64,000 nt of DNA from Carpediemonas membranifera BICM. Lineage: Eukaryota > Protista > Fornicata. The stretch is taken from the NCBI GenBank assembly GCA_019828565.1, contig JAHDYR010000006.1, forward strand, positions 371,643 to 435,642, written 5' to 3'. Below the pieces are notes generated by a model that saw only the letters and a program-made list of their open reading frames with translations, searched no databases and was not told the DNA's origin. Positions 1 to 64,000 of this stretch are shown piece by piece (within the stretch, counting starts at the first letter, position 1; the number at the start of each line of letters is the position of its first letter). The position numbers were made by a program, and so were the translations under genes.

Positions 1-61
1 ATTTCGCTTGCACTACATGTCCTTGGTTTCCCATGTCGTTTAACAAGGGCGGCAGGGGCAC

Positions 62-977
62 AGAGTGTATATGTTGTGTGGCCAGCAAAATCGAGTTTCA
101 CATGAGCTCACGGGCACCCTGGAGTGCCGAGGCGCGGGCGAGACCCCAGCGGGACCGGGTCGCCGTGCTAAGAGGTTGAATCTGGTGGCAGTTTCGGATA
201 CGAATCGAGGTGATTCGATCCGAAAGAAAAGAAAGAAAATTTATGGTGCCTGGTATCGGGCCCCGGTTACTTAGGCTGATCTCCCTTATTACTGGAGCCG
301 AGTTCCCCGGGGCGCTGCCTCCTCCCTGCGATTGAACTTGTCAGCTGCGTCCAACGAGCGATTCGGTGCTACTGCTTCCGCTCACTCCCGATTTCACTTC
401 CCCCCATAGGCCTTCGCCATCTCCGTGCGCTGAGCGCTTTCCTGTCTCCCTGTAAACCCGGCAGCTTCCAGGGAGCCTGGGGGTCTGTCCTCGGTGCTTC
501 CACAGGCAGGTTTGTCCTGCAAGACCTTCTCTATAGCACTCCCTGATTCCCTGCAGTCCCTACGGGGTCGTTCAAGCATGACACCCTCTCCTCTTTCCAG
601 ATTCCCTGTTCAGTGCCCCCACGACCCTGTTAAGTGGCCTACCCGTGGGCGGGGAAAGCAACTAAGTCCCTCTCATCTACCCCTGTTAGGCGGCGTGGGT
701 TAGGGCTAACACAGACTCTAGATCTGCAAGGCCTAGTACCCCTTATGATAGTTCTCTTGTGCTACACTTCCCAGCGTCCCTCTATCGTTCACAAGGGCGG
801 CGGAAACGTCATGTCCCCCCGTATGAGGTGATTCGATCCGGGAGAATCGATGGCGCAATCGACTGAAAATGGAGTCAGACCAAGAGAAATGGCGGAAGAG
901 ACCGCCGGACAGATAAGAGATAAATGTCCAACCCCCCCCTTGGGTAAGAGTGTATATGTTGTGTGGCCAGCAAAATC
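62..977 (+). repeat. Dispersed short direct repeats (31 bp at 62-92/947-977; 16 bp at 207-222/825-840; 11 bp at 43-53/791-801), possibly the terminus of another split-repeat element
   Basis: Exact copies of agagtgtatatgttgtgtggccagcaaaatc, gaggtgattcgatccg and acaagggcggc; no credible ORF. Confidence 0.6.
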
Positions 978-1465
978 TGGCTGGCCTGGCCAAGCTGGCG
1001 TTACATCGCGCTGACAGGTTACCTCGGGTAACGGGCCGTGAGCGGAGGGCAATGAGATCGCCTCGCTCCGGCATGGTGATGCGCCGACCAGGCGAGCCGC
1101 GCAGTTTATGCGGGCAGAATGGTAGAAAATTCGGAACATCCAGATCCGACGGCACGATACTGGTCAAGACCGGTATATCCGCCCAGTAGGTAAGCTGGCC
1201 GGAGTCCCCTGATCGTTTACACTAGCTCTCTTTAATAAACGATCGCCCCCGTTGGGTAGAGCAAGTATGTCTAGAGGCGAGCACCACTCGAGCCCATTGG
1301 CACCCGGGGTGCTGAGACGCCCGAGAGGGCGCACGGAAACGTGCAGTTTATGGCATCAGAATTTCGAATGCCCGAAGGCACATCGGGCCTAAAGGAGCCC
1401 GAGAAGAATAAATCCTTTACCCCCCCCTTTGGGGAGTATGAGTTAGGTGGCTAGCCTAGTCTAGC

Positions 1466-1546
1466 TCCTGTCACAGGACCATCACTGGCACCTGCGCGCG
1501 CCGATCAATGTGCACTTTAGGTCACACTTCGAAACGCATCGGCAGG
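1466..1546 (+). repeat. Split direct repeat A1
   Basis: 81-bp identity with 21656-21736; ends immediately before the ORF1 ATG. Confidence 0.95.
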
Positions 1547-4500
1547 ATGTCTGATAACGAAGACCTGCCGCCGCAAGACAGTCCCGATGAGCTTAACAAG
1601 CGTATCGAGAAGCTGGAGCGCTTGGTTAAGATACAATCGGAAGCAATTTTGGAGCAGCAAGCAGAAGCAGCTCGCCGTCCACTGTTCCTGGAGATGCCAA
1701 AGAGGTTCGGCCTCGAAGATGAGGCCAGATTCGTATACAAGACCATGAATAGGATCGAGAACGGCGCAAAGATGAAGGAGATCGGGAACATTCTCTTTGC
1801 AAGAATCCAGTACCTTCTAATCAAGGACGTGTACACTGACGCTACTGCAGAGCGGTGTGCCGGGGCGAAGAGATTGGAACATTTACATAAACTGCGGACG
1901 TGGATGCCTTATGACATCCTACCCCCCTTAAGCTTGAGCTTGTGGGACTTGAGGTAGTCACGTGCCGCAGTGACGTGGCGGAGCCCGTCAGCGGGTTCCC
2001 ATGTGGGATCGTAGTCGCCCTCCCAGCAGACGAGGAGCTGCAGTGTGCCGTTGCGGCGACGGTGCTTCTCGATGCCTTGCACGACGTACGTCTGCTCGTC
2101 GGAGGCGGCGAGGTTCTTCAGGCGGCTGAGCCCCGACTTGGTGTTGAAAGGAAGGACCTGGTCTACGTGAGCCATGAAGGGGGCGCTCTCGAAAAGGTCG
2201 ACCAGCTGAAGGGTGTTGTTGTCCTTGATGGCGAGAATCTTGAACGGGCCGGCGAAGCCATGCAGCTTTGGGGTCTTCGTCCGGTTGAGCAGGACGAGGT
2301 CGCCTTCCTTGAAGCTAGTCGGCTGGCGGTCGGCGTTGGCCTTGGCGAGGCGCTTGTCTACAGTCTCGCGCTGCTTCTCGGCCGCCCTAGAGGTCAACTT
2401 GGAGAGGTGGGCTCGAAGTAAAGTGATGTAGGCTGAGGCTGAGGCAAGGGGCGAGTCATTGTCGCTCGGTCGGAGGATTCTAGCGACTGTGGAGCTGGGG
2501 TCGAGTTGGTCTCCATACAGCATGGCGTGGGGTGTGACCCCAGTGGCGCTGCAGGTGGTTGTGTTCAGCAGCAGCTGAACTACCGGAAGGAGGTCGCTCC
2601 AACGGGAGAACTTGTCGGATTGGAGGATCAAACAGCGAAGATGCTTCATGACCTCCGCGTTACGACGCTCTACCAGCCCATTCGACTGAGGGTGGTAGGG
2701 GAGGGTGAATTGCTGGGTGATGTCCGCGCTTTCGAGCAGGGCCTTGACGACGTTGCCGGTGAACTCAGGCCCGTTGTCGGACTTGATGAACAGGGGAGTC
2801 CCATGACGGGTAATCACCTGGCGCCAGAGGGCCTCTGACGCTGCATCAGCTGTGTTCTCGTCCGTCGCGGCCAACTCAGTGTAGCGAGTAAACATATCGA
2901 CCATAACTGTGATGTATCTGGAGCCGACTGCGTCTGCCGGGATTGGACCAATAGTATCCACTGCGACAGTGTGGAACGGTTTGTACACTGCTGTTGTGCG
3001 GAGCTCTGCCTCGGCGAAGTTGCGTAGGCGAGCTTTCTGGCACTCGTCACATGAGGCGATGAACTCCTCGACATCTGCTGTGAAGCCTGTCCAGGTATAG
3101 CCGTCTGCTCTCAGGCGTTCGATGGTAGCCTTGGCGCCGTGGTGTCCTCTGTGGGCGATCTGTATCAGCTCCTTTCGGAGGGGTCTGCACACGGTTGAAG
3201 TAGGGATGACGACGAGGCCGTCCTTGCGGCGAAGACCGTCGCTGTCTACGGTCAGCTTGGAGACGGTAGAGTCGTCTGTCTGGTGTTTGATGAGTGTGTC
3301 ATGGTAGCGGGAGTCAGTCGTGATGGCTGCGACAGTGGGCGAGGTCGAGTGACCGCAGCGGCTCAGCGCGTCTGCGACTGCGTTCTGTAGGCCGGGAACG
3401 TGCTCGACATCGAACTTGTAGTCTGCTAATGTCAGTCTCCACCGGTTGATCTTGTCGTTCTCGGATGACTTGGCGATCATGTAAATAAGATTACGGTGGT
3501 CGGTCCGTAGGAGGAACCTCTTCAGGCGTAGGAGGGGTGACAGGGTCGGGTGTGTAAGGCAAAAGACAATGGCAAATAGCTCCTGCTCACACGTGGCCCA
3601 GCGCGACTGGGTTGACGTGAATGTGTGAGAGAAGTAGGCGAGGACCTGTGTCTTGTCGTCCTTTGTCTGCCATAGTACGCCGCCTGCTCCGATGTTGCTA
3701 GCGTCTGTCTCGAGCGTCCAGTCGGCGTCGGCGTCCGGATGTGCGATAAAGAGATCGTCAGTGAACAGGGTCTTCAGGCCGTCGAAAGCGGCGTCGTGCT
3801 CCGCTGTCCATTCCCACAGACGGTCCTTTTGCAGAAGATCGTTGAGAGGTCTCATGTACTCGTGTCGTGTATGGGGAACGAATGATGCGAGGTACTGGAA
3901 CTGTCCGAGGACTACGCGAAGCTCGTGGACGTTGGTGGGTGCAGGTAGATCGCGTAGGGCTTGGGTCCTGGCTGGGTCGACGTGTACTCCGGCCTGGTCG
4001 ACCGTAAAGCCGACAATCTTGGCGCTGGTGGTGCCGAAGACTCCCTTCTTGGCGCTGAACTGAACGCCTGCAGCGTCCGCGCGTGTGAGCAGGTCGCGGA
4101 GAATGCGTAGGAAGGAGTCATCGTCACGGGCGTAGATGAATATGTCGTCGATGTAGGGGTTGGCGCCCTTGTACAACAGTGGGGCGAGCATGCCTTCGAT
4201 CTCCCGCTGGAAGTGAGAAGGCGCGTTGCAAAGGCCGAACGGCATCCTGAGGAATTCCTCGTAGACGCCCGGGGCGGTGAAGGCCGTCTTAGGCACGTCG
4301 TCTGGGTGCATGGCCACCTGCCAGTAGCCCGACGTCAGGTCTAGCGTCGCAAAGCGTGTGCAGCCCGACGCGAGGTTGAGGAGTTCTCGCATGTTGGGGA
4401 TCGGGTGCCGGTCGGGTACTGTCCAAGAGTTGAGGCGGCCGTAGTCGATACAGAGACGGTAGGCGTCGCCCTTTGCGACCAGGACGATGGGGCTTGCGTA

Positions 4501-6616
4501 AGGCCCCTCAGAGGGCTGTGTGATCTCGTCCTGGCGCAGGCGCTCGACGTATGGCAACAGCCACTCCAGCTTCTTCGGGTGTAGGTTGCGCGGGCGAAGA
4601 CGGATCGGAGGGGCGTTGTCGTAAAGCGGGATGCGCATAGGGGCAAACGAGCACGGCTGTTTGCTTATGACGGGGTCGAATAGGTGATCGAACCGACGGA
4701 GGATCGAATGTAGCTCGTCGGTCTGGGCCTTGGTGGAGAGCTCGTGTATCTCACACGCGTCGGTGTGAAACTCGCTTGAGGAGACGGCCTCGACGGGGGC
4801 GTCGAGGTACTTGTGGAGTGGGAGGCCATCGGTGGCGTCCTCCGGGCGTGAATCCGGAAGAAGTGGGATGTGGAGGCCACTCTCGGAGAGATAACCGAGC
4901 GCGCGAAGCACGTCGCATCCAATGAGCACACGTTCAGTGGCGCGCGTCATGATGTAGAGGATGAGATCGACGATGACGTTTCCAGATGTGCTGGGCAACG
5001 TGATCCGCGCTTGGACGTAGTGAGTGATGAGGATGGGCTCATTGGTAACGGACTGAACAGTAAATGGCTTTTCAAGCTCATGTGTGACGAGTTGGAGCGT
5101 CTTAACGGAGGTTGTGGAGATGATCGTGATTGCGGAGCCGCTATCGATCAATATCACCTGTTCTTGGTCATTCACAGCTCCCTTAACTGAGAATGCAGTT
5201 GAAGCGGCAACTTCTTCGATAAAGGCATCATCACAAGCATTGTGTGCGACTTCGACTTCGTGGACTCCTGGACGAGAGTTGATCAGCTTGGATCTGTCCC
5301 GGAGCACCATGTTCCCAGCGCGTCTCTCGTCGGGGGCGAGGCTGTGGCTGCTGGGATGACTGTTGCTGCTGCTTCTGAGCAGCTGGTGCCGGCTGTGGCT
5401 GAGCCGGTTTGTTGGCCGCTTGGGGCTGGCGTTGCGGCTGAGGTGCCGGTCTGGCGTCGCGGGCCGCGGCGGGGTGGCCTTTGGTAGCCTGGGGCTGTCC
5501 GGGCGTGCTGCCGCGGTGCGGGCAATCAGCCTTCCAGTGCATGCCTCCACAGGAGCACGCGTATGGAGGAGGGCGCCGGCGCTCGCGGCGGGATCTGGTG
5601 TTGGCGTTCTGGCTATGTTTCGGGCCAGTGCTGGAGCTCGTGATGGAGCTCGTGCTGGAGGATGTGATGGATATGTCTTGAATCACGCTTCCGAGGACTT
5701 CACGGGCGTCAATGGCGTGCAGTATGAGCTCGCGCGTGTGCACAAATAAGCTATCGATGTCCCGGGCGCCAGAGAGGTCCCACTTTTGCTGAATACGGTT
5801 GGCAAGTGAGACCGGGCGAAGGGCGGCGATAAAAGCTTTGGCGATGATCTTATCGAGTCCGCGGGTGGGGCTGGCTTTTCTCGGGGTGTCCTGCTCACTC
5901 GGCGTGCTGTCTGGCTTCTGGGTGATGACCTTGCTGAGGGCGGCCTCGTCTTCATCCACCTCGGCGGGCTCGGGCTCTGGCTTGGCGCCGAGCTCGGCGT
6001 TGAGAAGGGCATGGGCGTGGGAGCGCAGCTCCTCGGTCTCAGCCATGAGACGAGATACGGCCTCGATCGTGGACTTGGTTCGGTCCTGCGTGAGGGCCCG
6101 GATTTCTTGGATGGTTTTCTCAAGGGTTCTCGGGAAAGAAAGAGCGGTGATTTCGGCGAGAAGTTCTGCGTCGTTGAGTGCTTCGACGTCGACGTTGCGG
6201 ACAAATCGGACATGACTGACTTGATCCTCGGTGAGGCACTCGTAAGCCGTTATGACGGTTGTGGTAGGAGCATGCTTCTGCGCGAACGTGAGGGCGCGTT
6301 TGAACGCGCGAACGGACTCTCTAGAGAAGTCCGATAGTGATGGCGGAATCCAATTATTCATTTCGGAAAGTGATCACTGTGCCGGGGCGAAGAGATTGGA
6401 ACATTTACATAAACTGCGGACGTGGATGCCTTATGACAGCGGTTCGAGAACTATTGCAAGGCGAAGGGCGTGCCTGATCGCGACGAGGTCCTGGAACTGG
6501 CGGCCCGCGCCAAGTCTAAGGGCGATAAGCGCGACGCTAATTTTCGCCGCGGTGGCCGCGCTCAGGACCGAGGTCGCACTCAGACAGGATCCTCCGGCAA
6601 GAGAGCCCACACCTAA
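1547..6616 (+). CDS. ORF1 (gag-position protein, ~160 aa) of the YR element, join(1547..1855,6443..6616), disrupted by Gypsy-1
   Basis: MSDNEDLPP...DATAER joins in frame to FENYCKAKG...KRAHT* after removing Gypsy-1 and one GCGG. Confidence 0.8.
1909..5550 (-). CDS. pol: Gypsy-1 Pol (protease, RT, RNase H, integrase, chromodomain)
   Basis: LIDSGS; LDLTSGYWQ/YIDD; TDAS..ADALSR; HHCC, VAVD..SDNG..GLVER; C-terminal YVVQGI..LLVCWEG..PTWEP. Confidence 0.97.
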   Translation of the reverse strand: MEACTGRLIARTAAARPDSPRLPKATPPRPATPDRHLSRNASPKRPTNRLSHSRHQLLRSSSNSHPSSHSLAPDERRAGNMVLRDRSKLINSRPGVHEVEVAHNACDDAFIEEVAASTAFSVKGAVNDQEQVILIDSGSAITIISTTSVKTLQLVTHELEKPFTVQSVTNEPILITHYVQARITLPSTSGNVIVDLILYIMTRATERVLIGCDVLRALGYLSESGLHIPLLPDSRPEDATDGLPLHKYLDAPVEAVSSSEFHTDACEIHELSTKAQTDELHSILRRFDHLFDPVISKQPCSFAPMRIPLYDNAPPIRLRPRNLHPKKLEWLLPYVERLRQDEITQPSEGPYASPIVLVAKGDAYRLCIDYGRLNSWTVPDRHPIPNMRELLNLASGCTRFATLDLTSGYWQVAMHPDDVPKTAFTAPGVYEEFLRMPFGLCNAPSHFQREIEGMLAPLLYKGANPYIDDIFIYARDDDSFLRILRDLLTRADAAGVQFSAKKGVFGTTSAKIVGFTVDQAGVHVDPARTQALRDLPAPTNVHELRVVLGQFQYLASFVPHTRHEYMRPLNDLLQKDRLWEWTAEHDAAFDGLKTLFTDDLFIAHPDADADWTLETDASNIGAGGVLWQTKDDKTQVLAYFSHTFTSTQSRWATCEQELFAIVFCLTHPTLSPLLRLKRFLLRTDHRNLIYMIAKSSENDKINRWRLTLADYKFDVEHVPGLQNAVADALSRCGHSTSPTVAAITTDSRYHDTLIKHQTDDSTVSKLTVDSDGLRRKDGLVVIPTSTVCRPLRKELIQIAHRGHHGAKATIERLRADGYTWTGFTADVEEFIASCDECQKARLRNFAEAELRTTAVYKPFHTVAVDTIGPIPADAVGSRYITVMVDMFTRYTELAATDENTADAASEALWRQVITRHGTPLFIKSDNGPEFTGNVVKALLESADITQQFTLPYHPQSNGLVERRNAEVMKHLRCLILQSDKFSRWSDLLPVVQLLLNTTTCSATGVTPHAMLYGDQLDPSSTVARILRPSDNDSPLASASAYITLLRAHLSKLTSRAAEKQRETVDKRLAKANADRQPTSFKEGDLVLLNRTKTPKLHGFAGPFKILAIKDNNTLQLVDLFESAPFMAHVDQVLPFNTKSGLSRLKNLAASDEQTYVVQGIEKHRRRNGTLQLLVCWEGDYDPTWEPADGLRHVTAARDYLKSHKLKLKGGRMS
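5231..6361 (-). CDS. gag: Gypsy-1 Gag; probably continuous with Pol (indel in the G5 run near 5332)
   Basis: ATG 16 nt inside the 5' LTR; zinc knuckle variant CSCGGMHWKADC. Confidence 0.85.
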   Translation of the reverse strand: MNNWIPPSLSDFSRESVRAFKRALTFAQKHAPTTTVITAYECLTEDQVSHVRFVRNVDVEALNDAELLAEITALSFPRTLEKTIQEIRALTQDRTKSTIEAVSRLMAETEELRSHAHALLNAELGAKPEPEPAEVDEDEAALSKVITQKPDSTPSEQDTPRKASPTRGLDKIIAKAFIAALRPVSLANRIQQKWDLSGARDIDSLFVHTRELILHAIDAREVLGSVIQDISITSSSTSSITSSSTGPKHSQNANTRSRRERRRPPPYACSCGGMHWKADCPHRGSTPGQPQATKGHPAAARDARPAPQPQRQPQAANKPAQPQPAPAAQKQQQQSSQQPQPRPRRETRWEHGAPGQIQADQLSSRSPRSRSRTQCL

Positions 6617-6626
6617 CCCTCTTTCC

Positions 6627-9600
6627 ATGCATGAACGCGGCGTGGAGGGAGTGGCAGAGGTTGGGAGCATCACAACGGGTGATCAACTGGTTACGATACG
6701 GGGTCGAGATCCGTCTGAGAAGTCAACCACCAGCACCAAGGCAACAGCCGACAGTCGACCCATTCATTGTCCAGCAGATTCCTTCCTTGATAGAGACAGG
6801 CGTCATAGAGCAAGTGAATCCCTCTTCCCTGCGACACACCGCCTCGCTGTTTACTGTGCCGAAGGGCGAGTCGAAGAGGATCATTCACAACCTCACGATA
6901 CTGAACGACTGCTCGGCAGAGCGCTCATCCTTCCGGCTCTACGGTCTGCGCAGAGCTCTCTCCCTTCTCCAGAGGGGCGACTGGATGGTCAAGTTCGACC
7001 TCAAGTCCGGGTACCATCAAGTACCAGTACGGAAGGAGGACCGCAAGCTGCTAGGAGTCTATCTTCCAGACGGACGAGCGTTTCAGTACAGAGTGCTAGG
7101 CTTCGGCTGGCGCGCATCGCCGTTCGTGTTTCAGACGATCACCAACCAACTCGCCAAGATACTAGCCCTTCGGACGGGTCTTACCATTGTTGTCTACCTC
7201 GACGACTTCCTCTTATTTCACCGCGACCGAGAAACATACTGTTAGAATGGCCAGTTAATCCGGGGATATACGGAGGATAAACACCCTTTTGCACAAGAAA
7301 CTGCAAGAAAAAATGAGATTCACCCGTATCTTTTTCACTATTTCACACGTTTCACCAACGTTTGTGAAACGTAGAGAAACGTGCGGAAGGTACGGGTAAG
7401 TCTCATTTTTGCTTGCATACGACGTGCTAGGGGCATTCTTGTGATTCGTAGGTAGGTGCTGATGTTGCATAACCATTCATTGCTTATTCAAAGTGATAAT
7501 AACGTGCTAGTGGTCTTTAAGTTGCTGTATTACATCTATAAACATATCTCCTATCTCTTCCAGAACGTGTTGTGTGTCATTCAGCCTCTCATTCACCAAC
7601 CCCTCGCAATTCAGCCCAGTGATGTGATTTCGTATTTCTCGAACAGAATCTTGTATCTTGCCGACTTCATGGAGGCAACTGGTCATATGATTAAGCCTTT
7701 CGTTCGTGGATAACCGTAACATTGTCGTCAACACCTGCGCAGTTTAAGATGAGAATATGACGACCAGTGAAACTGCGAAGAAAGCTGAGATTTCGCAGGG
7801 CACGTCTTGCGGATCGGATAAGAGAACAGAGTACCGCCGGCTGTTCGTGACTAGCTTCCTGGAATGCTTTTTCGACGTCGCGGACATCCCAACTATCGGT
7901 CTGACGACCTCTGACGTTCATCGCGCTCTCCTTGGCATGCAGGATGTGATATCGGGCCTCTGCAACGGCTTTCGCAAGATTGCTATTGCAAACTCCGTCA
8001 GGCGCACGACTACTGAGCCCATTCAGGCATTTGTGGCAAGTAGAAAGGGTGGCACAGAGCTCATTGGCACAAAGATACCCTACCTGGTTGTCAGAGACAG
8101 AGCAAATGCAGCTGAACACTTGCAGGAGTTTAGAAACAGGATGTCTGTGCTGTTTCGGGGACTTGGACTCCACGATGTCTCCAGTCTGATCACTTGCACC
8201 GGCATTCAATGGCCTCCAGCCGTTGTAATCAGGATCAAGCATCGCAAGCTCCAGCCTGAGCCACGTACCCCAGCAGAAACACCCGCAGAGACACCCACAA
8301 AGACTCCAGTGACAACATTGGTACCAAAGCTCAGAAAAAGAGCTGACTTGGCTACCATCAAGCCTGATTCCCCCGTCAAGAAGCTTAATTTTGATGCGCA
8401 GATGCATGAGCCTGCTCAGAAGCGATCGAGGCTCGAAGAGGCTGACTTGAAGGAGGTTGCCGCGATGGTGACGGCTTCACTCTCCACAACTGTCACTGAT
8501 CTCCTCAAGCAGTCACCCAAGGCCGTTGAAATGAACGATAAGGTCCCCGCCCTCAAGCAAGCGACGTTTCTGAAGCTATATCAGCGTAAGTTACTGTTCG
8601 CATGCGCTGTTTGTGCCTCACCTGAATGGTACTTCAACCCAAACATGAAAAGAAACGAGTATGAAACGTGCTATCTCTGCCATCAGTTCATGCATCTTCA
8701 GTGTGTCAGAGAGAAGAGGATTGATGGTAAGAACAGAAAGGTTTGCGCAGCTTGCAGTCTGGCAGGAAGGTCTAACAGATGTCACGCGTGTATCAAGGAC
8801 GGAGACAAGTCGACAAAGGACACTGGCGTCTGCCGGGCGTGCCTAAACTGGTTCTGCGAAGAGAAACACTTCAGCTATGCTGAGTTCCATCTCGACGGCC
8901 AGGACTATCGTGTCAGGTTCTGCGACCAGTGTATGACTGTCTACCAGAAGGTGGCGGATATGAAGCCAATTGAGTAAGTTAAATAGGGAGATTTTGAACT
9001 TTAAGTGTCTTCCAGTGCCGCTCTGTGCGCAACTGTCATCTCAGTAATGTAGCGCGAGGCCATAACATCCGCCGGAGATCTCTGCAGTGGTCTATATGCA
9101 AGTACCTCAGAAACAAGGTCGACCATCTCGGGAAGAGGGATTGGCGTGCGGAACTGAGTGGCTGTGAGGATCTCAATCGCGCCCGGGGTTATGGACATTG
9201 ATCCATTCGCGATAACCCGTCTCCCTGCTGTGCCAGGTGCGAGCCCATAGCCGGAGAAGTAACGCGAGACGAAGTGGAGCGGGTTGTCCATGCATGTAGT
9301 GCGGTAGAGCCAAAAGCAGTCCTGCAGGACGAGTTCGTTGGCAAGCATTTTCTCCGGAGTGAGAATGATGCACGTATGCTCGTATGCCTGGGTCGAAATG
9401 GACTGCTTAAGCAGAGAGAACTCGCTATTGTCCGCTCCGGTACAGGTGGCGAAGTAGATGAGCCGAACCCGGCTGGTGGTGACGAGGGATGGCTCACGGA
9501 AAGCGAAGAGGATCATCTGTACGATATCGTGAAGGTACAGGAACTCGTTAGCGCTCGCATTAACGATCATTCTCGACGTTGTGGTCTCGCTGTGGCCAGA

Positions 9601-12600
9601 AACAACCCAGAATGTCTCGAAATTGGCGAATTCTGCAGCCAACTGTTGCAGTATGGAGCCGAGGTGGGTCGTCGAGACGAAACTGACGGCAACCGTGGTG
9701 AGCCACTCGTCGCTGACGAGATCGAGGATGGCCTTCATGCGCTTGTGGTACCCCTCGGAGCCAGCAAGCCCGGTGACAGTGAAGACCGGGTTCGCACAAG
9801 TAGGTGCTTCGAAGCCATGGACTGGCTCGAGCAGGATAACGATGCGGCGGTTCACAAGCTTGCTCAGGGTGAAGGGGCAGTCATGCGTGTACCTGATTCC
9901 GTCATATTCCTTCAGGCCCTGGTTGCGAAGGTCAGAACGCGGCCTAGTGATTCCACAGACGCATTCATACGTGAGAGGATGGTCGCTGATGCGTCTGGTA
10001 CCGAATTTGCCAAATTTCCTCTCCATTTGGCAACTACCACTTTTTTTCCAACACTGGTAGTTGGCCGAACCAGCTATAGGGAAGGATATGGACCACAATA
10101 AGCAAGCATTCTGGTTTTTACAGATAAGATATTGTATGTGTGTCCTTTACGGTGTGAGACGGCCCCATCAATCCCGAGAAATACCGCGTGTCCGTTTGCA
10201 AAAAAAAATCAGATGGCGAGAAGAAAGGCGCTCCCACCAAAGCCGCAGCCTGGGGGTATCAGAATACCCATTACGTCCACTGCGGGCAAGACGCCGCCGT
10301 CTGCGCCTTCAAATGATTCTCAGGAGGATTCCTCAAGCGAAGATTCCATCATTGAATCCGTTGTGCATACTCAGGCACTGCATCCGGATCTGGTCGCCGC
10401 GATCTACCCAAAAACTCCCGAGGAGTCGATCAGGGGAGCTTAAAGAGGCCGAGAAGGACCTTCCTCCCCTCGAACCCCCGAGTTGGTTATCCACCCGGCT
10501 GACCCACCCCTCCATTGCCGTTGAGGTGCAGCCTTGTCTGGCTCCCCGACCACACGGACGTGGGTAGAGGCCTCATTGCAACTGCCGCAATTGAGCCCGG
10601 AAAGCTCCTCGGCATTTACGCCGGTAGGATTGTGTCCGACGAGGACTACCACGCGAATAACAGCAACATGGTGTTTGTTCATTGTTCATTATGCCTTTAC
10701 ACAGCATTTCATTCGACGCTAGCAACATTCACGTCGACGCCGGCGAAGGTGAAGGCATTGGTGTACACCTCATCAACCACAGTGAGAGTGACACCAACTG
10801 CCAGTTCACCAACCGTTTGCTCAAGGACCTTCCAGTCCTTGCGGTTGAGTCGACGAACGTCATTCAGGCCGAAGAGTTTCTTCGTATCAGTTACGGCGAG
10901 ATCTTCTTTGATGCGGGTGAGGTCTTAACCATTGCTAGGTTCCCGAGTCTGCCCATTTCTCATCCAAACTATCTCACAAGGTTCCTGGAGCAGTATCCGG
11001 CACTCAAGAAGCGGAAGAAATGAATTAAAATGTCAAAACATCTCTTTTTTTACTCGGGAACTCCACGCTTAACGTCCTCGGCATCAACAACTCTCTTTTC
11101 GCGATCCTTATCGACTGCCTTGCGCTTGATATAAGTCGTATGAGCCTTTCTCTTACCACCCTTTGAACGTTTGCGGACAAATAGCGTCGCATGCTCATCC
11201 TTGACGACCACAATAGCTTGCGCCGCAGCCACATCTTCATCAGATCCACGCCGGACCATGCCGGACTCATAAACTTCCGTCAAATGCATCCGCACAATAT
11301 ACTTGTCATGGTACGTCAACATCTTGACCCAGATAACGACTACAGTCTTGCTCTTCAGAGCTGACCAGGCCATGACACCAAAGTTGCTGTACCAATCAGT
11401 GGCATCGTCGAACATCAGGGTGGGCACGAACACGTTAGACGTCTCAAGCCTCAGCCTCTCGCCAGCATCGGAGAATCCCCAGGCGCGCACCTCCTCCCTC
11501 ACTGCTGCCACTTCCTCTGCCGCAAACTTCTTGTCGAACTCGCCATTCTCAACCTTCTGCAGGCAGTAGCCGATGCACAATCCATCCGGGTTGACTGCAA
11601 TCTTCCGCCAACTCTTACGATCTTTGAGAACTCGCTCGCCTACCTTGTCGTACTCCACGTCGATGTACTTCTGCCTATCAACGTCGCTCCGTAAGTATAT
11701 CTGCATAGGGGGGAACATTGGCAGGCGTCGGAGAGTGCTGTTTGATGATAGCCTTCATCTCTGGCGACAGACCGAGGTCGAGAGGTGGGACCGTTATGAA
11801 CTTCTGGCCCCCGTACCTCATCATGGTGCTATTGATCCGAGTCCATAAGGCTCCAGTCACATTGTTCCTCTGGAACAGTACCATCAAGGCAGCGAGAGGA
11901 ACGTAGCGGTCAAGCTCCACTGTTGCCTCCTCGGCGCGCCTGACAAGCTCAGCCCAGTTGTCCTCGAGTTCATCGGCGAGCGCTTCAAGCCCAGCCTCAC
12001 TCGCGCGTGCCAACTCTGCTTGAGTAAACTGATGGATCGCCTGATCCTCGGCCTTCTGCTGACCTAACTCAGCTTCAAGTCTCTTCTGGGACTCCTCAGA
12101 CTCTCTGTTAGCCTGTTCAAGCGCCTCCCTCGCCTCCCTCTCCTCAGCAAGCCGTTTTATCAAGGGCTCGTACTGCTCCAACAAGCGCACAGACTCAGGG
12201 ACATCATCAAGGCCTGCAATGGTGTCGTCTAGCTGCTGAAGGAGAGAACCAACGGTGTCTGTGTCGTCCACATCAGACTCTACGTCGATGTCTTGATCAG
12301 TCTGGGGCAAAGGAACGCCGTCACCCTGCATGGCGGCCGGTTCAGAGTGGTCATCAGACTCGGACTCGTCAGTGTCGGAAAATTCATCGTGTGTCGTGGA
12401 CTCTGCGTCGACAACCGGAAGCGGCTGAGGGGCAGCAACGACGGCAGAAGGCTTGGTGGCTGCTGCTGAGTGGTCCTGGGCCCGGACTAACTCCTCTTGG
12501 ACCTTCATCAGAGCAGCAGTCGATGAGGCGAGCTCCTTCTCAAGACGAGCGATCTTCCTCTTCAGAGGAGCTGACGGATCGAGCGAACCGATCTTAGCCA

Positions 12601-15600
12601 ACTCCTCGGCCAGCTTCTCTGAGCCAGCGAAGGACAGCTTCTTGCTGAGCTGGGCGTGGGCGATAAACTGGCCAAATTGGCCTGCCGGAACACGAGAATC
12701 GAGTTTCTTCGAGTCCTTGTGGCGCAACACAAGGTGGAATGCGCGGTAAATCTCAACCTGCTTCTCAACAGGGAGCGAGTCGACGCCGACTAGAGCCTTA
12801 TGAACAGATTTGGCGGTGAAGTGGTCACAAAACTTCCGTCGGAATGCCTCAATTGTGTCGGGAGAGTCAAAGTCGACCTCGCAGAGGTAGTTGCGGTTAG
12901 TTGCGTCACATATCGCGCGTAGTTTGGCAACTCCATAGTCGTGAACGTGCTGGCTTAAAGTGCGCTTCAACGGGAACCCGAAAACAACGTTGATCGTACG
13001 AATGCTGATCAGACGGACGCAAACGAAGAACAGAGGGTCATCAGAGACGATGCCGTGATCTTGCAGCCAGGTTATACGGCTCTTTGTGGACGAAAGGGCG
13101 TCGTATGCACGGAATGAATCATCTGTGTAAATAGGACCGTGAAAATGAAAGTGACATACCAGAATCGTCAGGAGCAAGCATTGTCTCCTTCAGTTTGCCG
13201 AGAGAGATGATGTCTTCGTTAACCATTGTCAATTTGGTCCTCAGAAGACTTTCTCGAAAAATGAAATACGTTTTATCTCAATAAATATTGCCAGCTGTCA
13301 TGTAAATACCTCCGATCAGCCATAAAGACCCAAGAGCTACCCCTTGGCCGATTTTCAGCTCATTCTGCACCTGCGCTGTTTTGGCCGTTTTTCGATGGGC
13401 ATCTCATCGCTCCATTTTCGATTTTGTCAATTTGGTCCTCAGAGGACACAGATTAAATTTTTCAGTGTCCTCTGAGGACAACATTGACAGGATTGTAGCT
13501 TATCCAGAACTTGGAGGTGGCCAGAAACTGAAATCGCTGAAAAGCTCAGAGACGTCGTTATATCATCTATAACGGCATCTCTGAGCTTTTGGGCGCACGG
13601 TTTCATCCTGACGTGGAGATCGATGGTGGTGAAAATGAAGAATTGACTAGGAGAGCTCTACGCTTGCATGCAGCCTTCTATTAGGTTGTTGATGTTGGTT
13701 ATATGCTTCTTTTTCGTTCTCGATGCGTGTGGATGAGTATTCTGTTGCAAGATTCATTTTGATGGACTGATGTTGGTTATAGAGGATAAAGGCACCAGAA
13801 TGGATCATATGCATGCTATAAACCCGTTCTGTGCCGTTGGAATACCATAGCTGCGCAGCAATGTCGAGAGTCACAGTTCATTTCACATTTTCACACGCAT
13901 TTTAAGGAAACAACGATGGCAAGAAGTAAACAAGGCAATATACAGGCCACTGAAGCTCAAAAGGAGAGGAGAATGGCTCTTGGCAAGAAAGCGCAGCAAA
14001 AGAGCCAGAGCAAGTCCAACAAGTCCACGAAAACAGCCCGAAAAGCTCACAAGACGCCCATCGAGATCGTTCAGACCTTTATCAGCAATTTCCTCCTTAA
14101 TAATGACGATATTACCCGCGCAAACGGATGGGTTGTCGACTTCAGCCAGAAGTTTGCCGCCGAGGTCCCTAAAATGAAAGTAGCCTCCTTGAAGAAGGAC
14201 AAGCTCTACGGCAATCTCCAGTCGGTCGAAGAGATCAGCCGCAAGTGGCAGGGAGGCGGTGATGAGGACAAGTGTCACCGCTTCAAGGCTCTCCTCAGTC
14301 ATGACGCCCAGACAGATGAGCTGGACACGGACGACCCACTCATCGCGACTGTCCGCGAGATGGATGATGCCTTTCACCGCATTCCCATCGCCTACCGGGC
14401 TAAGGTCCATGCCTTCGCTGCTTCATCGTGCGGTGTGACGGTCGATGACGTCAAGCTCGTCCTGAGCAAGCCTTGCCGTGACCGCGACGCGGATCTCATC
14501 TTCGCCAGACCCACCAGAGTTCTGAAGAAGGAGGCTAAGACACTCAGTCAGCTCACTTCTGTCATTGCCAAGCGGAATGCGGAACGTGCTGAGGCTGAAT
14601 CGCGTGATGTGCTGCGTCGCAAGGTATACCAAGCCATCATGAATTACTACTTAGAGTGTTCGGCACAGGAGCTATAAATTCTTGTTTTATTTTCATTTCA
14701 TTTACACTTCTTCGTCATCCTCAACGGAAATATTCCATTCACTGTCCCAGAAGTTGGCTTTCTTCTCCTTACGCATCTCGGTCCTCGTTTCCTTGATCTC
14801 TTTGACCAGCGTGAAAGAACGAAGGTTGTAATGGCGGATAATCATCAACTTCTGCCTGATGCGGGTGACGTTAGGCCGTTTTGCCGCACGTTCACGGCGC
14901 ACGGACACACGGGTGCGTTCCACGAACGAGTCAACACTCCTCTTGTCGGAAGCAGGCATCCCATGAGCGTGCTGATCAAGTCTATTACCATGGTTGGTCA
15001 CGCGGATCAACGTAGAGCCTTGCATTATCATCCCACAGCACTCTGTCAGGCTCTTGCCGAGGTTGGTCCACTTGTTGGGACCCATCGTGCCCTCCATCGT
15101 GACAATGGCAAGTGGGTTGCCCCCCGTGTCCACCAGCTGCTCGACCTGCGACGGGTCCGATGACTCCTTGAGGCCAAAGGACGCATACATGTCCTGGAGT
15201 CGCTTGTCGCACTGCAGTCGGACGAGTTCTTCGGCAGATGCTATGCTAAGAAGCACCCTCGCGAACCCAAGACCTCTGCAGGAGACGGCTGTCCGTAAGC
15301 CGATGACAAACCGCTCCTGGTGCAGTTGTCCGCTCAGGGTCTGCCCCTCCCTGTACGACTCGCGGAAGAGAAGGCATGCAGCCTTGATGTTGTCCATCTC
15401 AACCCCACGAATTGCGATGAGACTGTGTTAACAAGAAGTGTAGTGGGTCTGACATACATGACGAATGAGTAGTTCAGACAGTCGAGGTTCGAAGTCGCCA
15501 GATCTCTGTTGAAGAAGGCCCTGACAGACGGCAAGAGCTCAGACTTGTCTGAAAGCTTGACATATTGAATATAGGCCTTGTGTTGCGATAAATTCATCGT

Positions 15601-18600
15601 CAGCCATGTCGGAAGTGGCGTTTCCATTGTTTTTCACCAAACAAGTGACGTAATGTGAAAATTGTGAAACTACCAATGTTGAAAAAAAAATTGGTAGTTG
15701 GGGGAAACACACCAAATGGGATGTACTGACCAATAAAACTCCTTTACTCACTGCTCAGCGCGTGCATGACCGCAAATGCAGCAAACAAGCTCCTCACCCA
15801 TGTCTGCCAACTCGCAAACCATCACCCCAGACTCTTCGTCCCATGCCAAAGCCGTATAATCGTTGACGTACTGCCACATCTCGTCAACGAGCTCCTGGAA
15901 GAGGCGCACCACCGCCGCCGTGGCATGGAATTGGTGCCTTGCCTCCATGTGGCTGCGAATGGCGAACCATGAGCGAGCTTGTCTGCAGCATTGGTGGACT
16001 CGGACACGACGAAGCCTGTTCAGCGGGGGGACTGAGTAGTCCTGGCGACCGAACGAGCGAATACCCGTTAAGAACGTGCAGATGAGGGTGGTCTGCTCGG
16101 TCAAACACAGCTTCTCGATCATGGCCGACCTGTGCAACTCGGCTCGGACCTCCTGGTTCTTGATGAACTCTCTCTCAAAGAACTCCTCGAGGAGGTAAAA
16201 AAGAGGAATGCGGAGATGATCGTGAAGAAGAGGCTGGGCAGTGAGCCTGCTGTTGACATAGAGTGTCTGGGCACATGGCTTCTCCGCCTTGTCTGCTTGC
16301 CCAGGAGGGAGCAACGCCAGCTTTGTCTGGTGTGCCTGCAGACTGAGCATGACGTGGAACAGGTGGCACATGGACGCGGCCAAGAAGTGGAATGCGACTT
16401 TGCTGTCGGTGACAGGCTCGGTTGAGTAGTAAAGAGCCTGGAGATAGCCAATGAGTCGCACAATATCTTGGACGGACTCAGGAAGAGCCTCGTAATCCTC
16501 GTTCGTGGTGTTCGCCATGCGAACTCTGGCAGCAGACTGCTCGTTGCACCCGACAGTGCGGTCAATACTGCGGTTGGATGACATGCGCTGGAGCTTGCGC
16601 TTGTCTACGGCAGTTGCGTTCCGATCAGCGGGGAAGCTGGCGCATAGCCGTGCCACTTGCTCGAGCAGGCGGTGCGAGTTGTGCATGATCGGAGGACAAA
16701 AGACAACTCGCTCCGTGTGGATGACTCGGGGCTCTGGCCGGTTCTCGAAGATGGCCCTCTTGTCGGAGAAGTTGCCATACTCCTCTTTCGGGTCCTGCAC
16801 ACGGTCGGGGTCGGCCTGCACGGCGTGGAACGCTGCCTTCTGCTCGAGCAAATCATGCAAGGTGACCCGAGAGTGCGCCGGAATGGGGTGCAGCGCCTTG
16901 TGGTCTCGACGGATGCTGTTGAAGGGCTGGGGATAGTGCCCTCCATTACCCTCGATGCCGGATGACAGCTTCCTGATGGCCGCGTGATCGCCCATGACGA
17001 TGACTTGGTCGAAGGTGGTGACCTGGTCAGTTCCTCTGATCGGTATGAGGGCTTGATAGATCCGCTCGACTTCTTCCTCAACGAGTTGAAGGTTTCCCTC
17101 CTCCGTCAGCTCCTTCTCACCGGCAAGACACTCAACGAGTCGGAAGGGGGGAGTGATGCGGTTAGGGAACGTGAAGCCTGACGGGTCGTAGATGCGGATC
17201 TTGAACGTTGCGGTATGTCCCTTCCATGCGTCGAGCCACAGGAGTAGTTTTAGTGGTTGGAACTCGACATGGCCTGGGTCCTGAAGGGCACGAGAGCAAC
17301 GCTCGAAGTTCGTCTGGTCAGACTCGAGCCACTCCGGGTGAAGCACTGCCTGCTGCAGATAGTACACGCCATCGAACCACACCGTTTCCACCTTGTCCCA
17401 GGTCGAGCTGTTCAGTCGCTTGCCCAGATGGGCGATACCTACACTGCCTTTGAGGGACTGGTAGTGCTGGACAGCGTCGGATTCGCTGTCATAGTGGAGG
17501 GTGAGCGTCGGTCGCTCCCAAGTGTGGTCGGCGACGAGGTCGTGGTCGAAAAACGGAGTCGGCTCGGCTCCGTCGGCTACAGTCAAACGGTTCGTGAGCT
17601 CAAGTCGCGACTGCGTGCCGGACATGGTACGCCGCCATGTTGTATTGCCTGAGACCGACCTGCACGGCACGAGATGCTTGACGAAGGCGCGCTCCTCCTC
17701 AGTGAGGGCCTCTGAGACACCAGATATTCTGGTCATGTCAATGCCAAGGTCCTTAATGAGCACCTCCGCGGTCTTGTTCTTCGAGATCGGCTTTCCAAGC
17801 CGGCGGGAGATGTTGTTGATGAGCTTAAAGAGCTCTTGGGTCGAGTTGAAGCCATTGCGGACGTACATCAGGATCGATGTGAGCTCCATGATCTCAGAAA
17901 AGTTGGCGGAGCGCTCCTCTGAGTCGTTGTAGTCCTGCACAGCACGCTCCTGGATGGCGTGGGTGCGGTAATCGTCCCGTACGAAGACAGGGTGAGGAGG
18001 GTGTTGATTTCCGTGTGCGGTTGCGGCACGTTGGAAGGGACGGGAGTCTGCTGGAGGGCGGAAGAACCTTGCGTCGTGAATGCGCTGGGAGATCAGGTCC
18101 GCCTCCTCCATCTCGCGGACGAGCTGGCAGAATTGCTCGCGCTGAGGTCTTGTTCTGGCGGAGTTGAGGCCAATTCCGACCATGGCGAAGTAGGTACAGC
18201 CAAGAAGGTAATTCATGCGCTCAACTGAGCGTGGCTGGTCATCATATATTGTACCGATGTGGCTCTCGAACACAATATGAGCAACCATGATTTCTGTAGA
18301 GTTTAAAAAAACAAGATTTTTGTACAAAAACTAGGCAGGTACATGCGCAACGGTCTGTGAGATAAATCAGACAATTTGGCTGTTGCTATAGCTCTATAAG
18401 AGCAGCTACAACTGCGCTGCCGGGGTTCCTTCTTCTTCTCTGGCCGTTTCAACACTATTTCACAATTTCACCAGTTTCACACAATTGGTGAAACAATGTT
18501 CAGAACTCCTTCAGTTTATGGACGTTGGCTCCGAAACTAAAGCAGTGTGTGTATGAGAGTGCCTGATTAAGATTCATCTGATTTTCATCTGCATTACTTG

Positions 18601-21443
18601 CGAATTTGCTGTTGTGCTCCTTGTGCACAAAAAAAGCAAATCTGGATTTGATCTCGAATATTGCCATGATGAAGGCGACACAAAATGCTCATTTGCCAAC
18701 CAGTGCAGCTAGAAGAAAATGGTAAAAAGTTATGGATACTGCATGGGATGAGGCCCCCGTTGATGTGTTAAACGGCCATGATCGACCGCTCAACGTCAGC
18801 GCCTCTTTGGGCACCTTCTGCGGCGGTGGATCATGCCAATTGCCGATCTCAGCTCTATGGAGCTAAGTGCACTTGAGCTCTGAGCCAAGTCTTCTGATTC
18901 CATCTTATCGCCGATAAAAAATTGCAAATTTTTGAGATACAGAAGATTGAATCTGTCCCCCAGAAAACCGAACATACTCCGATGATGTATACTGACTATA
19001 TACCACCGTAGTATGGCCTGCTTTCTGGGGGACAGCTTCATTCTTTGATTGGTTGATTCAGTCATTAGTTCCCGGCGACTGAGAAGGAGTTGACGCATAA
19101 AAACAACAGAGGATACTCTTTAGAACACACAGACTTTGCTGACAAGGCCACTTGGTCGTACGACCACTTTTGCCTTCGACCTTAAAATGCGAGAGGCAAT
19201 TTGCTCGACCACCAATCTCGCACATGTTACATCAAGCATGGATATGTCATTAATGCACTCGCATCTATCATTTCAGCTGCTTCTTAGGACTTCGAACGCC
19301 CTGAAGCACGAATAAGGAATTTGCGTTTATCCTCCGTATATCCCCGGATTAACTGGCCATTCTAACAGTATGAATCCTGAGGAGGGCGGTGCCGCGCATC
19401 AGGCGGACTCTAGCCGACCTCTGTGTCCTCACCTCAGAGGAGAAGTCAGAATGGGCACCGACTCAGTCATTGGTCTATCTGGGGCTCGTGATAGACTCCG
19501 CGAGTTTTACAATACGCCTCCCGGCGGACAAGGCCAAACGTTACTCCTCTCACATTCATCAGGCTCTGGCAGGCAAGACCATCGATCAGGAGACTTGGGC
19601 CAAGATCCTCGGGAGACTGACTTACTTCGCTACAACCGCCCACGGGGCTTTCCTCCGGCTGAGACACCTTCAACAGGACCCACTCTCCAAGGAGCTACTG
19701 CAAGAGTGGCTGCTACTGCTAAGAGAGCGCCCAGTCCGAGACATCAGAGAACTTCAGTCGCTTTGGGGCGCTCACCCCTCCTTAGACCTCGTCGTATCGA
19801 CAGACGCATCTGGAGTCAAGTGGGGAGCAGCCGTGCACGGCGAGTATGGGACCTCAGCCTCGGGCACGTTCACTCCAGAACTAAGAGCAGAATCTATCAA
19901 CGTGAAGGAGCTCGCGGGAATCCTACAGGGCATCCGTCTGATCGGCAGACAGAGTTCCCAACGCGAGCTATCGATCTTCTCAGACAACACATCAGCTCTG
20001 GCCTGGCTCAACAAGGCGGGGTCTACGAAGGCTCCACCTCAGGCCCTGCACATTCTAGCCCAGATCCAGAAGGAGGCGGAGGACCGGAACCTGACACTCC
20101 GTGGACTACACACTCCGGGCATCATCAACCTGGCAGCAGATCGGCTGTCCAGAGGCTTCTCACGACTCCCTTCCTCTCTGGAGTCCAGCATGGAATCTGT
20201 CCTCGCGGAGTGGGGGTCCAGTCCAGACAGTCTCAACGGACGTAGACGTAAGGCTTGGATGTCGCGTCCTCTGGGCCCCCAATTCGTCTATGGCAGCCAT
20301 AGTCCAGAAGATAGCGACAGCGAGAGTTCAGACTCAGACTGGACACCCGAGGTCTTGGACCTCAGCAGTCTTTCTCCTCTACCCAGAGGTTCAAGCGCCG
20401 GAGATGAGACTCCTCAAGAGTTGGACGTCCTGGAAACTCCGTCTCTCCGTCCCGGCTTCGAGCTCAGATCTGGCCCACCTACTTCACCTACAGGACAGAG
20501 GACGCCTACGGTTCAATGTGATGGCGTTCAGGACGTTTTCCACAGAGTCCTCAGGTCGGACAGAGTGATTCACCTTAATCACGCGTCTGCTCGGACGGTG
20601 GCCGGCTGGGTGGCCAGGTTCGAAGGCTCTCGCGATCGCAGCCTGTCGGATCGAGACCAGCTTGTAGCCTTCCTCAAGGACGAAGGCTCCTTCTGCGGGC
20701 CATCGAACGTGGCGAGGAAGGGCTACTGGATTGTTCAGCTACAGGAGTTCCTCAAAGACTGGCATCCGCCCGCCAACTCCAAGTACATCGTTAAGCAGGC
20801 GGCTAAGGGCGCCAGCACGGCGGGAACTACCGGCGGCTCGCGCGCCATCACCAAGGCTGAGATGATCGAGGCACTGGGGCGCCGGAGTGACGACTTTGAG
20901 TCATATCAGGCATGTCTCTTTGGGGCAGTCGCCTATCTGACGGTGTCCAGAGGCATCGAGATACTCTCCCTATGCCCGGCCGACCTGGAGCTACTCAAGA
21001 ACGGCGACATTCTCCTACACATTCAGCGGACCAAGACCATCCTAACGGGAGTTAAGAAGCGCGTACCATACGTATGGCTATCAGCCGCCTTCAACCCGGC
21101 CTTGGCACTTAGACGCTGGGTCGAGGGCACACACTACCTGGCTGATGACACCCCCATCTGGCGAGTCATAGTCAACGGGCGCCTGAGCAGAGACAAACCG
21201 CTCACAGCCGCACACCTCCGACGAGTCGTGAAGGCGTTGTTCGGTCCACGGACGGGTCTCCACAGCTTCCGTAAGGGGGCAGCGTCGGAGATGGCTCTAT
21301 CAGGAGTCCCGCTGGAGGTGATCCTCTCAATGGGCACATGGAAGGACGTCACCTCCCTCCGCAGCTATGTCGCTGACGCCATCAGAACAAACGAGGACCT
21401 CACCAGGAGGATGAACCTCAGCCTTCTCGGGCCCCACTTTTAA
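6627..21443 (+). CDS. YR-element tyrosine recombinase; catalytic domain ~20550-21443, probably the end of a long ORF overlapping RT from ATG 6627
   Basis: SRGIE (R), RTKT (K), HSFR (HxxR), GTW, LRSY (Y); alternate frame open 6627-7234 and 19375-20245. Confidence 0.85.
6631..20568 (+). CDS. YR-element RT-RNase H-(degenerate methyltransferase-like) ORF, join(6631..7234,19375..20568), assuming one extra G at 20212-20216
   Basis: KFDLKSGYHQ, LGFGW, YLDD; junction reads HRDREILRRAVPRIRR..YLGLVID; TDAS, INVKEL, SDN, ADRLSR; one-base correction gives EWGP then LWAP..IVQKI..LLYP. Confidence 0.85.
7757..8977 (+). CDS. 406-aa protein with C-terminal PHD/zinc-finger-like Cys-His cluster
   Basis: CAVC..CYLC..MHLQC..CAAC (C4HC3) then CHAC..CRAC..FC..H..FCDQC; paralog at 50170-51405. 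Confidence 0.8.
   Translation: MTTSETAKKAEISQGTSCGSDKRTEYRRLFVTSFLECFFDVADIPTIGLTTSDVHRALLGMQDVISGLCNGFRKIAIANSVRRTTTEPIQAFVASRKGGTELIGTKIPYLVVRDRANAAEHLQEFRNRMSVLFRGLGLHDVSSLITCTGIQWPPAVVIRIKHRKLQPEPRTPAETPAETPTKTPVTTLVPKLRKRADLATIKPDSPVKKLNFDAQMHEPAQKRSRLEEADLKEVAAMVTASLSTTVTDLLKQSPKAVEMNDKVPALKQATFLKLYQRKLLFACAVCASPEWYFNPNMKRNEYETCYLCHQFMHLQCVREKRIDGKNRKVCAACSLAGRSNRCHACIKDGDKSTKDTGVCRACLNWFCEEKHFSYAEFHLDGQDYRVRFCDQCMTVYQKVADMKPIE
9001..10098 (-). CDS. Putative clan CD (CHAT/caspase-like) cysteine protease; start uncertain
   Basis: FWVVSGHS ... RLIYFATC, hydrophobic strands preceding His and Cys; conserved in copy 2. Confidence 0.5.
   Translation of the reverse strand: MWSISFPIAGSANYQCWKKSGSCQMERKFGKFGTRRISDHPLTYECVCGITRPRSDLRNQGLKEYDGIRYTHDCPFTLSKLVNRRIVILLEPVHGFEAPTCANPVFTVTGLAGSEGYHKRMKAILDLVSDEWLTTVAVSFVSTTHLGSILQQLAAEFANFETFWVVSGHSETTTSRMIVNASANEFLYLHDIVQMILFAFREPSLVTTSRVRLIYFATCTGADNSEFSLLKQSISTQAYEHTCIILTPEKMLANELVLQDCFWLYRTTCMDNPLHFVSRYFSGYGLAPGTAGRRVIANGSMSITPGAIEILTATQFRTPIPLPEMVDLVSEVLAYRPLQRSPADVMASRYITEMTVAHRAALEDT
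10213..11023 (+). CDS. SET-domain methyltransferase-like protein; intron 10673-10704; homopolymer frameshifts in the 5' part
   Basis: GRGLIAT..GIYAG, VDA, LINHS, EFLRISYG; 32-nt GT..ACACAG intron joins the two SET halves in frame (NMVISFDAS). Confidence 0.85.
11050..13226 (-). CDS. Acidic coiled-coil protein with C-terminal OTU-like protease domain; intron 13123-13159; one-base frameshift in G run near 11710
   Basis: VNPDGLCIGYCL, W..FGVMAWS, EHATL; intact in copy 2. Confidence 0.7.
13425..13590. other. Two long imperfect hairpins in a divergent intergenic region (13425-13489, 13540-13590)
   Basis: gtcctcagaggacac/gtgtcctctgaggac and aaaagctcagaga/tctctgagctttt arms. Confidence 0.75.
13916..14677 (+). 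CDS. 253-aa basic protein with histone-H3-tail-like N-terminus
   Basis: MARSKQ ... KSTKTARKA; ORF intact in both copies. Confidence 0.75.
   Translation: MARSKQGNIQATEAQKERRMALGKKAQQKSQSKSNKSTKTARKAHKTPIEIVQTFISNFLLNNDDITRANGWVVDFSQKFAAEVPKMKVASLKKDKLYGNLQSVEEISRKWQGGGDEDKCHRFKALLSHDAQTDELDTDDPLIATVREMDDAFHRIPIAYRAKVHAFAASSCGVTVDDVKLVLSKPCRDRDADLIFARPTRVLKKEAKTLSQLTSVIAKRNAERAEAESRDVLRRKVYQAIMNYYLECSAQEL
14702..15627 (-). CDS. Hypothetical 296-aa protein, join(15627..15458,15422..14702)
   Basis: 35-nt intron GTATGT..TAACACAG (15423-15457) fuses two ORFs in frame (YSFVILIAIRGVEMDN). Confidence 0.75.
15748..18288 (-). CDS. Putative DDE transposase of element A (divergent CMC/CACTA/Transib-like)
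   Basis: LLLWLDAW (D), VMGDHAAIRK..GGHYP (D), PPIMH, EEFFER (E); same motifs in paralog 51471-54026; largest ORF between the TIRs. Confidence 0.7.
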   Translation of the reverse strand: MVAHIVFESHIGTIYDDQPRSVERMNYLLGCTYFAMVGIGLNSARTRPQREQFCQLVREMEEADLISQRIHDARFFRPPADSRPFQRAATAHGNQHPPHPVFVRDDYRTHAIQERAVQDYNDSEERSANFSEIMELTSILMYVRNGFNSTQELFKLINNISRRLGKPISKNKTAEVLIKDLGIDMTRISGVSEALTEEERAFVKHLVPCRSVSGNTTWRRTMSGTQSRLELTNRLTVADGAEPTPFFDHDLVADHTWERPTLTLHYDSESDAVQHYQSLKGSVGIAHLGKRLNSSTWDKVETVWFDGVYYLQQAVLHPEWLESDQTNFERCSRALQDPGHVEFQPLKLLLWLDAWKGHTATFKIRIYDPSGFTFPNRITPPFRLVECLAGEKELTEEGNLQLVEEEVERIYQALIPIRGTDQVTTFDQVIVMGDHAAIRKLSSGIEGNGGHYPQPFNSIRRDHKALHPIPAHSRVTLHDLLEQKAAFHAVQADPDRVQDPKEEYGNFSDKRAIFENRPEPRVIHTERVVFCPPIMHNSHRLLEQVARLCASFPADRNATAVDKRKLQRMSSNRSIDRTVGCNEQSAARVRMANTTNEDYEALPESVQDIVRLIGYLQALYYSTEPVTDSKVAFHFLAASMCHLFHVMLSLQAHQTKLALLPPGQADKAEKPCAQTLYVNSRLTAQPLLHDHLRIPLFYLLEEFFEREFIKNQEVRAELHRSAMIEKLCLTEQTTLICTFLTGIRSFGRQDYSVPPLNRLRRVRVHQCCRQARSWFAIRSHMEARHQFHATAAVVRLFQELVDEMWQYVNDYTALAWDEESGVMVCELADMGEELVCCICGHARAEQ

Positions 21444-21598
21444 CCACCCCCTCCATTAAACATCCGCGTTCGAGGGGAACGGCCGAGGCGAGACGGACTC
21501 GCCGGCCTGGATTCATCATTAATTCTTAACTCTGGTCGAGGCGAGATAGACTCGCCGGCCCAAAGCTTTAGTCCCACAGGGACGTCTTGCGGGATTGT

Positions 21599-21736
21599 CC
21601 CATTTTGGTTGGATTTAAGAGGAGGGCTCTCTGTTATAGAGCCACACTTTGTGGATCCTGTCACAGGACCATCACTGGCACCTGCGCGCGCCGATCAATG
21701 TGCACTTTAGGTCACACTTCGAAACGCATCGGCAGG
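21599..21736 (+). repeat. B1-A2 internal junction of the YR element
   Basis: B1 (58 bp) = 27977-28034, abutting A2 = 1466-1546. Confidence 0.95.
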
Positions 21737-22518
21737 TGTCGGAGCCGTTGTAGTCCGTTAGGGACAAGAAAGCTTTACAGGGAAAAGAGACGACACCAAA
21801 TGTGTCGACAGAAACCTGAAGACGATGTAAATAATACAACTATGTAAATATTGGGTAAGACCCACGACACCGCCCCTCCATGGACCCCAAAGGGGCCATG
21901 GCCTCAGGCGTATGCCACTCGAACGAATGTGCGATGAGGGACTTGACCAGTCCCGAGACCTCCGATGCCACTCATTGGTCTACGAGACTCTGTACCATGG
22001 CAGGGTACAGGGTGAATGCCTTGTTCAAGTCGGGAGCCAGAATTGGCGGGGTGAATCTGAAAGATTCGGAAAATATCTGCGGATCTCAAAATCCTATCGT
22101 GGTACCACTTTTTAGCGCGCTGTGTAATTAGAATGATCTTACGTGAGGCATTCCGCCCCTCCACGGTCGTAAAACGGCCGTTTGAATATTGATTAGATCA
22201 AATGAGCGCCTAAAACTGCTCACTGTGATGATCTTTGTGTTTCTCTTGGTATGTACTTCACGTCGCCGTCCTTATTACATAGAGATCGAAAAACGTCATT
22301 AGAAGCCTCAATTCGGCTTCGTTCGCGAGTTCTCGCGTTTTTTGCTCTCGACGGTGCGACGTTCTCTCTCGCGGCTGCAAAAGGCCGCGTTCATCCTAAT
22401 AACATCAATCGGGCTTGAATTAGCCGTAAAACAGTGTCTTTCAAGTTCCATTGAGGTTGGTTGCTACTTCTTTCGAGTTGTTGTTTTCTCAGTGAAAACG
22501 GGAAGTGACGAACGAGCA

Positions 22519-23763
22519 ATGTCCGACGTACGTGAGCAGATTATGCAGATGCTGGCGCTATTTGATGAGGAGAAAGCCCGAAAGGCCTTCAAACGCTTCT
22601 TGAACCGCTATCTCGATCGTGCCCGTTTTTTCAACTCAGCCAGCGACTACCACGCTTTGTTCAGCGCACCTGCTCCTACAAACGTGACATCTATCCGGGA
22701 CACCTCTACTGAGAGCGTTACGAGTGCTCCGGTCACTTCTTGTGTGCGTTCGCCGACGCCGGGCGGTAACGAAAGCCCGGAGGAGGCTGAGACGGTGAGT
22801 GGTGATGCTGGCTCTCCACATGAGAACCGTGGTGACTCGTGCGAGGCCGAGACCGCTCGTAGCGATGATGAATCCCGGCCAACGGGTCACGGCGACTCGG
22901 GGTCGGGTGAGGAAACCGAGGTCTCGCCGCTCTTCTCTCTGGAGGAGATGATCACCGCTGTTGCCGCAGAGGGCGTGAGTTACATCACTCTAGACATGTC
23001 TGGTACCTTGCGGGCGCTCCGCGCCGGGATGCTCAACTCATATGGGCATCTCGCCGCAACGGAGAACTCTTCTTCCGTTGCGCGTGACATCTGTCGCGAT
23101 GGTCTCGTGTTGCTGGCGCTATCGCGCGAGTACCACACTCGGGCTATGTGTGGTCGGCCTGGCGATCCCACCGATCAGGATCTGGTGGCTTTGCACCTCC
23201 GCCGCCTCGACGCGACCTCGCGTACGCTCTGTCATCAGGGTTTGCGCGAGCGTATTCAGCTTCTCTCGGGGCGTGGTTACACCGTCATGACCCCTCATCT
23301 GCGTCGCGCCATAATGTTAGGTAATGACCCAGACCTGTATGACATGATGGTCGTGGGCCACGCGCAGGGCATCCTAGACGCTGCTGACGTGCGAGAGTTC
23401 AGCCGCCAATACATTGAAGCAATCCGAACCCCCACTGGTTTCGGTCATGTGCGCCACTCTTTGATGGACAACTTCCTGTTCGATGTCCCCAGCAATGACG
23501 TCCTGCCCGTCGCGCTCGATCATAACGAGCCACGTCGTGTGTATGTGCTTGAGGCAATCGTTGGCCACCATCTGCATGAGAATTCCCTGCGTCTGCTCGT
23601 GCACTATGCTCGACGCGAGTACAGCTCGATTATCCTGGCAACCGAGGCAATCCGTGATAGTCAGGCTGGGGTCAAGTTCTTTGCTGCTCATCCCGAGCTA
23701 GTTCGCTATTGTACCCGGTCTGAGGACGCGAACGGTGCTCTCAGCGGGGGTGTTTTGGAGTGA
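22519..23763 (+). CDS. Extra antisense ORF of Gypsy-2 (~414 aa) with a degenerate chromodomain-like C-terminus
   Basis: Long ORF inside the LTRs, convergent with gag-pol; VYVLEAIVGHHLHENSLRLLVHY. Confidence 0.65.
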   Translation: MSDVREQIMQMLALFDEEKARKAFKRFLNRYLDRARFFNSASDYHALFSAPAPTNVTSIRDTSTESVTSAPVTSCVRSPTPGGNESPEEAETVSGDAGSPHENRGDSCEAETARSDDESRPTGHGDSGSGEETEVSPLFSLEEMITAVAAEGVSYITLDMSGTLRALRAGMLNSYGHLAATENSSSVARDICRDGLVLLALSREYHTRAMCGRPGDPTDQDLVALHLRRLDATSRTLCHQGLRERIQLLSGRGYTVMTPHLRRAIMLGNDPDLYDMMVVGHAQGILDAADVREFSRQYIEAIRTPTGFGHVRHSLMDNFLFDVPSNDVLPVALDHNEPRRVYVLEAIVGHHLHENSLRLLVHYARREYSSIILATEAIRDSQAGVKFFAAHPELVRYCTRSEDANGALSGGVLE

Positions 23764-23796
23764 GATAAAGGTTTGGATTGAGTAGCTGCTGAAGGT

Positions 23797-26700
23797 TTAC
23801 AGACCGGCTCGCTTGGCCTCGTCTGACTTCAGGAATATGTCTAGCGCCTCTAGGTCCTTGACTGACGAATAGTCTTGCCACGTGGCCTCTTCGTCTTCGC
23901 ACCCAGCCCAATGGACGAGGTATTCCCGCTTGGACATCGGGCCTCGACCTCGAGATCGACTGATTCGCTCAACTTCCCACTCGTCGTCAGCCGTGGCTGC
24001 GAGTGCTTTGATCTGATCTTCTGTCAGCCTGCCGGGATTGAACTTCCGAACTCTCGATGCGTCTACCGTGATCGCTTTCGAGTTGTCCTTCTCAGCTAGG
24101 TCTAAAACCTTATACGCGACAACGACACCGTGTTGTTTCACTCCGGCGAGCCTTCGCATTGGCCCTCTCCATCCAGGTGACAACTTGTTCGGTGGTCTAG
24201 AGGGGTACTTGACTAGGACGAACCTGCTAATAATCTCATTCCTCGAGGCAGTAGCCTTTGCGAGGGCGTCCTCTCTTATCGCCTGGACTCGGCTGCTGGC
24301 GAGTTGGACAGCCGCTGCGGCCGCTTCCCTGTGAGACTCACTCGCGCTCGCTGTACTAGAATCAGTCACATACACGTTCTGTGGTATTCTCAGGTCGTAC
24401 CCGAGAACTATCTCGGCTGGTGACAGGCGTGTAGACGTGCGCGGGGATGAATTAACGATGAACTGGGCGACAGGTAGATTCTCGATCCAGGTTGACCCTC
24501 TGAGCTGAAAATTACGCGCCTTGAGGATGCGTAATACTTGCTGGTTGGCGCGCTCTACCATCCCATTGGATTGCGGGTGGTGAGCCGTGGTAATATGGAT
24601 CTTGAACCCCATCTCATCTGCGATGCGCTTGAAGAGTTGGTTCTTGAACTCTGGTCCTCCGTCGGATTGGAGAACCTCAGGGCACCCGAAACGCAATATC
24701 CAGTTGTTGACCAGGGCGTCCGCTGCTGCCGCGCCGGTGGTACTCGAAGATGCGACTAGCTCAGTCCACCGACTGCACATGTCGATCATGACTGTGATGT
24801 AAGCCTTGCCGTCGACGGAGGGGAAAGGCCCCATCGTGTCAACTGCCACCCTACGGAACGGGCGATCTACGGCTGTGTGCAATCCTGACGGGCTGTCAAC
24901 CGGAGGGCGTCTAATCACCTGGCACACCGGGCAGTTTTCGATGACCTTGCTGACAGTCTCACGTGATACTGACTTGCCTTGGTCCTTGAGTCGTTCAGTA
25001 ACTACACGTCGGGAGAGGTGGGCCCCGGCGGTGAGGTGTTCTGCTTCAACGTCATCTTCTGATGCGGACTGCATAACGTACACTCGCGATAAGCCGTCTG
25101 CCCCACCGTTATCAAGGCCAGCGACGTGCTTGACGTCGAAGTCCATGTCGGACATAGCCTCAGCCCATCTGCGGACCTTGGCGTTAGTCGACTTGTACAT
25201 GTAAATCAGGTTGCGATGGTCCGTGAGAAGGGTGAACTTTCCCCAGGAGAGGTACTTGTTCCATCGCTTAATGGCGGCGACGATGGCGAATGCCTCCTTC
25301 TCTCCGACCGACCATCGCGATTGCACTTGGTCAAAGGCCTTGCTCATAAAGCACACGGGTTGGCCTTCCTGCAATAGCACAGCGCCGTAGCCTACTCCTG
25401 ACGCGTCGGTCATGATGGTGTGTTCCTTGGACGCATCGAAGATGGCGAGTGCTTCTGCTTGGGCGAGGAGTGTCTTGACTTTGCGTAGGGCTTGCTCTTG
25501 CTCGTCGCCACCCAGCGGGATCTTGGAGGCCATCGCTTGAGTTAAGGGGTGTACTACTTCTGCGAAACCAGGGACATGATCCCGGAAATAGTTAAGAAAT
25601 CCGACGAGCGCTTGCATTCCCTTGACCGACTTAGGCATTTCGAGATCCAGGATGTCTTGAATGCGGTCCGCTGCGATGCGTTGACAGCCATGGGATATGA
25701 CCCTGCCCAGGAACTCGACCTCGGCCCTCGAAAACTGGCACTTGTCACGGTTGAGTTGTAACTTGATCTGTCTAGTACGCTGCAGCACGCTCTCCAGGTT
25801 CTTGAGGTAATCCTCCTCGTTTTCCCCGAAGACAATGATATCGTCGATATAGATATAACAGGCGTGACCAACCAGTTCGGCGAAAGCCGACTCCATGGCA
25901 CGCTGAAAGTGAGCTCCTGCGTTCCTTAGCCCGAAGGGCATCCTAGTGTATTGATATTGACCTAGAATGGTGGTGAACGCAGTGTACTTGCGGCAGCGTT
26001 TGGTCAGTTCGACCTGGTGATAACCCGACGACAGGTCTAGTGTGGCGAAGATCTTCTTGTTGGGTAGTTGGGCGATCACCTCGTCGATCATTGGGATCGG
26101 GTAGTCGAAAGTGGGGGTGATCTCGTTGATCTGCCGGAAATCCACGACGAAGCGCGACTTCCCGCCCTTCTTCGGCACCGTCATGGCCGGGGATGCGTAC
26201 GGTGAGTTGCTTCTCTCGATAAACCCCTTCAAGGACAGCTCGTCGATGTGCTCCCGTATTATGTCGACCTTGGCTGGTGGGACGAAGTATGGTCTGGCGT
26301 TGACCACTCGGTCCTCGCGTAGGATGAGGTCATACGGCTCGAGGCGGCTGGGTTCGCTACGGTCCTCGAACACGTCGCTATAACGTCTGATGAGCTCGGC
26401 CTGCCGGTCGATGCTGGTCTGCGACAAAGAAAACAATGGTGCCTGATACTTGTACACGTCCGGAATCTCGATCTCGTCATCATCTTGCTCGTCGGTGTAG
26501 GCTTGGGGAAGGATTCCCAGTGCTACCATGTCTGGATATCCGATAATCATGTCGAACTCAGTGTCAAGTAGCAGCATACGTGGCTTGTAGGAGCACGCCT
26601 TGGGTGTAAACGCTGACGCTAGCAGTCTTACGTCGCCTTCAACAGCGCCTTGCGCGTGAAGAATACCCTTGTTGGCGGTACGGATCGGAATAACCTCGGA

Positions 26701-27747
26701 GCTAACTTTTGTCAGCTTGGACGCCCACGTGCTCTTGATGATCGTGACTCCGGCACCTGAATCAAGTAGAGCAGTGAGGTTGTGACCATTAATCTGGACT
26801 TTGATCAAGGGAACAGATGGCTTAGTCTCGGTCTCGCCCTTAGTCTTTGACGGTTCGCCCTCGGCCGGTGACTCCTTGGAACTTAAAACACACACGCACT
26901 TGGAGGATTTACAGTAATCCTCCAGGTGGCCGACACGACCACACTTCTTACATGTGTGCTTGGGCTTCTTACACTTGAACACCGAGTGACCCTTGCCACC
27001 GCAGTTATAGCAGGTGTAGTTAGAGTAGTCCTTTGCCGGCTTCTCCTTCTTGATTGCCTTGTGGCCCTTGTTGGTTTCAGCCGACCGGTTATCGGACGAG
27101 GGCTTCTTCGGGATCACAGACGAGTCGTGTCTGCGGTCATGGCGGGACGTGTAGGGTTGACGAGAGGGAGCGTCTTCGAAAGCGCTTAGTAGATCCCGTG
27201 ACTCTTGGACTTCACGTGCTAGGGCTAGGACGGCGGGCATAGCCTTTTCCAGAGGCTGGTCCTCGATGAGCTCTTGGATGCGGTACATGGCCTTGGGGTT
27301 GCTCTTAAAGGCACGCGTATACGCCTCCTTGAGGTTGTCCTCGTTGAGGGACTTCCCATCGAACAGGGACAAGAGGAGAGTGAACTTCCGATTGACGCGT
27401 GCGACCTGTACCGTGTCGAAGCTGTTGGCTCTTAGACGGAACAGCTGGAGGCGTGAGGTCTTGGTTCTGGGTTGCAGGGCTTGTCCGAGCCGCTTGAGAG
27501 TTCCCTGATCCTTCAGATCGCGGATGTTCTTCCTTGAGGCTACTAGGGGAGTGTGATCGTCGTCTTCGTCCTGCGTAGTGGATAGGATCGTGGCAATGAG
27601 GTCTTGTACCGAGCTATCAATCAAGTCTGAGATATCCCGATGGCCTCCGTAAGCGCGATAGTCGCGGAAGGCCTCGGCGAAAGTGATGAGAGCCTCAACT
27701 GACGGAACCGTTAGTAGAGGAGGTATAAGGCGTTTCTTATCGTTCAT
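23797..27747 (-). CDS. Gypsy-2 Gag-Pol polyprotein (2 CCHC, protease, RT, RNase H, integrase, chromodomain)
   Basis: CYNCGGKGHSVFKC, LLDSGA, YIDD, TDAS, VAVD..SDGG..VER, WEVERI..YLVHWAG. Confidence 0.97.
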   Translation of the reverse strand: MNDKKRLIPPLLTVPSVEALITFAEAFRDYRAYGGHRDISDLIDSSVQDLIATILSTTQDEDDDHTPLVASRKNIRDLKDQGTLKRLGQALQPRTKTSRLQLFRLRANSFDTVQVARVNRKFTLLLSLFDGKSLNEDNLKEAYTRAFKSNPKAMYRIQELIEDQPLEKAMPAVLALAREVQESRDLLSAFEDAPSRQPYTSRHDRRHDSSVIPKKPSSDNRSAETNKGHKAIKKEKPAKDYSNYTCYNCGGKGHSVFKCKKPKHTCKKCGRVGHLEDYCKSSKCVCVLSSKESPAEGEPSKTKGETETKPSVPLIKVQINGHNLTALLDSGAGVTIIKSTWASKLTKVSSEVIPIRTANKGILHAQGAVEGDVRLLASAFTPKACSYKPRMLLLDTEFDMIIGYPDMVALGILPQAYTDEQDDDEIEIPDVYKYQAPLFSLSQTSIDRQAELIRRYSDVFEDRSEPSRLEPYDLILREDRVVNARPYFVPPAKVDIIREHIDELSLKGFIERSNSPYASPAMTVPKKGGKSRFVVDFRQINEITPTFDYPIPMIDEVIAQLPNKKIFATLDLSSGYHQVELTKRCRKYTAFTTILGQYQYTRMPFGLRNAGAHFQRAMESAFAELVGHACYIYIDDIIVFGENEEDYLKNLESVLQRTRQIKLQLNRDKCQFSRAEVEFLGRVISHGCQRIAADRIQDILDLEMPKSVKGMQALVGFLNYFRDHVPGFAEVVHPLTQAMASKIPLGGDEQEQALRKVKTLLAQAEALAIFDASKEHTIMTDASGVGYGAVLLQEGQPVCFMSKAFDQVQSRWSVGEKEAFAIVAAIKRWNKYLSWGKFTLLTDHRNLIYMYKSTNAKVRRWAEAMSDMDFDVKHVAGLDNGGADGLSRVYVMQSASEDDVEAEHLTAGAHLSRRVVTERLKDQGKSVSRETVSKVIENCPVCQVIRRPPVDSPSGLHTAVDRPFRRVAVDTMGPFPSVDGKAYITVMIDMCSRWTELVASSSTTGAAAADALVNNWILRFGCPEVLQSDGGPEFKNQLFKRIADEMGFKIHITTAHHPQSNGMVERANQQVLRILKARNFQLRGSTWIENLPVAQFIVNSSPRTSTRLSPAEIVLGYDLRIPQNVYVTDSSTASASESHREAAAAAVQLASSRVQAIREDALAKATASRNEIISRFVLVKYPSRPPNKLSPGWRGPMRRLAGVKQHGVVVAYKVLDLAEKDNSKAITVDASRVRKFNPGRLTEDQIKALAATADDEWEVERISRSRGRGPMSKREYLVHWAGCEDEEATWQDYSSVKDLEALDIFLKSDEAKRAGL

Positions 27748-27976
27748 GGCTTGAATTTCTAGAAATGTAGTCCGTTAGGGACAAGAAAGCTTTACAGGGA
27801 AAAGAGACGACACCAAATGTGTCGACAGAAACCTGAAGACGATGTAAATAATACAACTATGTAAATATTGGGTAAGACCCACGACACCGTTTCGGACCTG
27901 ACCGGATCGCGAGACGAGGATTTACCCGGGTCTGTCATAAGAGCTCGGGGAAGCCACCCGAAGTAAATACTCGCCC

Positions 27977-28034
27977 CCCATTTTGGTTGGATTTAAGAGG
28001 AGGGCTCTCTGTTATAGAGCCACACTTTGTGGAT
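27977..28034 (+). repeat. Split direct repeat B2 (right end of the YR element)
   Basis: 58-bp identity with 21599-21656. Confidence 0.95.
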
Positions 28035-28075
28035 AGGACAGCTAGCCAAACAAAAAACTATCCACAAAGGAAAAG

Positions 28076-28150
28076 TGGTGCGACGGCCGAGACTCGAACT
28101 CGGGTCTCGAGAGCCACAATCTCGTGTCCTACCGCCTAGACTACCATCGC
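28076..28150 (-). tRNA. trnH: tRNA-His(GTG) with encoded CCA
   Basis: GCGATGG/CCGTCGC acceptor, GTCT/GGAC D stem, CGAGA-TTGTGGC-TCTCG anticodon arm, CCGAG-TTCGAGT-CTCGG T arm, ACCA then CTTTT. Confidence 0.95.
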
Positions 28151-31100
28151 CGTTTAATAGGTCGAAAACCTCCTTTCACGCTGCGTCCAGAGACGTTCGC
28201 GCCTGTATTCCCGCGCCTGTGTCGACTTAGATGTGTCACCTGTGGGCATCCCTTGTTCGGCTCCTCCGGCTGCTCCCGCAGCCTCGTCGCCGGCCCCCTC
28301 GGCCTTTCCACACGCGAGATGAGATTCCAGCACAAATTATTCCCGCAGCCAGTCCTGCGCTGTGGCCCGCTCGAACTGCGTGACGTAATCCGAGTAGATC
28401 TGGACGTTGCCGTTCCAGATGCAGCGCATCACTTCCTGCTCCAGGAAGCGGCCGGCCCCCACACTCAGGCCGACCATCTTACACAATCTCACACACCAGG
28501 ACTCGCCCTGGTCATCACTGCACGCTTCGCCAGTGATCTCGCAGGCGGCCGTCAGTAGCTCGGCTGACCAGTTGTGGTACTGCGCGGACTTGTCTGACTC
28601 GGCGTTGGCCTGATCCTTCGAGATCACCACGTCGATGATGATGGGCTCGTTGGCGACCCTGCCCGTGGGAGAGCGACGCAGCGGGACATAGACGTCGGCG
28701 CGAGCGTTACTCTGGTAGGCTGGGTCGGCCGAGTAGCCGCGGGTGCGACTGTTCAAGGCGAACTCCTTGCGGGCAAGCACGTCGTTACTCCACAGGAAGG
28801 AGCGCACGCAGTCACGAACTAGGTCATGACGCATGGTCCTGGCACCCTCCAGGAGCTTAGGACAGGACAACGTGTGCTGCCACGACACATTCGAGTTACC
28901 GCAGAGCGGGCAGCGGACGGTTGAGTCCGTCTCGAACGGTGGTGCGCCGAGGTGTGACCTCACCATGGTGGTGAAAAGGTCGCCACGGATCGGCGTCGCA
29001 TAGGAGAGGGGGACAGGGCGGCTTCGGCCGCGAGAATCGGGGTCACCGGGGTCGACTCCACGATCGGGGCGACGGCTGCTGCATGGGCGCGAGAGATTTT
29101 TGTTAGGGTGCGCTGAAGGCCAGTCACGGGCTTGCCGTAGAGCTGGTCCATCCCACGAGGCCAGTCGATGGAGGTGTCGTTGGCGGCGAAGGTTGATTCG
29201 TCGGGGGTTCTGTCCCAGCCCACATCGTGCAGTTGGGCGGTTGCGGCTAGGTAAGCTGCGTCCCAGGTCATGCTCGGGGTGGGCAGGCGGAGGCCGTTAT
29301 CGGAGAAATCGAGGCCGAGCCGGAGTGAGTTGTACTTCTCAGGGTCTAGGAGAAGAATTCTCGCAATCGCCGGCGTCAGGACGTTGGACTCGAAGTTTCG
29401 TATGGTCTCACGGTGTTGGGCTGGATCGACAGATCTCATCAAAAATGAAAGCTTCGGCAGAATACACGAACGGATAAGATTCAGAGCAACGGACGTCCCA
29501 TCCGTTCCAATGACTTCAACCATCGACACCACACTAAGCAACATCTGTTTCTGCTCGTCTAGCTTCGTCATGAGCTGCATCCGTTCCGCTTCGATGCCGC
29601 CAATGGGAATTCCCACGATTACTCCAGTTGGCGAGCACGTAACGCGAACAGTACGTGCATTCTGCGGCGCGGATGCACAAATCCACTGGCATTTAGCCGG
29701 TTTCATTGTTACGCCAATTTGTCGGAAAGCTTCACAAGCTCCATCGAAAAAGCCCTGGATGGCGCCGCTAGTCGTCCCCGGGGGGGCAATCCATGTGACG
29801 TCGTCCTGGTAGGCAACCCACTCGCCGCCCCATTTCGTCTTCAGCGTGTCGATGATTGGCCGCATGGCCAGCGTGAACAGAATGGGGGACAGTGGGTCTC
29901 CTTGAGCGATGCCCTCTAGGGACTCGACGACGCGGCCGGACGGCAGAACCAGCCTTCCATTGCCATATACGGCGTCAAAGTACGGGATCGCAACAGGGCA
30001 GGCCGCAGCGGCTGTGGACCTCAACAATTTGCGGGGCATGGTGCCGTACGCATTGCTGAGATCAACGGCGCAGATGCTTTGGCCACGGGAATACGCTTCT
30101 TGCAGGCGCAGACCCATAACTTCTGTGCCGCACGACTCACCCCGCCCGTACTGGTCATCGAGGAGAGGGTCATCCGCGAGGGACGCGGTAACCGCCTTGG
30201 CTAGTAGCTTGGCTGCTACTCGACGAAGGGCCTCTCCCATGGCGATGGGCCGGACCTCGTCGGGTTTGCCAGGCTTGGGCAGTGGGACGAGGCGGGAGTG
30301 GGCCAGAACGTTTGTGTACGGGACGCCTTCGGCCACATCGACAAGTAGTGGCTTCAGGGCAAGGGCGAAGGCTTCTGGCTTGTGTCTAGCAGCGAGCTTC
30401 AAGTGGAGGAAGCTCATGCCCGACGGACCGGGGAGCCGAGTCGGCCGGAAGACTGCTCAGGACATCGATGATGTCCCGAGTTTCGAACTCTACCGAGGTG
30501 AGCGGGGCGAGGGGATGGCGGATTGGGAGGTCATCAAGACTGCCTTGGAAGGGGTCAGCTTGCATCCGAACCATCTTCTCCTCTGCTTCGGCTGGGGTCA
30601 TCTGCAGTTCTTCCGAGACCAGGGCACTCATGGACTTGCTGTAGTACCCTCGTCTGGCGTGCTGGTAGGCGAGTCGGCTTCTCGACGTGCTTCCCACCTG
30701 ATTATGGCGGGTCCTCCGGGGGCGAAGTGCTGTTTGTGGGTGCAGCATCACGTCGATGAGACGATCGCGCTTGTCCTCATCTCTGGCTGCCGCGCAGGCG
30801 GTGACCTTTCCGATGAGGGCACGGACATAACCCTTGGTTCCCCTCCGCGTCGGTCGGCTGCGGCCGATGCGAGCCACGTCGGCGGGGTCTGGAAGGAACC
30901 CAAGAGGTCTTGTAGGCGCTCGGGTCTGCCTATTGTTGGTGGCCTGTGTTGCAGGGTGCGCCAATATAGCAGGGAGCGGCAGCCCCAGAGCGATGTGCGC
31001 TGCGGCCGCAACACGGCGTGAGCCATGTTTGGCCACAATCCCGTTCGACGGGAACCGGCGCGAGAAGTGGGGGGGCAGGGTTAGGCCGCCTGCGGCACGC

Positions 31101-32116
31101 AGGAGACACGTCTCAATCTCGATGGCTTGCGCCTTCGTGAGGTGCCTCCTGCGCTCCGTCCCCATGGCTCGCTCGAGCGCGGGGGGCGAGAGAAGCGTCT
31201 GGCGGACTGTGTCGGCATCACGCCAGAGCTCTTCCCGCAGGTCCGGGTGGATGGCGTCCCGTAGGTCACGAGCGAAGGCTGCGATAGCCTGGTTCACTCG
31301 GACCGTTGGTACGTCCATCCCCCGGTGGTTGGTGTCAGCCACGCTTTGGCCGCCAGGCATGGGAGCGGGTGCCCCGTTATGTCTAGGCTGGACATTCGTG
31401 GGCCGACTGGTCTCCCTCGCTGTCGTTAGGTCTAGGCACGATGCCTGTCTCCTGTGACTGGGCGGGGGTGGGTGGTCCTGAGCCGAGAGGTGGACTTATC
31501 GGGGGTATAAGCTCCGCGATCATCATCTCCTCCCTCTCGATTTGCGTTCTTGATGTTTGGTGGGCTGACGCAACGGGTCCGTTGTCAATCTCATCGATGG
31601 TGGAGAGCCGTGGGCATCCCGCCGCCCGTAGTTGCTCTAGTAGAGCCCTGCGGCGGCCTAGGGATAGCGTATGGTCACGGCCCTCTGTGTCTATACGGAT
31701 TCGCGAGTCCATTCGGTGCATCAGGAATTGGACGGGATGCGGCGGTAGGTTCCTGATCAACTGGATTGAGCTTAGTACTTGGTGTAATCTCTGCTTGAAG
31801 TCTCGGTTTGAGGGCCTCTGGATCACTGGGAAGAGCGGACTCACAGTGGCAATGAGTTCTTCGGAGACTCTCTTGGTGAAGCGCTCGGGACGTCCTCTAT
31901 CTTGAATGAACAGCTTTTTCACAAGCTCTACATCGTTAAAGAGGCGGCGGACTTTCTGGTACGAGGACCAGTGTTCGGCAAAGAGAGATTTTGGTACATG
32001 CTTACCAAACAGAATGCGCACGGCGTCGAAGATCTGGGAAACAGGATCTTCGAGCTGGATAGTTCCTTCAGTCCCGCTCAGAAGCCGCTCCACGACTTCT
32101 TTGCTGACAAAGACTG
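28151..32116 (-). mobile_element. CRE-like non-LTR retrotransposon unit 1
   Basis: RT and RLE motifs; bounded on both sides by the first 13 nt of tRNA-His. Confidence 0.92.
28337..31360 (-). CDS. Unit 1 RT + CCHC + restriction-like endonuclease (frameshifts at homopolymers near 29010 and 30400-30580)
   Basis: LPKPG..VRPIAMGE, VDLSNAY, GIAQGDPLSP, AYQDD; CPLC..HTLSC, RHD, RAD, IIDV, ESDKSAQY. Confidence 0.9.
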
Positions 32117-32126
32117 AGACTACCAT
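31383..32126 (-). CDS. Unit 1 5' ORF (247 aa); ATG lies in the tRNA-derived 13-mer
   Basis: Identical ORF in unit 2; GCG-ATG-GTA-GTC-T|CA-GTC. Confidence 0.6.
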   Translation of the reverse strand: MVVSVFVSKEVVERLLSGTEGTIQLEDPVSQIFDAVRILFGKHVPKSLFAEHWSSYQKVRRLFNDVELVKKLFIQDRGRPERFTKRVSEELIATVSPLFPVIQRPSNRDFKQRLHQVLSSIQLIRNLPPHPVQFLMHRMDSRIRIDTEGRDHTLSLGRRRALLEQLRAAGCPRLSTIDEIDNGPVASAHQTSRTQIEREEMMIAELIPPISPPLGSGPPTPAQSQETGIVPRPNDSEGDQSAHECPA

Positions 32127-32129
32127 CGC

Positions 32130-35100
32130 CGTTTAATAGGTCGAAAACCTCCTTTCACGCTGCGTCCAGAGACGTTCGCGCCTGTATTCCCGCGCCTGTG
32201 TCGACTTAGATGTGTCACCTGTGGGCATCCCTTGTTCGGCTCCTCCGGCTGCTCCCGCAGCCTCGTCGCCGGCCCCCTCGGCCTTTCCACACGCGAGATG
32301 AGATTCCAGCACAAATTATTCCCGCAGCCAGTCCTGCGCTGTGGCCCGCTCGAACTGCGTGACGTAATCCGAGTAGATCTGGACGTTGCCGTTCCAGATG
32401 CAGCGCATCACTTCCTGCTCCAGGAAGCGGCCGGCCCCCACACTCAGGCCGACCATCTTACACAATCTCACACACCAGGACTCGCCCTGGTCATCACTGC
32501 ACGCTTCGCCAGTGATCTCGCAGGCGGCCGTCAGTAGCTCGGCTGACCAGTTGTGGTACTGCGCGGACTTGTCTGACTCGGCGTTGGCCTGATCCTTCGA
32601 GATCACCACGTCGATGATGATGGGCTCGTTGGCGACCCTGCCCGTGGGAGAGCGACGCAGCGGGACATAGACGTCGGCGCGAGCGTTACTCTGGTAGGCT
32701 GGGTCGGCCGAGTAGCCGCGGGTGCGACTGTTCAAGGCGAACTCCTTGCGGGCAAGCACGTCGTTACTCCACAGGAAGGAGCGCACGCAGTCACGAACTA
32801 GGTCATGACGCATGGTCCTGGCACCCTCCAGGAGCTTAGGACAGGACAACGTGTGCTGCCACGACACATTCGAGTTACCGCAGAGCGGGCAGCGGACGGT
32901 TGAGTCCGTCTCGAACGGTGGTGCGCCGAGGTGTGACCTCACCATGGTGGTGAAAAGGTCGCCACGGATCGGCGTCGCATAGGAGAGGGGGACAGGGCGG
33001 CTTCGGCCGCGAGAATCGGGGTCACCGGGGTCGACTCCACGATCGGGGCGACGGCTGCTGCATGGGCGCGAGAGATTTTTGTTAGGGTGCGCTGAAGGCC
33101 AGTCACGGGCTTGCCGTAGAGCTGGTCCATCCCACGAGGCCAGTCGATGGAGGTGTCGTTGGCGGCGAAGGTTGATTCGTCGGGGGTTCTGTCCCAGCCC
33201 ACATCGTGCAGTTGGGCGGTTGCGGCTAGGTAAGCTGCGTCCCAGGTCATGCTCGGGGTGGGCAGGCGGAGGCCGTTATCGGAGAAATCGAGGCCGAGCC
33301 GGAGTGAGTTGTACTTCTCAGGGTCTAGGAGAAGAATTCTCGCAATCGCCGGCGTCAGGACGTTGGACTCGAAGTTTCGTATGGTCTCACGGTGTTGGGC
33401 TGGATCGACAGATCTCATCAAAAATGAAAGCTTCGGCAGAATACACGAACGGATAAGATTCAGAGCAACGGACGTCCCATCCGTTCCAATGTCTTCAACC
33501 ATCGACACCACACTAAGCAACATCTGTTTCTGCTCGTCTAGCTTCGTCATGAGCTGCATCCGTTCCGCTTCGATGCCGCCAATGGGAATTCCCACGATTA
33601 CTCCAGTTGGCGAGCACGTAACGCGAACAGTACGTGCATTCTGCGGCGCGGATGCACAAATCCACTGGCATTTAGCCGGTTTCATCGTTACGCCAATTTG
33701 TCGGAAAGCTTCACAAGCTCCATCGAAAAAGCCCTGGATGGCGCCGCTAGTCGTCCCCGGGGGGGCAATCCATGTGACGTCGTCCTGGTAGGCAACCCAC
33801 TCGCCGCCCCATTTCGTCTTCAGCGTGTCGATGATTGGCCGCATGGCCAGCGTGAACAGAATGGGGGACAGTGGGTCTCCTTGAGCGATGCCCTCTAGGG
33901 ACTCGACGACGCGGCCGGACGGCAGAACCAGCCTTCCATTGCCATATACGGCGTCAAAGTACGGGATCGCAACAGGGCAGGCCGCAGCGGCTGTGGACCT
34001 CAACAATTTGCGGGGCATGGTGCCGTACGCATTGCTGAGATCAACGGCGCAGATGCTTTGGCCACGGGAATACGCTTCTTGCAGGCGCAGACCCATAACT
34101 TCTGTGCCGCACGACTCACCCCGCCCGTACTGGTCATCGAGGAGAGGGTCATCCGCGAGGGACGCGGTAACCGCCTTGGCTAGTAGCTTGGCTGCTACTC
34201 GACGAAGGGCCTCTCCCATGGCGATGGGCCGGACCTCGTCGGGTTTGCCAGGCTTGGGCAGTGGGACGAGGCGGGAGTGGGCCAGAACGTTTGTGTACGG
34301 GACGCCTTCGGCCACATCGACAAGTAGTGGCTTCAGGGCAAGGGCGAAGGCTTCTGGCTTGTGTCTAGCAGCGAGCTTCAAGTGGAGGAAGCTCATGCCC
34401 GACGGACCGGGAGCCGAGTCGGCCGGAAGACTGCTCAGGACATCGATGATGTCCCGAGTTTCGAACTCTACCGAGGTGAGCGGGGCGAGGGGATGGCGGA
34501 TTGGGAGGTCATCAAGACTGCCTTGGAAGGGGTCAGCTTGCATCCGAACCATCTTCTCCCTCTGCTTCGGCTGGGGTCATCTGCAGTTCTTCCGAGACCA
34601 GGGCACTCATGGACTTGCTGTAGTACCCTCGTCTGGCGTGCTGGTAGGCGAGTCGGCTTCTCGACGTGCTTCCCACCTGATTATGGCGGGTCCTCCGGGG
34701 GCGAAGTGCTGTTTGTGGGTGCAGCATCACGTCGATGAGACGATCGCGCTTGTCCTCATCTCTGGCTGCCGCGCAGGCGGTGACCTTTCCGATGAGGGCA
34801 CGGACATAACTCCTTGGTTCCCCTCCGCGTCGGTCGGCTGCGGCCGATGCGAGCCACGTCGGCGGGGTCTGGAAGGAACCCAAGAGGTCTTGTAGGCGCT
34901 CGGGTCTGCCTATTGTTGGTGGCCTGTGTTGCAGGGTGCGCCAATATAGCAGGGAGCGGCAGCCCCAGAGCGATGTGCGCTGCGGCCGCAACACGGCGTG
35001 AGCCATGTTTGGCCACAATCCCGTTCGACGGGAACCGGCGCGAGAAGTGGGGGGGCAGGGTTAGGCCGCCTGCGGCACGCAGGAGACACGTCTCAATCTC

Positions 35101-36097
35101 GATGGCTTGCGCCTTCGTGAGGTGCCTCCTGCGCTCCGTCCCCATGGCTCGCTCGAGCGCGGGGGGGCGAGAGAAGCGTCTGGCGGACTGTGTCGGCATC
35201 ACGCCAGAGCTCTTCCCGCAGGTCCGGGTGGATGGCGTCCCGTAGGTCACGAGCGAAGGCTGCGATAGCCTGGTTCACTCGGACCGTTGGTACGTCCATC
35301 CCCCGGTGGTTGGTGTCAGCCACGCTTTGGCCGCCAGGCATGGGAGCGGGTGCCCCGTTATGTCTAGGCTGGACATTCGTGGGCCGACTGGTCTCCCTCG
35401 CTGTCGTTAGGTCTAGGCACGATGCCTGTCTCCTGTGACTGGGCGGGGGTGGGTGGTCCTGAGCCGAGAGGTGGACTTATCGGGGGTATAAGCTCCGCGA
35501 TCATCATCTCCTCCCTCTCGATTTGCGTTCTTGATGTTTGGTGGGCTGACGCAACGGGTCCGTTGTCAATCTCATCGATGGTGGAGAGCCGTGGGCATCC
35601 CGCCGCCCGTAGTTGCTCTAGTAGAGCCCTGCGGCGGCCTAGGGATAGCGTATGGTCACGGCCCTCTGTGTCTATACGGATTCGCGAGTCCATTCGGTGC
35701 ATCAGGAATTGGACGGGATGCGGCGGTAGGTTCCTGATCAACTGGATTGAGCTTAGTACTTGGTGTAATCTCTGCTTGAAGTCTCGGTTTGAGGGCCTCT
35801 GGATCACTGGGAAGAGCGGACTCACAGTGGCAATGAGTTCTTCGGAGACTCTCTTGGTGAAGCGCTCGGGACGTCCTCTATCTTGAATGAACAGCTTTTT
35901 CACAAGCTCTACATCGTTAAAGAGGCGGCGGACTTTCTGGTACGAGGACCAGTGTTCGGCAAAGAGAGATTTTGGTACATGCTTACCAAACAGAATGCGC
36001 ACGGCGTCGAAGATCTGGGAAACAGGATCTTCGAGCTGGATAGTTCCTTCAGTCCCGCTCAGAAGCCGCTCCACGACTTCTTTGCTGACAAAGACTG
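32130..36097 (-). mobile_element. CRE-like unit 2
   Basis: Near-identical repeat with period 3979-3981 bp. Confidence 0.92.
32316..35341 (-). CDS. Unit 2 RT + RLE (homopolymer frameshifts)
   Basis: Same motifs as unit 1. Confidence 0.9.
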
Positions 36098-36107
36098 AGA
36101 CTACCAT
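35364..36107 (-). CDS. Unit 2 5' ORF (247 aa)
   Basis: Identical to 31383-32126. Confidence 0.6.
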   Translation of the reverse strand: MVVSVFVSKEVVERLLSGTEGTIQLEDPVSQIFDAVRILFGKHVPKSLFAEHWSSYQKVRRLFNDVELVKKLFIQDRGRPERFTKRVSEELIATVSPLFPVIQRPSNRDFKQRLHQVLSSIQLIRNLPPHPVQFLMHRMDSRIRIDTEGRDHTLSLGRRRALLEQLRAAGCPRLSTIDEIDNGPVASAHQTSRTQIEREEMMIAELIPPISPPLGSGPPTPAQSQETGIVPRPNDSEGDQSAHECPA

Positions 36108-36110
36108 CGC

Positions 36111-38288
36111 CGTTTAATAGGTCGAAAACCTCCTTTCACGCTGCGTCCAGAGACGTTCGCGCCTGTATTCCCGCGCCTGTGTCGACTTAGATGTGTCACC
36201 TGTGGGCATCCCTTGTTCGGCTCCTCCGGCTGCTCCCGCAGCCTCGTCGCCGGCCCCCTCGGCCTTTCCACACGCGAGATGAGATTCCAGCACAAATTAT
36301 TCCCGCAGCCAGTCCTGCGCTGTGGCCCGCTCGAACTGCGTGACGTAATCCGAGTAGATCTGGACGTTGCCGTTCCAGATGCAGCGCATCACTTCCTGCT
36401 CCAGGAAGCGGCCGGCCCCCACACTCAGGCCGACCATCTTACACAATCTCACACACCAGGACTCGCCCTGGTCATCACTGCACGCTTCGCCAGTGATCTC
36501 GCAGGCGGCCGTCAGTAGCTCGGCTGACCAGTTGTGGTACTGCGCGGACTTGTCTGACTCGGCGTTGGCCTGATCCTTCGAGATCACCACGTCGATGATG
36601 ATGGGCTCGTTGGCGACCCTGCCCGTGGGAGAGCGACGCAGCGGGACATAGACGTCGGCGCGAGCGTTACTCTGGTAGGCTGGGTCGGCCGAGTAGCCGC
36701 GGGTGCGACTGTTCAAGGCGAACTCCTTGCGGGCAAGCACGTCGTTACTCCACAGGAAGGAGCGCACGCAGTCACGAACTAGGTCATGACGCATGGTCCT
36801 GGCACCCTCCAGGAGCTTAGGACAGGACAACGTGTGCTGCCACGACACATTCGAGTTACCGCAGAGCGGGCAGCGGACGGTTGAGTCCGTCTCGAACGGT
36901 GGTGCGCCGAGGTGTGACCTCACCATGGTGGTGAAAAGGTCGCCACGGATCGGCGTCGCATAGGAGAGGGGGACAGGGCGGCTTCGGCCGCGAGAATCGG
37001 GGTCACCGGGGTCGACTCCACGATCGGGGCGACGGCTGCTGCATGGGCGCGAGAGATTTTTGTTAGGGTGCGCTGAAGGCCAGTCACGGGCTTGCCGTAG
37101 AGCTGGTCCATCCCACGAGGCCAGTCGATGGAGGTGTCGTTGGCGGCGAAGGTTGATTCGTCGGGGGTTCTGTCCCAGCCCACATCGTGCAGTTGGGCGG
37201 TTGCGGCTAGGTAAGCTGCGTCCCAGGTCATGCTCGGGGTGGGCAGGCGGAGGCCGTTATCGGAGAAATCGAGGCCGAGCCGGAGTGAGTTGTACTTCTC
37301 AGGGTCTAGGAGAAGAATTCTCGCAATCGCCGGCGTCAGGACGTTGGACTCGAAGTTTCGTATGGTCTCACGGTGTTGGGCTGGATCGACAGATCTCATC
37401 AAAAATGAAAGCTTCGGCAGAATACACGAACGGATAAGATTCAGAGCAACGGACGTCCCATCCGTTCCAATGTCTTCAACCATCGACACCACACTAAGCA
37501 ACATCTGTTTCTGCTCGTCTAGCTTCGTCATGAGCTGCATCCGTTCCGCTTCGATGCCGCCAATGGGAATTCCCACGATTACTCCAGTTGGCGAGCACGT
37601 AACGCGAACAGTACGTGCATTCTGCGGCGCGGATGCACAAATCCACTGGCATTTAGCCGGTTTCATTGTTACGCCAATTTGTCGGAAAGCTTCACAAGCT
37701 CCATCGAAAAAAGCCCTGGATGGCGCCGCTAGTCGTCCCCGGGGGGCAATCCATGTGACGTCGTCCTGGTAGGCAACCCACTCGCCGCCCCATTTCGTCT
37801 TCAGCGTGTCGATGATTGGCCGCATGGCCAGCGTGAACAGAATGGGGGACAGTGGGTCTCCTTGAGCGATGCCCTCTAGGGACTCGACGACGCGGCCGGA
37901 CGGCAGAACCAGCCTTCCATTGCCATATACGGCGTCAAAGTACGGGATCGCAACAGGGCAGGCCGCGGCGGCTGTGGACCCTCAACAATTTGCGGGGCAT
38001 GGTGCCGTACGCATTGCTGAGATCAACGGCGCAGATGCTTTGGCCACGGGAATACGCTTCTTGCAGGCGCAGACCCATAACTTCTGTGCCGCACGACTCA
38101 CCCCGCCCGTACTGGTCATCGAGGAGAGGGTCATCCGCGAGGGACGCGGTAACCGCCTTGGCTAGTAGCTTGGCTGCTACTCGACGAAGGGCCTCTCCCA
38201 TGGCGATGGGCCGGACCTCGTCGGGTTTGCCAGGCTTGGGCAGTGGGACGAGGCGGGAGTGGGCCAGAACGTTTGTGTACGGGACGCC
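36111..38288 (-). mobile_element. CRE-like unit 3, 3' part only, cut inside RT by element A copy 2
   Basis: Identity to the other units stops at gggacgcc|CATACTG. Confidence 0.92.
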
Positions 38289-38785
38289 CATACTGTTAGA
38301 ATGGCCAGTTAATCCGGGGATATACGGAGGATAAACACCCTTTTGCACAAGAAACTGCAAGAAAAAATGAGATTCACCCGTATCTTTTTCACTATTTCAC
38401 ACGTTTCACCAACGTTTGTGAAACGTAGAGAAACGTGCGGAAGGTACGGGTAAGTCTCATTTTTGCTTGCATACGACGTGCTAGGGGCATTCTTGTGATT
38501 CGTAGGTAGGTGCTGATGTTGCATAACCATTCATTGCTTATTCAAAGTGATAATAACGTGCTAGTGGTCTTTAAGTTGCTGTATTACATCTATAAACATA
38601 TCTCCTATCTCTTCCAGAACGTGTTGTGTGTCATTCAGCCTCTCATTCACCAACCCCTCGCAATTCAGCCCAGTGATGTGATTTCGTATTTCTCGAACAG
38701 AATCTTGTATCTTGCCGACTTCATGGAGGCAACTGGTCATATGATTAAGCCTTTCGTTCGTGGATAACCGTAACATTGTCGTCAA

Positions 38786-41700
38786 TGTGGTATTTACATG
38801 ACTATGTAGACGCAGTTAGAGCCATTATCACCGCGTAGGAGGTATACCCCTTAAACACTTCACACTTGTTTCCAGACTTCAGTAATTACTACGGTTTGAC
38901 GCAATGGGAGAAGACGTAACGATAGGTCCACCGATGAAGGACCTCACGATCGAAGAGTATATGCGAGTACGAGACATCTACGACACAGTCCAGCCACTGT
39001 CGGAGCACCTCAAGAAACTGGAAGAGGCGAAGATCATCCGTAGGTCGAAGTCGCCCTGGTCGTCGCGCGTGGTCATGGCGAAGAAGAAGGGTGGGGAGTG
39101 GCGCCCGTGCATCAACTATATCCGCTTGAACAAGTTCATCGAGGATCCCCAGCACGACCTCCCGGCCATCGACGACATCATGACGATGCTGGAGGGCAAG
39201 GTCAAGTTCGCAGCCCTGGACGCGAGCAGCGCGTTCCACCAGGTGCCGGTCGAGGAGGGGACGCAGGAGCTGTTGGCGTTCACCACACCCGACGGCCACT
39301 TCACCTATAACACGATGCCGTTCGGGTTGTCGACGGCGGCGGGCCATATGCAGGCAGCGCTGGAGGAGGCGTTCGCGGACATGTTGGGGACGGCCTGCCT
39401 CATCTACGTTGACGACATCCTGGTGTTCGGGGAGACGGTGGAGGAGTACGAGGCCAACCTCCGGCATGTCATGGACCGGGTGAGGGAGCGGAAGATCAAG
39501 CTTAACGAGAAGAAGTGCGCTTTCAACCTTGACGAGGTAGAGTACTTGGGCTGGACTGTGTCGAAGGAGGGACGGTCCGTGCCTGAGTGGAGGGTGGAGG
39601 GTGTACAGAAGCTCGCCCCGGCGCACAACGTCAGCGATGTCAGGGCCCTCCTGGGTATCTTCAACTTCTTCGCGAAGTTCATCCCGGGGTACGCGGACCT
39701 GGCCGAGCCGATCAGGAGGATGGAGCTCAAGGACGCGCCGCCGTGGGGGCCGGACCAGGACAGGGCGCTCGAGGCATTGAAGAAGGCGGTCACGAGCGCG
39801 CCGGTGCTGACACACCCGGACCCGGCGAAGAGACTCGCGCTGTACACGGACGCGTCGGACAAGGGGGTCGGCGCGGTGCTGATGCAGGAGGACGAGGGCG
39901 GCAAGCGGCCGATTATGTTCTTGTCGAAGGCACTGTCCGGCTCGCAGCGCAGGTGGAGCACGTATAGGAAGGAGGCATTCGCCATTGTCCACGCGATCCG
40001 CAAGGCTCGGCGTCTGCTGGCAACGCAGGAGTTCAAGGTGTGGTGTGACCACAGGAACCTCGCGTACGTGTGGGGCGCCAATGACGACATGGTGCAGCGG
40101 TGGGCACTCGAGCTCGCCAACTACAAATTCGACGTGGAGCACGTGCCGGGCAGCCTTAACGAGATCGCCGACGGGCTATCGAGGGCGGCGCTCGCAGAGG
40201 AGCAGGCGAAGCAGGAGCAGGAGGACATTCCGGACCAGAGTCGGACGGAGTCAGACGAGGATGGCCCAGCGGCAGCCGGCGCTGAGACAGAAGAGAGCAA
40301 GCCCAGACCGCAGGGGCAACTGCTGTTCAGAGTAGACGAGTTCAGGACGACACAGGAGGCGAGCCCGACACTGCCGGAGAGTCAGAAGGAAGCGAGGTTC
40401 AAGGAGGTACACGGCGCTGGGAAGGGCCACCATGGGGTGCAACAGACCCTGTGGAAGCTTGAGGACATCGGACTGTCTTGGGACGGAGCCGAAGCTGACG
40501 TGTCAACGATGGTCAAACGATGCCCCGTGTGCCAGAAGTCGGGTATGGGGGGCGACCCGTACCAGTCGAGCGCCGCGCGAGCCGCTGGGACCGTATGGTC
40601 GAGTGTTCGTGGACACCATCGTCATGAAAGAGGCCGACGGCGAGTACCGGAACATCCTGACAGTTGTGGAAGAAACGTCGCGATGGGTCACCCTGGTCCC
40701 GCTGAAGACAGTGTCGTCACGAGAAACCATCGAGGCATTGCAGAGGTTCTACCTCACCCACTTCCCGATGCCGGTCGAGTGGGTAGCAGATAACGGGTCG
40801 CAGTTCGCATCGACCGAGTTTCACGCGTGGGCCAGGGAGACCGGGGCGCGGGTCAACCACACGACGCCGTACTACCACGAGGAGAACGGCGTGGTCGAGC
40901 GGTGGAACAAAGAGGTCAACCGCCACCTGCGGTGCGAGATGTATGAACGGCAGACCAGGAGATGGAAGGGTCTGCTCCCGTCGATCCAGAACATCATCAA
41001 CTCGGCGCGTTCGAGGGCGACCGGGTCGTCGGCGTGGAGACTGGTAGTGGCGGATGGAACCAGAGCGACCGTGGACAAGCTCAAGGAACAGAGGATGGAG
41101 GAGGTGGAGGCTGCGCGCAGGATGATCCAGAACGAAGAAAATAGAAGAAGGAATATGGTGCAGACAGCGGCGAAGAAGAAGCAGGACAGCCAGAAGCGAG
41201 CGGCTGACATTCAGCGGCAGCACCCTGAGTCGCGCGTGGCAGCGGGTTACTGGGTCTTCGTGGATCGCGACGCGGAGATTCGCAAGAAGTACGACCTCAA
41301 GTGGCGCGGACCGTTGATGGTGGTCAGGAAGGTCCCCGGGAAGGCGAACTCGTACGTTGTGCGAGACCCAGAGACGAAGAAGACGTATCAGAAGCACGTT
41401 TCTCACCTGAAAGTCGCCGAGGGAGAGTGGAGCGAAGAGAAGGCCAAAGTAGCATGCGCCTTAGATAGAAGCCAGGCGTATATCAAGAAGATAGTGGACT
41501 GGAGGATTAGAAGAGACGCCAACAGGACACCGGAAGTGAGGTGCAGGTGGCTGGGATTCGAAGCCAGCGAAGACACCTGGAGAGTGGCAACAGACGAAGA
41601 CATGCGGTCCAACATCGTGTTATTGAAGTACATGGAGGACCATAGCCAACTTGCAAAGTGCGTTGACGAGCATTTGCGCAAAGTCGGTCAGAGTCGGAAA

Positions 41701-41827
41701 TAGAAGCATGGCTCTGATGGAGGAGGGGTAGTGTGGTATTTACATGACTATGTAGACGCAGTTAGAGCCATTATCACCGCGTAGGAGGTATACCCCTTAA
41801 ACACTTCACACTTGTTTCCAGACTTCA
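38786..41827 (+). mobile_element. Gypsy-3: 3042-bp LTR element lacking gag and protease; 96-bp LTRs; TSD GTCAA
   Basis: LTRs 38786-38881 and 41732-41827; empty site with a single GTCAA at 7727-7731; purine tract ggaggaggggtag. Confidence 0.97.
38904..41703 (+). CDS. pol: Gypsy-3 RT-RNase H-integrase-chromodomain (frameshift in the G run near 40550)
   Basis: LDASSAFHQ, YVDD, TDAS, ADGLSR, GHHG..CPVC, VFVD..ADNG..VER, CRWLGF..DTW. Confidence 0.92.
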
Positions 41828-41857
41828 GTCAACACCTGCGCAGTTTAAGATGAGAAT

Positions 41858-43078
41858 ATGACGACCAGTGAAACTGCGAAGAAAGCTGAGATTTCGCAGG
41901 GCACGTCTTGCGGATCGGATAAGAGAACAGAGTACCGCCGGCTGTTCGTGACTAGCTTCCTGGAATGCTTTTTCGACGTCGCGGACATCCCAACTATCGG
42001 TCTGACGACCTCTGACGTTCATCGCGCTCTCCTTGGCATGCAGGATGTGATATCGGGCCTCTGCAACGGCTTTCGCAAGATTGCTATTGCAAACTCCGTC
42101 AGGCGCACGACTACTGAGCCCATTCAGGCATTTGTGGCAAGTAGAAAGGGTGGCACAGAGCTCATTGGCACAAAGATACCCTACCTGGTTGTCAGAGACA
42201 GAGCAAATGCAGCTGAACACTTGCAGGAGTTTAGAAACAGGATGTCTGTGCTGTTTCGGGGACTTGGACTCCACGATGTCTCCAGTCTGATCACTTGCAC
42301 CGGCATTCAATGGCCTCCAGCCGTTGTAATCAGGATCAAGCATCGCAAGCTCCAGCCTGAGCCACGTACCCCAGCAGAAACACCCGCAGAGACACCCACA
42401 AAGACTCCAGTGACAACATTGGTACCAAAGCTCAGAAAAAGAGCTGACTTGGCTACCATCAAGCCTGATTCCCCCGTCAAGAAGCTTAATTTTGATGCGC
42501 AGATGCATGAGCCTGATCAGAAGCGATCGAGGCTCGAAGAGGCTGACTTGAAGGAGGTTGCCGCGATGGTGACGGCTTCACTCTCCACAACTGTCACTGA
42601 TCTCCTCAAGCAGTCACCCAAGGCCGTTGAAATGAACGATAAGGTCCCCGCCCTCAAGCAAGCGACGTTTCTGAAGCTATATCAGCGTAAGTTACTGTTC
42701 GCATGCGCTGTTTGTGCCTCACCTGAATGGTACTTCAACCCAAACATGAAAAGAAACGAGTATGAAACGTGCTATCTCTGCCATCAGTTCATGCATCTTC
42801 AGTGTGTCAGAGAGAAGAGGATTGATGGTAAGAACAGAAAGGTTTGCGCAGCTTGCAGTCTGGCAGGAAGGTCTAACAGATGTCACGCGTGTATCAAGGA
42901 CGGAGACAAGTCGACAAAGGACACTGGCGTCTGCCGGGCGTGCCTAAACTGGTTCTGCGAAGAGAAACACTTCAGCTATGCTGAGTTCCATCTCGACGGC
43001 CAGGACTATCGTGTCAGGTTCTGCGACCAGTGTATGACTGTCTACCAGAAGGTGGCGGATATGAAGCCAATTGAGTAA
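41858..43078 (+). CDS. PHD/zinc-finger-like protein (copy 2)
   Basis: Near-identical to 7757-8977. Confidence 0.8.
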   Translation: MTTSETAKKAEISQGTSCGSDKRTEYRRLFVTSFLECFFDVADIPTIGLTTSDVHRALLGMQDVISGLCNGFRKIAIANSVRRTTTEPIQAFVASRKGGTELIGTKIPYLVVRDRANAAEHLQEFRNRMSVLFRGLGLHDVSSLITCTGIQWPPAVVIRIKHRKLQPEPRTPAETPAETPTKTPVTTLVPKLRKRADLATIKPDSPVKKLNFDAQMHEPDQKRSRLEEADLKEVAAMVTASLSTTVTDLLKQSPKAVEMNDKVPALKQATFLKLYQRKLLFACAVCASPEWYFNPNMKRNEYETCYLCHQFMHLQCVREKRIDGKNRKVCAACSLAGRSNRCHACIKDGDKSTKDTGVCRACLNWFCEEKHFSYAEFHLDGQDYRVRFCDQCMTVYQKVADMKPIE

Positions 43079-43101
43079 GTTAAATAGGGAGATTTTGAAC
43101 T

Positions 43102-44199
43102 TTAAGTGTCTTCCAGTGCCGCTCTGTGCGCAACTGTCATCTCAGTAATGTAGCGCGAGGCCATAACATCCGCCGGAGATCTCTGCAGTGGTCTATATGC
43201 AAGTACCTCAGAAACAAGGTCGACCATCTCGGGAAGAGGGATTGGCGTGCGGAACTGAGTGGCTGTGAGGATCTCAATCGCGCCCGGGGTTATGGACATT
43301 GATCCATTCGCGATAACCCGTCTCCCTGCTGTGCCAGGTGCGAGCCCATAGCCGGAGAAGTAACGCGAGACGAAGTGGAGCGGGTTGTCCATGCATGTAG
43401 TGCGGTAGAGCCAAAAGCAGTCCTGCAGGACGAGTTCGTTGGCAAGCATTTTCTCCGGAGTGAGAATGATGCACGTATGCTCGTATGCCTGGGTCGAAAT
43501 GGACTGCTTAAGCAGAGAGAACTCGCTATTGTCCGCTCCGGTACAGGTGGCGAAGTAGATGAGCCGAACCCGGCTGGTGGTGACGAGGGATGGCTCACGG
43601 AAAGCGAAGAGGATCATCTGTACGATATCGTGAAGGTACAGGAACTCGTTAGCGCTCGCATTAACGATCATTCTCGACGTTGTGGTCTCGCTGTGGCCAG
43701 AAACAACCCAGAATGTCTCGAAATTGGCGAATTCTGCAGCCAACTGTTGCAGTATGGAGCCGAGGTGGGTCGTCGAGACGAAACTGACGGCAACCGTGGT
43801 GAGCCACTCGTCGCTGACGAGATCGAGGATGGCCTTCATGCGCTTGTGGTACCCCTCGGAGCCAGCAAGCCCGGTGACAGTGAAGACCGGGTTCGCACAA
43901 GTAGGTGCTTCGAAGCCATGGACTGGCTCGAGCAGGATAACGATGCGGCGGTTCACAAGCTTGCTCAGGGTGAAGGGGCAGTCATGCGTGTACCTGATTC
44001 CGTCATATTCCTTCAGCCCTTGGTTGCGAAGGTCAGAACGCGGCCTAGTGATTCCACAGACGCATTCATACGTGAGAGGATGGTCGCTGATGCGTCTGGT
44101 ACCGAATTTGCCAAATTTCCTCTCCATTTGGCAACTACCACTTTTTTTCCAACACTGGTAGTTGGCCGAACCAGCTATAGGGAAGGATATGGACCACAA
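43102..44199 (-). CDS. Putative CHAT/caspase-like protease (copy 2)
   Basis: Same protein as 9001-10098. Confidence 0.5.
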   Translation of the reverse strand: MWSISFPIAGSANYQCWKKSGSCQMERKFGKFGTRRISDHPLTYECVCGITRPRSDLRNQGLKEYDGIRYTHDCPFTLSKLVNRRIVILLEPVHGFEAPTCANPVFTVTGLAGSEGYHKRMKAILDLVSDEWLTTVAVSFVSTTHLGSILQQLAAEFANFETFWVVSGHSETTTSRMIVNASANEFLYLHDIVQMILFAFREPSLVTTSRVRLIYFATCTGADNSEFSLLKQSISTQAYEHTCIILTPEKMLANELVLQDCFWLYRTTCMDNPLHFVSRYFSGYGLAPGTAGRRVIANGSMSITPGAIEILTATQFRTPIPLPEMVDLVSEVLAYRPLQRSPADVMASRYITEMTVAHRAALEDT

Positions 44200-44313
44200 T
44201 AAGCAAGCATTCTGGTGTTACAGATAAGATATTGTATGTGTGTCCTTTACGGTGTGAGACGGCCCCATCAATCCCGAGAAATACCGCGTGTCCGTTTGCA
44301 AAAAAAAAATCAG

Positions 44314-45124
44314 ATGGCGAGAAGAAAGGCGCTCCCACCAAAGCCGCAGCCTGGGGGTATCAGAATACCCATTACGTCCACTGCGGGCAAGACGCCGCCG
44401 TCTGCGCCTTCAAATGATTCTCAGGAGGATTCCTCAAGCGAAGATTCCATCATTGAATCCGTTGTGCATACTCAGGCACTGCATCCGGATCTGGTCGCCG
44501 CGATCTACCCAAACACTCCCGAGGAGTCGATCAGGGAGCTTAAAGAGGCCGAGAAGGACCTTCCTCCCCTCGAACCCCCCGAGTTGGTTATCCACCCGGC
44601 TGACCCACCCCTCCATTGCCGTTGAGGTGCAGCCTTGTCTGGCTCCCCGACCACACGGACGTGGGTAGAGGCCTCATTGCAACTGCCGCAATTGAGCCCG
44701 GAAAGCTCCTCGGCATTTACGCCGGTAGGATTGTGTCCGACGAGGACTACCACGCGAATAACAGCAACATGGTGTTTGTTCATTGTTCATTATGCCTTTA
44801 CACAGCATTTCATTCGACGCTAGCAACCTTCACGTCGACGCAGGCGAAGGTGAAGGCATTGGTGTACACCTCATCAACCACAGTGAGAGTGACACCAACT
44901 GCCAGTTCACCAACCGTTTGCTCAAGGACCTTCCAGTCCTTGCGGTTGAGTCGACGAACGTCATTCAGGCCGAAGAGTTTCTTCGTATCAGTTACGGCGA
45001 GATCTTCTTTGATGCGGGTGAGGTCTTAACCATTGCTAGGTTCCCGAGTCTGCCCATTTCTCATCCAAACTATCTCACAAGGTTCCTGGAGCAGTATCCG
45101 GCACTCAAGAAGCGGAAGAAATGA
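44314..45124 (+). CDS. SET-domain protein (copy 2); intron 44774-44805
   Basis: As 10213-11023. Confidence 0.85.
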
Positions 45125-45150
45125 ATTAAAATGTCAAAACATCTCTTTTT

Positions 45151-47326
45151 TTACTCGGGAACTCCACGCTTAACGTCCTCGGCATCAACAACTCTCTTTT
45201 CGCGATCCTTATCGACTGCCTTGCGCTTGATATAAGTCGTATGAGCCTTTCTCTTACCACCCTTTGAACGTTTGCGGACAAATAGCGTCGCATGCTCATC
45301 CTTGACGACCACAATAGCTTGCGCCGCAGCCACATCTTCATCAGATCCACGCCGGACCATGCCGGACTCATAAACTTCCGTCAAATGCATCCGCACAATA
45401 TACTTGTCATGGTACGTCAACATCTTGACCCAGATAACGACTACAGTCTTGCTCTTCAGAGCTGACCAGGCCATGACACCAAAGTTGCTGTACCAATCAG
45501 TGGCATCGTCGAACATCAGGGTGGGCACGAACACGTTAGACGTCTCAAGCCTCAGCCTCTCGCCAGCATCGGAGAATCCCCAGGCGCGCACCTCCTCCCT
45601 CACTGCTGCCACTTCCTCTGCCGCAAACTTCTTGTCGAACTCGCCATTCTCAACCTTCTGCAGGCAGTAGCCGATGCACAATCCATCCGGGTTGACTGCA
45701 ATCTTCCGCCAACTCTTACGATCTTTGAGAACTCGCTCGCCTACCTTGTCGTACTCCACGTCGATGTACTTCTGCCTATCAACGTCGCTCCGTAAGTATA
45801 TCTGCATAGGGGGAACATTGGCAGGCGTCGGAGAGTGCTGTTTGATGATAGCCTTCATCTCTGGCGACAGACCGAGGTCGAGAGGTGGGACCGTTATGAA
45901 CTTCTGGCCCCCGTACCTCATCATGGTGCTATTGATCCGAGTCCATAAGGCTCCAGTCACATTGTTCCTCTGGAACAGTACCATCAAGGCAGCGAGAGGA
46001 ACGTAGCGGTCAAGCTCCACTGTTGCCTCCTCGGCGCGCCTGACAAGCTCAGCCCAGTTGTCCTCGAGTTCATCGGCGAGCGCTTCAAGCCCAGCCTCAC
46101 TCGCCCGTGCCAACTCTGCTTGAGTAAACTGATGGATCGCCTGATCCTCGGCCTTCTGCTGACCTAACTCAGCTTTAAGTCTCTTCTGGGACTCCTCAGA
46201 CTCTCTGTTAGCCTGTTCAAGCGCCTCCCTCGCCTCCCTCTCCTCAGCAAGCCGTTTTATCAAGGGCTCGTACTGCTCCAACAAGCGCACAGACTCAGGG
46301 ACATCATCAAGGCCTGCAATGGTGTCGTCTAGCTGCTGAAGGAGAGAACCAACGGTGTCTGTGTCGTCCACATCGGACTCTACGTCGATGTCTTGATCAG
46401 TCTGGGGCAAAGGAACGCCGTCACCCTGCATGGCGGCCGGTTCAGAGTGGTCATCAGACTCGGACTCGTCAGTGTCGGAAAATTCATCGTGTGTCGTGGA
46501 CTCTGCGTCGACAACCGGAAGCGGCTGAGGGGCAGCAACGACGGAAGAAGGCTTGGTGGCTGCTGCTGAGCGATCCTGGGCCCGGACTAACTCCTCTTGG
46601 ACCTTCATCAGAGCAGCAGTCGATGAGGCGAGCTCCTTCTCAAGACGAGCGATCTTCCTCTTCAGAGGAGCTGACGGATCGAGCGAACCGATCTTAGCCA
46701 ACTCCTCGGCCAGCTTCTCTGAGCCAGCGAAGGACAGCTTCTTGCTGAGCTGGGCGTGGGCGATAAACTGGCCAAATTGGCCTGCCGGAACACGAGAATC
46801 GAGTTTCTTCGAGTCCTTGTGGCGCAACACAAGGTGGAATGCGCGGTAAATCTCAACCTGCTTCTCAACAGGGAGCGAGTCGACGCCGACTAGAGCCTTA
46901 TGAACAGATTTGGCGGTGAAGTGGTCACAAAACTTCCGTCGGAATGCCTCAATTGTGTCGGGAGAGTCAAAGTCGACCTCGCAGAGGTAGTTGCGGTTAG
47001 TTGCGTCACATATCGCGCGTAGTTTGGCAACTCCATAGTCGTGAACGTGCTGGCTTAAAGTGCGCTTCAACGGGAACCCGAAAACAACGTTGATCGTACG
47101 AATGCTGATCAGACGGACGCAAACGAAGAACAGAGGGTCATCAGAGACGATGCCGTGATCTTGCAGCCAGGTTATACGGCTCTTTGTGGACGAAAGGGCG
47201 TCGTATGCACGGAATGAATCATCTGTGTAAATAGGACCGTGAAAATGAAAGTGACATACCAGAATCGTCAGGAGCAAGCATTGTCTCCTTCAGTTTGCCG
47301 AGAGAGATGATGTCTTCGTTAACCAT
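45151..47326 (-). CDS. Acidic coiled-coil + OTU-like protein (copy 2, intact); intron 47223-47259
   Basis: 708-aa open frame; DGLC..H motifs. Confidence 0.75.
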
Positions 47327-48005
47327 TGTCAATTTGGTCCTCAGAAGACTTTCTCGAAAAATGAAATACGTTTTATCTCAATAAATATTGCCAGCTGTCA
47401 TGTAAATACCTCCGATCAGCCATAAAGACCCAAGAGCTACCCCTTGGCCGATTTTCAGCTCATTCTGCACCTGCGCTGTTTTGGCCGTTTTTCGATGGGC
47501 ATCTCATCGCTCCATTTTCGATTTTGTCAATTTGGTCCTCAGAGGACACAGATTAAATTTTTCAGTGTCCTCTGAGGACAACATTGACAGGATTTGTAGC
47601 TTATCCATGGCCAGAAACTGAAATCGCTGAAAAGCTCAGAGACGTCGTTATATCATCTATAACGGCATCTCTGAGCTTTTGGGCGCACGGTTTCATCCTG
47701 ACGTGGAGATCGATGGTGGTGAAAATGAAGAATTGACTAGGAGAGCTCTACGCTTGCATGCAGCCTTCTATTAGGTTGTTGATGTTGGTTATATGCTTCT
47801 TTTTCGTTCTCGATGCGTGTGGATGAGTATTCTGTTGCAAGATTCATTTTGATGGACTGATGTTGGTTATAGAGGATAAAGGCACCAGAATGGATCATAT
47901 GCATGCTATAAACCCGTTCTGTGCCGTTGGAATACCATAGCTGCGCAGCAATGTCGAGAGTCACAGTTCATTTCACATTTTCACACGCATTTTAAGGAAA
48001 CAACG

Positions 48006-48767
48006 ATGGCAAGAAGTAAACAAGGCAATATACAGGCCACTGAAGCTCAAAAGGAGAGGAGAATGGCTCTTGGCAAGAAAGCGCAGCAAAAGAGCCAGAG
48101 CAAGTCCAACAAGTCCACGAAAACAGCCCGAAAAGCTCACAAGACGCCCATCGAGATTGTTCAGACCTTTATCAGCAATTTCCTCACTAATAATGACGAT
48201 ATTACCCGCGCAAACGGATGGGTTGTCGACTTCAGCCAGAAGTTTGCCGCCGAGGTCCCTAAGATGAAAGTAGCCTCCTTGAAGAAGGACAAGCTCTACG
48301 GCAATCTCCAGTCGGTCGAAGAGATCAGCCGCAAGTGGCAGGGAGGCGGTGATGAGGACAAGCGTCACCGCTTCAAGGCTCTCCTCAGTCTTGACGCCCA
48401 GACAGATGAGCTGGACACGGACGACCCACTCATCGCGACTGTCCGCGAGATGGATGATGCCTTTCACCGCATTCCCATCGCCTACCGGGCTAAGGTCCAT
48501 GCCTTCGCTGCTTCATCGTGCGGTGTGACGGTCGATGACGTCAAGCTCGTCCTGAGCAAGCCTTGCCGTGACCGCGACGCGGATCTCATCTTCGCCAGAC
48601 CCACCAGAGTTCTGAAGAAGGAGGCTAAGACACTCAGTCAGCTCACTTCTGTCATTGCCAAGCGGAATGCGGAACGTGCTGAGGCTGAATCGCGTGATGT
48701 GCTGCGTCGCAAGGTATACCAAGCCATCATGAATTACTACTTAGAGTGTTCGGCACAGGAGCTATAA
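48006..48767 (+). CDS. H3-tail-like protein (copy 2)
   Basis: Three substitutions versus copy 1; N-terminus unchanged. Confidence 0.75.
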   Translation: MARSKQGNIQATEAQKERRMALGKKAQQKSQSKSNKSTKTARKAHKTPIEIVQTFISNFLTNNDDITRANGWVVDFSQKFAAEVPKMKVASLKKDKLYGNLQSVEEISRKWQGGGDEDKRHRFKALLSLDAQTDELDTDDPLIATVREMDDAFHRIPIAYRAKVHAFAASSCGVTVDDVKLVLSKPCRDRDADLIFARPTRVLKKEAKTLSQLTSVIAKRNAERAEAESRDVLRRKVYQAIMNYYLECSAQEL

Positions 48768-49208
48768 ATTCTTGTTTTATTTTCATTTCATTTACACTTC
48801 TTCGTCATCCTCAACGGAAATATTCCATTCACTGTCCCAGAAGTTGGCTTTCTTCTCCTTACGCATCTCGGTCCTCGTTTCCTTGATCTCTTTGACCAGC
48901 GTGAAAGAACGAAGGTTGTAATGGCGGATAATCATCAACTTCTGCCTGATTCATGCTGTCAACATCCCTAGATTATCTTTGCTAAACCCTAGATTATCTT
49001 CGACCTCAAAACGCTAGATAATCTACAATTTCTTGCTCAGAAATGAAGTATTCATTAAATTTAAGCTATTTAGAGATAAACGAAGGTCTTCTTGAGAGTC
49101 CATATGATGTACTTAGAGCATGGAAAGAAGCTCTGGCTCTGACTCCTTGCCTGGTTTGAGCATTTCGCCGTGCAGGTTAAGACGAAACGATAAAATGGAC
49201 AATAACAG

Positions 49209-49312
49209 AAAATCTAACAGGTAGATTCACTACGATAGTGATTATGTGAGTAGTTGAAAGGAGGTACATATGCGCATAATCACTTTCAGAGTGAATCTAC
49301 CTGTTAGATTTT
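49209..49312. other. ~104-nt hairpin
   Basis: 23-bp perfect arms aaaatctaacaggtagattcact/agtgaatctacctgttagatttt plus inner agtgattatg/cataatcact. Confidence 0.85.
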
Positions 49313-50169
49313 GAGATATGGTCGATTTCTTGTTTTTTGACTTGGCTAGAGTCGAATTGAAGAAAAGGAGAGGCTATTACTCAGGGAATATTGCTCGTCA
49401 AAGAAAAGCAAGCAAGGCCGCGAGGTATGGCCACCCGACCTACAAGATGGGCTGGGTGTCATCGCGTAAGGACGACCGGTCGTGCGCGGTCAACGCTGAC
49501 AAAACTTAGCGATTCAGAGAAATAAATGGCGCCACCGTATTCAGCACAAGACAGTGAACTCAGCTATATGGTTTTTTCTCAGTATATTTACCCAGCGGCT
49601 GATCCCACAGTTTAAGGACGGGTATTAGCCTGCACTTTGCACGAAAAAAATCTGCCTGAACACGACCAATTGTCCAAAACACAGCATTTAGCATGCAACA
49701 GGAGCTGGAAGCAGCTGCAACATCTATTCTAGGCCATTCAACAACGATTACGCAAGAAATTGACGCAATAGAGGCCATTCAGTCCCATTACTTCATAGAT
49801 TCACGCTTGAACGATATTACGAGCAGTATCAGGCGAGAAACAAGAAAGCTGAACGCGATTGGTGACTCCTTTCTCGCTGCGACATTTGCAGCATACTGAC
49901 AGCCACGACACGCCGTTCAAGCAGATTTAAGGGAGCGCCATCGCCAAACACGTAAATAGACCTGTATACGACAACCAGAGACGGACGTATGAGTCAGAAC
50001 GGTGTGCTACCGGAATACGCAGGGTGTTTTGTGCCCTGTTGATTCCAGGAGCACGCTGTCCTGGGTCACACAGGATTATCACATAATCACTGAGCAATCG
50101 GGCTCATGGTACATAGTTTCATTGGATCTATCTTCATGAAAATATGTTTGAAAAGATTCAATTGTATCT

Positions 50170-51405
50170 TTACTGCTCCGACTGTTGAACCACCGACTTG
50201 AAGTTCTCAAGGCAATCGTCACAAAGACGGATCTTGGGAATATTCACGCCGTCAATGACGACCTTCACGGCAGTGGTGCCCATACAGCCCTTGTTACCAC
50301 AGAACCAGTGCCCACACATCCGACAATGATATACCGAGGCGTTCTTCTGGCATGCGAAACAAGTCTTCTCCTGGACACAAGCCTGGCATGTGAACTTCCA
50401 CGAGGACTTCTTTCTGTTGGCTTCTTTCGTCCAGTTGGCAGTCTTTGAACATTTCTCCGGACGAGCAGGCACGCAAACGGAATTGTCATGAAAGTTCCTG
50501 CCGCACTCTCCACACGAGACAAACTTTGACGTGTTGAGATTGCCAACCCAGTCCAAGCTGTGGCAATGGCCGCAACAGAAGGCAAGCATCCTCTTCTGCA
50601 AGTCAAGGAGGTTCTCTCCATCATCGTCAGAGTCTGAATCAGCGGTTACCGGCCGTTCTTTGAGCTGAGAGAGATCTTCCGACATGCGCTGTGTCATGCG
50701 ATGGACGTCATCGAGTAGCATGACGTTACGCTTAGAGATAGACTCAGAGGGTCGAACGGGGTCAACCTTCACCTCCTGCTTCACTTGCGGCACGGAATGG
50801 GGGATTTCTGCTGTCTTGAAAAACGTCTTCGTCCGACCAGTAAATATGTCGGGTGCCGAAAGGTCCACCAGATTAAGGGACAGAGGACGCGAATCAAAAT
50901 TCTGGGGGACGTCCAGGCCAACTCTCGTGAAAATCTTCTTCATCGCGGTCAGAAGCTCCGATCGCACCGGGTTGGGGGCCCGAGAAAGGTTATGAAACAC
51001 TCTCGAAGGAGCCTGATCAGAAATGCCGATGTTGCAGTGGCAAGACTGGGTTGCCCACTCCTTAACATGCCCAATGACAAGCCTACCCTGCGATACAGCC
51101 GTGAGGGACTTGATACCATCAAAGAATGTCGGATCAGGGTGGCAGGGCTGCAAGTACACCGAGATGATGTGATTGTAGGCATTCGCCACCTTACGGACAG
51201 ATAGACCAGTCATATCCGTTCCAAACACATCAACGGTGATGCAAAAGAATGCCTTGAGCATACCAATCATGAGAGCCGACCTGCATTCGCTCTTTGCGGC
51301 GTCATTCCACCTGACCATCGGCTTGCGTTTCTGAGAGTTCGTCTCTCGGGTGTCCGGAGTAGTTCCTTCATTTCCACGCTTCATCTCTAGTTCCGTGGCT
51401 GGCAT
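50170..51405 (-). CDS. PHD/zinc-finger-like protein, paralog of 7757-8977
   Basis: LQKRMLAFCCGHCHSLDW vs YQRKLLFACAVCASPEW; WFC and RLCDDC conserved. Confidence 0.8.
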   Translation of the reverse strand: MPATELEMKRGNEGTTPDTRETNSQKRKPMVRWNDAAKSECRSALMIGMLKAFFCITVDVFGTDMTGLSVRKVANAYNHIISVYLQPCHPDPTFFDGIKSLTAVSQGRLVIGHVKEWATQSCHCNIGISDQAPSRVFHNLSRAPNPVRSELLTAMKKIFTRVGLDVPQNFDSRPLSLNLVDLSAPDIFTGRTKTFFKTAEIPHSVPQVKQEVKVDPVRPSESISKRNVMLLDDVHRMTQRMSEDLSQLKERPVTADSDSDDDGENLLDLQKRMLAFCCGHCHSLDWVGNLNTSKFVSCGECGRNFHDNSVCVPARPEKCSKTANWTKEANRKKSSWKFTCQACVQEKTCFACQKNASVYHCRMCGHWFCGNKGCMGTTAVKVVIDGVNIPKIRLCDDCLENFKSVVQQSEQ

Positions 51406-51470
51406 TAGATGATCTTCTCGAAGTCACGCATTTTTAGGATCTTTAGAATTCTTGAAAGAGCGACTGACAG

Positions 51471-54026
51471 ATGGCGCTTCAACTGAAGTGGAAACTGTCT
51501 AACGGATCTATCTATGCTCCGGAGGGCACTGATGACATCAATACCATCCTTTGCAGCGTCTGGCTCTCGATTGACGCAGTGGATCGCCGTATTAACGGAT
51601 TTGATACCTCCAAACACCAGCAAAGGCTCGAGCTAGCCCGCATCGCGCAGGAACTAATCAATATCGGCGCTGTATCGCGTGAGGCTATTTCTAGCAATCT
51701 CTACCCAGCGCCATCATCCACTAGCATCTCAAAGGAGAAGAAGGCACACCGCTCTGGTCCCAGTCACCTTTACGTTGGTGCATATGTTCTGCATTCTGAT
51801 AGCTTCGGCCTCGAGGCAGAGAATGCTCGTCTACGTAAGCGTATTGCTGACACTGAACGTCTTCTGCAGGTGTCCAACGAGCTCAGGGCCATCACGATCG
51901 GCGTGAATGCAGTCAATGACGAGATTCACATCATGCAAGCCCTTGCACAGAGACTCAACCTTGACATTATCAACATCAATCAGGTCACAAACCAAGTCAA
52001 GTCGCTTCAGTGCAGCATTCGGAACATCGCAGACGTTGAGACCATTGTCAAGTCGCATAGGAACTTGAAAAAGGCCCTAAAGGGCTACATACCCATGGCG
52101 ATCACTCAAGAGACACGAGCAAAGAGGACGGACAAGGATCACCGCGAGTATGACCTCGACCTGATTACCCACGTCGACGCAGACCTCGAACAAGTCAACG
52201 CTACATTCGACGGCGACGACTATAACACTGAAGTGCTCAGAGGTACGACGGTGTGCATCTTCTACGAATCGGCAATGAAGCGAACTGCACATAATGACGT
52301 GATGAAGAGAGCCGGTCTCAACCCGCGTCTCCAGTCTAGCGGCAGGTATTCCCATGTGCAACACGCTGAGTTTGACCTCATGCGGTACTATCGCCAGGCG
52401 GTGGCTTCGCCTATCGATCTCGAGAGGTCAAGGGCTGCTCGTAAGAACGTGGGCAAGCAGTTGACAGCGCAGACTCAAGCTGAAGAGACTCAGACAGTGC
52501 CGCTTGATCTTCTCGTCTGGGTCGATGGATGGCGAGGGTTGACTACATCTGTGAAGGTTCGGTTTATCGATGTCTCCGGCAAAGTCTTCCCGTCAGGCGG
52601 AACACCACCCTTCCGCATACTCGAGTACAACGGACCAGAGAAGCGCATTGGAGAATTCTTCGACTTCATCGAGCGCTCAGTCGAGAGTACCCATCGCGAG
52701 TCACTTGAGGTGAGAAATACCGGTCTCCTGTGCCGTGTCACTCGCGTTATGTTCATCGCAGACCACCCAGCGATGTCAAAAGTCTGTGGAACCTTGATTG
52801 GCGGCAGCTATCCCTCTCCATTCAGCTCGGTACATGCTGACAACAAGGCCTGGAGCCCATTCGGTCTCACCCCACGAAACACGATTGCAGACGTGATGTA
52901 TGCGAAGAAGATGTCTGTTGAGGACAAGACAGTCCTGGATAGAGAGAAGAAGTGGGGGTCGTTCTACAACAAGAAGAATAAGTGCATCATGCCCAGCCTA
53001 TTCGAGAACTCGGATGACCCAACTCTCGATAGGGGCAAAATCTTCCTTGTCCCGCCGATCATGCACCTCAGTCATGACTTCGTCTCCTTGATACACAACA
53101 TTTGTCGGATGTTCAAGCCAATTGAGGTCGACCCAGACTCTACCCCGGAGGAAATCAAGACCAAGAAGGCCAGAAACGCTGACCTCGCCAGGCTGGCTAA
53201 GTTTGAACCTCCCAGTCGCACGACTGGCTGTAATGAGCAAGTGAAGGGGAGGAAGATGATCGCGTCAATTGGAAACGGTCTCTACATGGCATTCCCTCCC
53301 CCCGTTCAGCCACTTTTCAGACTCGTTGCCTACCTGCAAGAGCATTATTACTCTCACGAGGAGGCCACAGATGACATTATCACCTGGCATCGACTGACAG
53401 CGTTGCTTGTTCACCTCTTTTCACTGACAATGTGTCTGAGCACGACCAGCACCGTGTCGGAGTCTATTCCAATCCGGCCGCCGTCTAAGGTAGCCAAGAA
53501 GGCTCCCTCCATCGACACACTTCATGGCTTAGCGCGAGTTGCTGTGTTGCCGGAGATTCAGTCAAAAATCCGAGTCCCACTTGGCCGGATTATTGAGGAG
53601 TCATTCGAGCGCGACTTTATTGGCAATCAGGAAAGTAGAGTACACTTAAGGCGCAACCAGATGGTCCTTGAGAGAACGATATTGAAGGAGCAGGTCGAGT
53701 TGTTTTACCGATTCCTCCGTGGCGTCGTCTCGTATGGGCGACAGTCAACAGACGTTCCCCACCAAATACGTCTGAAGACAATGCGCGTTCATCGCTGCTG
53801 CAAGGACGCCAAACACTGGATCCGTATTCGGAGCGAGGGCACTGGAACATTGGACGAGGGAGACTGTCAGAAACTGTTACCTCTGTTTGAAGGTCAAGTG
53901 GATGGTCTATGGAAGAAGGTGTTGAGGCAGGTAGGGCTCGTGTTTGACGGGCAATGGTTAGACATCGATGTCCATGAGGAAGGAGAGATCTCACTGGATG
54001 TGTGCATCTGTGGCAAGTATGAGTAA
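51471..54026 (+). CDS. Putative DDE transposase of element B
   Basis: LLVWVDGW, TPPFR, FIADHPAMSK, PPIMH, RTTGCNEQ, EESFER, RVHRCC, CICG all shared with 15748-18288. Confidence 0.75.
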   Translation: MALQLKWKLSNGSIYAPEGTDDINTILCSVWLSIDAVDRRINGFDTSKHQQRLELARIAQELINIGAVSREAISSNLYPAPSSTSISKEKKAHRSGPSHLYVGAYVLHSDSFGLEAENARLRKRIADTERLLQVSNELRAITIGVNAVNDEIHIMQALAQRLNLDIININQVTNQVKSLQCSIRNIADVETIVKSHRNLKKALKGYIPMAITQETRAKRTDKDHREYDLDLITHVDADLEQVNATFDGDDYNTEVLRGTTVCIFYESAMKRTAHNDVMKRAGLNPRLQSSGRYSHVQHAEFDLMRYYRQAVASPIDLERSRAARKNVGKQLTAQTQAEETQTVPLDLLVWVDGWRGLTTSVKVRFIDVSGKVFPSGGTPPFRILEYNGPEKRIGEFFDFIERSVESTHRESLEVRNTGLLCRVTRVMFIADHPAMSKVCGTLIGGSYPSPFSSVHADNKAWSPFGLTPRNTIADVMYAKKMSVEDKTVLDREKKWGSFYNKKNKCIMPSLFENSDDPTLDRGKIFLVPPIMHLSHDFVSLIHNICRMFKPIEVDPDSTPEEIKTKKARNADLARLAKFEPPSRTTGCNEQVKGRKMIASIGNGLYMAFPPPVQPLFRLVAYLQEHYYSHEEATDDIITWHRLTALLVHLFSLTMCLSTTSTVSESIPIRPPSKVAKKAPSIDTLHGLARVAVLPEIQSKIRVPLGRIIEESFERDFIGNQESRVHLRRNQMVLERTILKEQVELFYRFLRGVVSYGRQSTDVPHQIRLKTMRVHRCCKDAKHWIRIRSEGTGTLDEGDCQKLLPLFEGQVDGLWKKVLRQVGLVFDGQWLDIDVHEEGEISLDVCICGKYE

Positions 54027-54487
54027 AGAATGAAAACATGATTGGTAGTTATAGATCGCGAGAATAGGCATTCTCATCTGCATTGCGGAGAAAAGGAGTT
54101 GATGTTGTTAGTGATTTTCTAGAGTACAGCACCAGTTTCGGTAATAGGGGGACAAACGAGCGCAAACAACTACATGGCTCCGAACTACACGCGTTTCGGC
54201 GTTGATATTGGTTATTAAATGCACTGCTGGTAGCATATTGAGGGATTTCGTCATTGTACTCGAATGCACAAGTGTGCATTTTATGCTCGCAACGAGATTA
54301 AAATGGCGAACTTAAGACCCAAGACACATGCCGCGTACGAGGAAGGATATCATCTCCGGCGAACTGGAATTTACCTCGTTCATTTACTTCTGATGCCTTT
54401 TCTGCTCTCTTCTCCAGCACCTCTGCCATCTCGAGACCTGTCAGCAGCATTGATCTCATTCCTGCATCACAGAAAGTATCAATCTCT

Positions 54488-55783
54488 TTACGTCCGCTCA
54501 ATCATCGCAATAAACTGCCTGTGCAGTCTTCCGCGCACACCTTTTGCGCACTTATTGGTGCTCACCTGCCTGTATCCCTTGTGGCATGTGTCACAGCTGA
54601 CGTTCTCGCGTCCATGAAGGTCTCTACCACACACTATGCAGCGCCGATAGAAGACTTGACCCTCAAACCCTCGCTGACAGCAGTCGGTCAGTCTCTTTCG
54701 CTGAGCTGCAGACAGGGTGACCTCTTCTGTATCATCTAACAGAAGCGGACTCGGCTTGGCGACGCATTCATGCACGCGCATGATGACCTTGAGCTTGTCA
54801 AGACATTCGGCAGCAGTGGGACGCTTCGCAGGGTCGAAGTGGAGCATCTGCATTGCCAGGTCGTACAGGCTGAGACAAGTAGGTGGCGTGGTGCCGCGAA
54901 TCGGGAGCTCAGAGTTCACGTTGACACACTCGAGGCAATCTTTGAAATGTGTCTGTGCCTGAGGTGACAACTGCAACTGCCCACCATAGAATTGGCACCA
55001 GTTCAGCAAGCTACCAAGCTTCAGCATCTTCTTCTTCTTCTTGTTGTCGATCTGCGCCATGTTTGCACCCATGTCAGTCACCTTCGCGGCAAAGGGGGAC
55101 TTGGGGAGACCGTAAAAGAGCATCAAAATGACTACACCGCAAGAGTAAATGTCCGATGCAGGTGTCACGACATAAGAAGTGACGGAAAGAGCCCCTGCCG
55201 TCATGCGCGCGAGCTTGGAGGTGTCGCGTGCAGCAGTAATCACTGAGCGCGAGACAAGGTACTCGTAGAACAGCTCTGGGGGCAAATATCCATGGGTGCC
55301 GCGATACTCGGATACAAATCTCAGTTGTATGGCCCACCTGTCGTCGCCATTAGCCGGCTTCCTCATTGCAGACCCAAAATCAATGAGGTATCCCTTCTGA
55401 CTCTTGCTGAAGAGGAAGTTGTCTGGCTTAATATCGCAATGGACAACCCCGTGGTCATGCATGTAGCATACTGCCTGCAGCAGATGCGAAACATAGCGGA
55501 ACTGCACGCTGGAGTGAGCCTGGCAGATGTCAGCGAAGGGGGTACAGTTGACCAAAGGAGCCATGAAGGCTGGATCACGGTCGACAAAACCTGTATCGAC
55601 GACAGGGAGGACATGCGGACTGTCCTTGAGCGCTAGCAGGGTGGGAACCTCCATATCATAATGCTCATCAACTTTGATCACGACCTGCAGCTTTTCAGGT
55701 TCAAAGTCGTGCAGATATTGTCTACTATTACCAGGTAAGGAAGTAAGTCGCTCCAGCTTGTCGCTATCTAGCTCGAACACCAT
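54488..55783 (-). CDS. Ser/Thr protein kinase with Cys-rich tail
   Basis: VVIK, HCDIKPDN, LIDFG, GTHGYLPPE, DIYSCG, KRPTAAECL. Confidence 0.92.
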   Translation of the reverse strand: MVFELDSDKLERLTSLPGNSRQYLHDFEPEKLQVVIKVDEHYDMEVPTLLALKDSPHVLPVVDTGFVDRDPAFMAPLVNCTPFADICQAHSSVQFRYVSHLLQAVCYMHDHGVVHCDIKPDNFLFSKSQKGYLIDFGSAMRKPANGDDRWAIQLRFVSEYRGTHGYLPPELFYEYLVSRSVITAARDTSKLARMTAGALSVTSYVVTPASDIYSCGVVILMLFYGLPKSPFAAKVTDMGANMAQIDNKKKKKMLKLGSLLNWCQFYGGQLQLSPQAQTHFKDCLECVNVNSELPIRGTTPPTCLSLYDLAMQMLHFDPAKRPTAAECLDKLKVIMRVHECVAKPSPLLLDDTEEVTLSAAQRKRLTDCCQRGFEGQVFYRRCIVCGRDLHGRENVSCDTCHKGYRQVSTNKCAKGVRGRLHRQFIAMIERT

Positions 55784-55947
55784 GCACAGGTAGCTGTGTG
55801 AAAATTGGTCTTAAAGTGCATTTCGCGACAGCTAGCTGTGCGTCGCAACGAGAGAAGTAGCAGTGGAAAACAAGACAGGACTGGCTTATGAATGGTGTTT
55901 ATGGACATCAGCTATGCTCCAATCATAAACTCTTCCTCTTTACAATG

Positions 55948-57180
55948 TCAGATGAAGGAAAAGACGATACTGTCGGCAGTATCGCTCTCTGAGCGCTCCT
56001 CATCAATCACGTTCTCTTGAATCTCCCCATCACCATCTCTGCCCGCCACCTCCCCGCCATGCTCGTCGTGGTCGATCTTTGGTTCCTCATCGGCACTCTT
56101 GCATAAGTCCACCTCCTCACCAAAGGCGCTCTCCTCGCGAGCTGGCACCTCGTAGTGCATCCACTCTGCCTGGTAAGCTGGCTCGTCGGACACCGCCTCC
56201 TCGTCAGTATCGCCCTCTCTCTCGCCCTCTGGCATCTCTGTCTCGCGAGTCGGCGAGCCGAACTCCGCCTCCTTGTCAGCCTCGCTTTGCCTCTCTTTCT
56301 TCTTAGTATCGTGAAGCTCGATCATTCTGGCCTTGAGCCTGTTGTAAAGCCAGTCATCGAGCATCGGCGGCACCAGGTCGGCAGAGCTTCGGATCTCCGG
56401 GTTGAGATCGAGGATCGTTGGGCGCCGCGTGGTCGTTAAGTGACTGGACGCCAACTGGTGCCTGAACTGCTCATCGGTCAGGCTGATGCGCTTGTCCTTA
56501 ATGACCTTCTGAGGCTTCTCCTGCGGTCTGCCGCGGCGCTCTAGCGTGCCGATAGACTGCATCCTATCGGTGGACACGTCGATCCGCTGCGCAAAGCGAA
56601 GCATGCGAACCGTCAACCCCTGAACCTTGAGCGCCTCCGATACAGCACTGGCCTGCGGGAATCCCGATTTGAGCGTGCCAAAGCCCATCCAGCTCGGGCA
56701 CGAGGTAAGGTCTATCGCATCGGGGAGATTACCTTGGAGATACGAATACTCCCAGCCCGTCTGGTTGAGCAGAATGGCAATGGCGCCATACGGGCTGGGG
56801 AGACTCTCAACTGATGCAGGCGACACCTCTTCCTCCTCTTTCCAGGACAACGGCTTCGCGGGATGTGGCAAGTCGAAGTTCCGGAAAGACTGAACAGCCG
56901 AAACGATCCTCTTAGCCATAGCAGGCGTCTTTGTAGCGAAATAATGCGCCAAATAAGTCGTAACGTTGTCGCTTCGGACAATCTCGATGCCCTTCTGCAT
57001 TTCAGCGCCTGTTTCCTGGCAAATGCTGGCCAAAACGTCCTCCAGGTGCTTCTTGTACACACTACGCGTCTTCACTGAACCTCTATCAGACCAGCGCTTA
57101 ACAATATCGTCGTTATTTGCAGCTAGAACCTCCATAACACGAGTTTTCTGTTGGTATTGCAATTTCAGAATTTCGTACAT
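55948..57180 (-). CDS. Possible degenerate tyrosine-recombinase-like DNA-binding protein with acidic tail; candidate intron 57148-57182
   Basis: KTRSVYKKHL..VTTYL..IVSAVQSF (core-binding-like); LLNQTGWEYS (box I lacking Arg); VRMLR. Confidence 0.4.
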   Translation of the reverse strand: MYEILKLQYQQKTRVMEVLAANNDDIVKRWSDRGSVKTRSVYKKHLEDVLASICQETGAEMQKGIEIVRSDNVTTYLAHYFATKTPAMAKRIVSAVQSFRNFDLPHPAKPLSWKEEEEVSPASVESLPSPYGAIAILLNQTGWEYSYLQGNLPDAIDLTSCPSWMGFGTLKSGFPQASAVSEALKVQGLTVRMLRFAQRIDVSTDRMQSIGTLERRGRPQEKPQKVIKDKRISLTDEQFRHQLASSHLTTTRRPTILDLNPEIRSSADLVPPMLDDWLYNRLKARMIELHDTKKKERQSEADKEAEFGSPTRETEMPEGEREGDTDEEAVSDEPAYQAEWMHYEVPAREESAFGEEVDLCKSADEEPKIDHDEHGGEVAGRDGDGEIQENVIDEERSESDTADSIVFSFI

Positions 57181-58376
57181 ACAAAATTATCAAATACTTG
57201 GATTCGACCTAAACTTGGCTCAGATCCGCAATCCTGAGCTGGAGTGGGTTCATGGGAACTTTTTAAAATTTTAAAGTAGTCATGAACATCCAAATTCTAA
57301 GACAATCTCCGGTACTGGAAGTAATTCTGAAATAGCAATACCAACACAAGTTATATTTCTGAAAACCGAATACACGGTGATACTGTTATCTATTAGCTCC
57401 AGTAGGGACCCAGGCCAGGTTTTGTACACCCTACCCGCTTGCCTCGGAATTCGGACATGCCGAAATTCTGAAATTCGAATACCACCGCCCATTTTTGACG
57501 TATGAGATCAGTATCCCATGCCAAACCTCAGGACGGCATTCGTGTACCTTTTCCTGCCCTGTATCCATTATATAACCACCCAATTTCCTTTCACAATGTG
57601 CACTTTATGCTCGCAACGAGACTGAAATGGCGAACTTAAGAATAGAAAGAATACTGGCAGCTTTAACGTAGTAGGCATGCACATATCACTAAGAAACATC
57701 AGTAAGCGAGCGCAGAGCATCATTAAAGCAACAATTATCCCTAAACAACATCAACAACTATAAGTCCATCAGGACCAAACAATATGAACTATAAATGGAG
57801 CACTGATCAGTATAGATGATTTGAGAGTACCAGGCATGGCCAGAATACCGTAATTATCGTCCGTTGATCCACGTGACCTCCATCTTGGTCGGTATCCAGA
57901 GAACGCCCGTCAGACGCTTGCAACGGAACATTTAGGGGGAGCATCCTGAATGGGGCCAGATTTGAGGGACCCTTGGTCTGACATGTCATGACCGAGTACT
58001 CTAGGGGCCTCCACAGTGCGTCCCGAGGTACGTTATAGCACCACAGACCTTCCCCCAAAAGCTGACTCCTGGACCCCTTGGCCGGAGCTCGCCCGAAGCG
58101 TGCCTCGGCTTGAACTAACGGCAAGAGAGCATAAAATCAGCCCTTTCGAACCGTGTTTTATGCTCTGCTGCCGTTATAGAATTATTCAAAGGGCCCTCTC
58201 TTTGCGCTTTTTTCTGGTTCGTGGGACGAAGTAGGGACGGACAAAAAAGCACATACGGAAGGTATTGGAGGTACTGAGGCCGCCTAGGTACATAGTTGCC
58301 GTGTGGATGGTTTCAGTTTATTACTTTTGGCACTCTATGTCCATTTTTTTATGCTCTCTTGCTGATAGTGCCGAAA

Positions 58377-60549
58377 ATGGACTTGCTAAAGTGGATTGAG
58401 AGCGCTAGCAAGGAACAGTACGATGCGATATTGGCTGCATACACCAAGGCAACCACCAATCATGCCAAATGTGCTGTTCTTCGCGCGGTTTTGCTGGATG
58501 AACGGAAACTGCTCGATCTAGTGATCAGGAAGCGTTTGTAGTCATAGCAATGCTTATATAGGAATCAACCTGAACCATATCACCACGAAATTCCGCCTCA
58601 CGAAGGACGAGAAGGAGGAGCTCCAGGATAAGTTGAAGAAGCAGTTTATGGCACTCGCCGGACCAAGAAGTTCCAAGAAGCCCGGCGCGCTGGCGAAGTG
58701 GGTTGACGACAACCAGGCTGATATCGTGTATAGCCAGGAGAAGCGCAAGGCGCGTAAGGCCATTATTGAGGCCATTGACGCCGAGGAGAAGGACAAGGGC
58801 AAGGGCAAGGCCGAGAGCGCTAAGAAAGAACCCGTCGACGATGAGAGTGGCGTGGACAGTGGTGAAGAGAGCGGCGTCGACGATTCTGAGTTGTGCGACA
58901 GTGAGAGTGAGGTGGACTTTGACAACGAGTCCGACGATGAGATTAGAGAACGCGCGATCAAGCGCCGGCGCGAGAGAAAGATCGCCCAGAAGCTCAAGGA
59001 GTGGGAGGACAATAACGCTCGCAACTACGTCCTGTGGCATAGAGTCCAGAAGGAGGTGCACGGCGAGCTTCGCATTCGCGCCTCTCGAGAGTCAGCTGCG
59101 GTTGCTGGGGACAACCACGTCGACGTCCAGTTCGACAGATACCTTCGCGTATCCAAGCTGCTCGAAATGAAGGACTGGATTCACAAAGACCTCCCATCTC
59201 TTCCGATGGAGGCACGAGTGCTCCATCACAAGGCGCAGAAGAGAGTACTCGAGCTGGAGGAGACCGTCACGAGGCTGCTGCAAGACGTGGGGTACGCAGC
59301 TGACATCTCCATGGGTGCCAGCCCGACACCCGCGCCGTTTCGCCGCGACCTACCCCAGTCGGGCACACACCAAGCACGAACGAGTACCCCCCGCCGTACG
59401 GGGAAGAGCGACACAATCCACATGAAGCGCAAGGCCCTCATGACAATCCCTCAGAAGATCGCTGATGTCGATAACAACTCAGAGGAGTCAGACGAGGAGG
59501 AGATGGTGACAGAGGAGAAGAAGCGCGAGGCACACGAGGAGCTGGTGACAGAGGAGAGGAAGGGTGAGTCACATGAGGAGGACGTGACCAAATGCGACGC
59601 CTGCATCCAGGCTGAGCCCGAGAAGGCCAGGCCAGAGGACTCGGAGGAGGAGTCAGAGGAGGAAGAGGAGCCAGTGGAGGAGGGTGAGGCAGAGGAGGAG
59701 GAGCAGGAGGACGAGATGGCTGAGTCAGAGGTGAATGCAGAGTCAGAGGAGAAGCGTGAGGCAGATAAGGAGCAAGAGGCAGACAACGAGGTGGCATTCG
59801 AGGCTGAGTCGGACGTTGAATATGTCCAGGTCGACCACGTCGACCCAGCTTCCGAGCAGATGAGGAGCAGGGAAGTCAAGTTTAGAGTTGACGTCGCCAA
59901 TCAGCTGGAGAAGAGCAAGCAGTGGGTCAGATACAAAACCCTGCCCCACGGCAACTGTATAACACACTGCCTCATGATGATCGAGGGCGTCACGGAGCCT
60001 CATGCGTTCAAGAGCTGGGAGACGATGACGAATGAAGAGCAGTGTGCAGCGGAGACGAAGGCGGACAACTACCGCGAGCAGATATACAAGGAAGCGATAG
60101 AGATGAACCGGCGGGCCACTCCGGGGTACAGGCGGCCCGAGGAGGGTCTCCGGGACGAACTTTTCCATGAAGTGTGCAGTGTACACACTGTCACGGAGGA
60201 GGGCAACATCGGTAAGCCAATCATGCAGGAGAAGTGGTTAACTCAGTGGGCTGTTGAAGCCTGGTGCTCAATGACTGGAAAGTCCGTTGCATACCTCCAT
60301 GTTGTCCGGGATTTTGACCCAAAGATCGATCCAGTCGTCGGCATGTACGTTTTTAGCAAGTCTGAGGAGGGCAAGGTGACACATGTCGCGTTTAAGCCCA
60401 ACGAAAACGGCCAGAGCGCCCTGGCGTGTTTTGCCCAACAGTGTCGCGAGTGGGAAATCGAGTATGCGGTCGAAGTGACAAGGGGACACGCCACTCTGCG
60501 CAAGGTTCCTCCCGGGCTGAAGAGGAGGAGATGGTCAGTGAAGAAGTAA
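58377..60549 (+). CDS. Acidic protein with C-terminal OTU-like domain, paralog of 45151-47326; intron 58534-58561
   Basis: TLPHGNCITHCL, WAVEAWC, GHATL; 28-nt GTTTGT..TATAG intron joins frames (IRKRINLN). Confidence 0.75.
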
Positions 60550-60958
60550 GAGTAAAGGATTGATATACCGACCGTATCGCTTATGTTTATGTGACTTTGA
60601 GGTTGATTCGCGGTTTGTAGGGGGTATGGTGCTATATTACTCAGCCTGCTGTATATGTCTAGTCTACAGCCTGTATGCAGCTGTCTGTGGTGGTAAATAT
60701 CGTCGGCTGGCCGAGAAAGCATAAACTGCACACTTGTGCATTCGAGTACAATGACGAAATCCCTCAATATGCTACCAGCAGTGCATTTAATAACCAATAT
60801 CAACGCCGAGACGCGTGTAGTTCGGAGCCATGTAGTTGTTTGCGCTCGTCTGTCCCCCTATTACCGAAACTGGTGCTGTACTCTAGAAAATCACTAACAA
60901 CATCAATATCGAGCTAGAAGGCGATGTAAAGAGCCTCATTGGACAATATTATCTTGAT

Positions 60959-61804
60959 TTACTCCTCAGAAACGTCACGCTCGGGTTCCCGACGCCTGAA
61001 AAGATTGTTCTGAATTTCCCCGGTTGTACGACCCCGCCCAGAGAAGGTTATCTCCCGTCGCACGCCCACAAACCCCGAGGTTTCCCCAGCCTCCAGCTCA
61101 CGCAACGTATCGGTCAGCGGAACGGTGACAGGCACAGGATACCCGATCCACTTGACAAGGCAGCGACGATTGGCATAGTCCTTGATCTGGACACTCTCGA
61201 CGGCATAGTCAAGGCTCGTGTCGGTTAACTGGAGGAACTTTTCAGGGCTGCCGAACGTGAATCTATCAACGTCGTCAGCAACGGCCCGAAGCAGCGGCTC
61301 ATAGATCTCACCATCTAAAACGCCAGTAATACGAGCCTCCGTCATGATGACCCAGACACTGGGGTTGCGCTCACCCACCCATGCGGCAAGGCGATCCAAC
61401 TCAGTAAAAGTCGGGAAGACACACGCGGTATCGAGGAAATCGTCTAGAGTCGGTGTCTTGTGCTTGGCCCTGACCATGTTAGCGAAGACTGACTGGTGTA
61501 GCGGGGTCACGAGCCTCTCATGAACGCGCAGAGTCGCTATTGCTGCCTCCTCGTTGAATGTGGCGTTGGAGTTCATGCCAAACAACATGCTCTGCACGTT
61601 GTACTGGATCGAAGCGCTGTAGCGGTCAGCACAGAGCCTCAGTGTGCTCGTTACCCACTTCTTACCCGCGGGAGACTGCGCGAAAGCAAGAATGACAGCT
61701 TTCCGGACCTTTTCCTTCTGAATCGTGATGGAATTGATCTTAAGAGACTCAATAGACTTCATCTCCTTCAGAGCAACCAGTTGATACGCAATATCCAGTT
61801 CCAT
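60959..61804 (-). CDS. 281-aa protein with chromodomain-like C-terminus
   Basis: DYAVESV..RCLVKWIGYP. Confidence 0.6.
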   Translation of the reverse strand: MELDIAYQLVALKEMKSIESLKINSITIQKEKVRKAVILAFAQSPAGKKWVTSTLRLCADRYSASIQYNVQSMLFGMNSNATFNEEAAIATLRVHERLVTPLHQSVFANMVRAKHKTPTLDDFLDTACVFPTFTELDRLAAWVGERNPSVWVIMTEARITGVLDGEIYEPLLRAVADDVDRFTFGSPEKFLQLTDTSLDYAVESVQIKDYANRRCLVKWIGYPVPVTVPLTDTLRELEAGETSGFVGVRREITFSGRGRTTGEIQNNLFRRREPERDVSEE

Positions 61805-61977
61805 CGAGCGTCAGGGATCAATGAAAATTGTCGGAAGCCGATTTTCGGAAAATTCTAGATCTTTTTGGGTGACATCGGGGATGTGGGCGCCAAGCACGAG
61901 GATCCCAGTGATGATGGGCCAGGTAGAAGGACCCTTGAACTTTTGAAAGCAATGAATTGTTGGGATCTCAATTTAGG

Positions 61978-62670
61978 TTAGGAGAGAACGGCGTCTAAGA
62001 CATCGTTGATCTCCTCATACTCAGCCTCAGCAAGCATCTTCTCCAGACAGAAGGGGTAGAGGGCCATGGGCTTGCGTCCACGCCAGTACTGCTCGCCATA
62101 CTCGATCGAGAGGTACTCGAACTTGGCAATAGCGCGATCCGCCAAGTAAAGAATGACGGGAAGACGCTTCTTCTGGTCCCCCACCTGCACATTAACGTAG
62201 GCCGTCCCCGGTACGACGTTGTAGAAAGCGGCACCATCGTTGATCTTGTGACAGCCGAACGTGAGGCCGGCCGAGTCAACAGCAAAGTTGTTAGGCTTCT
62301 TGAGCCTCGTCACGTAGGTCGTGACTGCACCAGGTTCGGGCTCGGGGATGATCTTGCCGCAGTATATGCCAATGACTGCGTCGTTGGGGATGCTCTTGTT
62401 GGTAAGGATACCATCGCCCACTGTCGGCCCCATAAGCGCATGCTGAGGCACCATGGCCAGATCTAGCTCGCTGTTGAAGCCATTCTTGTCCACTGTGACG
62501 GAGAACGTGGTGCTGTGGGCAGAACGAATGCCTGCTTCATCACAGGCCGCAACAAATGACTCAAAGTCATCAGAGGAGTAGTATTGCTGGTATTCCTCCG
62601 CCGTAATCACAGTATCTGCCTTGTTGGTGAGCTTCATGTTCTCGTTCGATTCGGTCACGCCGCAACACAA
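61978..62670 (-). CDS. SET-domain protein of element B
   Basis: VGDGIL..IGIYCG, AVDS, KINDG, EYLSIEYGEQYW. Confidence 0.85.
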   Translation of the reverse strand: MCCGVTESNENMKLTNKADTVITAEEYQQYYSSDDFESFVAACDEAGIRSAHSTTFSVTVDKNGFNSELDLAMVPQHALMGPTVGDGILTNKSIPNDAVIGIYCGKIIPEPEPGAVTTYVTRLKKPNNFAVDSAGLTFGCHKINDGAAFYNVVPGTAYVNVQVGDQKKRLPVILYLADRAIAKFEYLSIEYGEQYWRGRKPMALYPFCLEKMLAEAEYEEINDVLDAVLS

Positions 62671-62704
62671 AATTTGGGCAATAAACAGTCATTTATGAAG
62701 CAAG

Positions 62705-63907
62705 ATGCCGTGTGTAGACACGCTTGAGGTCTGGATCACTCGCATGTTCCACCCATTCCATGGTTTATTTAACGGTTTCCGAATGAACGAAAGAGACGAA
62801 GAGATGGAAGGATCAAAGCGCCAGATCGTGCATGCATTGATTTGTTACTTCAGCATTGAGCCTAAGTATCGCACTGAAGGCGTTGTTGATGTTCTGAAGC
62901 ACCGTGTTCACGAGAACGTCGTCGAGATGCTGACAGAGCGCAAGCAAAAGCCTCTTGAGAGCACAAGCGATGTTGTGGTGGCTGCAGAGAACGTACAAGA
63001 AGCAGCAATCCCGTCTACGAGGCGCTTCGCACGTCGGAGCTGCCAAGTAGATGGTTCTATCACCAGGGAGGGACAGGCATCGGCCGAGGGTGTGGGCAAG
63101 GCTGGCGAAGAAGCATCAGGTGAGGGTGAGGGGCAGCCTTCGGCGAGCAAGAAGGACAAGAAGAAGAAGCCCAAGATTGATCTCACCCTTGAGACATTCG
63201 ATGTTACCGCGGTGCTCAAGGAGGAGCCTTGGTATGGCGGCATTATCGCGCCAGTATCCAGTGCTATGACGACGCTTACTGTCATTCAGTCTGGCTACAT
63301 GGATGAACACCGCCTGGAACTCATGCTAGAGACAATGACGTCTGGTGCAACACGCGAGATGATGCTGCGGATCATGATTGCTTGGCAGCTGGAGCTGTAC
63401 ACGATCGCAGGGAAGCGTGGAGCGATGCCCGTCGACGATGAGGGTAGGGTCGCCCGTCTTGACGCCGCAGCCGAACGTTTACGTGCCGATGTACTGGCTG
63501 GGCGCGTTGGCAAGAACACCTACTGTGATGGCATCTACAAGCGCATCCACGAGATGAGTTCCATCAAGACCCACAATGTGCGGCGTAAGTACGCCAAAAT
63601 GATCAAGTACGCCATTCTCTGGCCAAAGGAGTTCCGCGAGCTCGCCAGTCACCAAGCTGTGCCCCTAACCCTGGCCCATTCCGTGCTCATCTTCAGCCAA
63701 GCCTTTGATAACAGGCTGAACGCTGAGCTCGGGCATCTTCAAGACCAGGACCGAGATAAGATCCGGCACAACATTCTGAGGCTTGAGGAAAGCCAGGGTT
63801 TGGAGCAGACGAGCGACTTACTCTTCCGAGTCTTTGGTGTCACCCGTCCCGGCACAAGGAAGGCTCAATTGGTTACTCCGGAGAAGCGGGACAACGAGGC
63901 TGAGTGA
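62705..63907 (+). CDS. Hypothetical protein (~375-400 aa) with Lys-rich NLS-like stretch
   Basis: Long ORF; SKKDKKKKPK; no family recognised. Confidence 0.65.
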   Translation: MPCVDTLEVWITRMFHPFHGLFNGFRMNERDEEMEGSKRQIVHALICYFSIEPKYRTEGVVDVLKHRVHENVVEMLTERKQKPLESTSDVVVAAENVQEAAIPSTRRFARRSCQVDGSITREGQASAEGVGKAGEEASGEGEGQPSASKKDKKKKPKIDLTLETFDVTAVLKEEPWYGGIIAPVSSAMTTLTVIQSGYMDEHRLELMLETMTSGATREMMLRIMIAWQLELYTIAGKRGAMPVDDEGRVARLDAAAERLRADVLAGRVGKNTYCDGIYKRIHEMSSIKTHNVRRKYAKMIKYAILWPKEFRELASHQAVPLTLAHSVLIFSQAFDNRLNAELGHLQDQDRDKIRHNILRLEESQGLEQTSDLLFRVFGVTRPGTRKAQLVTPEKRDNEAE

Positions 63908-64000
63908 GAGAAGTAAAGTTTGATAATGACTGACAGATCCCTGTTGTTTAGGACGCTGTTATCTCCTTAAATGAGATTCCGGCAGATGCATAAACCGCAC

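Follow-up and report, generated by a model that had tools for sequence, protein, structure and literature searches.

How did three head-to-tail repeat copies come to lie directly against an intact tRNA-His gene, each of them followed by the first 13 nt of that gene? The array is located in a 64,000-nt stretch of the Carpediemonas membranifera BICM genome (contig JAHDYR010000006.1, positions 371,643 to 435,642), here called the window. On the basis of the letters and reading frames only, an earlier interpretation (the sequence-only reading) had proposed repeated site-specific insertion by a non-LTR retrotransposon with a restriction-like endonuclease (RLE). Our analysis indicates that the repeat is very probably a young, tRNA-His-specific non-LTR retrotransposon of ~3.97 kb that has a precise 3' junction at base -1 of the gene, stacks head to tail, and integrates by what appears to be target-primed reverse transcription.

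The array and its encoded protein

The tRNA-His(GTG) gene (positions 28076 to 28150) was identified as intact by ARAGORN and matched Rfam family RF00005 (62.9 bits). It comprises a 72-nt body (28079 to 28150) and a genomically encoded CCA (28076 to 28078), and a TTTT terminator follows 3' of the gene. The 13-mer GCGATGGTAGTCT, identical to nt 1 to 13 of tRNA-His, was found by exact search exactly three times in the window, where none would be expected by chance: within the gene itself (28138 to 28150), between copies 2 and 1 (32117 to 32129), and between copies 3 and 2 (36098 to 36110). The tRNA gene, the 13-mers, and the retrotransposon units are all on the minus strand. A repeat search revealed three in-register copies between positions 28138 and 38288, with spacings of 3979 and 3981 to 3982 bp. 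Every full unit, as well as a 2.18-kb part, terminates at the 13-mer, and the final 13-mer continues into the intact tRNA. The intact gene and the three 13-mers agree with the sequence-only reading; the three head-to-tail ~3.98-kb units that it described are indeed in register, but only two of them are complete (3,979 and 3,981 bp), the third covering unit nt 1803 to 3979.

Copy 1, the tRNA-proximal one, is full length (28151 to 32116; 3,966 bp without the 13-mer), and its final base, G, is position -1 of tRNA-His. Its 3' untranslated region (UTR) of 186 nt (28151 to 28336) ends in CCTATTAAACG. Each unit ends in ...GGTTTTCGACCTATTAAACG with no run of A, consistent with the earlier remark that a poly(A) tail is absent. 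The predicted fold of the 3' UTR was not more stable than those of shuffled sequences (z = -1.37), and the Rfam search returned no family besides tRNA and no hepatitis delta virus (HDV)-like ribozyme. Copy 2 (32130 to 36097) is also full length; 2 substitutions and homopolymer indels distinguish it from copy 1. Copy 3 (36111 to 38288) is partial. The possibility that it was shortened during its own insertion was rejected, as it is split by another mobile element, unrelated to the retrotransposon, whose terminal inverted repeat measures 47 bp (CATACTGTTAG...) and whose insertion made a 2-bp (GG) duplication. The inverted repeat borders copy 3 at 38289 to 38335 (no strand assigned; CATACTGTTAGAATGGCC...), and the missing 5' half of the copy (unit nt 1 to 1805) was found at G000:C42:149408-151210. 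Nearly all "truncated" copies in the genome are, in the same way, full copies that were later split by other mobile elements.

The reading frame is open from unit nt 1, with an ATG at unit nt 4 to 6 and the next methionine ~135 codons farther on. In copy 1, this ATG (32124 to 32126) lies inside the second 13-mer and is the first and only usable start codon; an in-frame TAA is located three codons upstream, within the end of copy 2. The ORF is thus predicted to start at the ATG inside the 13-mer, without a 5' UTR. As assembled, the frame is unbroken in none of the units of the window and in none of the copies of the genome, and a -1 frame change between the reverse transcriptase (RT) and the endonuclease, at unit nt 3040 to 3140, is common to all copies. 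We were not able to identify an X XXY YYZ heptamer, a signal for a programmed -1 frameshift, in the ORF overlap. Only two public read runs contained a twentieth of the sequence words of the element, and they yielded four contigs of 150 to 190 nt with 100% identity, none of which spans a junction or the frame-change region.

The single long ORF is predicted, on the basis of sequence and structure models, to encode, in order, an orphan N-terminal region and an RT, followed by a CCHC knuckle and then by an RLE of the R2 type. The RT domain of copy 1 (29659 to 30279) was identified as Pfam RVT_1 (E value, 1.3e-13), the only Pfam domain found, and its best sequence matches in the PDB were the RTs of R2 and LINE-1 ORF2. 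C-terminal to the RT, the region at 28340 to 28993 encodes a CCHC zinc knuckle (CPLC...H...C) and, after it, a PD-(D/E)XK-type endonuclease. In the alignment of this region, residues C28, H40, C44, D100, D121, and K135 are invariant, and C31 is present in 9 of 10. The RLE profile matched R2 residues 991 to 1137 in the PDB (E value, 3.7e-6), and the AF2 model of the domain (pLDDT, 81) had R2Tg, R2Pm, and R2Bm as its best Foldseek matches (probability, 1.00; TMq, 0.55 to 0.68). No Exo_endo_phos match indicative of an APE endonuclease was detected by Pfam in any ORF, and the repeat search found no LTRs, the sole terminal repeat being the 13-mer. The RT match and the C-terminal CCHC and RLE, recognized by both profile and fold, support the proposed assignment to the RLE-type non-LTR retrotransposons. 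The first 480 residues contain three cysteines with no C2H2 or CCHH spacing, gave no matches in Pfam or in the Atlas, and were modeled by AF2 from the single sequence with a pLDDT of 48.

Insertion sites and growth of the arrays

All three independent tRNA-His genes of the C. membranifera genome are directly preceded by an array; the genes are identical in sequence and have unrelated downstream flanks. A fourth, noisy tRNA-His copy beside an N gap has the same flank as the C39 locus and also follows an element copy. Genome-wide, 25 3' ends of the element were found, and 23 of them run directly into the 13-mer (...TTAAACG and then the 13-mer); these junctions lead either into the next copy (20) or into the tRNA (3). 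Mapping of the copies and their flanks also revealed one 3' end (C44:19181) that adjoins other DNA. Every full copy is preceded by nt 1 to 13 of tRNA-His, and the 13-mer also stands at the start of the two full copies that lead their arrays (C24:340884 and C44:14784), in each case after an unrelated flank. Together, the occupied genes and the 3' junctions tie insertion to the 5' end of tRNA-His, as had been suggested from the window. That the element carries the tRNA itself was rejected, since internal units hold only 13 nt of it. Six contigs with remote relatives (L045 to L050) carry no tRNA. Sister-family loci in the C. membranifera genome (L017 to L030) are too short to reach the element ends.

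Full copies are at most 15 substitutions apart in 3,960 nt. Judging from these sequences, the family is real and young. A tandem array of similar copies could also arise if the assembly had duplicated one single insertion; the homopolymer indels indicate that the repeats are imperfectly polished, and the C39 array region has an N gap as well as a redundant, noisy end. However, copies of one array differ by distinct substitutions, arrays occur at three uniquely flanked loci and on five contigs, and the foreign insertions that split individual copies are different ones, which makes such an artifact extremely improbable.

The tRNA-proximal copies of the C6 and C39 loci are only 5 substitutions apart, whereas they differ from their own array neighbors by 10 and 12 substitutions. 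They have four common alleles that these neighbors lack, of which three are exclusive and one, A463, is also present in the C44 copy. This kinship fits repeated insertion next to the tRNA, as put forward in the sequence-only reading. Alternatively, each locus might have received one insertion, with unequal crossing-over or local tandem duplication as the main route of array growth; variants specific to single loci (T1745 and T2134 in C7, C2263 in C6, and G3843 in C39) and the two C7 copies, only 2 substitutions apart, are in line with such local growth. We nevertheless consider this route distinctly unlikely, as it is at odds with the closeness and the common alleles of the C6 and C39 proximal copies and with the multicopy arrays at each of three independent loci.

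Origin of the 13-mer and mechanism of insertion

In the mechanism that we propose, the antisense strand would be nicked by the endonuclease at -1/+1, where the tRNA gene begins, or as far out as -3/-2, and the nicked strand would prime cDNA synthesis from the 3' end of the element RNA (...AAACG). A cut of the sense strand between tRNA nt 13 and 14, ~13 bp deeper into the gene, would leave nt 1 to 13 on both sides of the insertion, so that the downstream tRNA gene would be rebuilt intact and would still be a target. The copy adjacent to the tRNA would then be the newest. The element RNA would begin within or just before the 13-mer so as to carry the start codon, and the end of the cDNA could consequently pair with nt 1 to 13 of the target, favoring full-length copies and precise 5' junctions. 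There is no empty tRNA-His site in the genome assembly, and therefore neither the nick positions nor the length of the duplication can be read from the genome. As C and G at positions -2 and -1 are common to both sides, the duplication could be 13 to 15 bp.

The location of the start codon also allows another origin of the 13-mer. It is quite possible, although not probable, that the 13-mer belongs to the element as a 5' leader, which is copied from the RNA at each insertion, and is not the product of a staggered cut: both strands would be cut at or near -1/+1, and the 13 nt, once captured from the target, would now provide a leader with the start codon and the homology by which the 5' end is joined. 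Since the sole start codon is in the 13-mer, a translatable RNA must hold at least nt 4 to 13, and the element RNA should itself carry most of the 13-mer. Full-length copies make up nearly the whole family, which would be expected if insertion needs 5' homology, and the sole candidate for a copy truncated upon insertion (C39:813770; unit nt 3622) has no upstream 13-mer. However, this is the one informative truncated copy, and its flank may be secondary; moreover, the structure of the ends is the same whether the 13-mer is a leader or a target site duplication (TSD). The "5'-truncated" copies had been considered as a test of the TSD model, and 3 of 4 of them turned out to be split by later insertions.

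A further reading, which we regard as unlikely, is that the element lives off tRNA processing and the array context, so that the tRNA gene would supply expression, template definition, and target regeneration. Initiation of each next copy would be driven by the AT-rich end of the copy before it (CTATTAAACG), and the mRNA would begin in the 13-mer with a leader of ~3 nt, a length that Giardia-type translation tolerates. A read-through transcript would be trimmed by RNase P, which cuts where the downstream tRNA-His begins, to the exact template 3' end (...AAACG). In the same genome, a whole radiation of sister families would apply this 12- to 14-bp stagger to other tRNAs, with N-terminal targeting regions that can be exchanged.

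The element represents a clean natural case of a "harmless" site-specific retrotransposon, which hits a multicopy RNA gene with nucleotide precision and rebuilds it; the rebuilding keeps both the tRNA-His supply of the host and the landing site of the element. No match to a Thg1 gene was found in C. membranifera. Because all tRNA-His genes lie behind the element, the -1 base is its last base, and no Thg1 was found, the element may shape the expression and maturation of tRNA-His in this organism. For the field of R2-type gene insertion, it is a candidate compact single-ORF enzyme with an unrecognized N-terminal targeting region and a target that is present in all eukaryotes, and it could be of practical value.

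Comparison with known site-specific retrotransposons

The sequence-only reading overstated the novelty of the element as a tRNA-specific RLE retrotransposon, as RLE families specific for tRNA genes have been published: NeSL-1_TV (tRNA-Pro, Trichomonas vaginalis), LIN15_SM (tRNA-Arg), and LIN25_SM (tRNA-Glu) (Kojima & Jurka 2015, PMC4640811). Such specificity is thus already known, and the Carpediemonas family adds some new twists. Like the Carpediemonas element, all three have a C-terminal RLE and target one kind of tRNA gene, and the host of NeSL-1_TV is another metamonad. The Carpediemonas element targets tRNA-His and may also differ from the three in inserting at the extreme 5' edge of the gene, which stays intact. 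In addition, its ORF starts in duplicated target bases, and it lacks N-terminal zinc fingers and a protease domain. N-terminal zinc fingers, with or without an Ulp1-like protease, are traits of the NeSL clade, and Pfam identified only RVT_1 in the Carpediemonas protein.

CRE-clade elements insert a fixed short distance (11 to 13 nt) into a small multicopy RNA gene; their targets are spliced-leader genes in trypanosomatids and telomeres for the fungal members. An N-terminal zinc finger is typical of CRE, NeSL, and R2. CRE1, CRE2, SLACS, and CZAR have the RT, CCHC, and RLE in a single ORF, as does the Carpediemonas element. However, the latter lacks both an N-terminal C2H2 finger and a poly(A) tail, and its target is tRNA-His and not a spliced-leader gene or telomere; this gene is regenerated, whereas CRE elements interrupt theirs. 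The sole lead toward the CRE clade is the automatic NCBI name "SLACS" of the Carpediemonas paralogue P0010. Among named reference RTs, no match was obtained by word-based, exhaustive HMMER, or cluster look-ups, which returned only Carpediemonas paralogues and unnamed eukaryote and metagenome proteins.

Animal R2, which resides in 28S ribosomal DNA (rDNA), has a homologous RLE, as judged by profile and fold, and its 3' junction is likewise precise and free of poly(A). Work from the Eickbush laboratory reportedly showed, for some R2 lineages, target sequence at the RNA 5' end through which the cDNA can pair with the target. Other R2 traits, namely, N-terminal zinc-finger and Myb domains, the 28S target, and an HDV-like ribozyme, were not found in the Carpediemonas element by Pfam, translation, and Rfam. 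R2 disrupts its 28S target, whereas the Carpediemonas element preserves the tRNA, and R2Bm makes a small deletion where the Carpediemonas element has an apparent duplication of ~13 bp.

Head-to-tail arrays are also formed by GilM, GilT, and Genie, the RLE-type elements of Giardia, which represents a related protist lineage. For Utopia-1_NVit, tandem insertion has been described, and TSDs of 20 bp are made by the Utopia families of reptiles (PMC4640811). The targets of these elements differ (telomere or rDNA-adjacent repeats and U2 snRNA genes). As safe landing places, tRNA genes that are left functional are used by TRE5 and TRE3 of Dictyostelium and by yeast Ty3. These are APE-type or LTR elements, which are placed by Pol III factors tens of base pairs off any tRNA gene, whereas the Carpediemonas element is directed by sequence to a single tRNA species with nucleotide precision.

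Tandem array at tRNA-His and its target site

Three in-register copies of the element were identified by a repeat finder at window positions 28076 to 38288, with spacings of 3,979 and 3,981 to 3,982 bp. The 13-mer GCGATGGTAGTCT occurs exactly three times in the window (at 28138, 32117, and 36098, each time on the minus strand, against a chance expectation of zero), and the first occurrence is nt 1 to 13 of a tRNA-His(GTG) gene (28076 to 28150, minus strand), which is the sole gene called by ARAGORN in the whole window and is also matched by Rfam (62.9 bits). Read along the minus strand, partial copy 3 (38288 to 36111) comes first, followed by a 13-mer, copy 2 (36097 to 32130), another 13-mer, copy 1 (32116 to 28151), and tRNA-His. 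The head-to-tail array at 13-mers before an intact tRNA-His, as proposed in the sequence-only reading, was thus recovered, as was the lack of a poly(A) tail: each unit ends ...GGTTTTCGACCTATTAAACG, without an A-run. Of the three ~3.98-kb units described there, the spacing and register stand, but the third unit is partial (unit nt 1803 to 3979, numbered from the first base of the 13-mer).

Copy 3 ends at window position 38289, where it meets the 47-bp terminal inverted repeat (TIR) CATACTGTTAGAATGGCC... of another mobile element; contig C42 holds unit nt 1 to 1805 and the opposite TIR end, and 2 bp (GG) are duplicated. The third unit was not shortened during insertion and was split by a later mobile element. 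Apparently truncated copies are mostly such halves: copy 3 on C6 (from nt 2850) has its other half on C44 (to nt 2852), the inserted element having a ~75-bp TIR and a 2-bp duplication, and a C39 copy whose first base is nt 3191 is completed by C39:770012 (to ~nt 3208), 7.2 kb apart. Because the halves lie on different contigs, C7/C42 and C6/C44 may be neighbouring contigs, or the assembly may be broken there. The inserting elements have long perfect TIRs (47 and ~75 bp; window 38289 to 38335, G000:C42:151211-151257, C44:11889-11935, and C6:1262363-1262437), CATRCTGT ends, and 2-bp duplications, and several have inserted into the retrotransposon, two of them just 65 bp apart (unit nt 1738/1740 and 1803/1805).

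The genome comprises 24.2 Mb in 69 contigs, the window being G000:C7:371643-435642. Searching it with the 75-nt tRNA identified three identical tRNA-His genes (C7:399718, C39:753953, and C6:1271524), whose downstream flanks are mutually unrelated. A fourth match is 88% identical, and since it has the flank of the C39 gene, contains many small errors, and adjoins a run of N, it probably represents a contig end that is redundant and was badly polished. This noisy copy and 0.7 kb of the C39:753953 downstream flank lie in mid-array by the N run (G000:C39:780172-781118), which makes it uncertain how many copies the C39 array has. The element lies directly 5' of all tRNA-His genes found, including the noisy one.

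Genome-wide, we identified 25 element 3' ends and 22 5' ends. The 13-mer directly follows 23 of the 25 3' ends, leading into the next copy in 20 cases and into the tRNA in 3. The other two are the noisy copy and C44:19181, which adjoins ACTGTTAGTCGACAACAGT..., apparently another insertion. This 4.4 kb of other DNA (G000:C44:14785-19180), beginning ACTGTTAGTCGACAACAGT, fills precisely the interval from an element 3' end to the next 13-mer, and its opposite strand bears a coiled-coil-like ORF. Of 26 genomic occurrences of the 13-mer, 25 are tied to the element or the tRNA; the lone occurrence at C8:291008 is within chance expectation. Both arrays that open with a full copy begin with the 13-mer behind unrelated flanks (...gacgtctccg and ...ggtacgccg). 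Array ends at C24:282-294 kb, C44:19-28 kb, and C39:786-801 kb were recorded by coordinates, not by sequence. The genome-wide search revealed no copy whose intact 3' junction lay at an unrelated site, and the proposed site specificity is borne out by this mapping of copies and flanks.

A 468-bp piece of the element 5' coding region (G000:C40:126549-127016), 95% identical and with ~10 of 22 changes non-synonymous, sits among fragments of a different RLE family, and the NCBI model KAG9392068.1 (P0006) fuses both. In run X2 (microbial mat metagenome, 2018), two short contigs match unit nt 3365 to 3668 with 100% identity, suggesting the presence of C. membranifera, or of a strain very close to it, in that mat sample.

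Encoded protein and the shared frame change

In copy C39a (L004:2313-5474, minus strand), 1,054 codons are open from an ATG at unit nt 4 to 6, inside the 13-mer (GCG ATG GTA GTC T). As an in-frame TAA lies three codons 5' of this ATG, within the end of the preceding copy, and the next Met is ~135 codons downstream, the ATG is the sole usable start, and the element contains no 5' UTR. The annotated C. membranifera protein KAG9391670.1 is 99% identical to the N terminus. Within the first 480 residues, neither a zinc-finger pattern nor a match to Pfam or Atlas was identified. The reverse transcriptase (RT) domain matches RVT_1 in Pfam, and PDB sequence searches match the RTs of R2 and LINE-1. The final 218 codons contain CPLC-x8-H-x3-C, followed by RHD, RAD-x-Y, and IIDV motifs; in an alignment of this region with nine relatives, C28, H40, C44, H56, D100, D121, and K135 are invariant, and C31 is present in 9 of 10 sequences. 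The C-terminal profile matches the endonuclease region of R2 proteins (E value, 3.7e-6), and the AlphaFold model of the domain (pLDDT, 81) has strong Foldseek matches only to R2Tg, R2Pm, and R2Bm (probability, 1.00; TMq, 0.55 to 0.68). On the basis of the RT match and these C-terminal motifs, profile, and fold matches, the element is a non-LTR retrotransposon of the restriction-like endonuclease (RLE) type, in agreement with the earlier assignment.

The eight full copies differ by at most 15 substitutions in 3,960 nt. Indels among copies, which were read as assembled, are nearly all in homopolymer runs, a signature of an imperfectly polished long-read assembly, and scattered frameshifts need not be real. 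A -1 frame change between the RT and the endonuclease is common to all copies (unit nt 3027 to 3155; window 28975 to 29103 in copy 1). The RT frame stops at unit nt 3165, the CCHC/RLE part is open in the -1 frame from nt 2832, and single-ORF relatives align through the switch at about nt 3093 to 3138. No canonical slippery heptamer is present in this region. Three of 13 copies have one extra base in the 130-nt stretch, each in a different homopolymer (A5, C5, and T4). All three extra bases would join the frames, and their number exceeds that expected from the overall indel rate. The shared frame change may reflect a systematic under-call, a real compensation, or a recoding site.

Integration and array growth

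The 3' junction is precise at tRNA -1/+1, and nt 1 to 13 are repeated on both sides of each copy; as had been proposed, the tRNA is left intact, being complete after the last 13-mer. Target-primed reverse transcription would start at an antisense-strand nick at the tRNA 5' edge, and a sense-strand nick ~13 bp inside the tRNA would duplicate nt 1 to 13. C and G occupy -2 and -1 both at the element end (..ACG) and in the two flanks that lead arrays (..CCG), and a duplication length of 13, 14, or 15 bp is therefore possible. Almost all copies are full-length, with the start codon within the 13-mer repeat; as the mRNA must carry the ATG, the element RNA is expected to start within the 13-mer or immediately 5' of it. 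Copying from such an RNA, instead of a staggered cut, may then supply the 13-mer, which could provide the homology for 5' joining, as has been described for some R2 lineages. The one copy that may have been truncated at insertion (C39:813770) lacks an upstream 13-mer, which hints at an RNA-borne 13-mer, but both routes give an identical product. We speculate that the AT-rich end CTATTAAACG could serve as an initiator for the next copy and that RNase P could set the template 3' end.

Between the tRNA-proximal copies on C6 and C39 there are 5 substitutions, as against 10 and 12 when each is compared with its neighbours in the array. The two proximal copies have A463, A571, A1440, and T1984 in common, three of which are in no other copy (A463 is also in the C44 copy). 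This kinship is what repeated insertion into an intact tRNA at the array 3' end, with the newest copy tRNA-proximal, predicts, in line with the sequence-only reading. Local events also contribute, because some variants are locus-specific and the two C7 copies have only 2 differences; possible events are gene conversion, unequal exchange, and reinsertion of an adjacent copy.

All tRNA-His genes have a G at -1, the last base of the element (window 28151), and an encoded CCA (28076 to 28078). A six-frame search of the genome identified no match to Thg1 (PF04446), an absence from the assembly that is not proof; G-1 may be genome-encoded, or not needed. The array is flanked on either side by Ty3/gypsy-type LTR retrotransposons (window 23797 to 27747, minus strand, beginning ~330 bp behind the tRNA, and 38786 to 41829), one of which has protease, RT, RNase H, integrase, and chromodomain and the other 98-bp LTRs. 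The C7 and C6 downstream flanks have a common ...AAATGGGGGG...ATTTAC motif ~80 to 105 bp past the tRNA. Based on these flanking elements and this motif, other elements may also home to tRNA genes.

Relatives and known tRNA-specific elements

Nearest to the element are paralogues in C. membranifera itself, which form at least seven clusters (33% to 53% identity); unnamed proteins come next, and none of six contigs of more distant relatives contained a tRNA. The contig of the closest relative outside Carpediemonas (GCA_002919055.1 PPCM01001310.1; L045) has identical 87-bp ends, suggesting that an 11.86-kb unit was assembled as a tandem or a circle, and also bears an RT protein with a weak Dam methyltransferase match and a chromovirus.

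Membership in the CRE clade, suggested previously, is not borne out by two traits: the Carpediemonas element differs from that clade in having no N-terminal zinc finger and in its target, tRNA-His. RLE elements specific for tRNA genes are already known, including NeSL-1_TV (tRNA-Pro, Trichomonas), LIN15_SM (tRNA-Arg), and LIN25_SM (tRNA-Glu), and tandem insertion and 20-bp target-site duplications have been described for Utopia (PMC4640811). Particular to the Carpediemonas element are the absence of a recognisable N-terminal DNA-binding motif, the tRNA-His target with saturation of all tRNA-His genes, the start codon in duplicated target bases, and insertion at the very edge of the gene, by which tRNA-His is regenerated.
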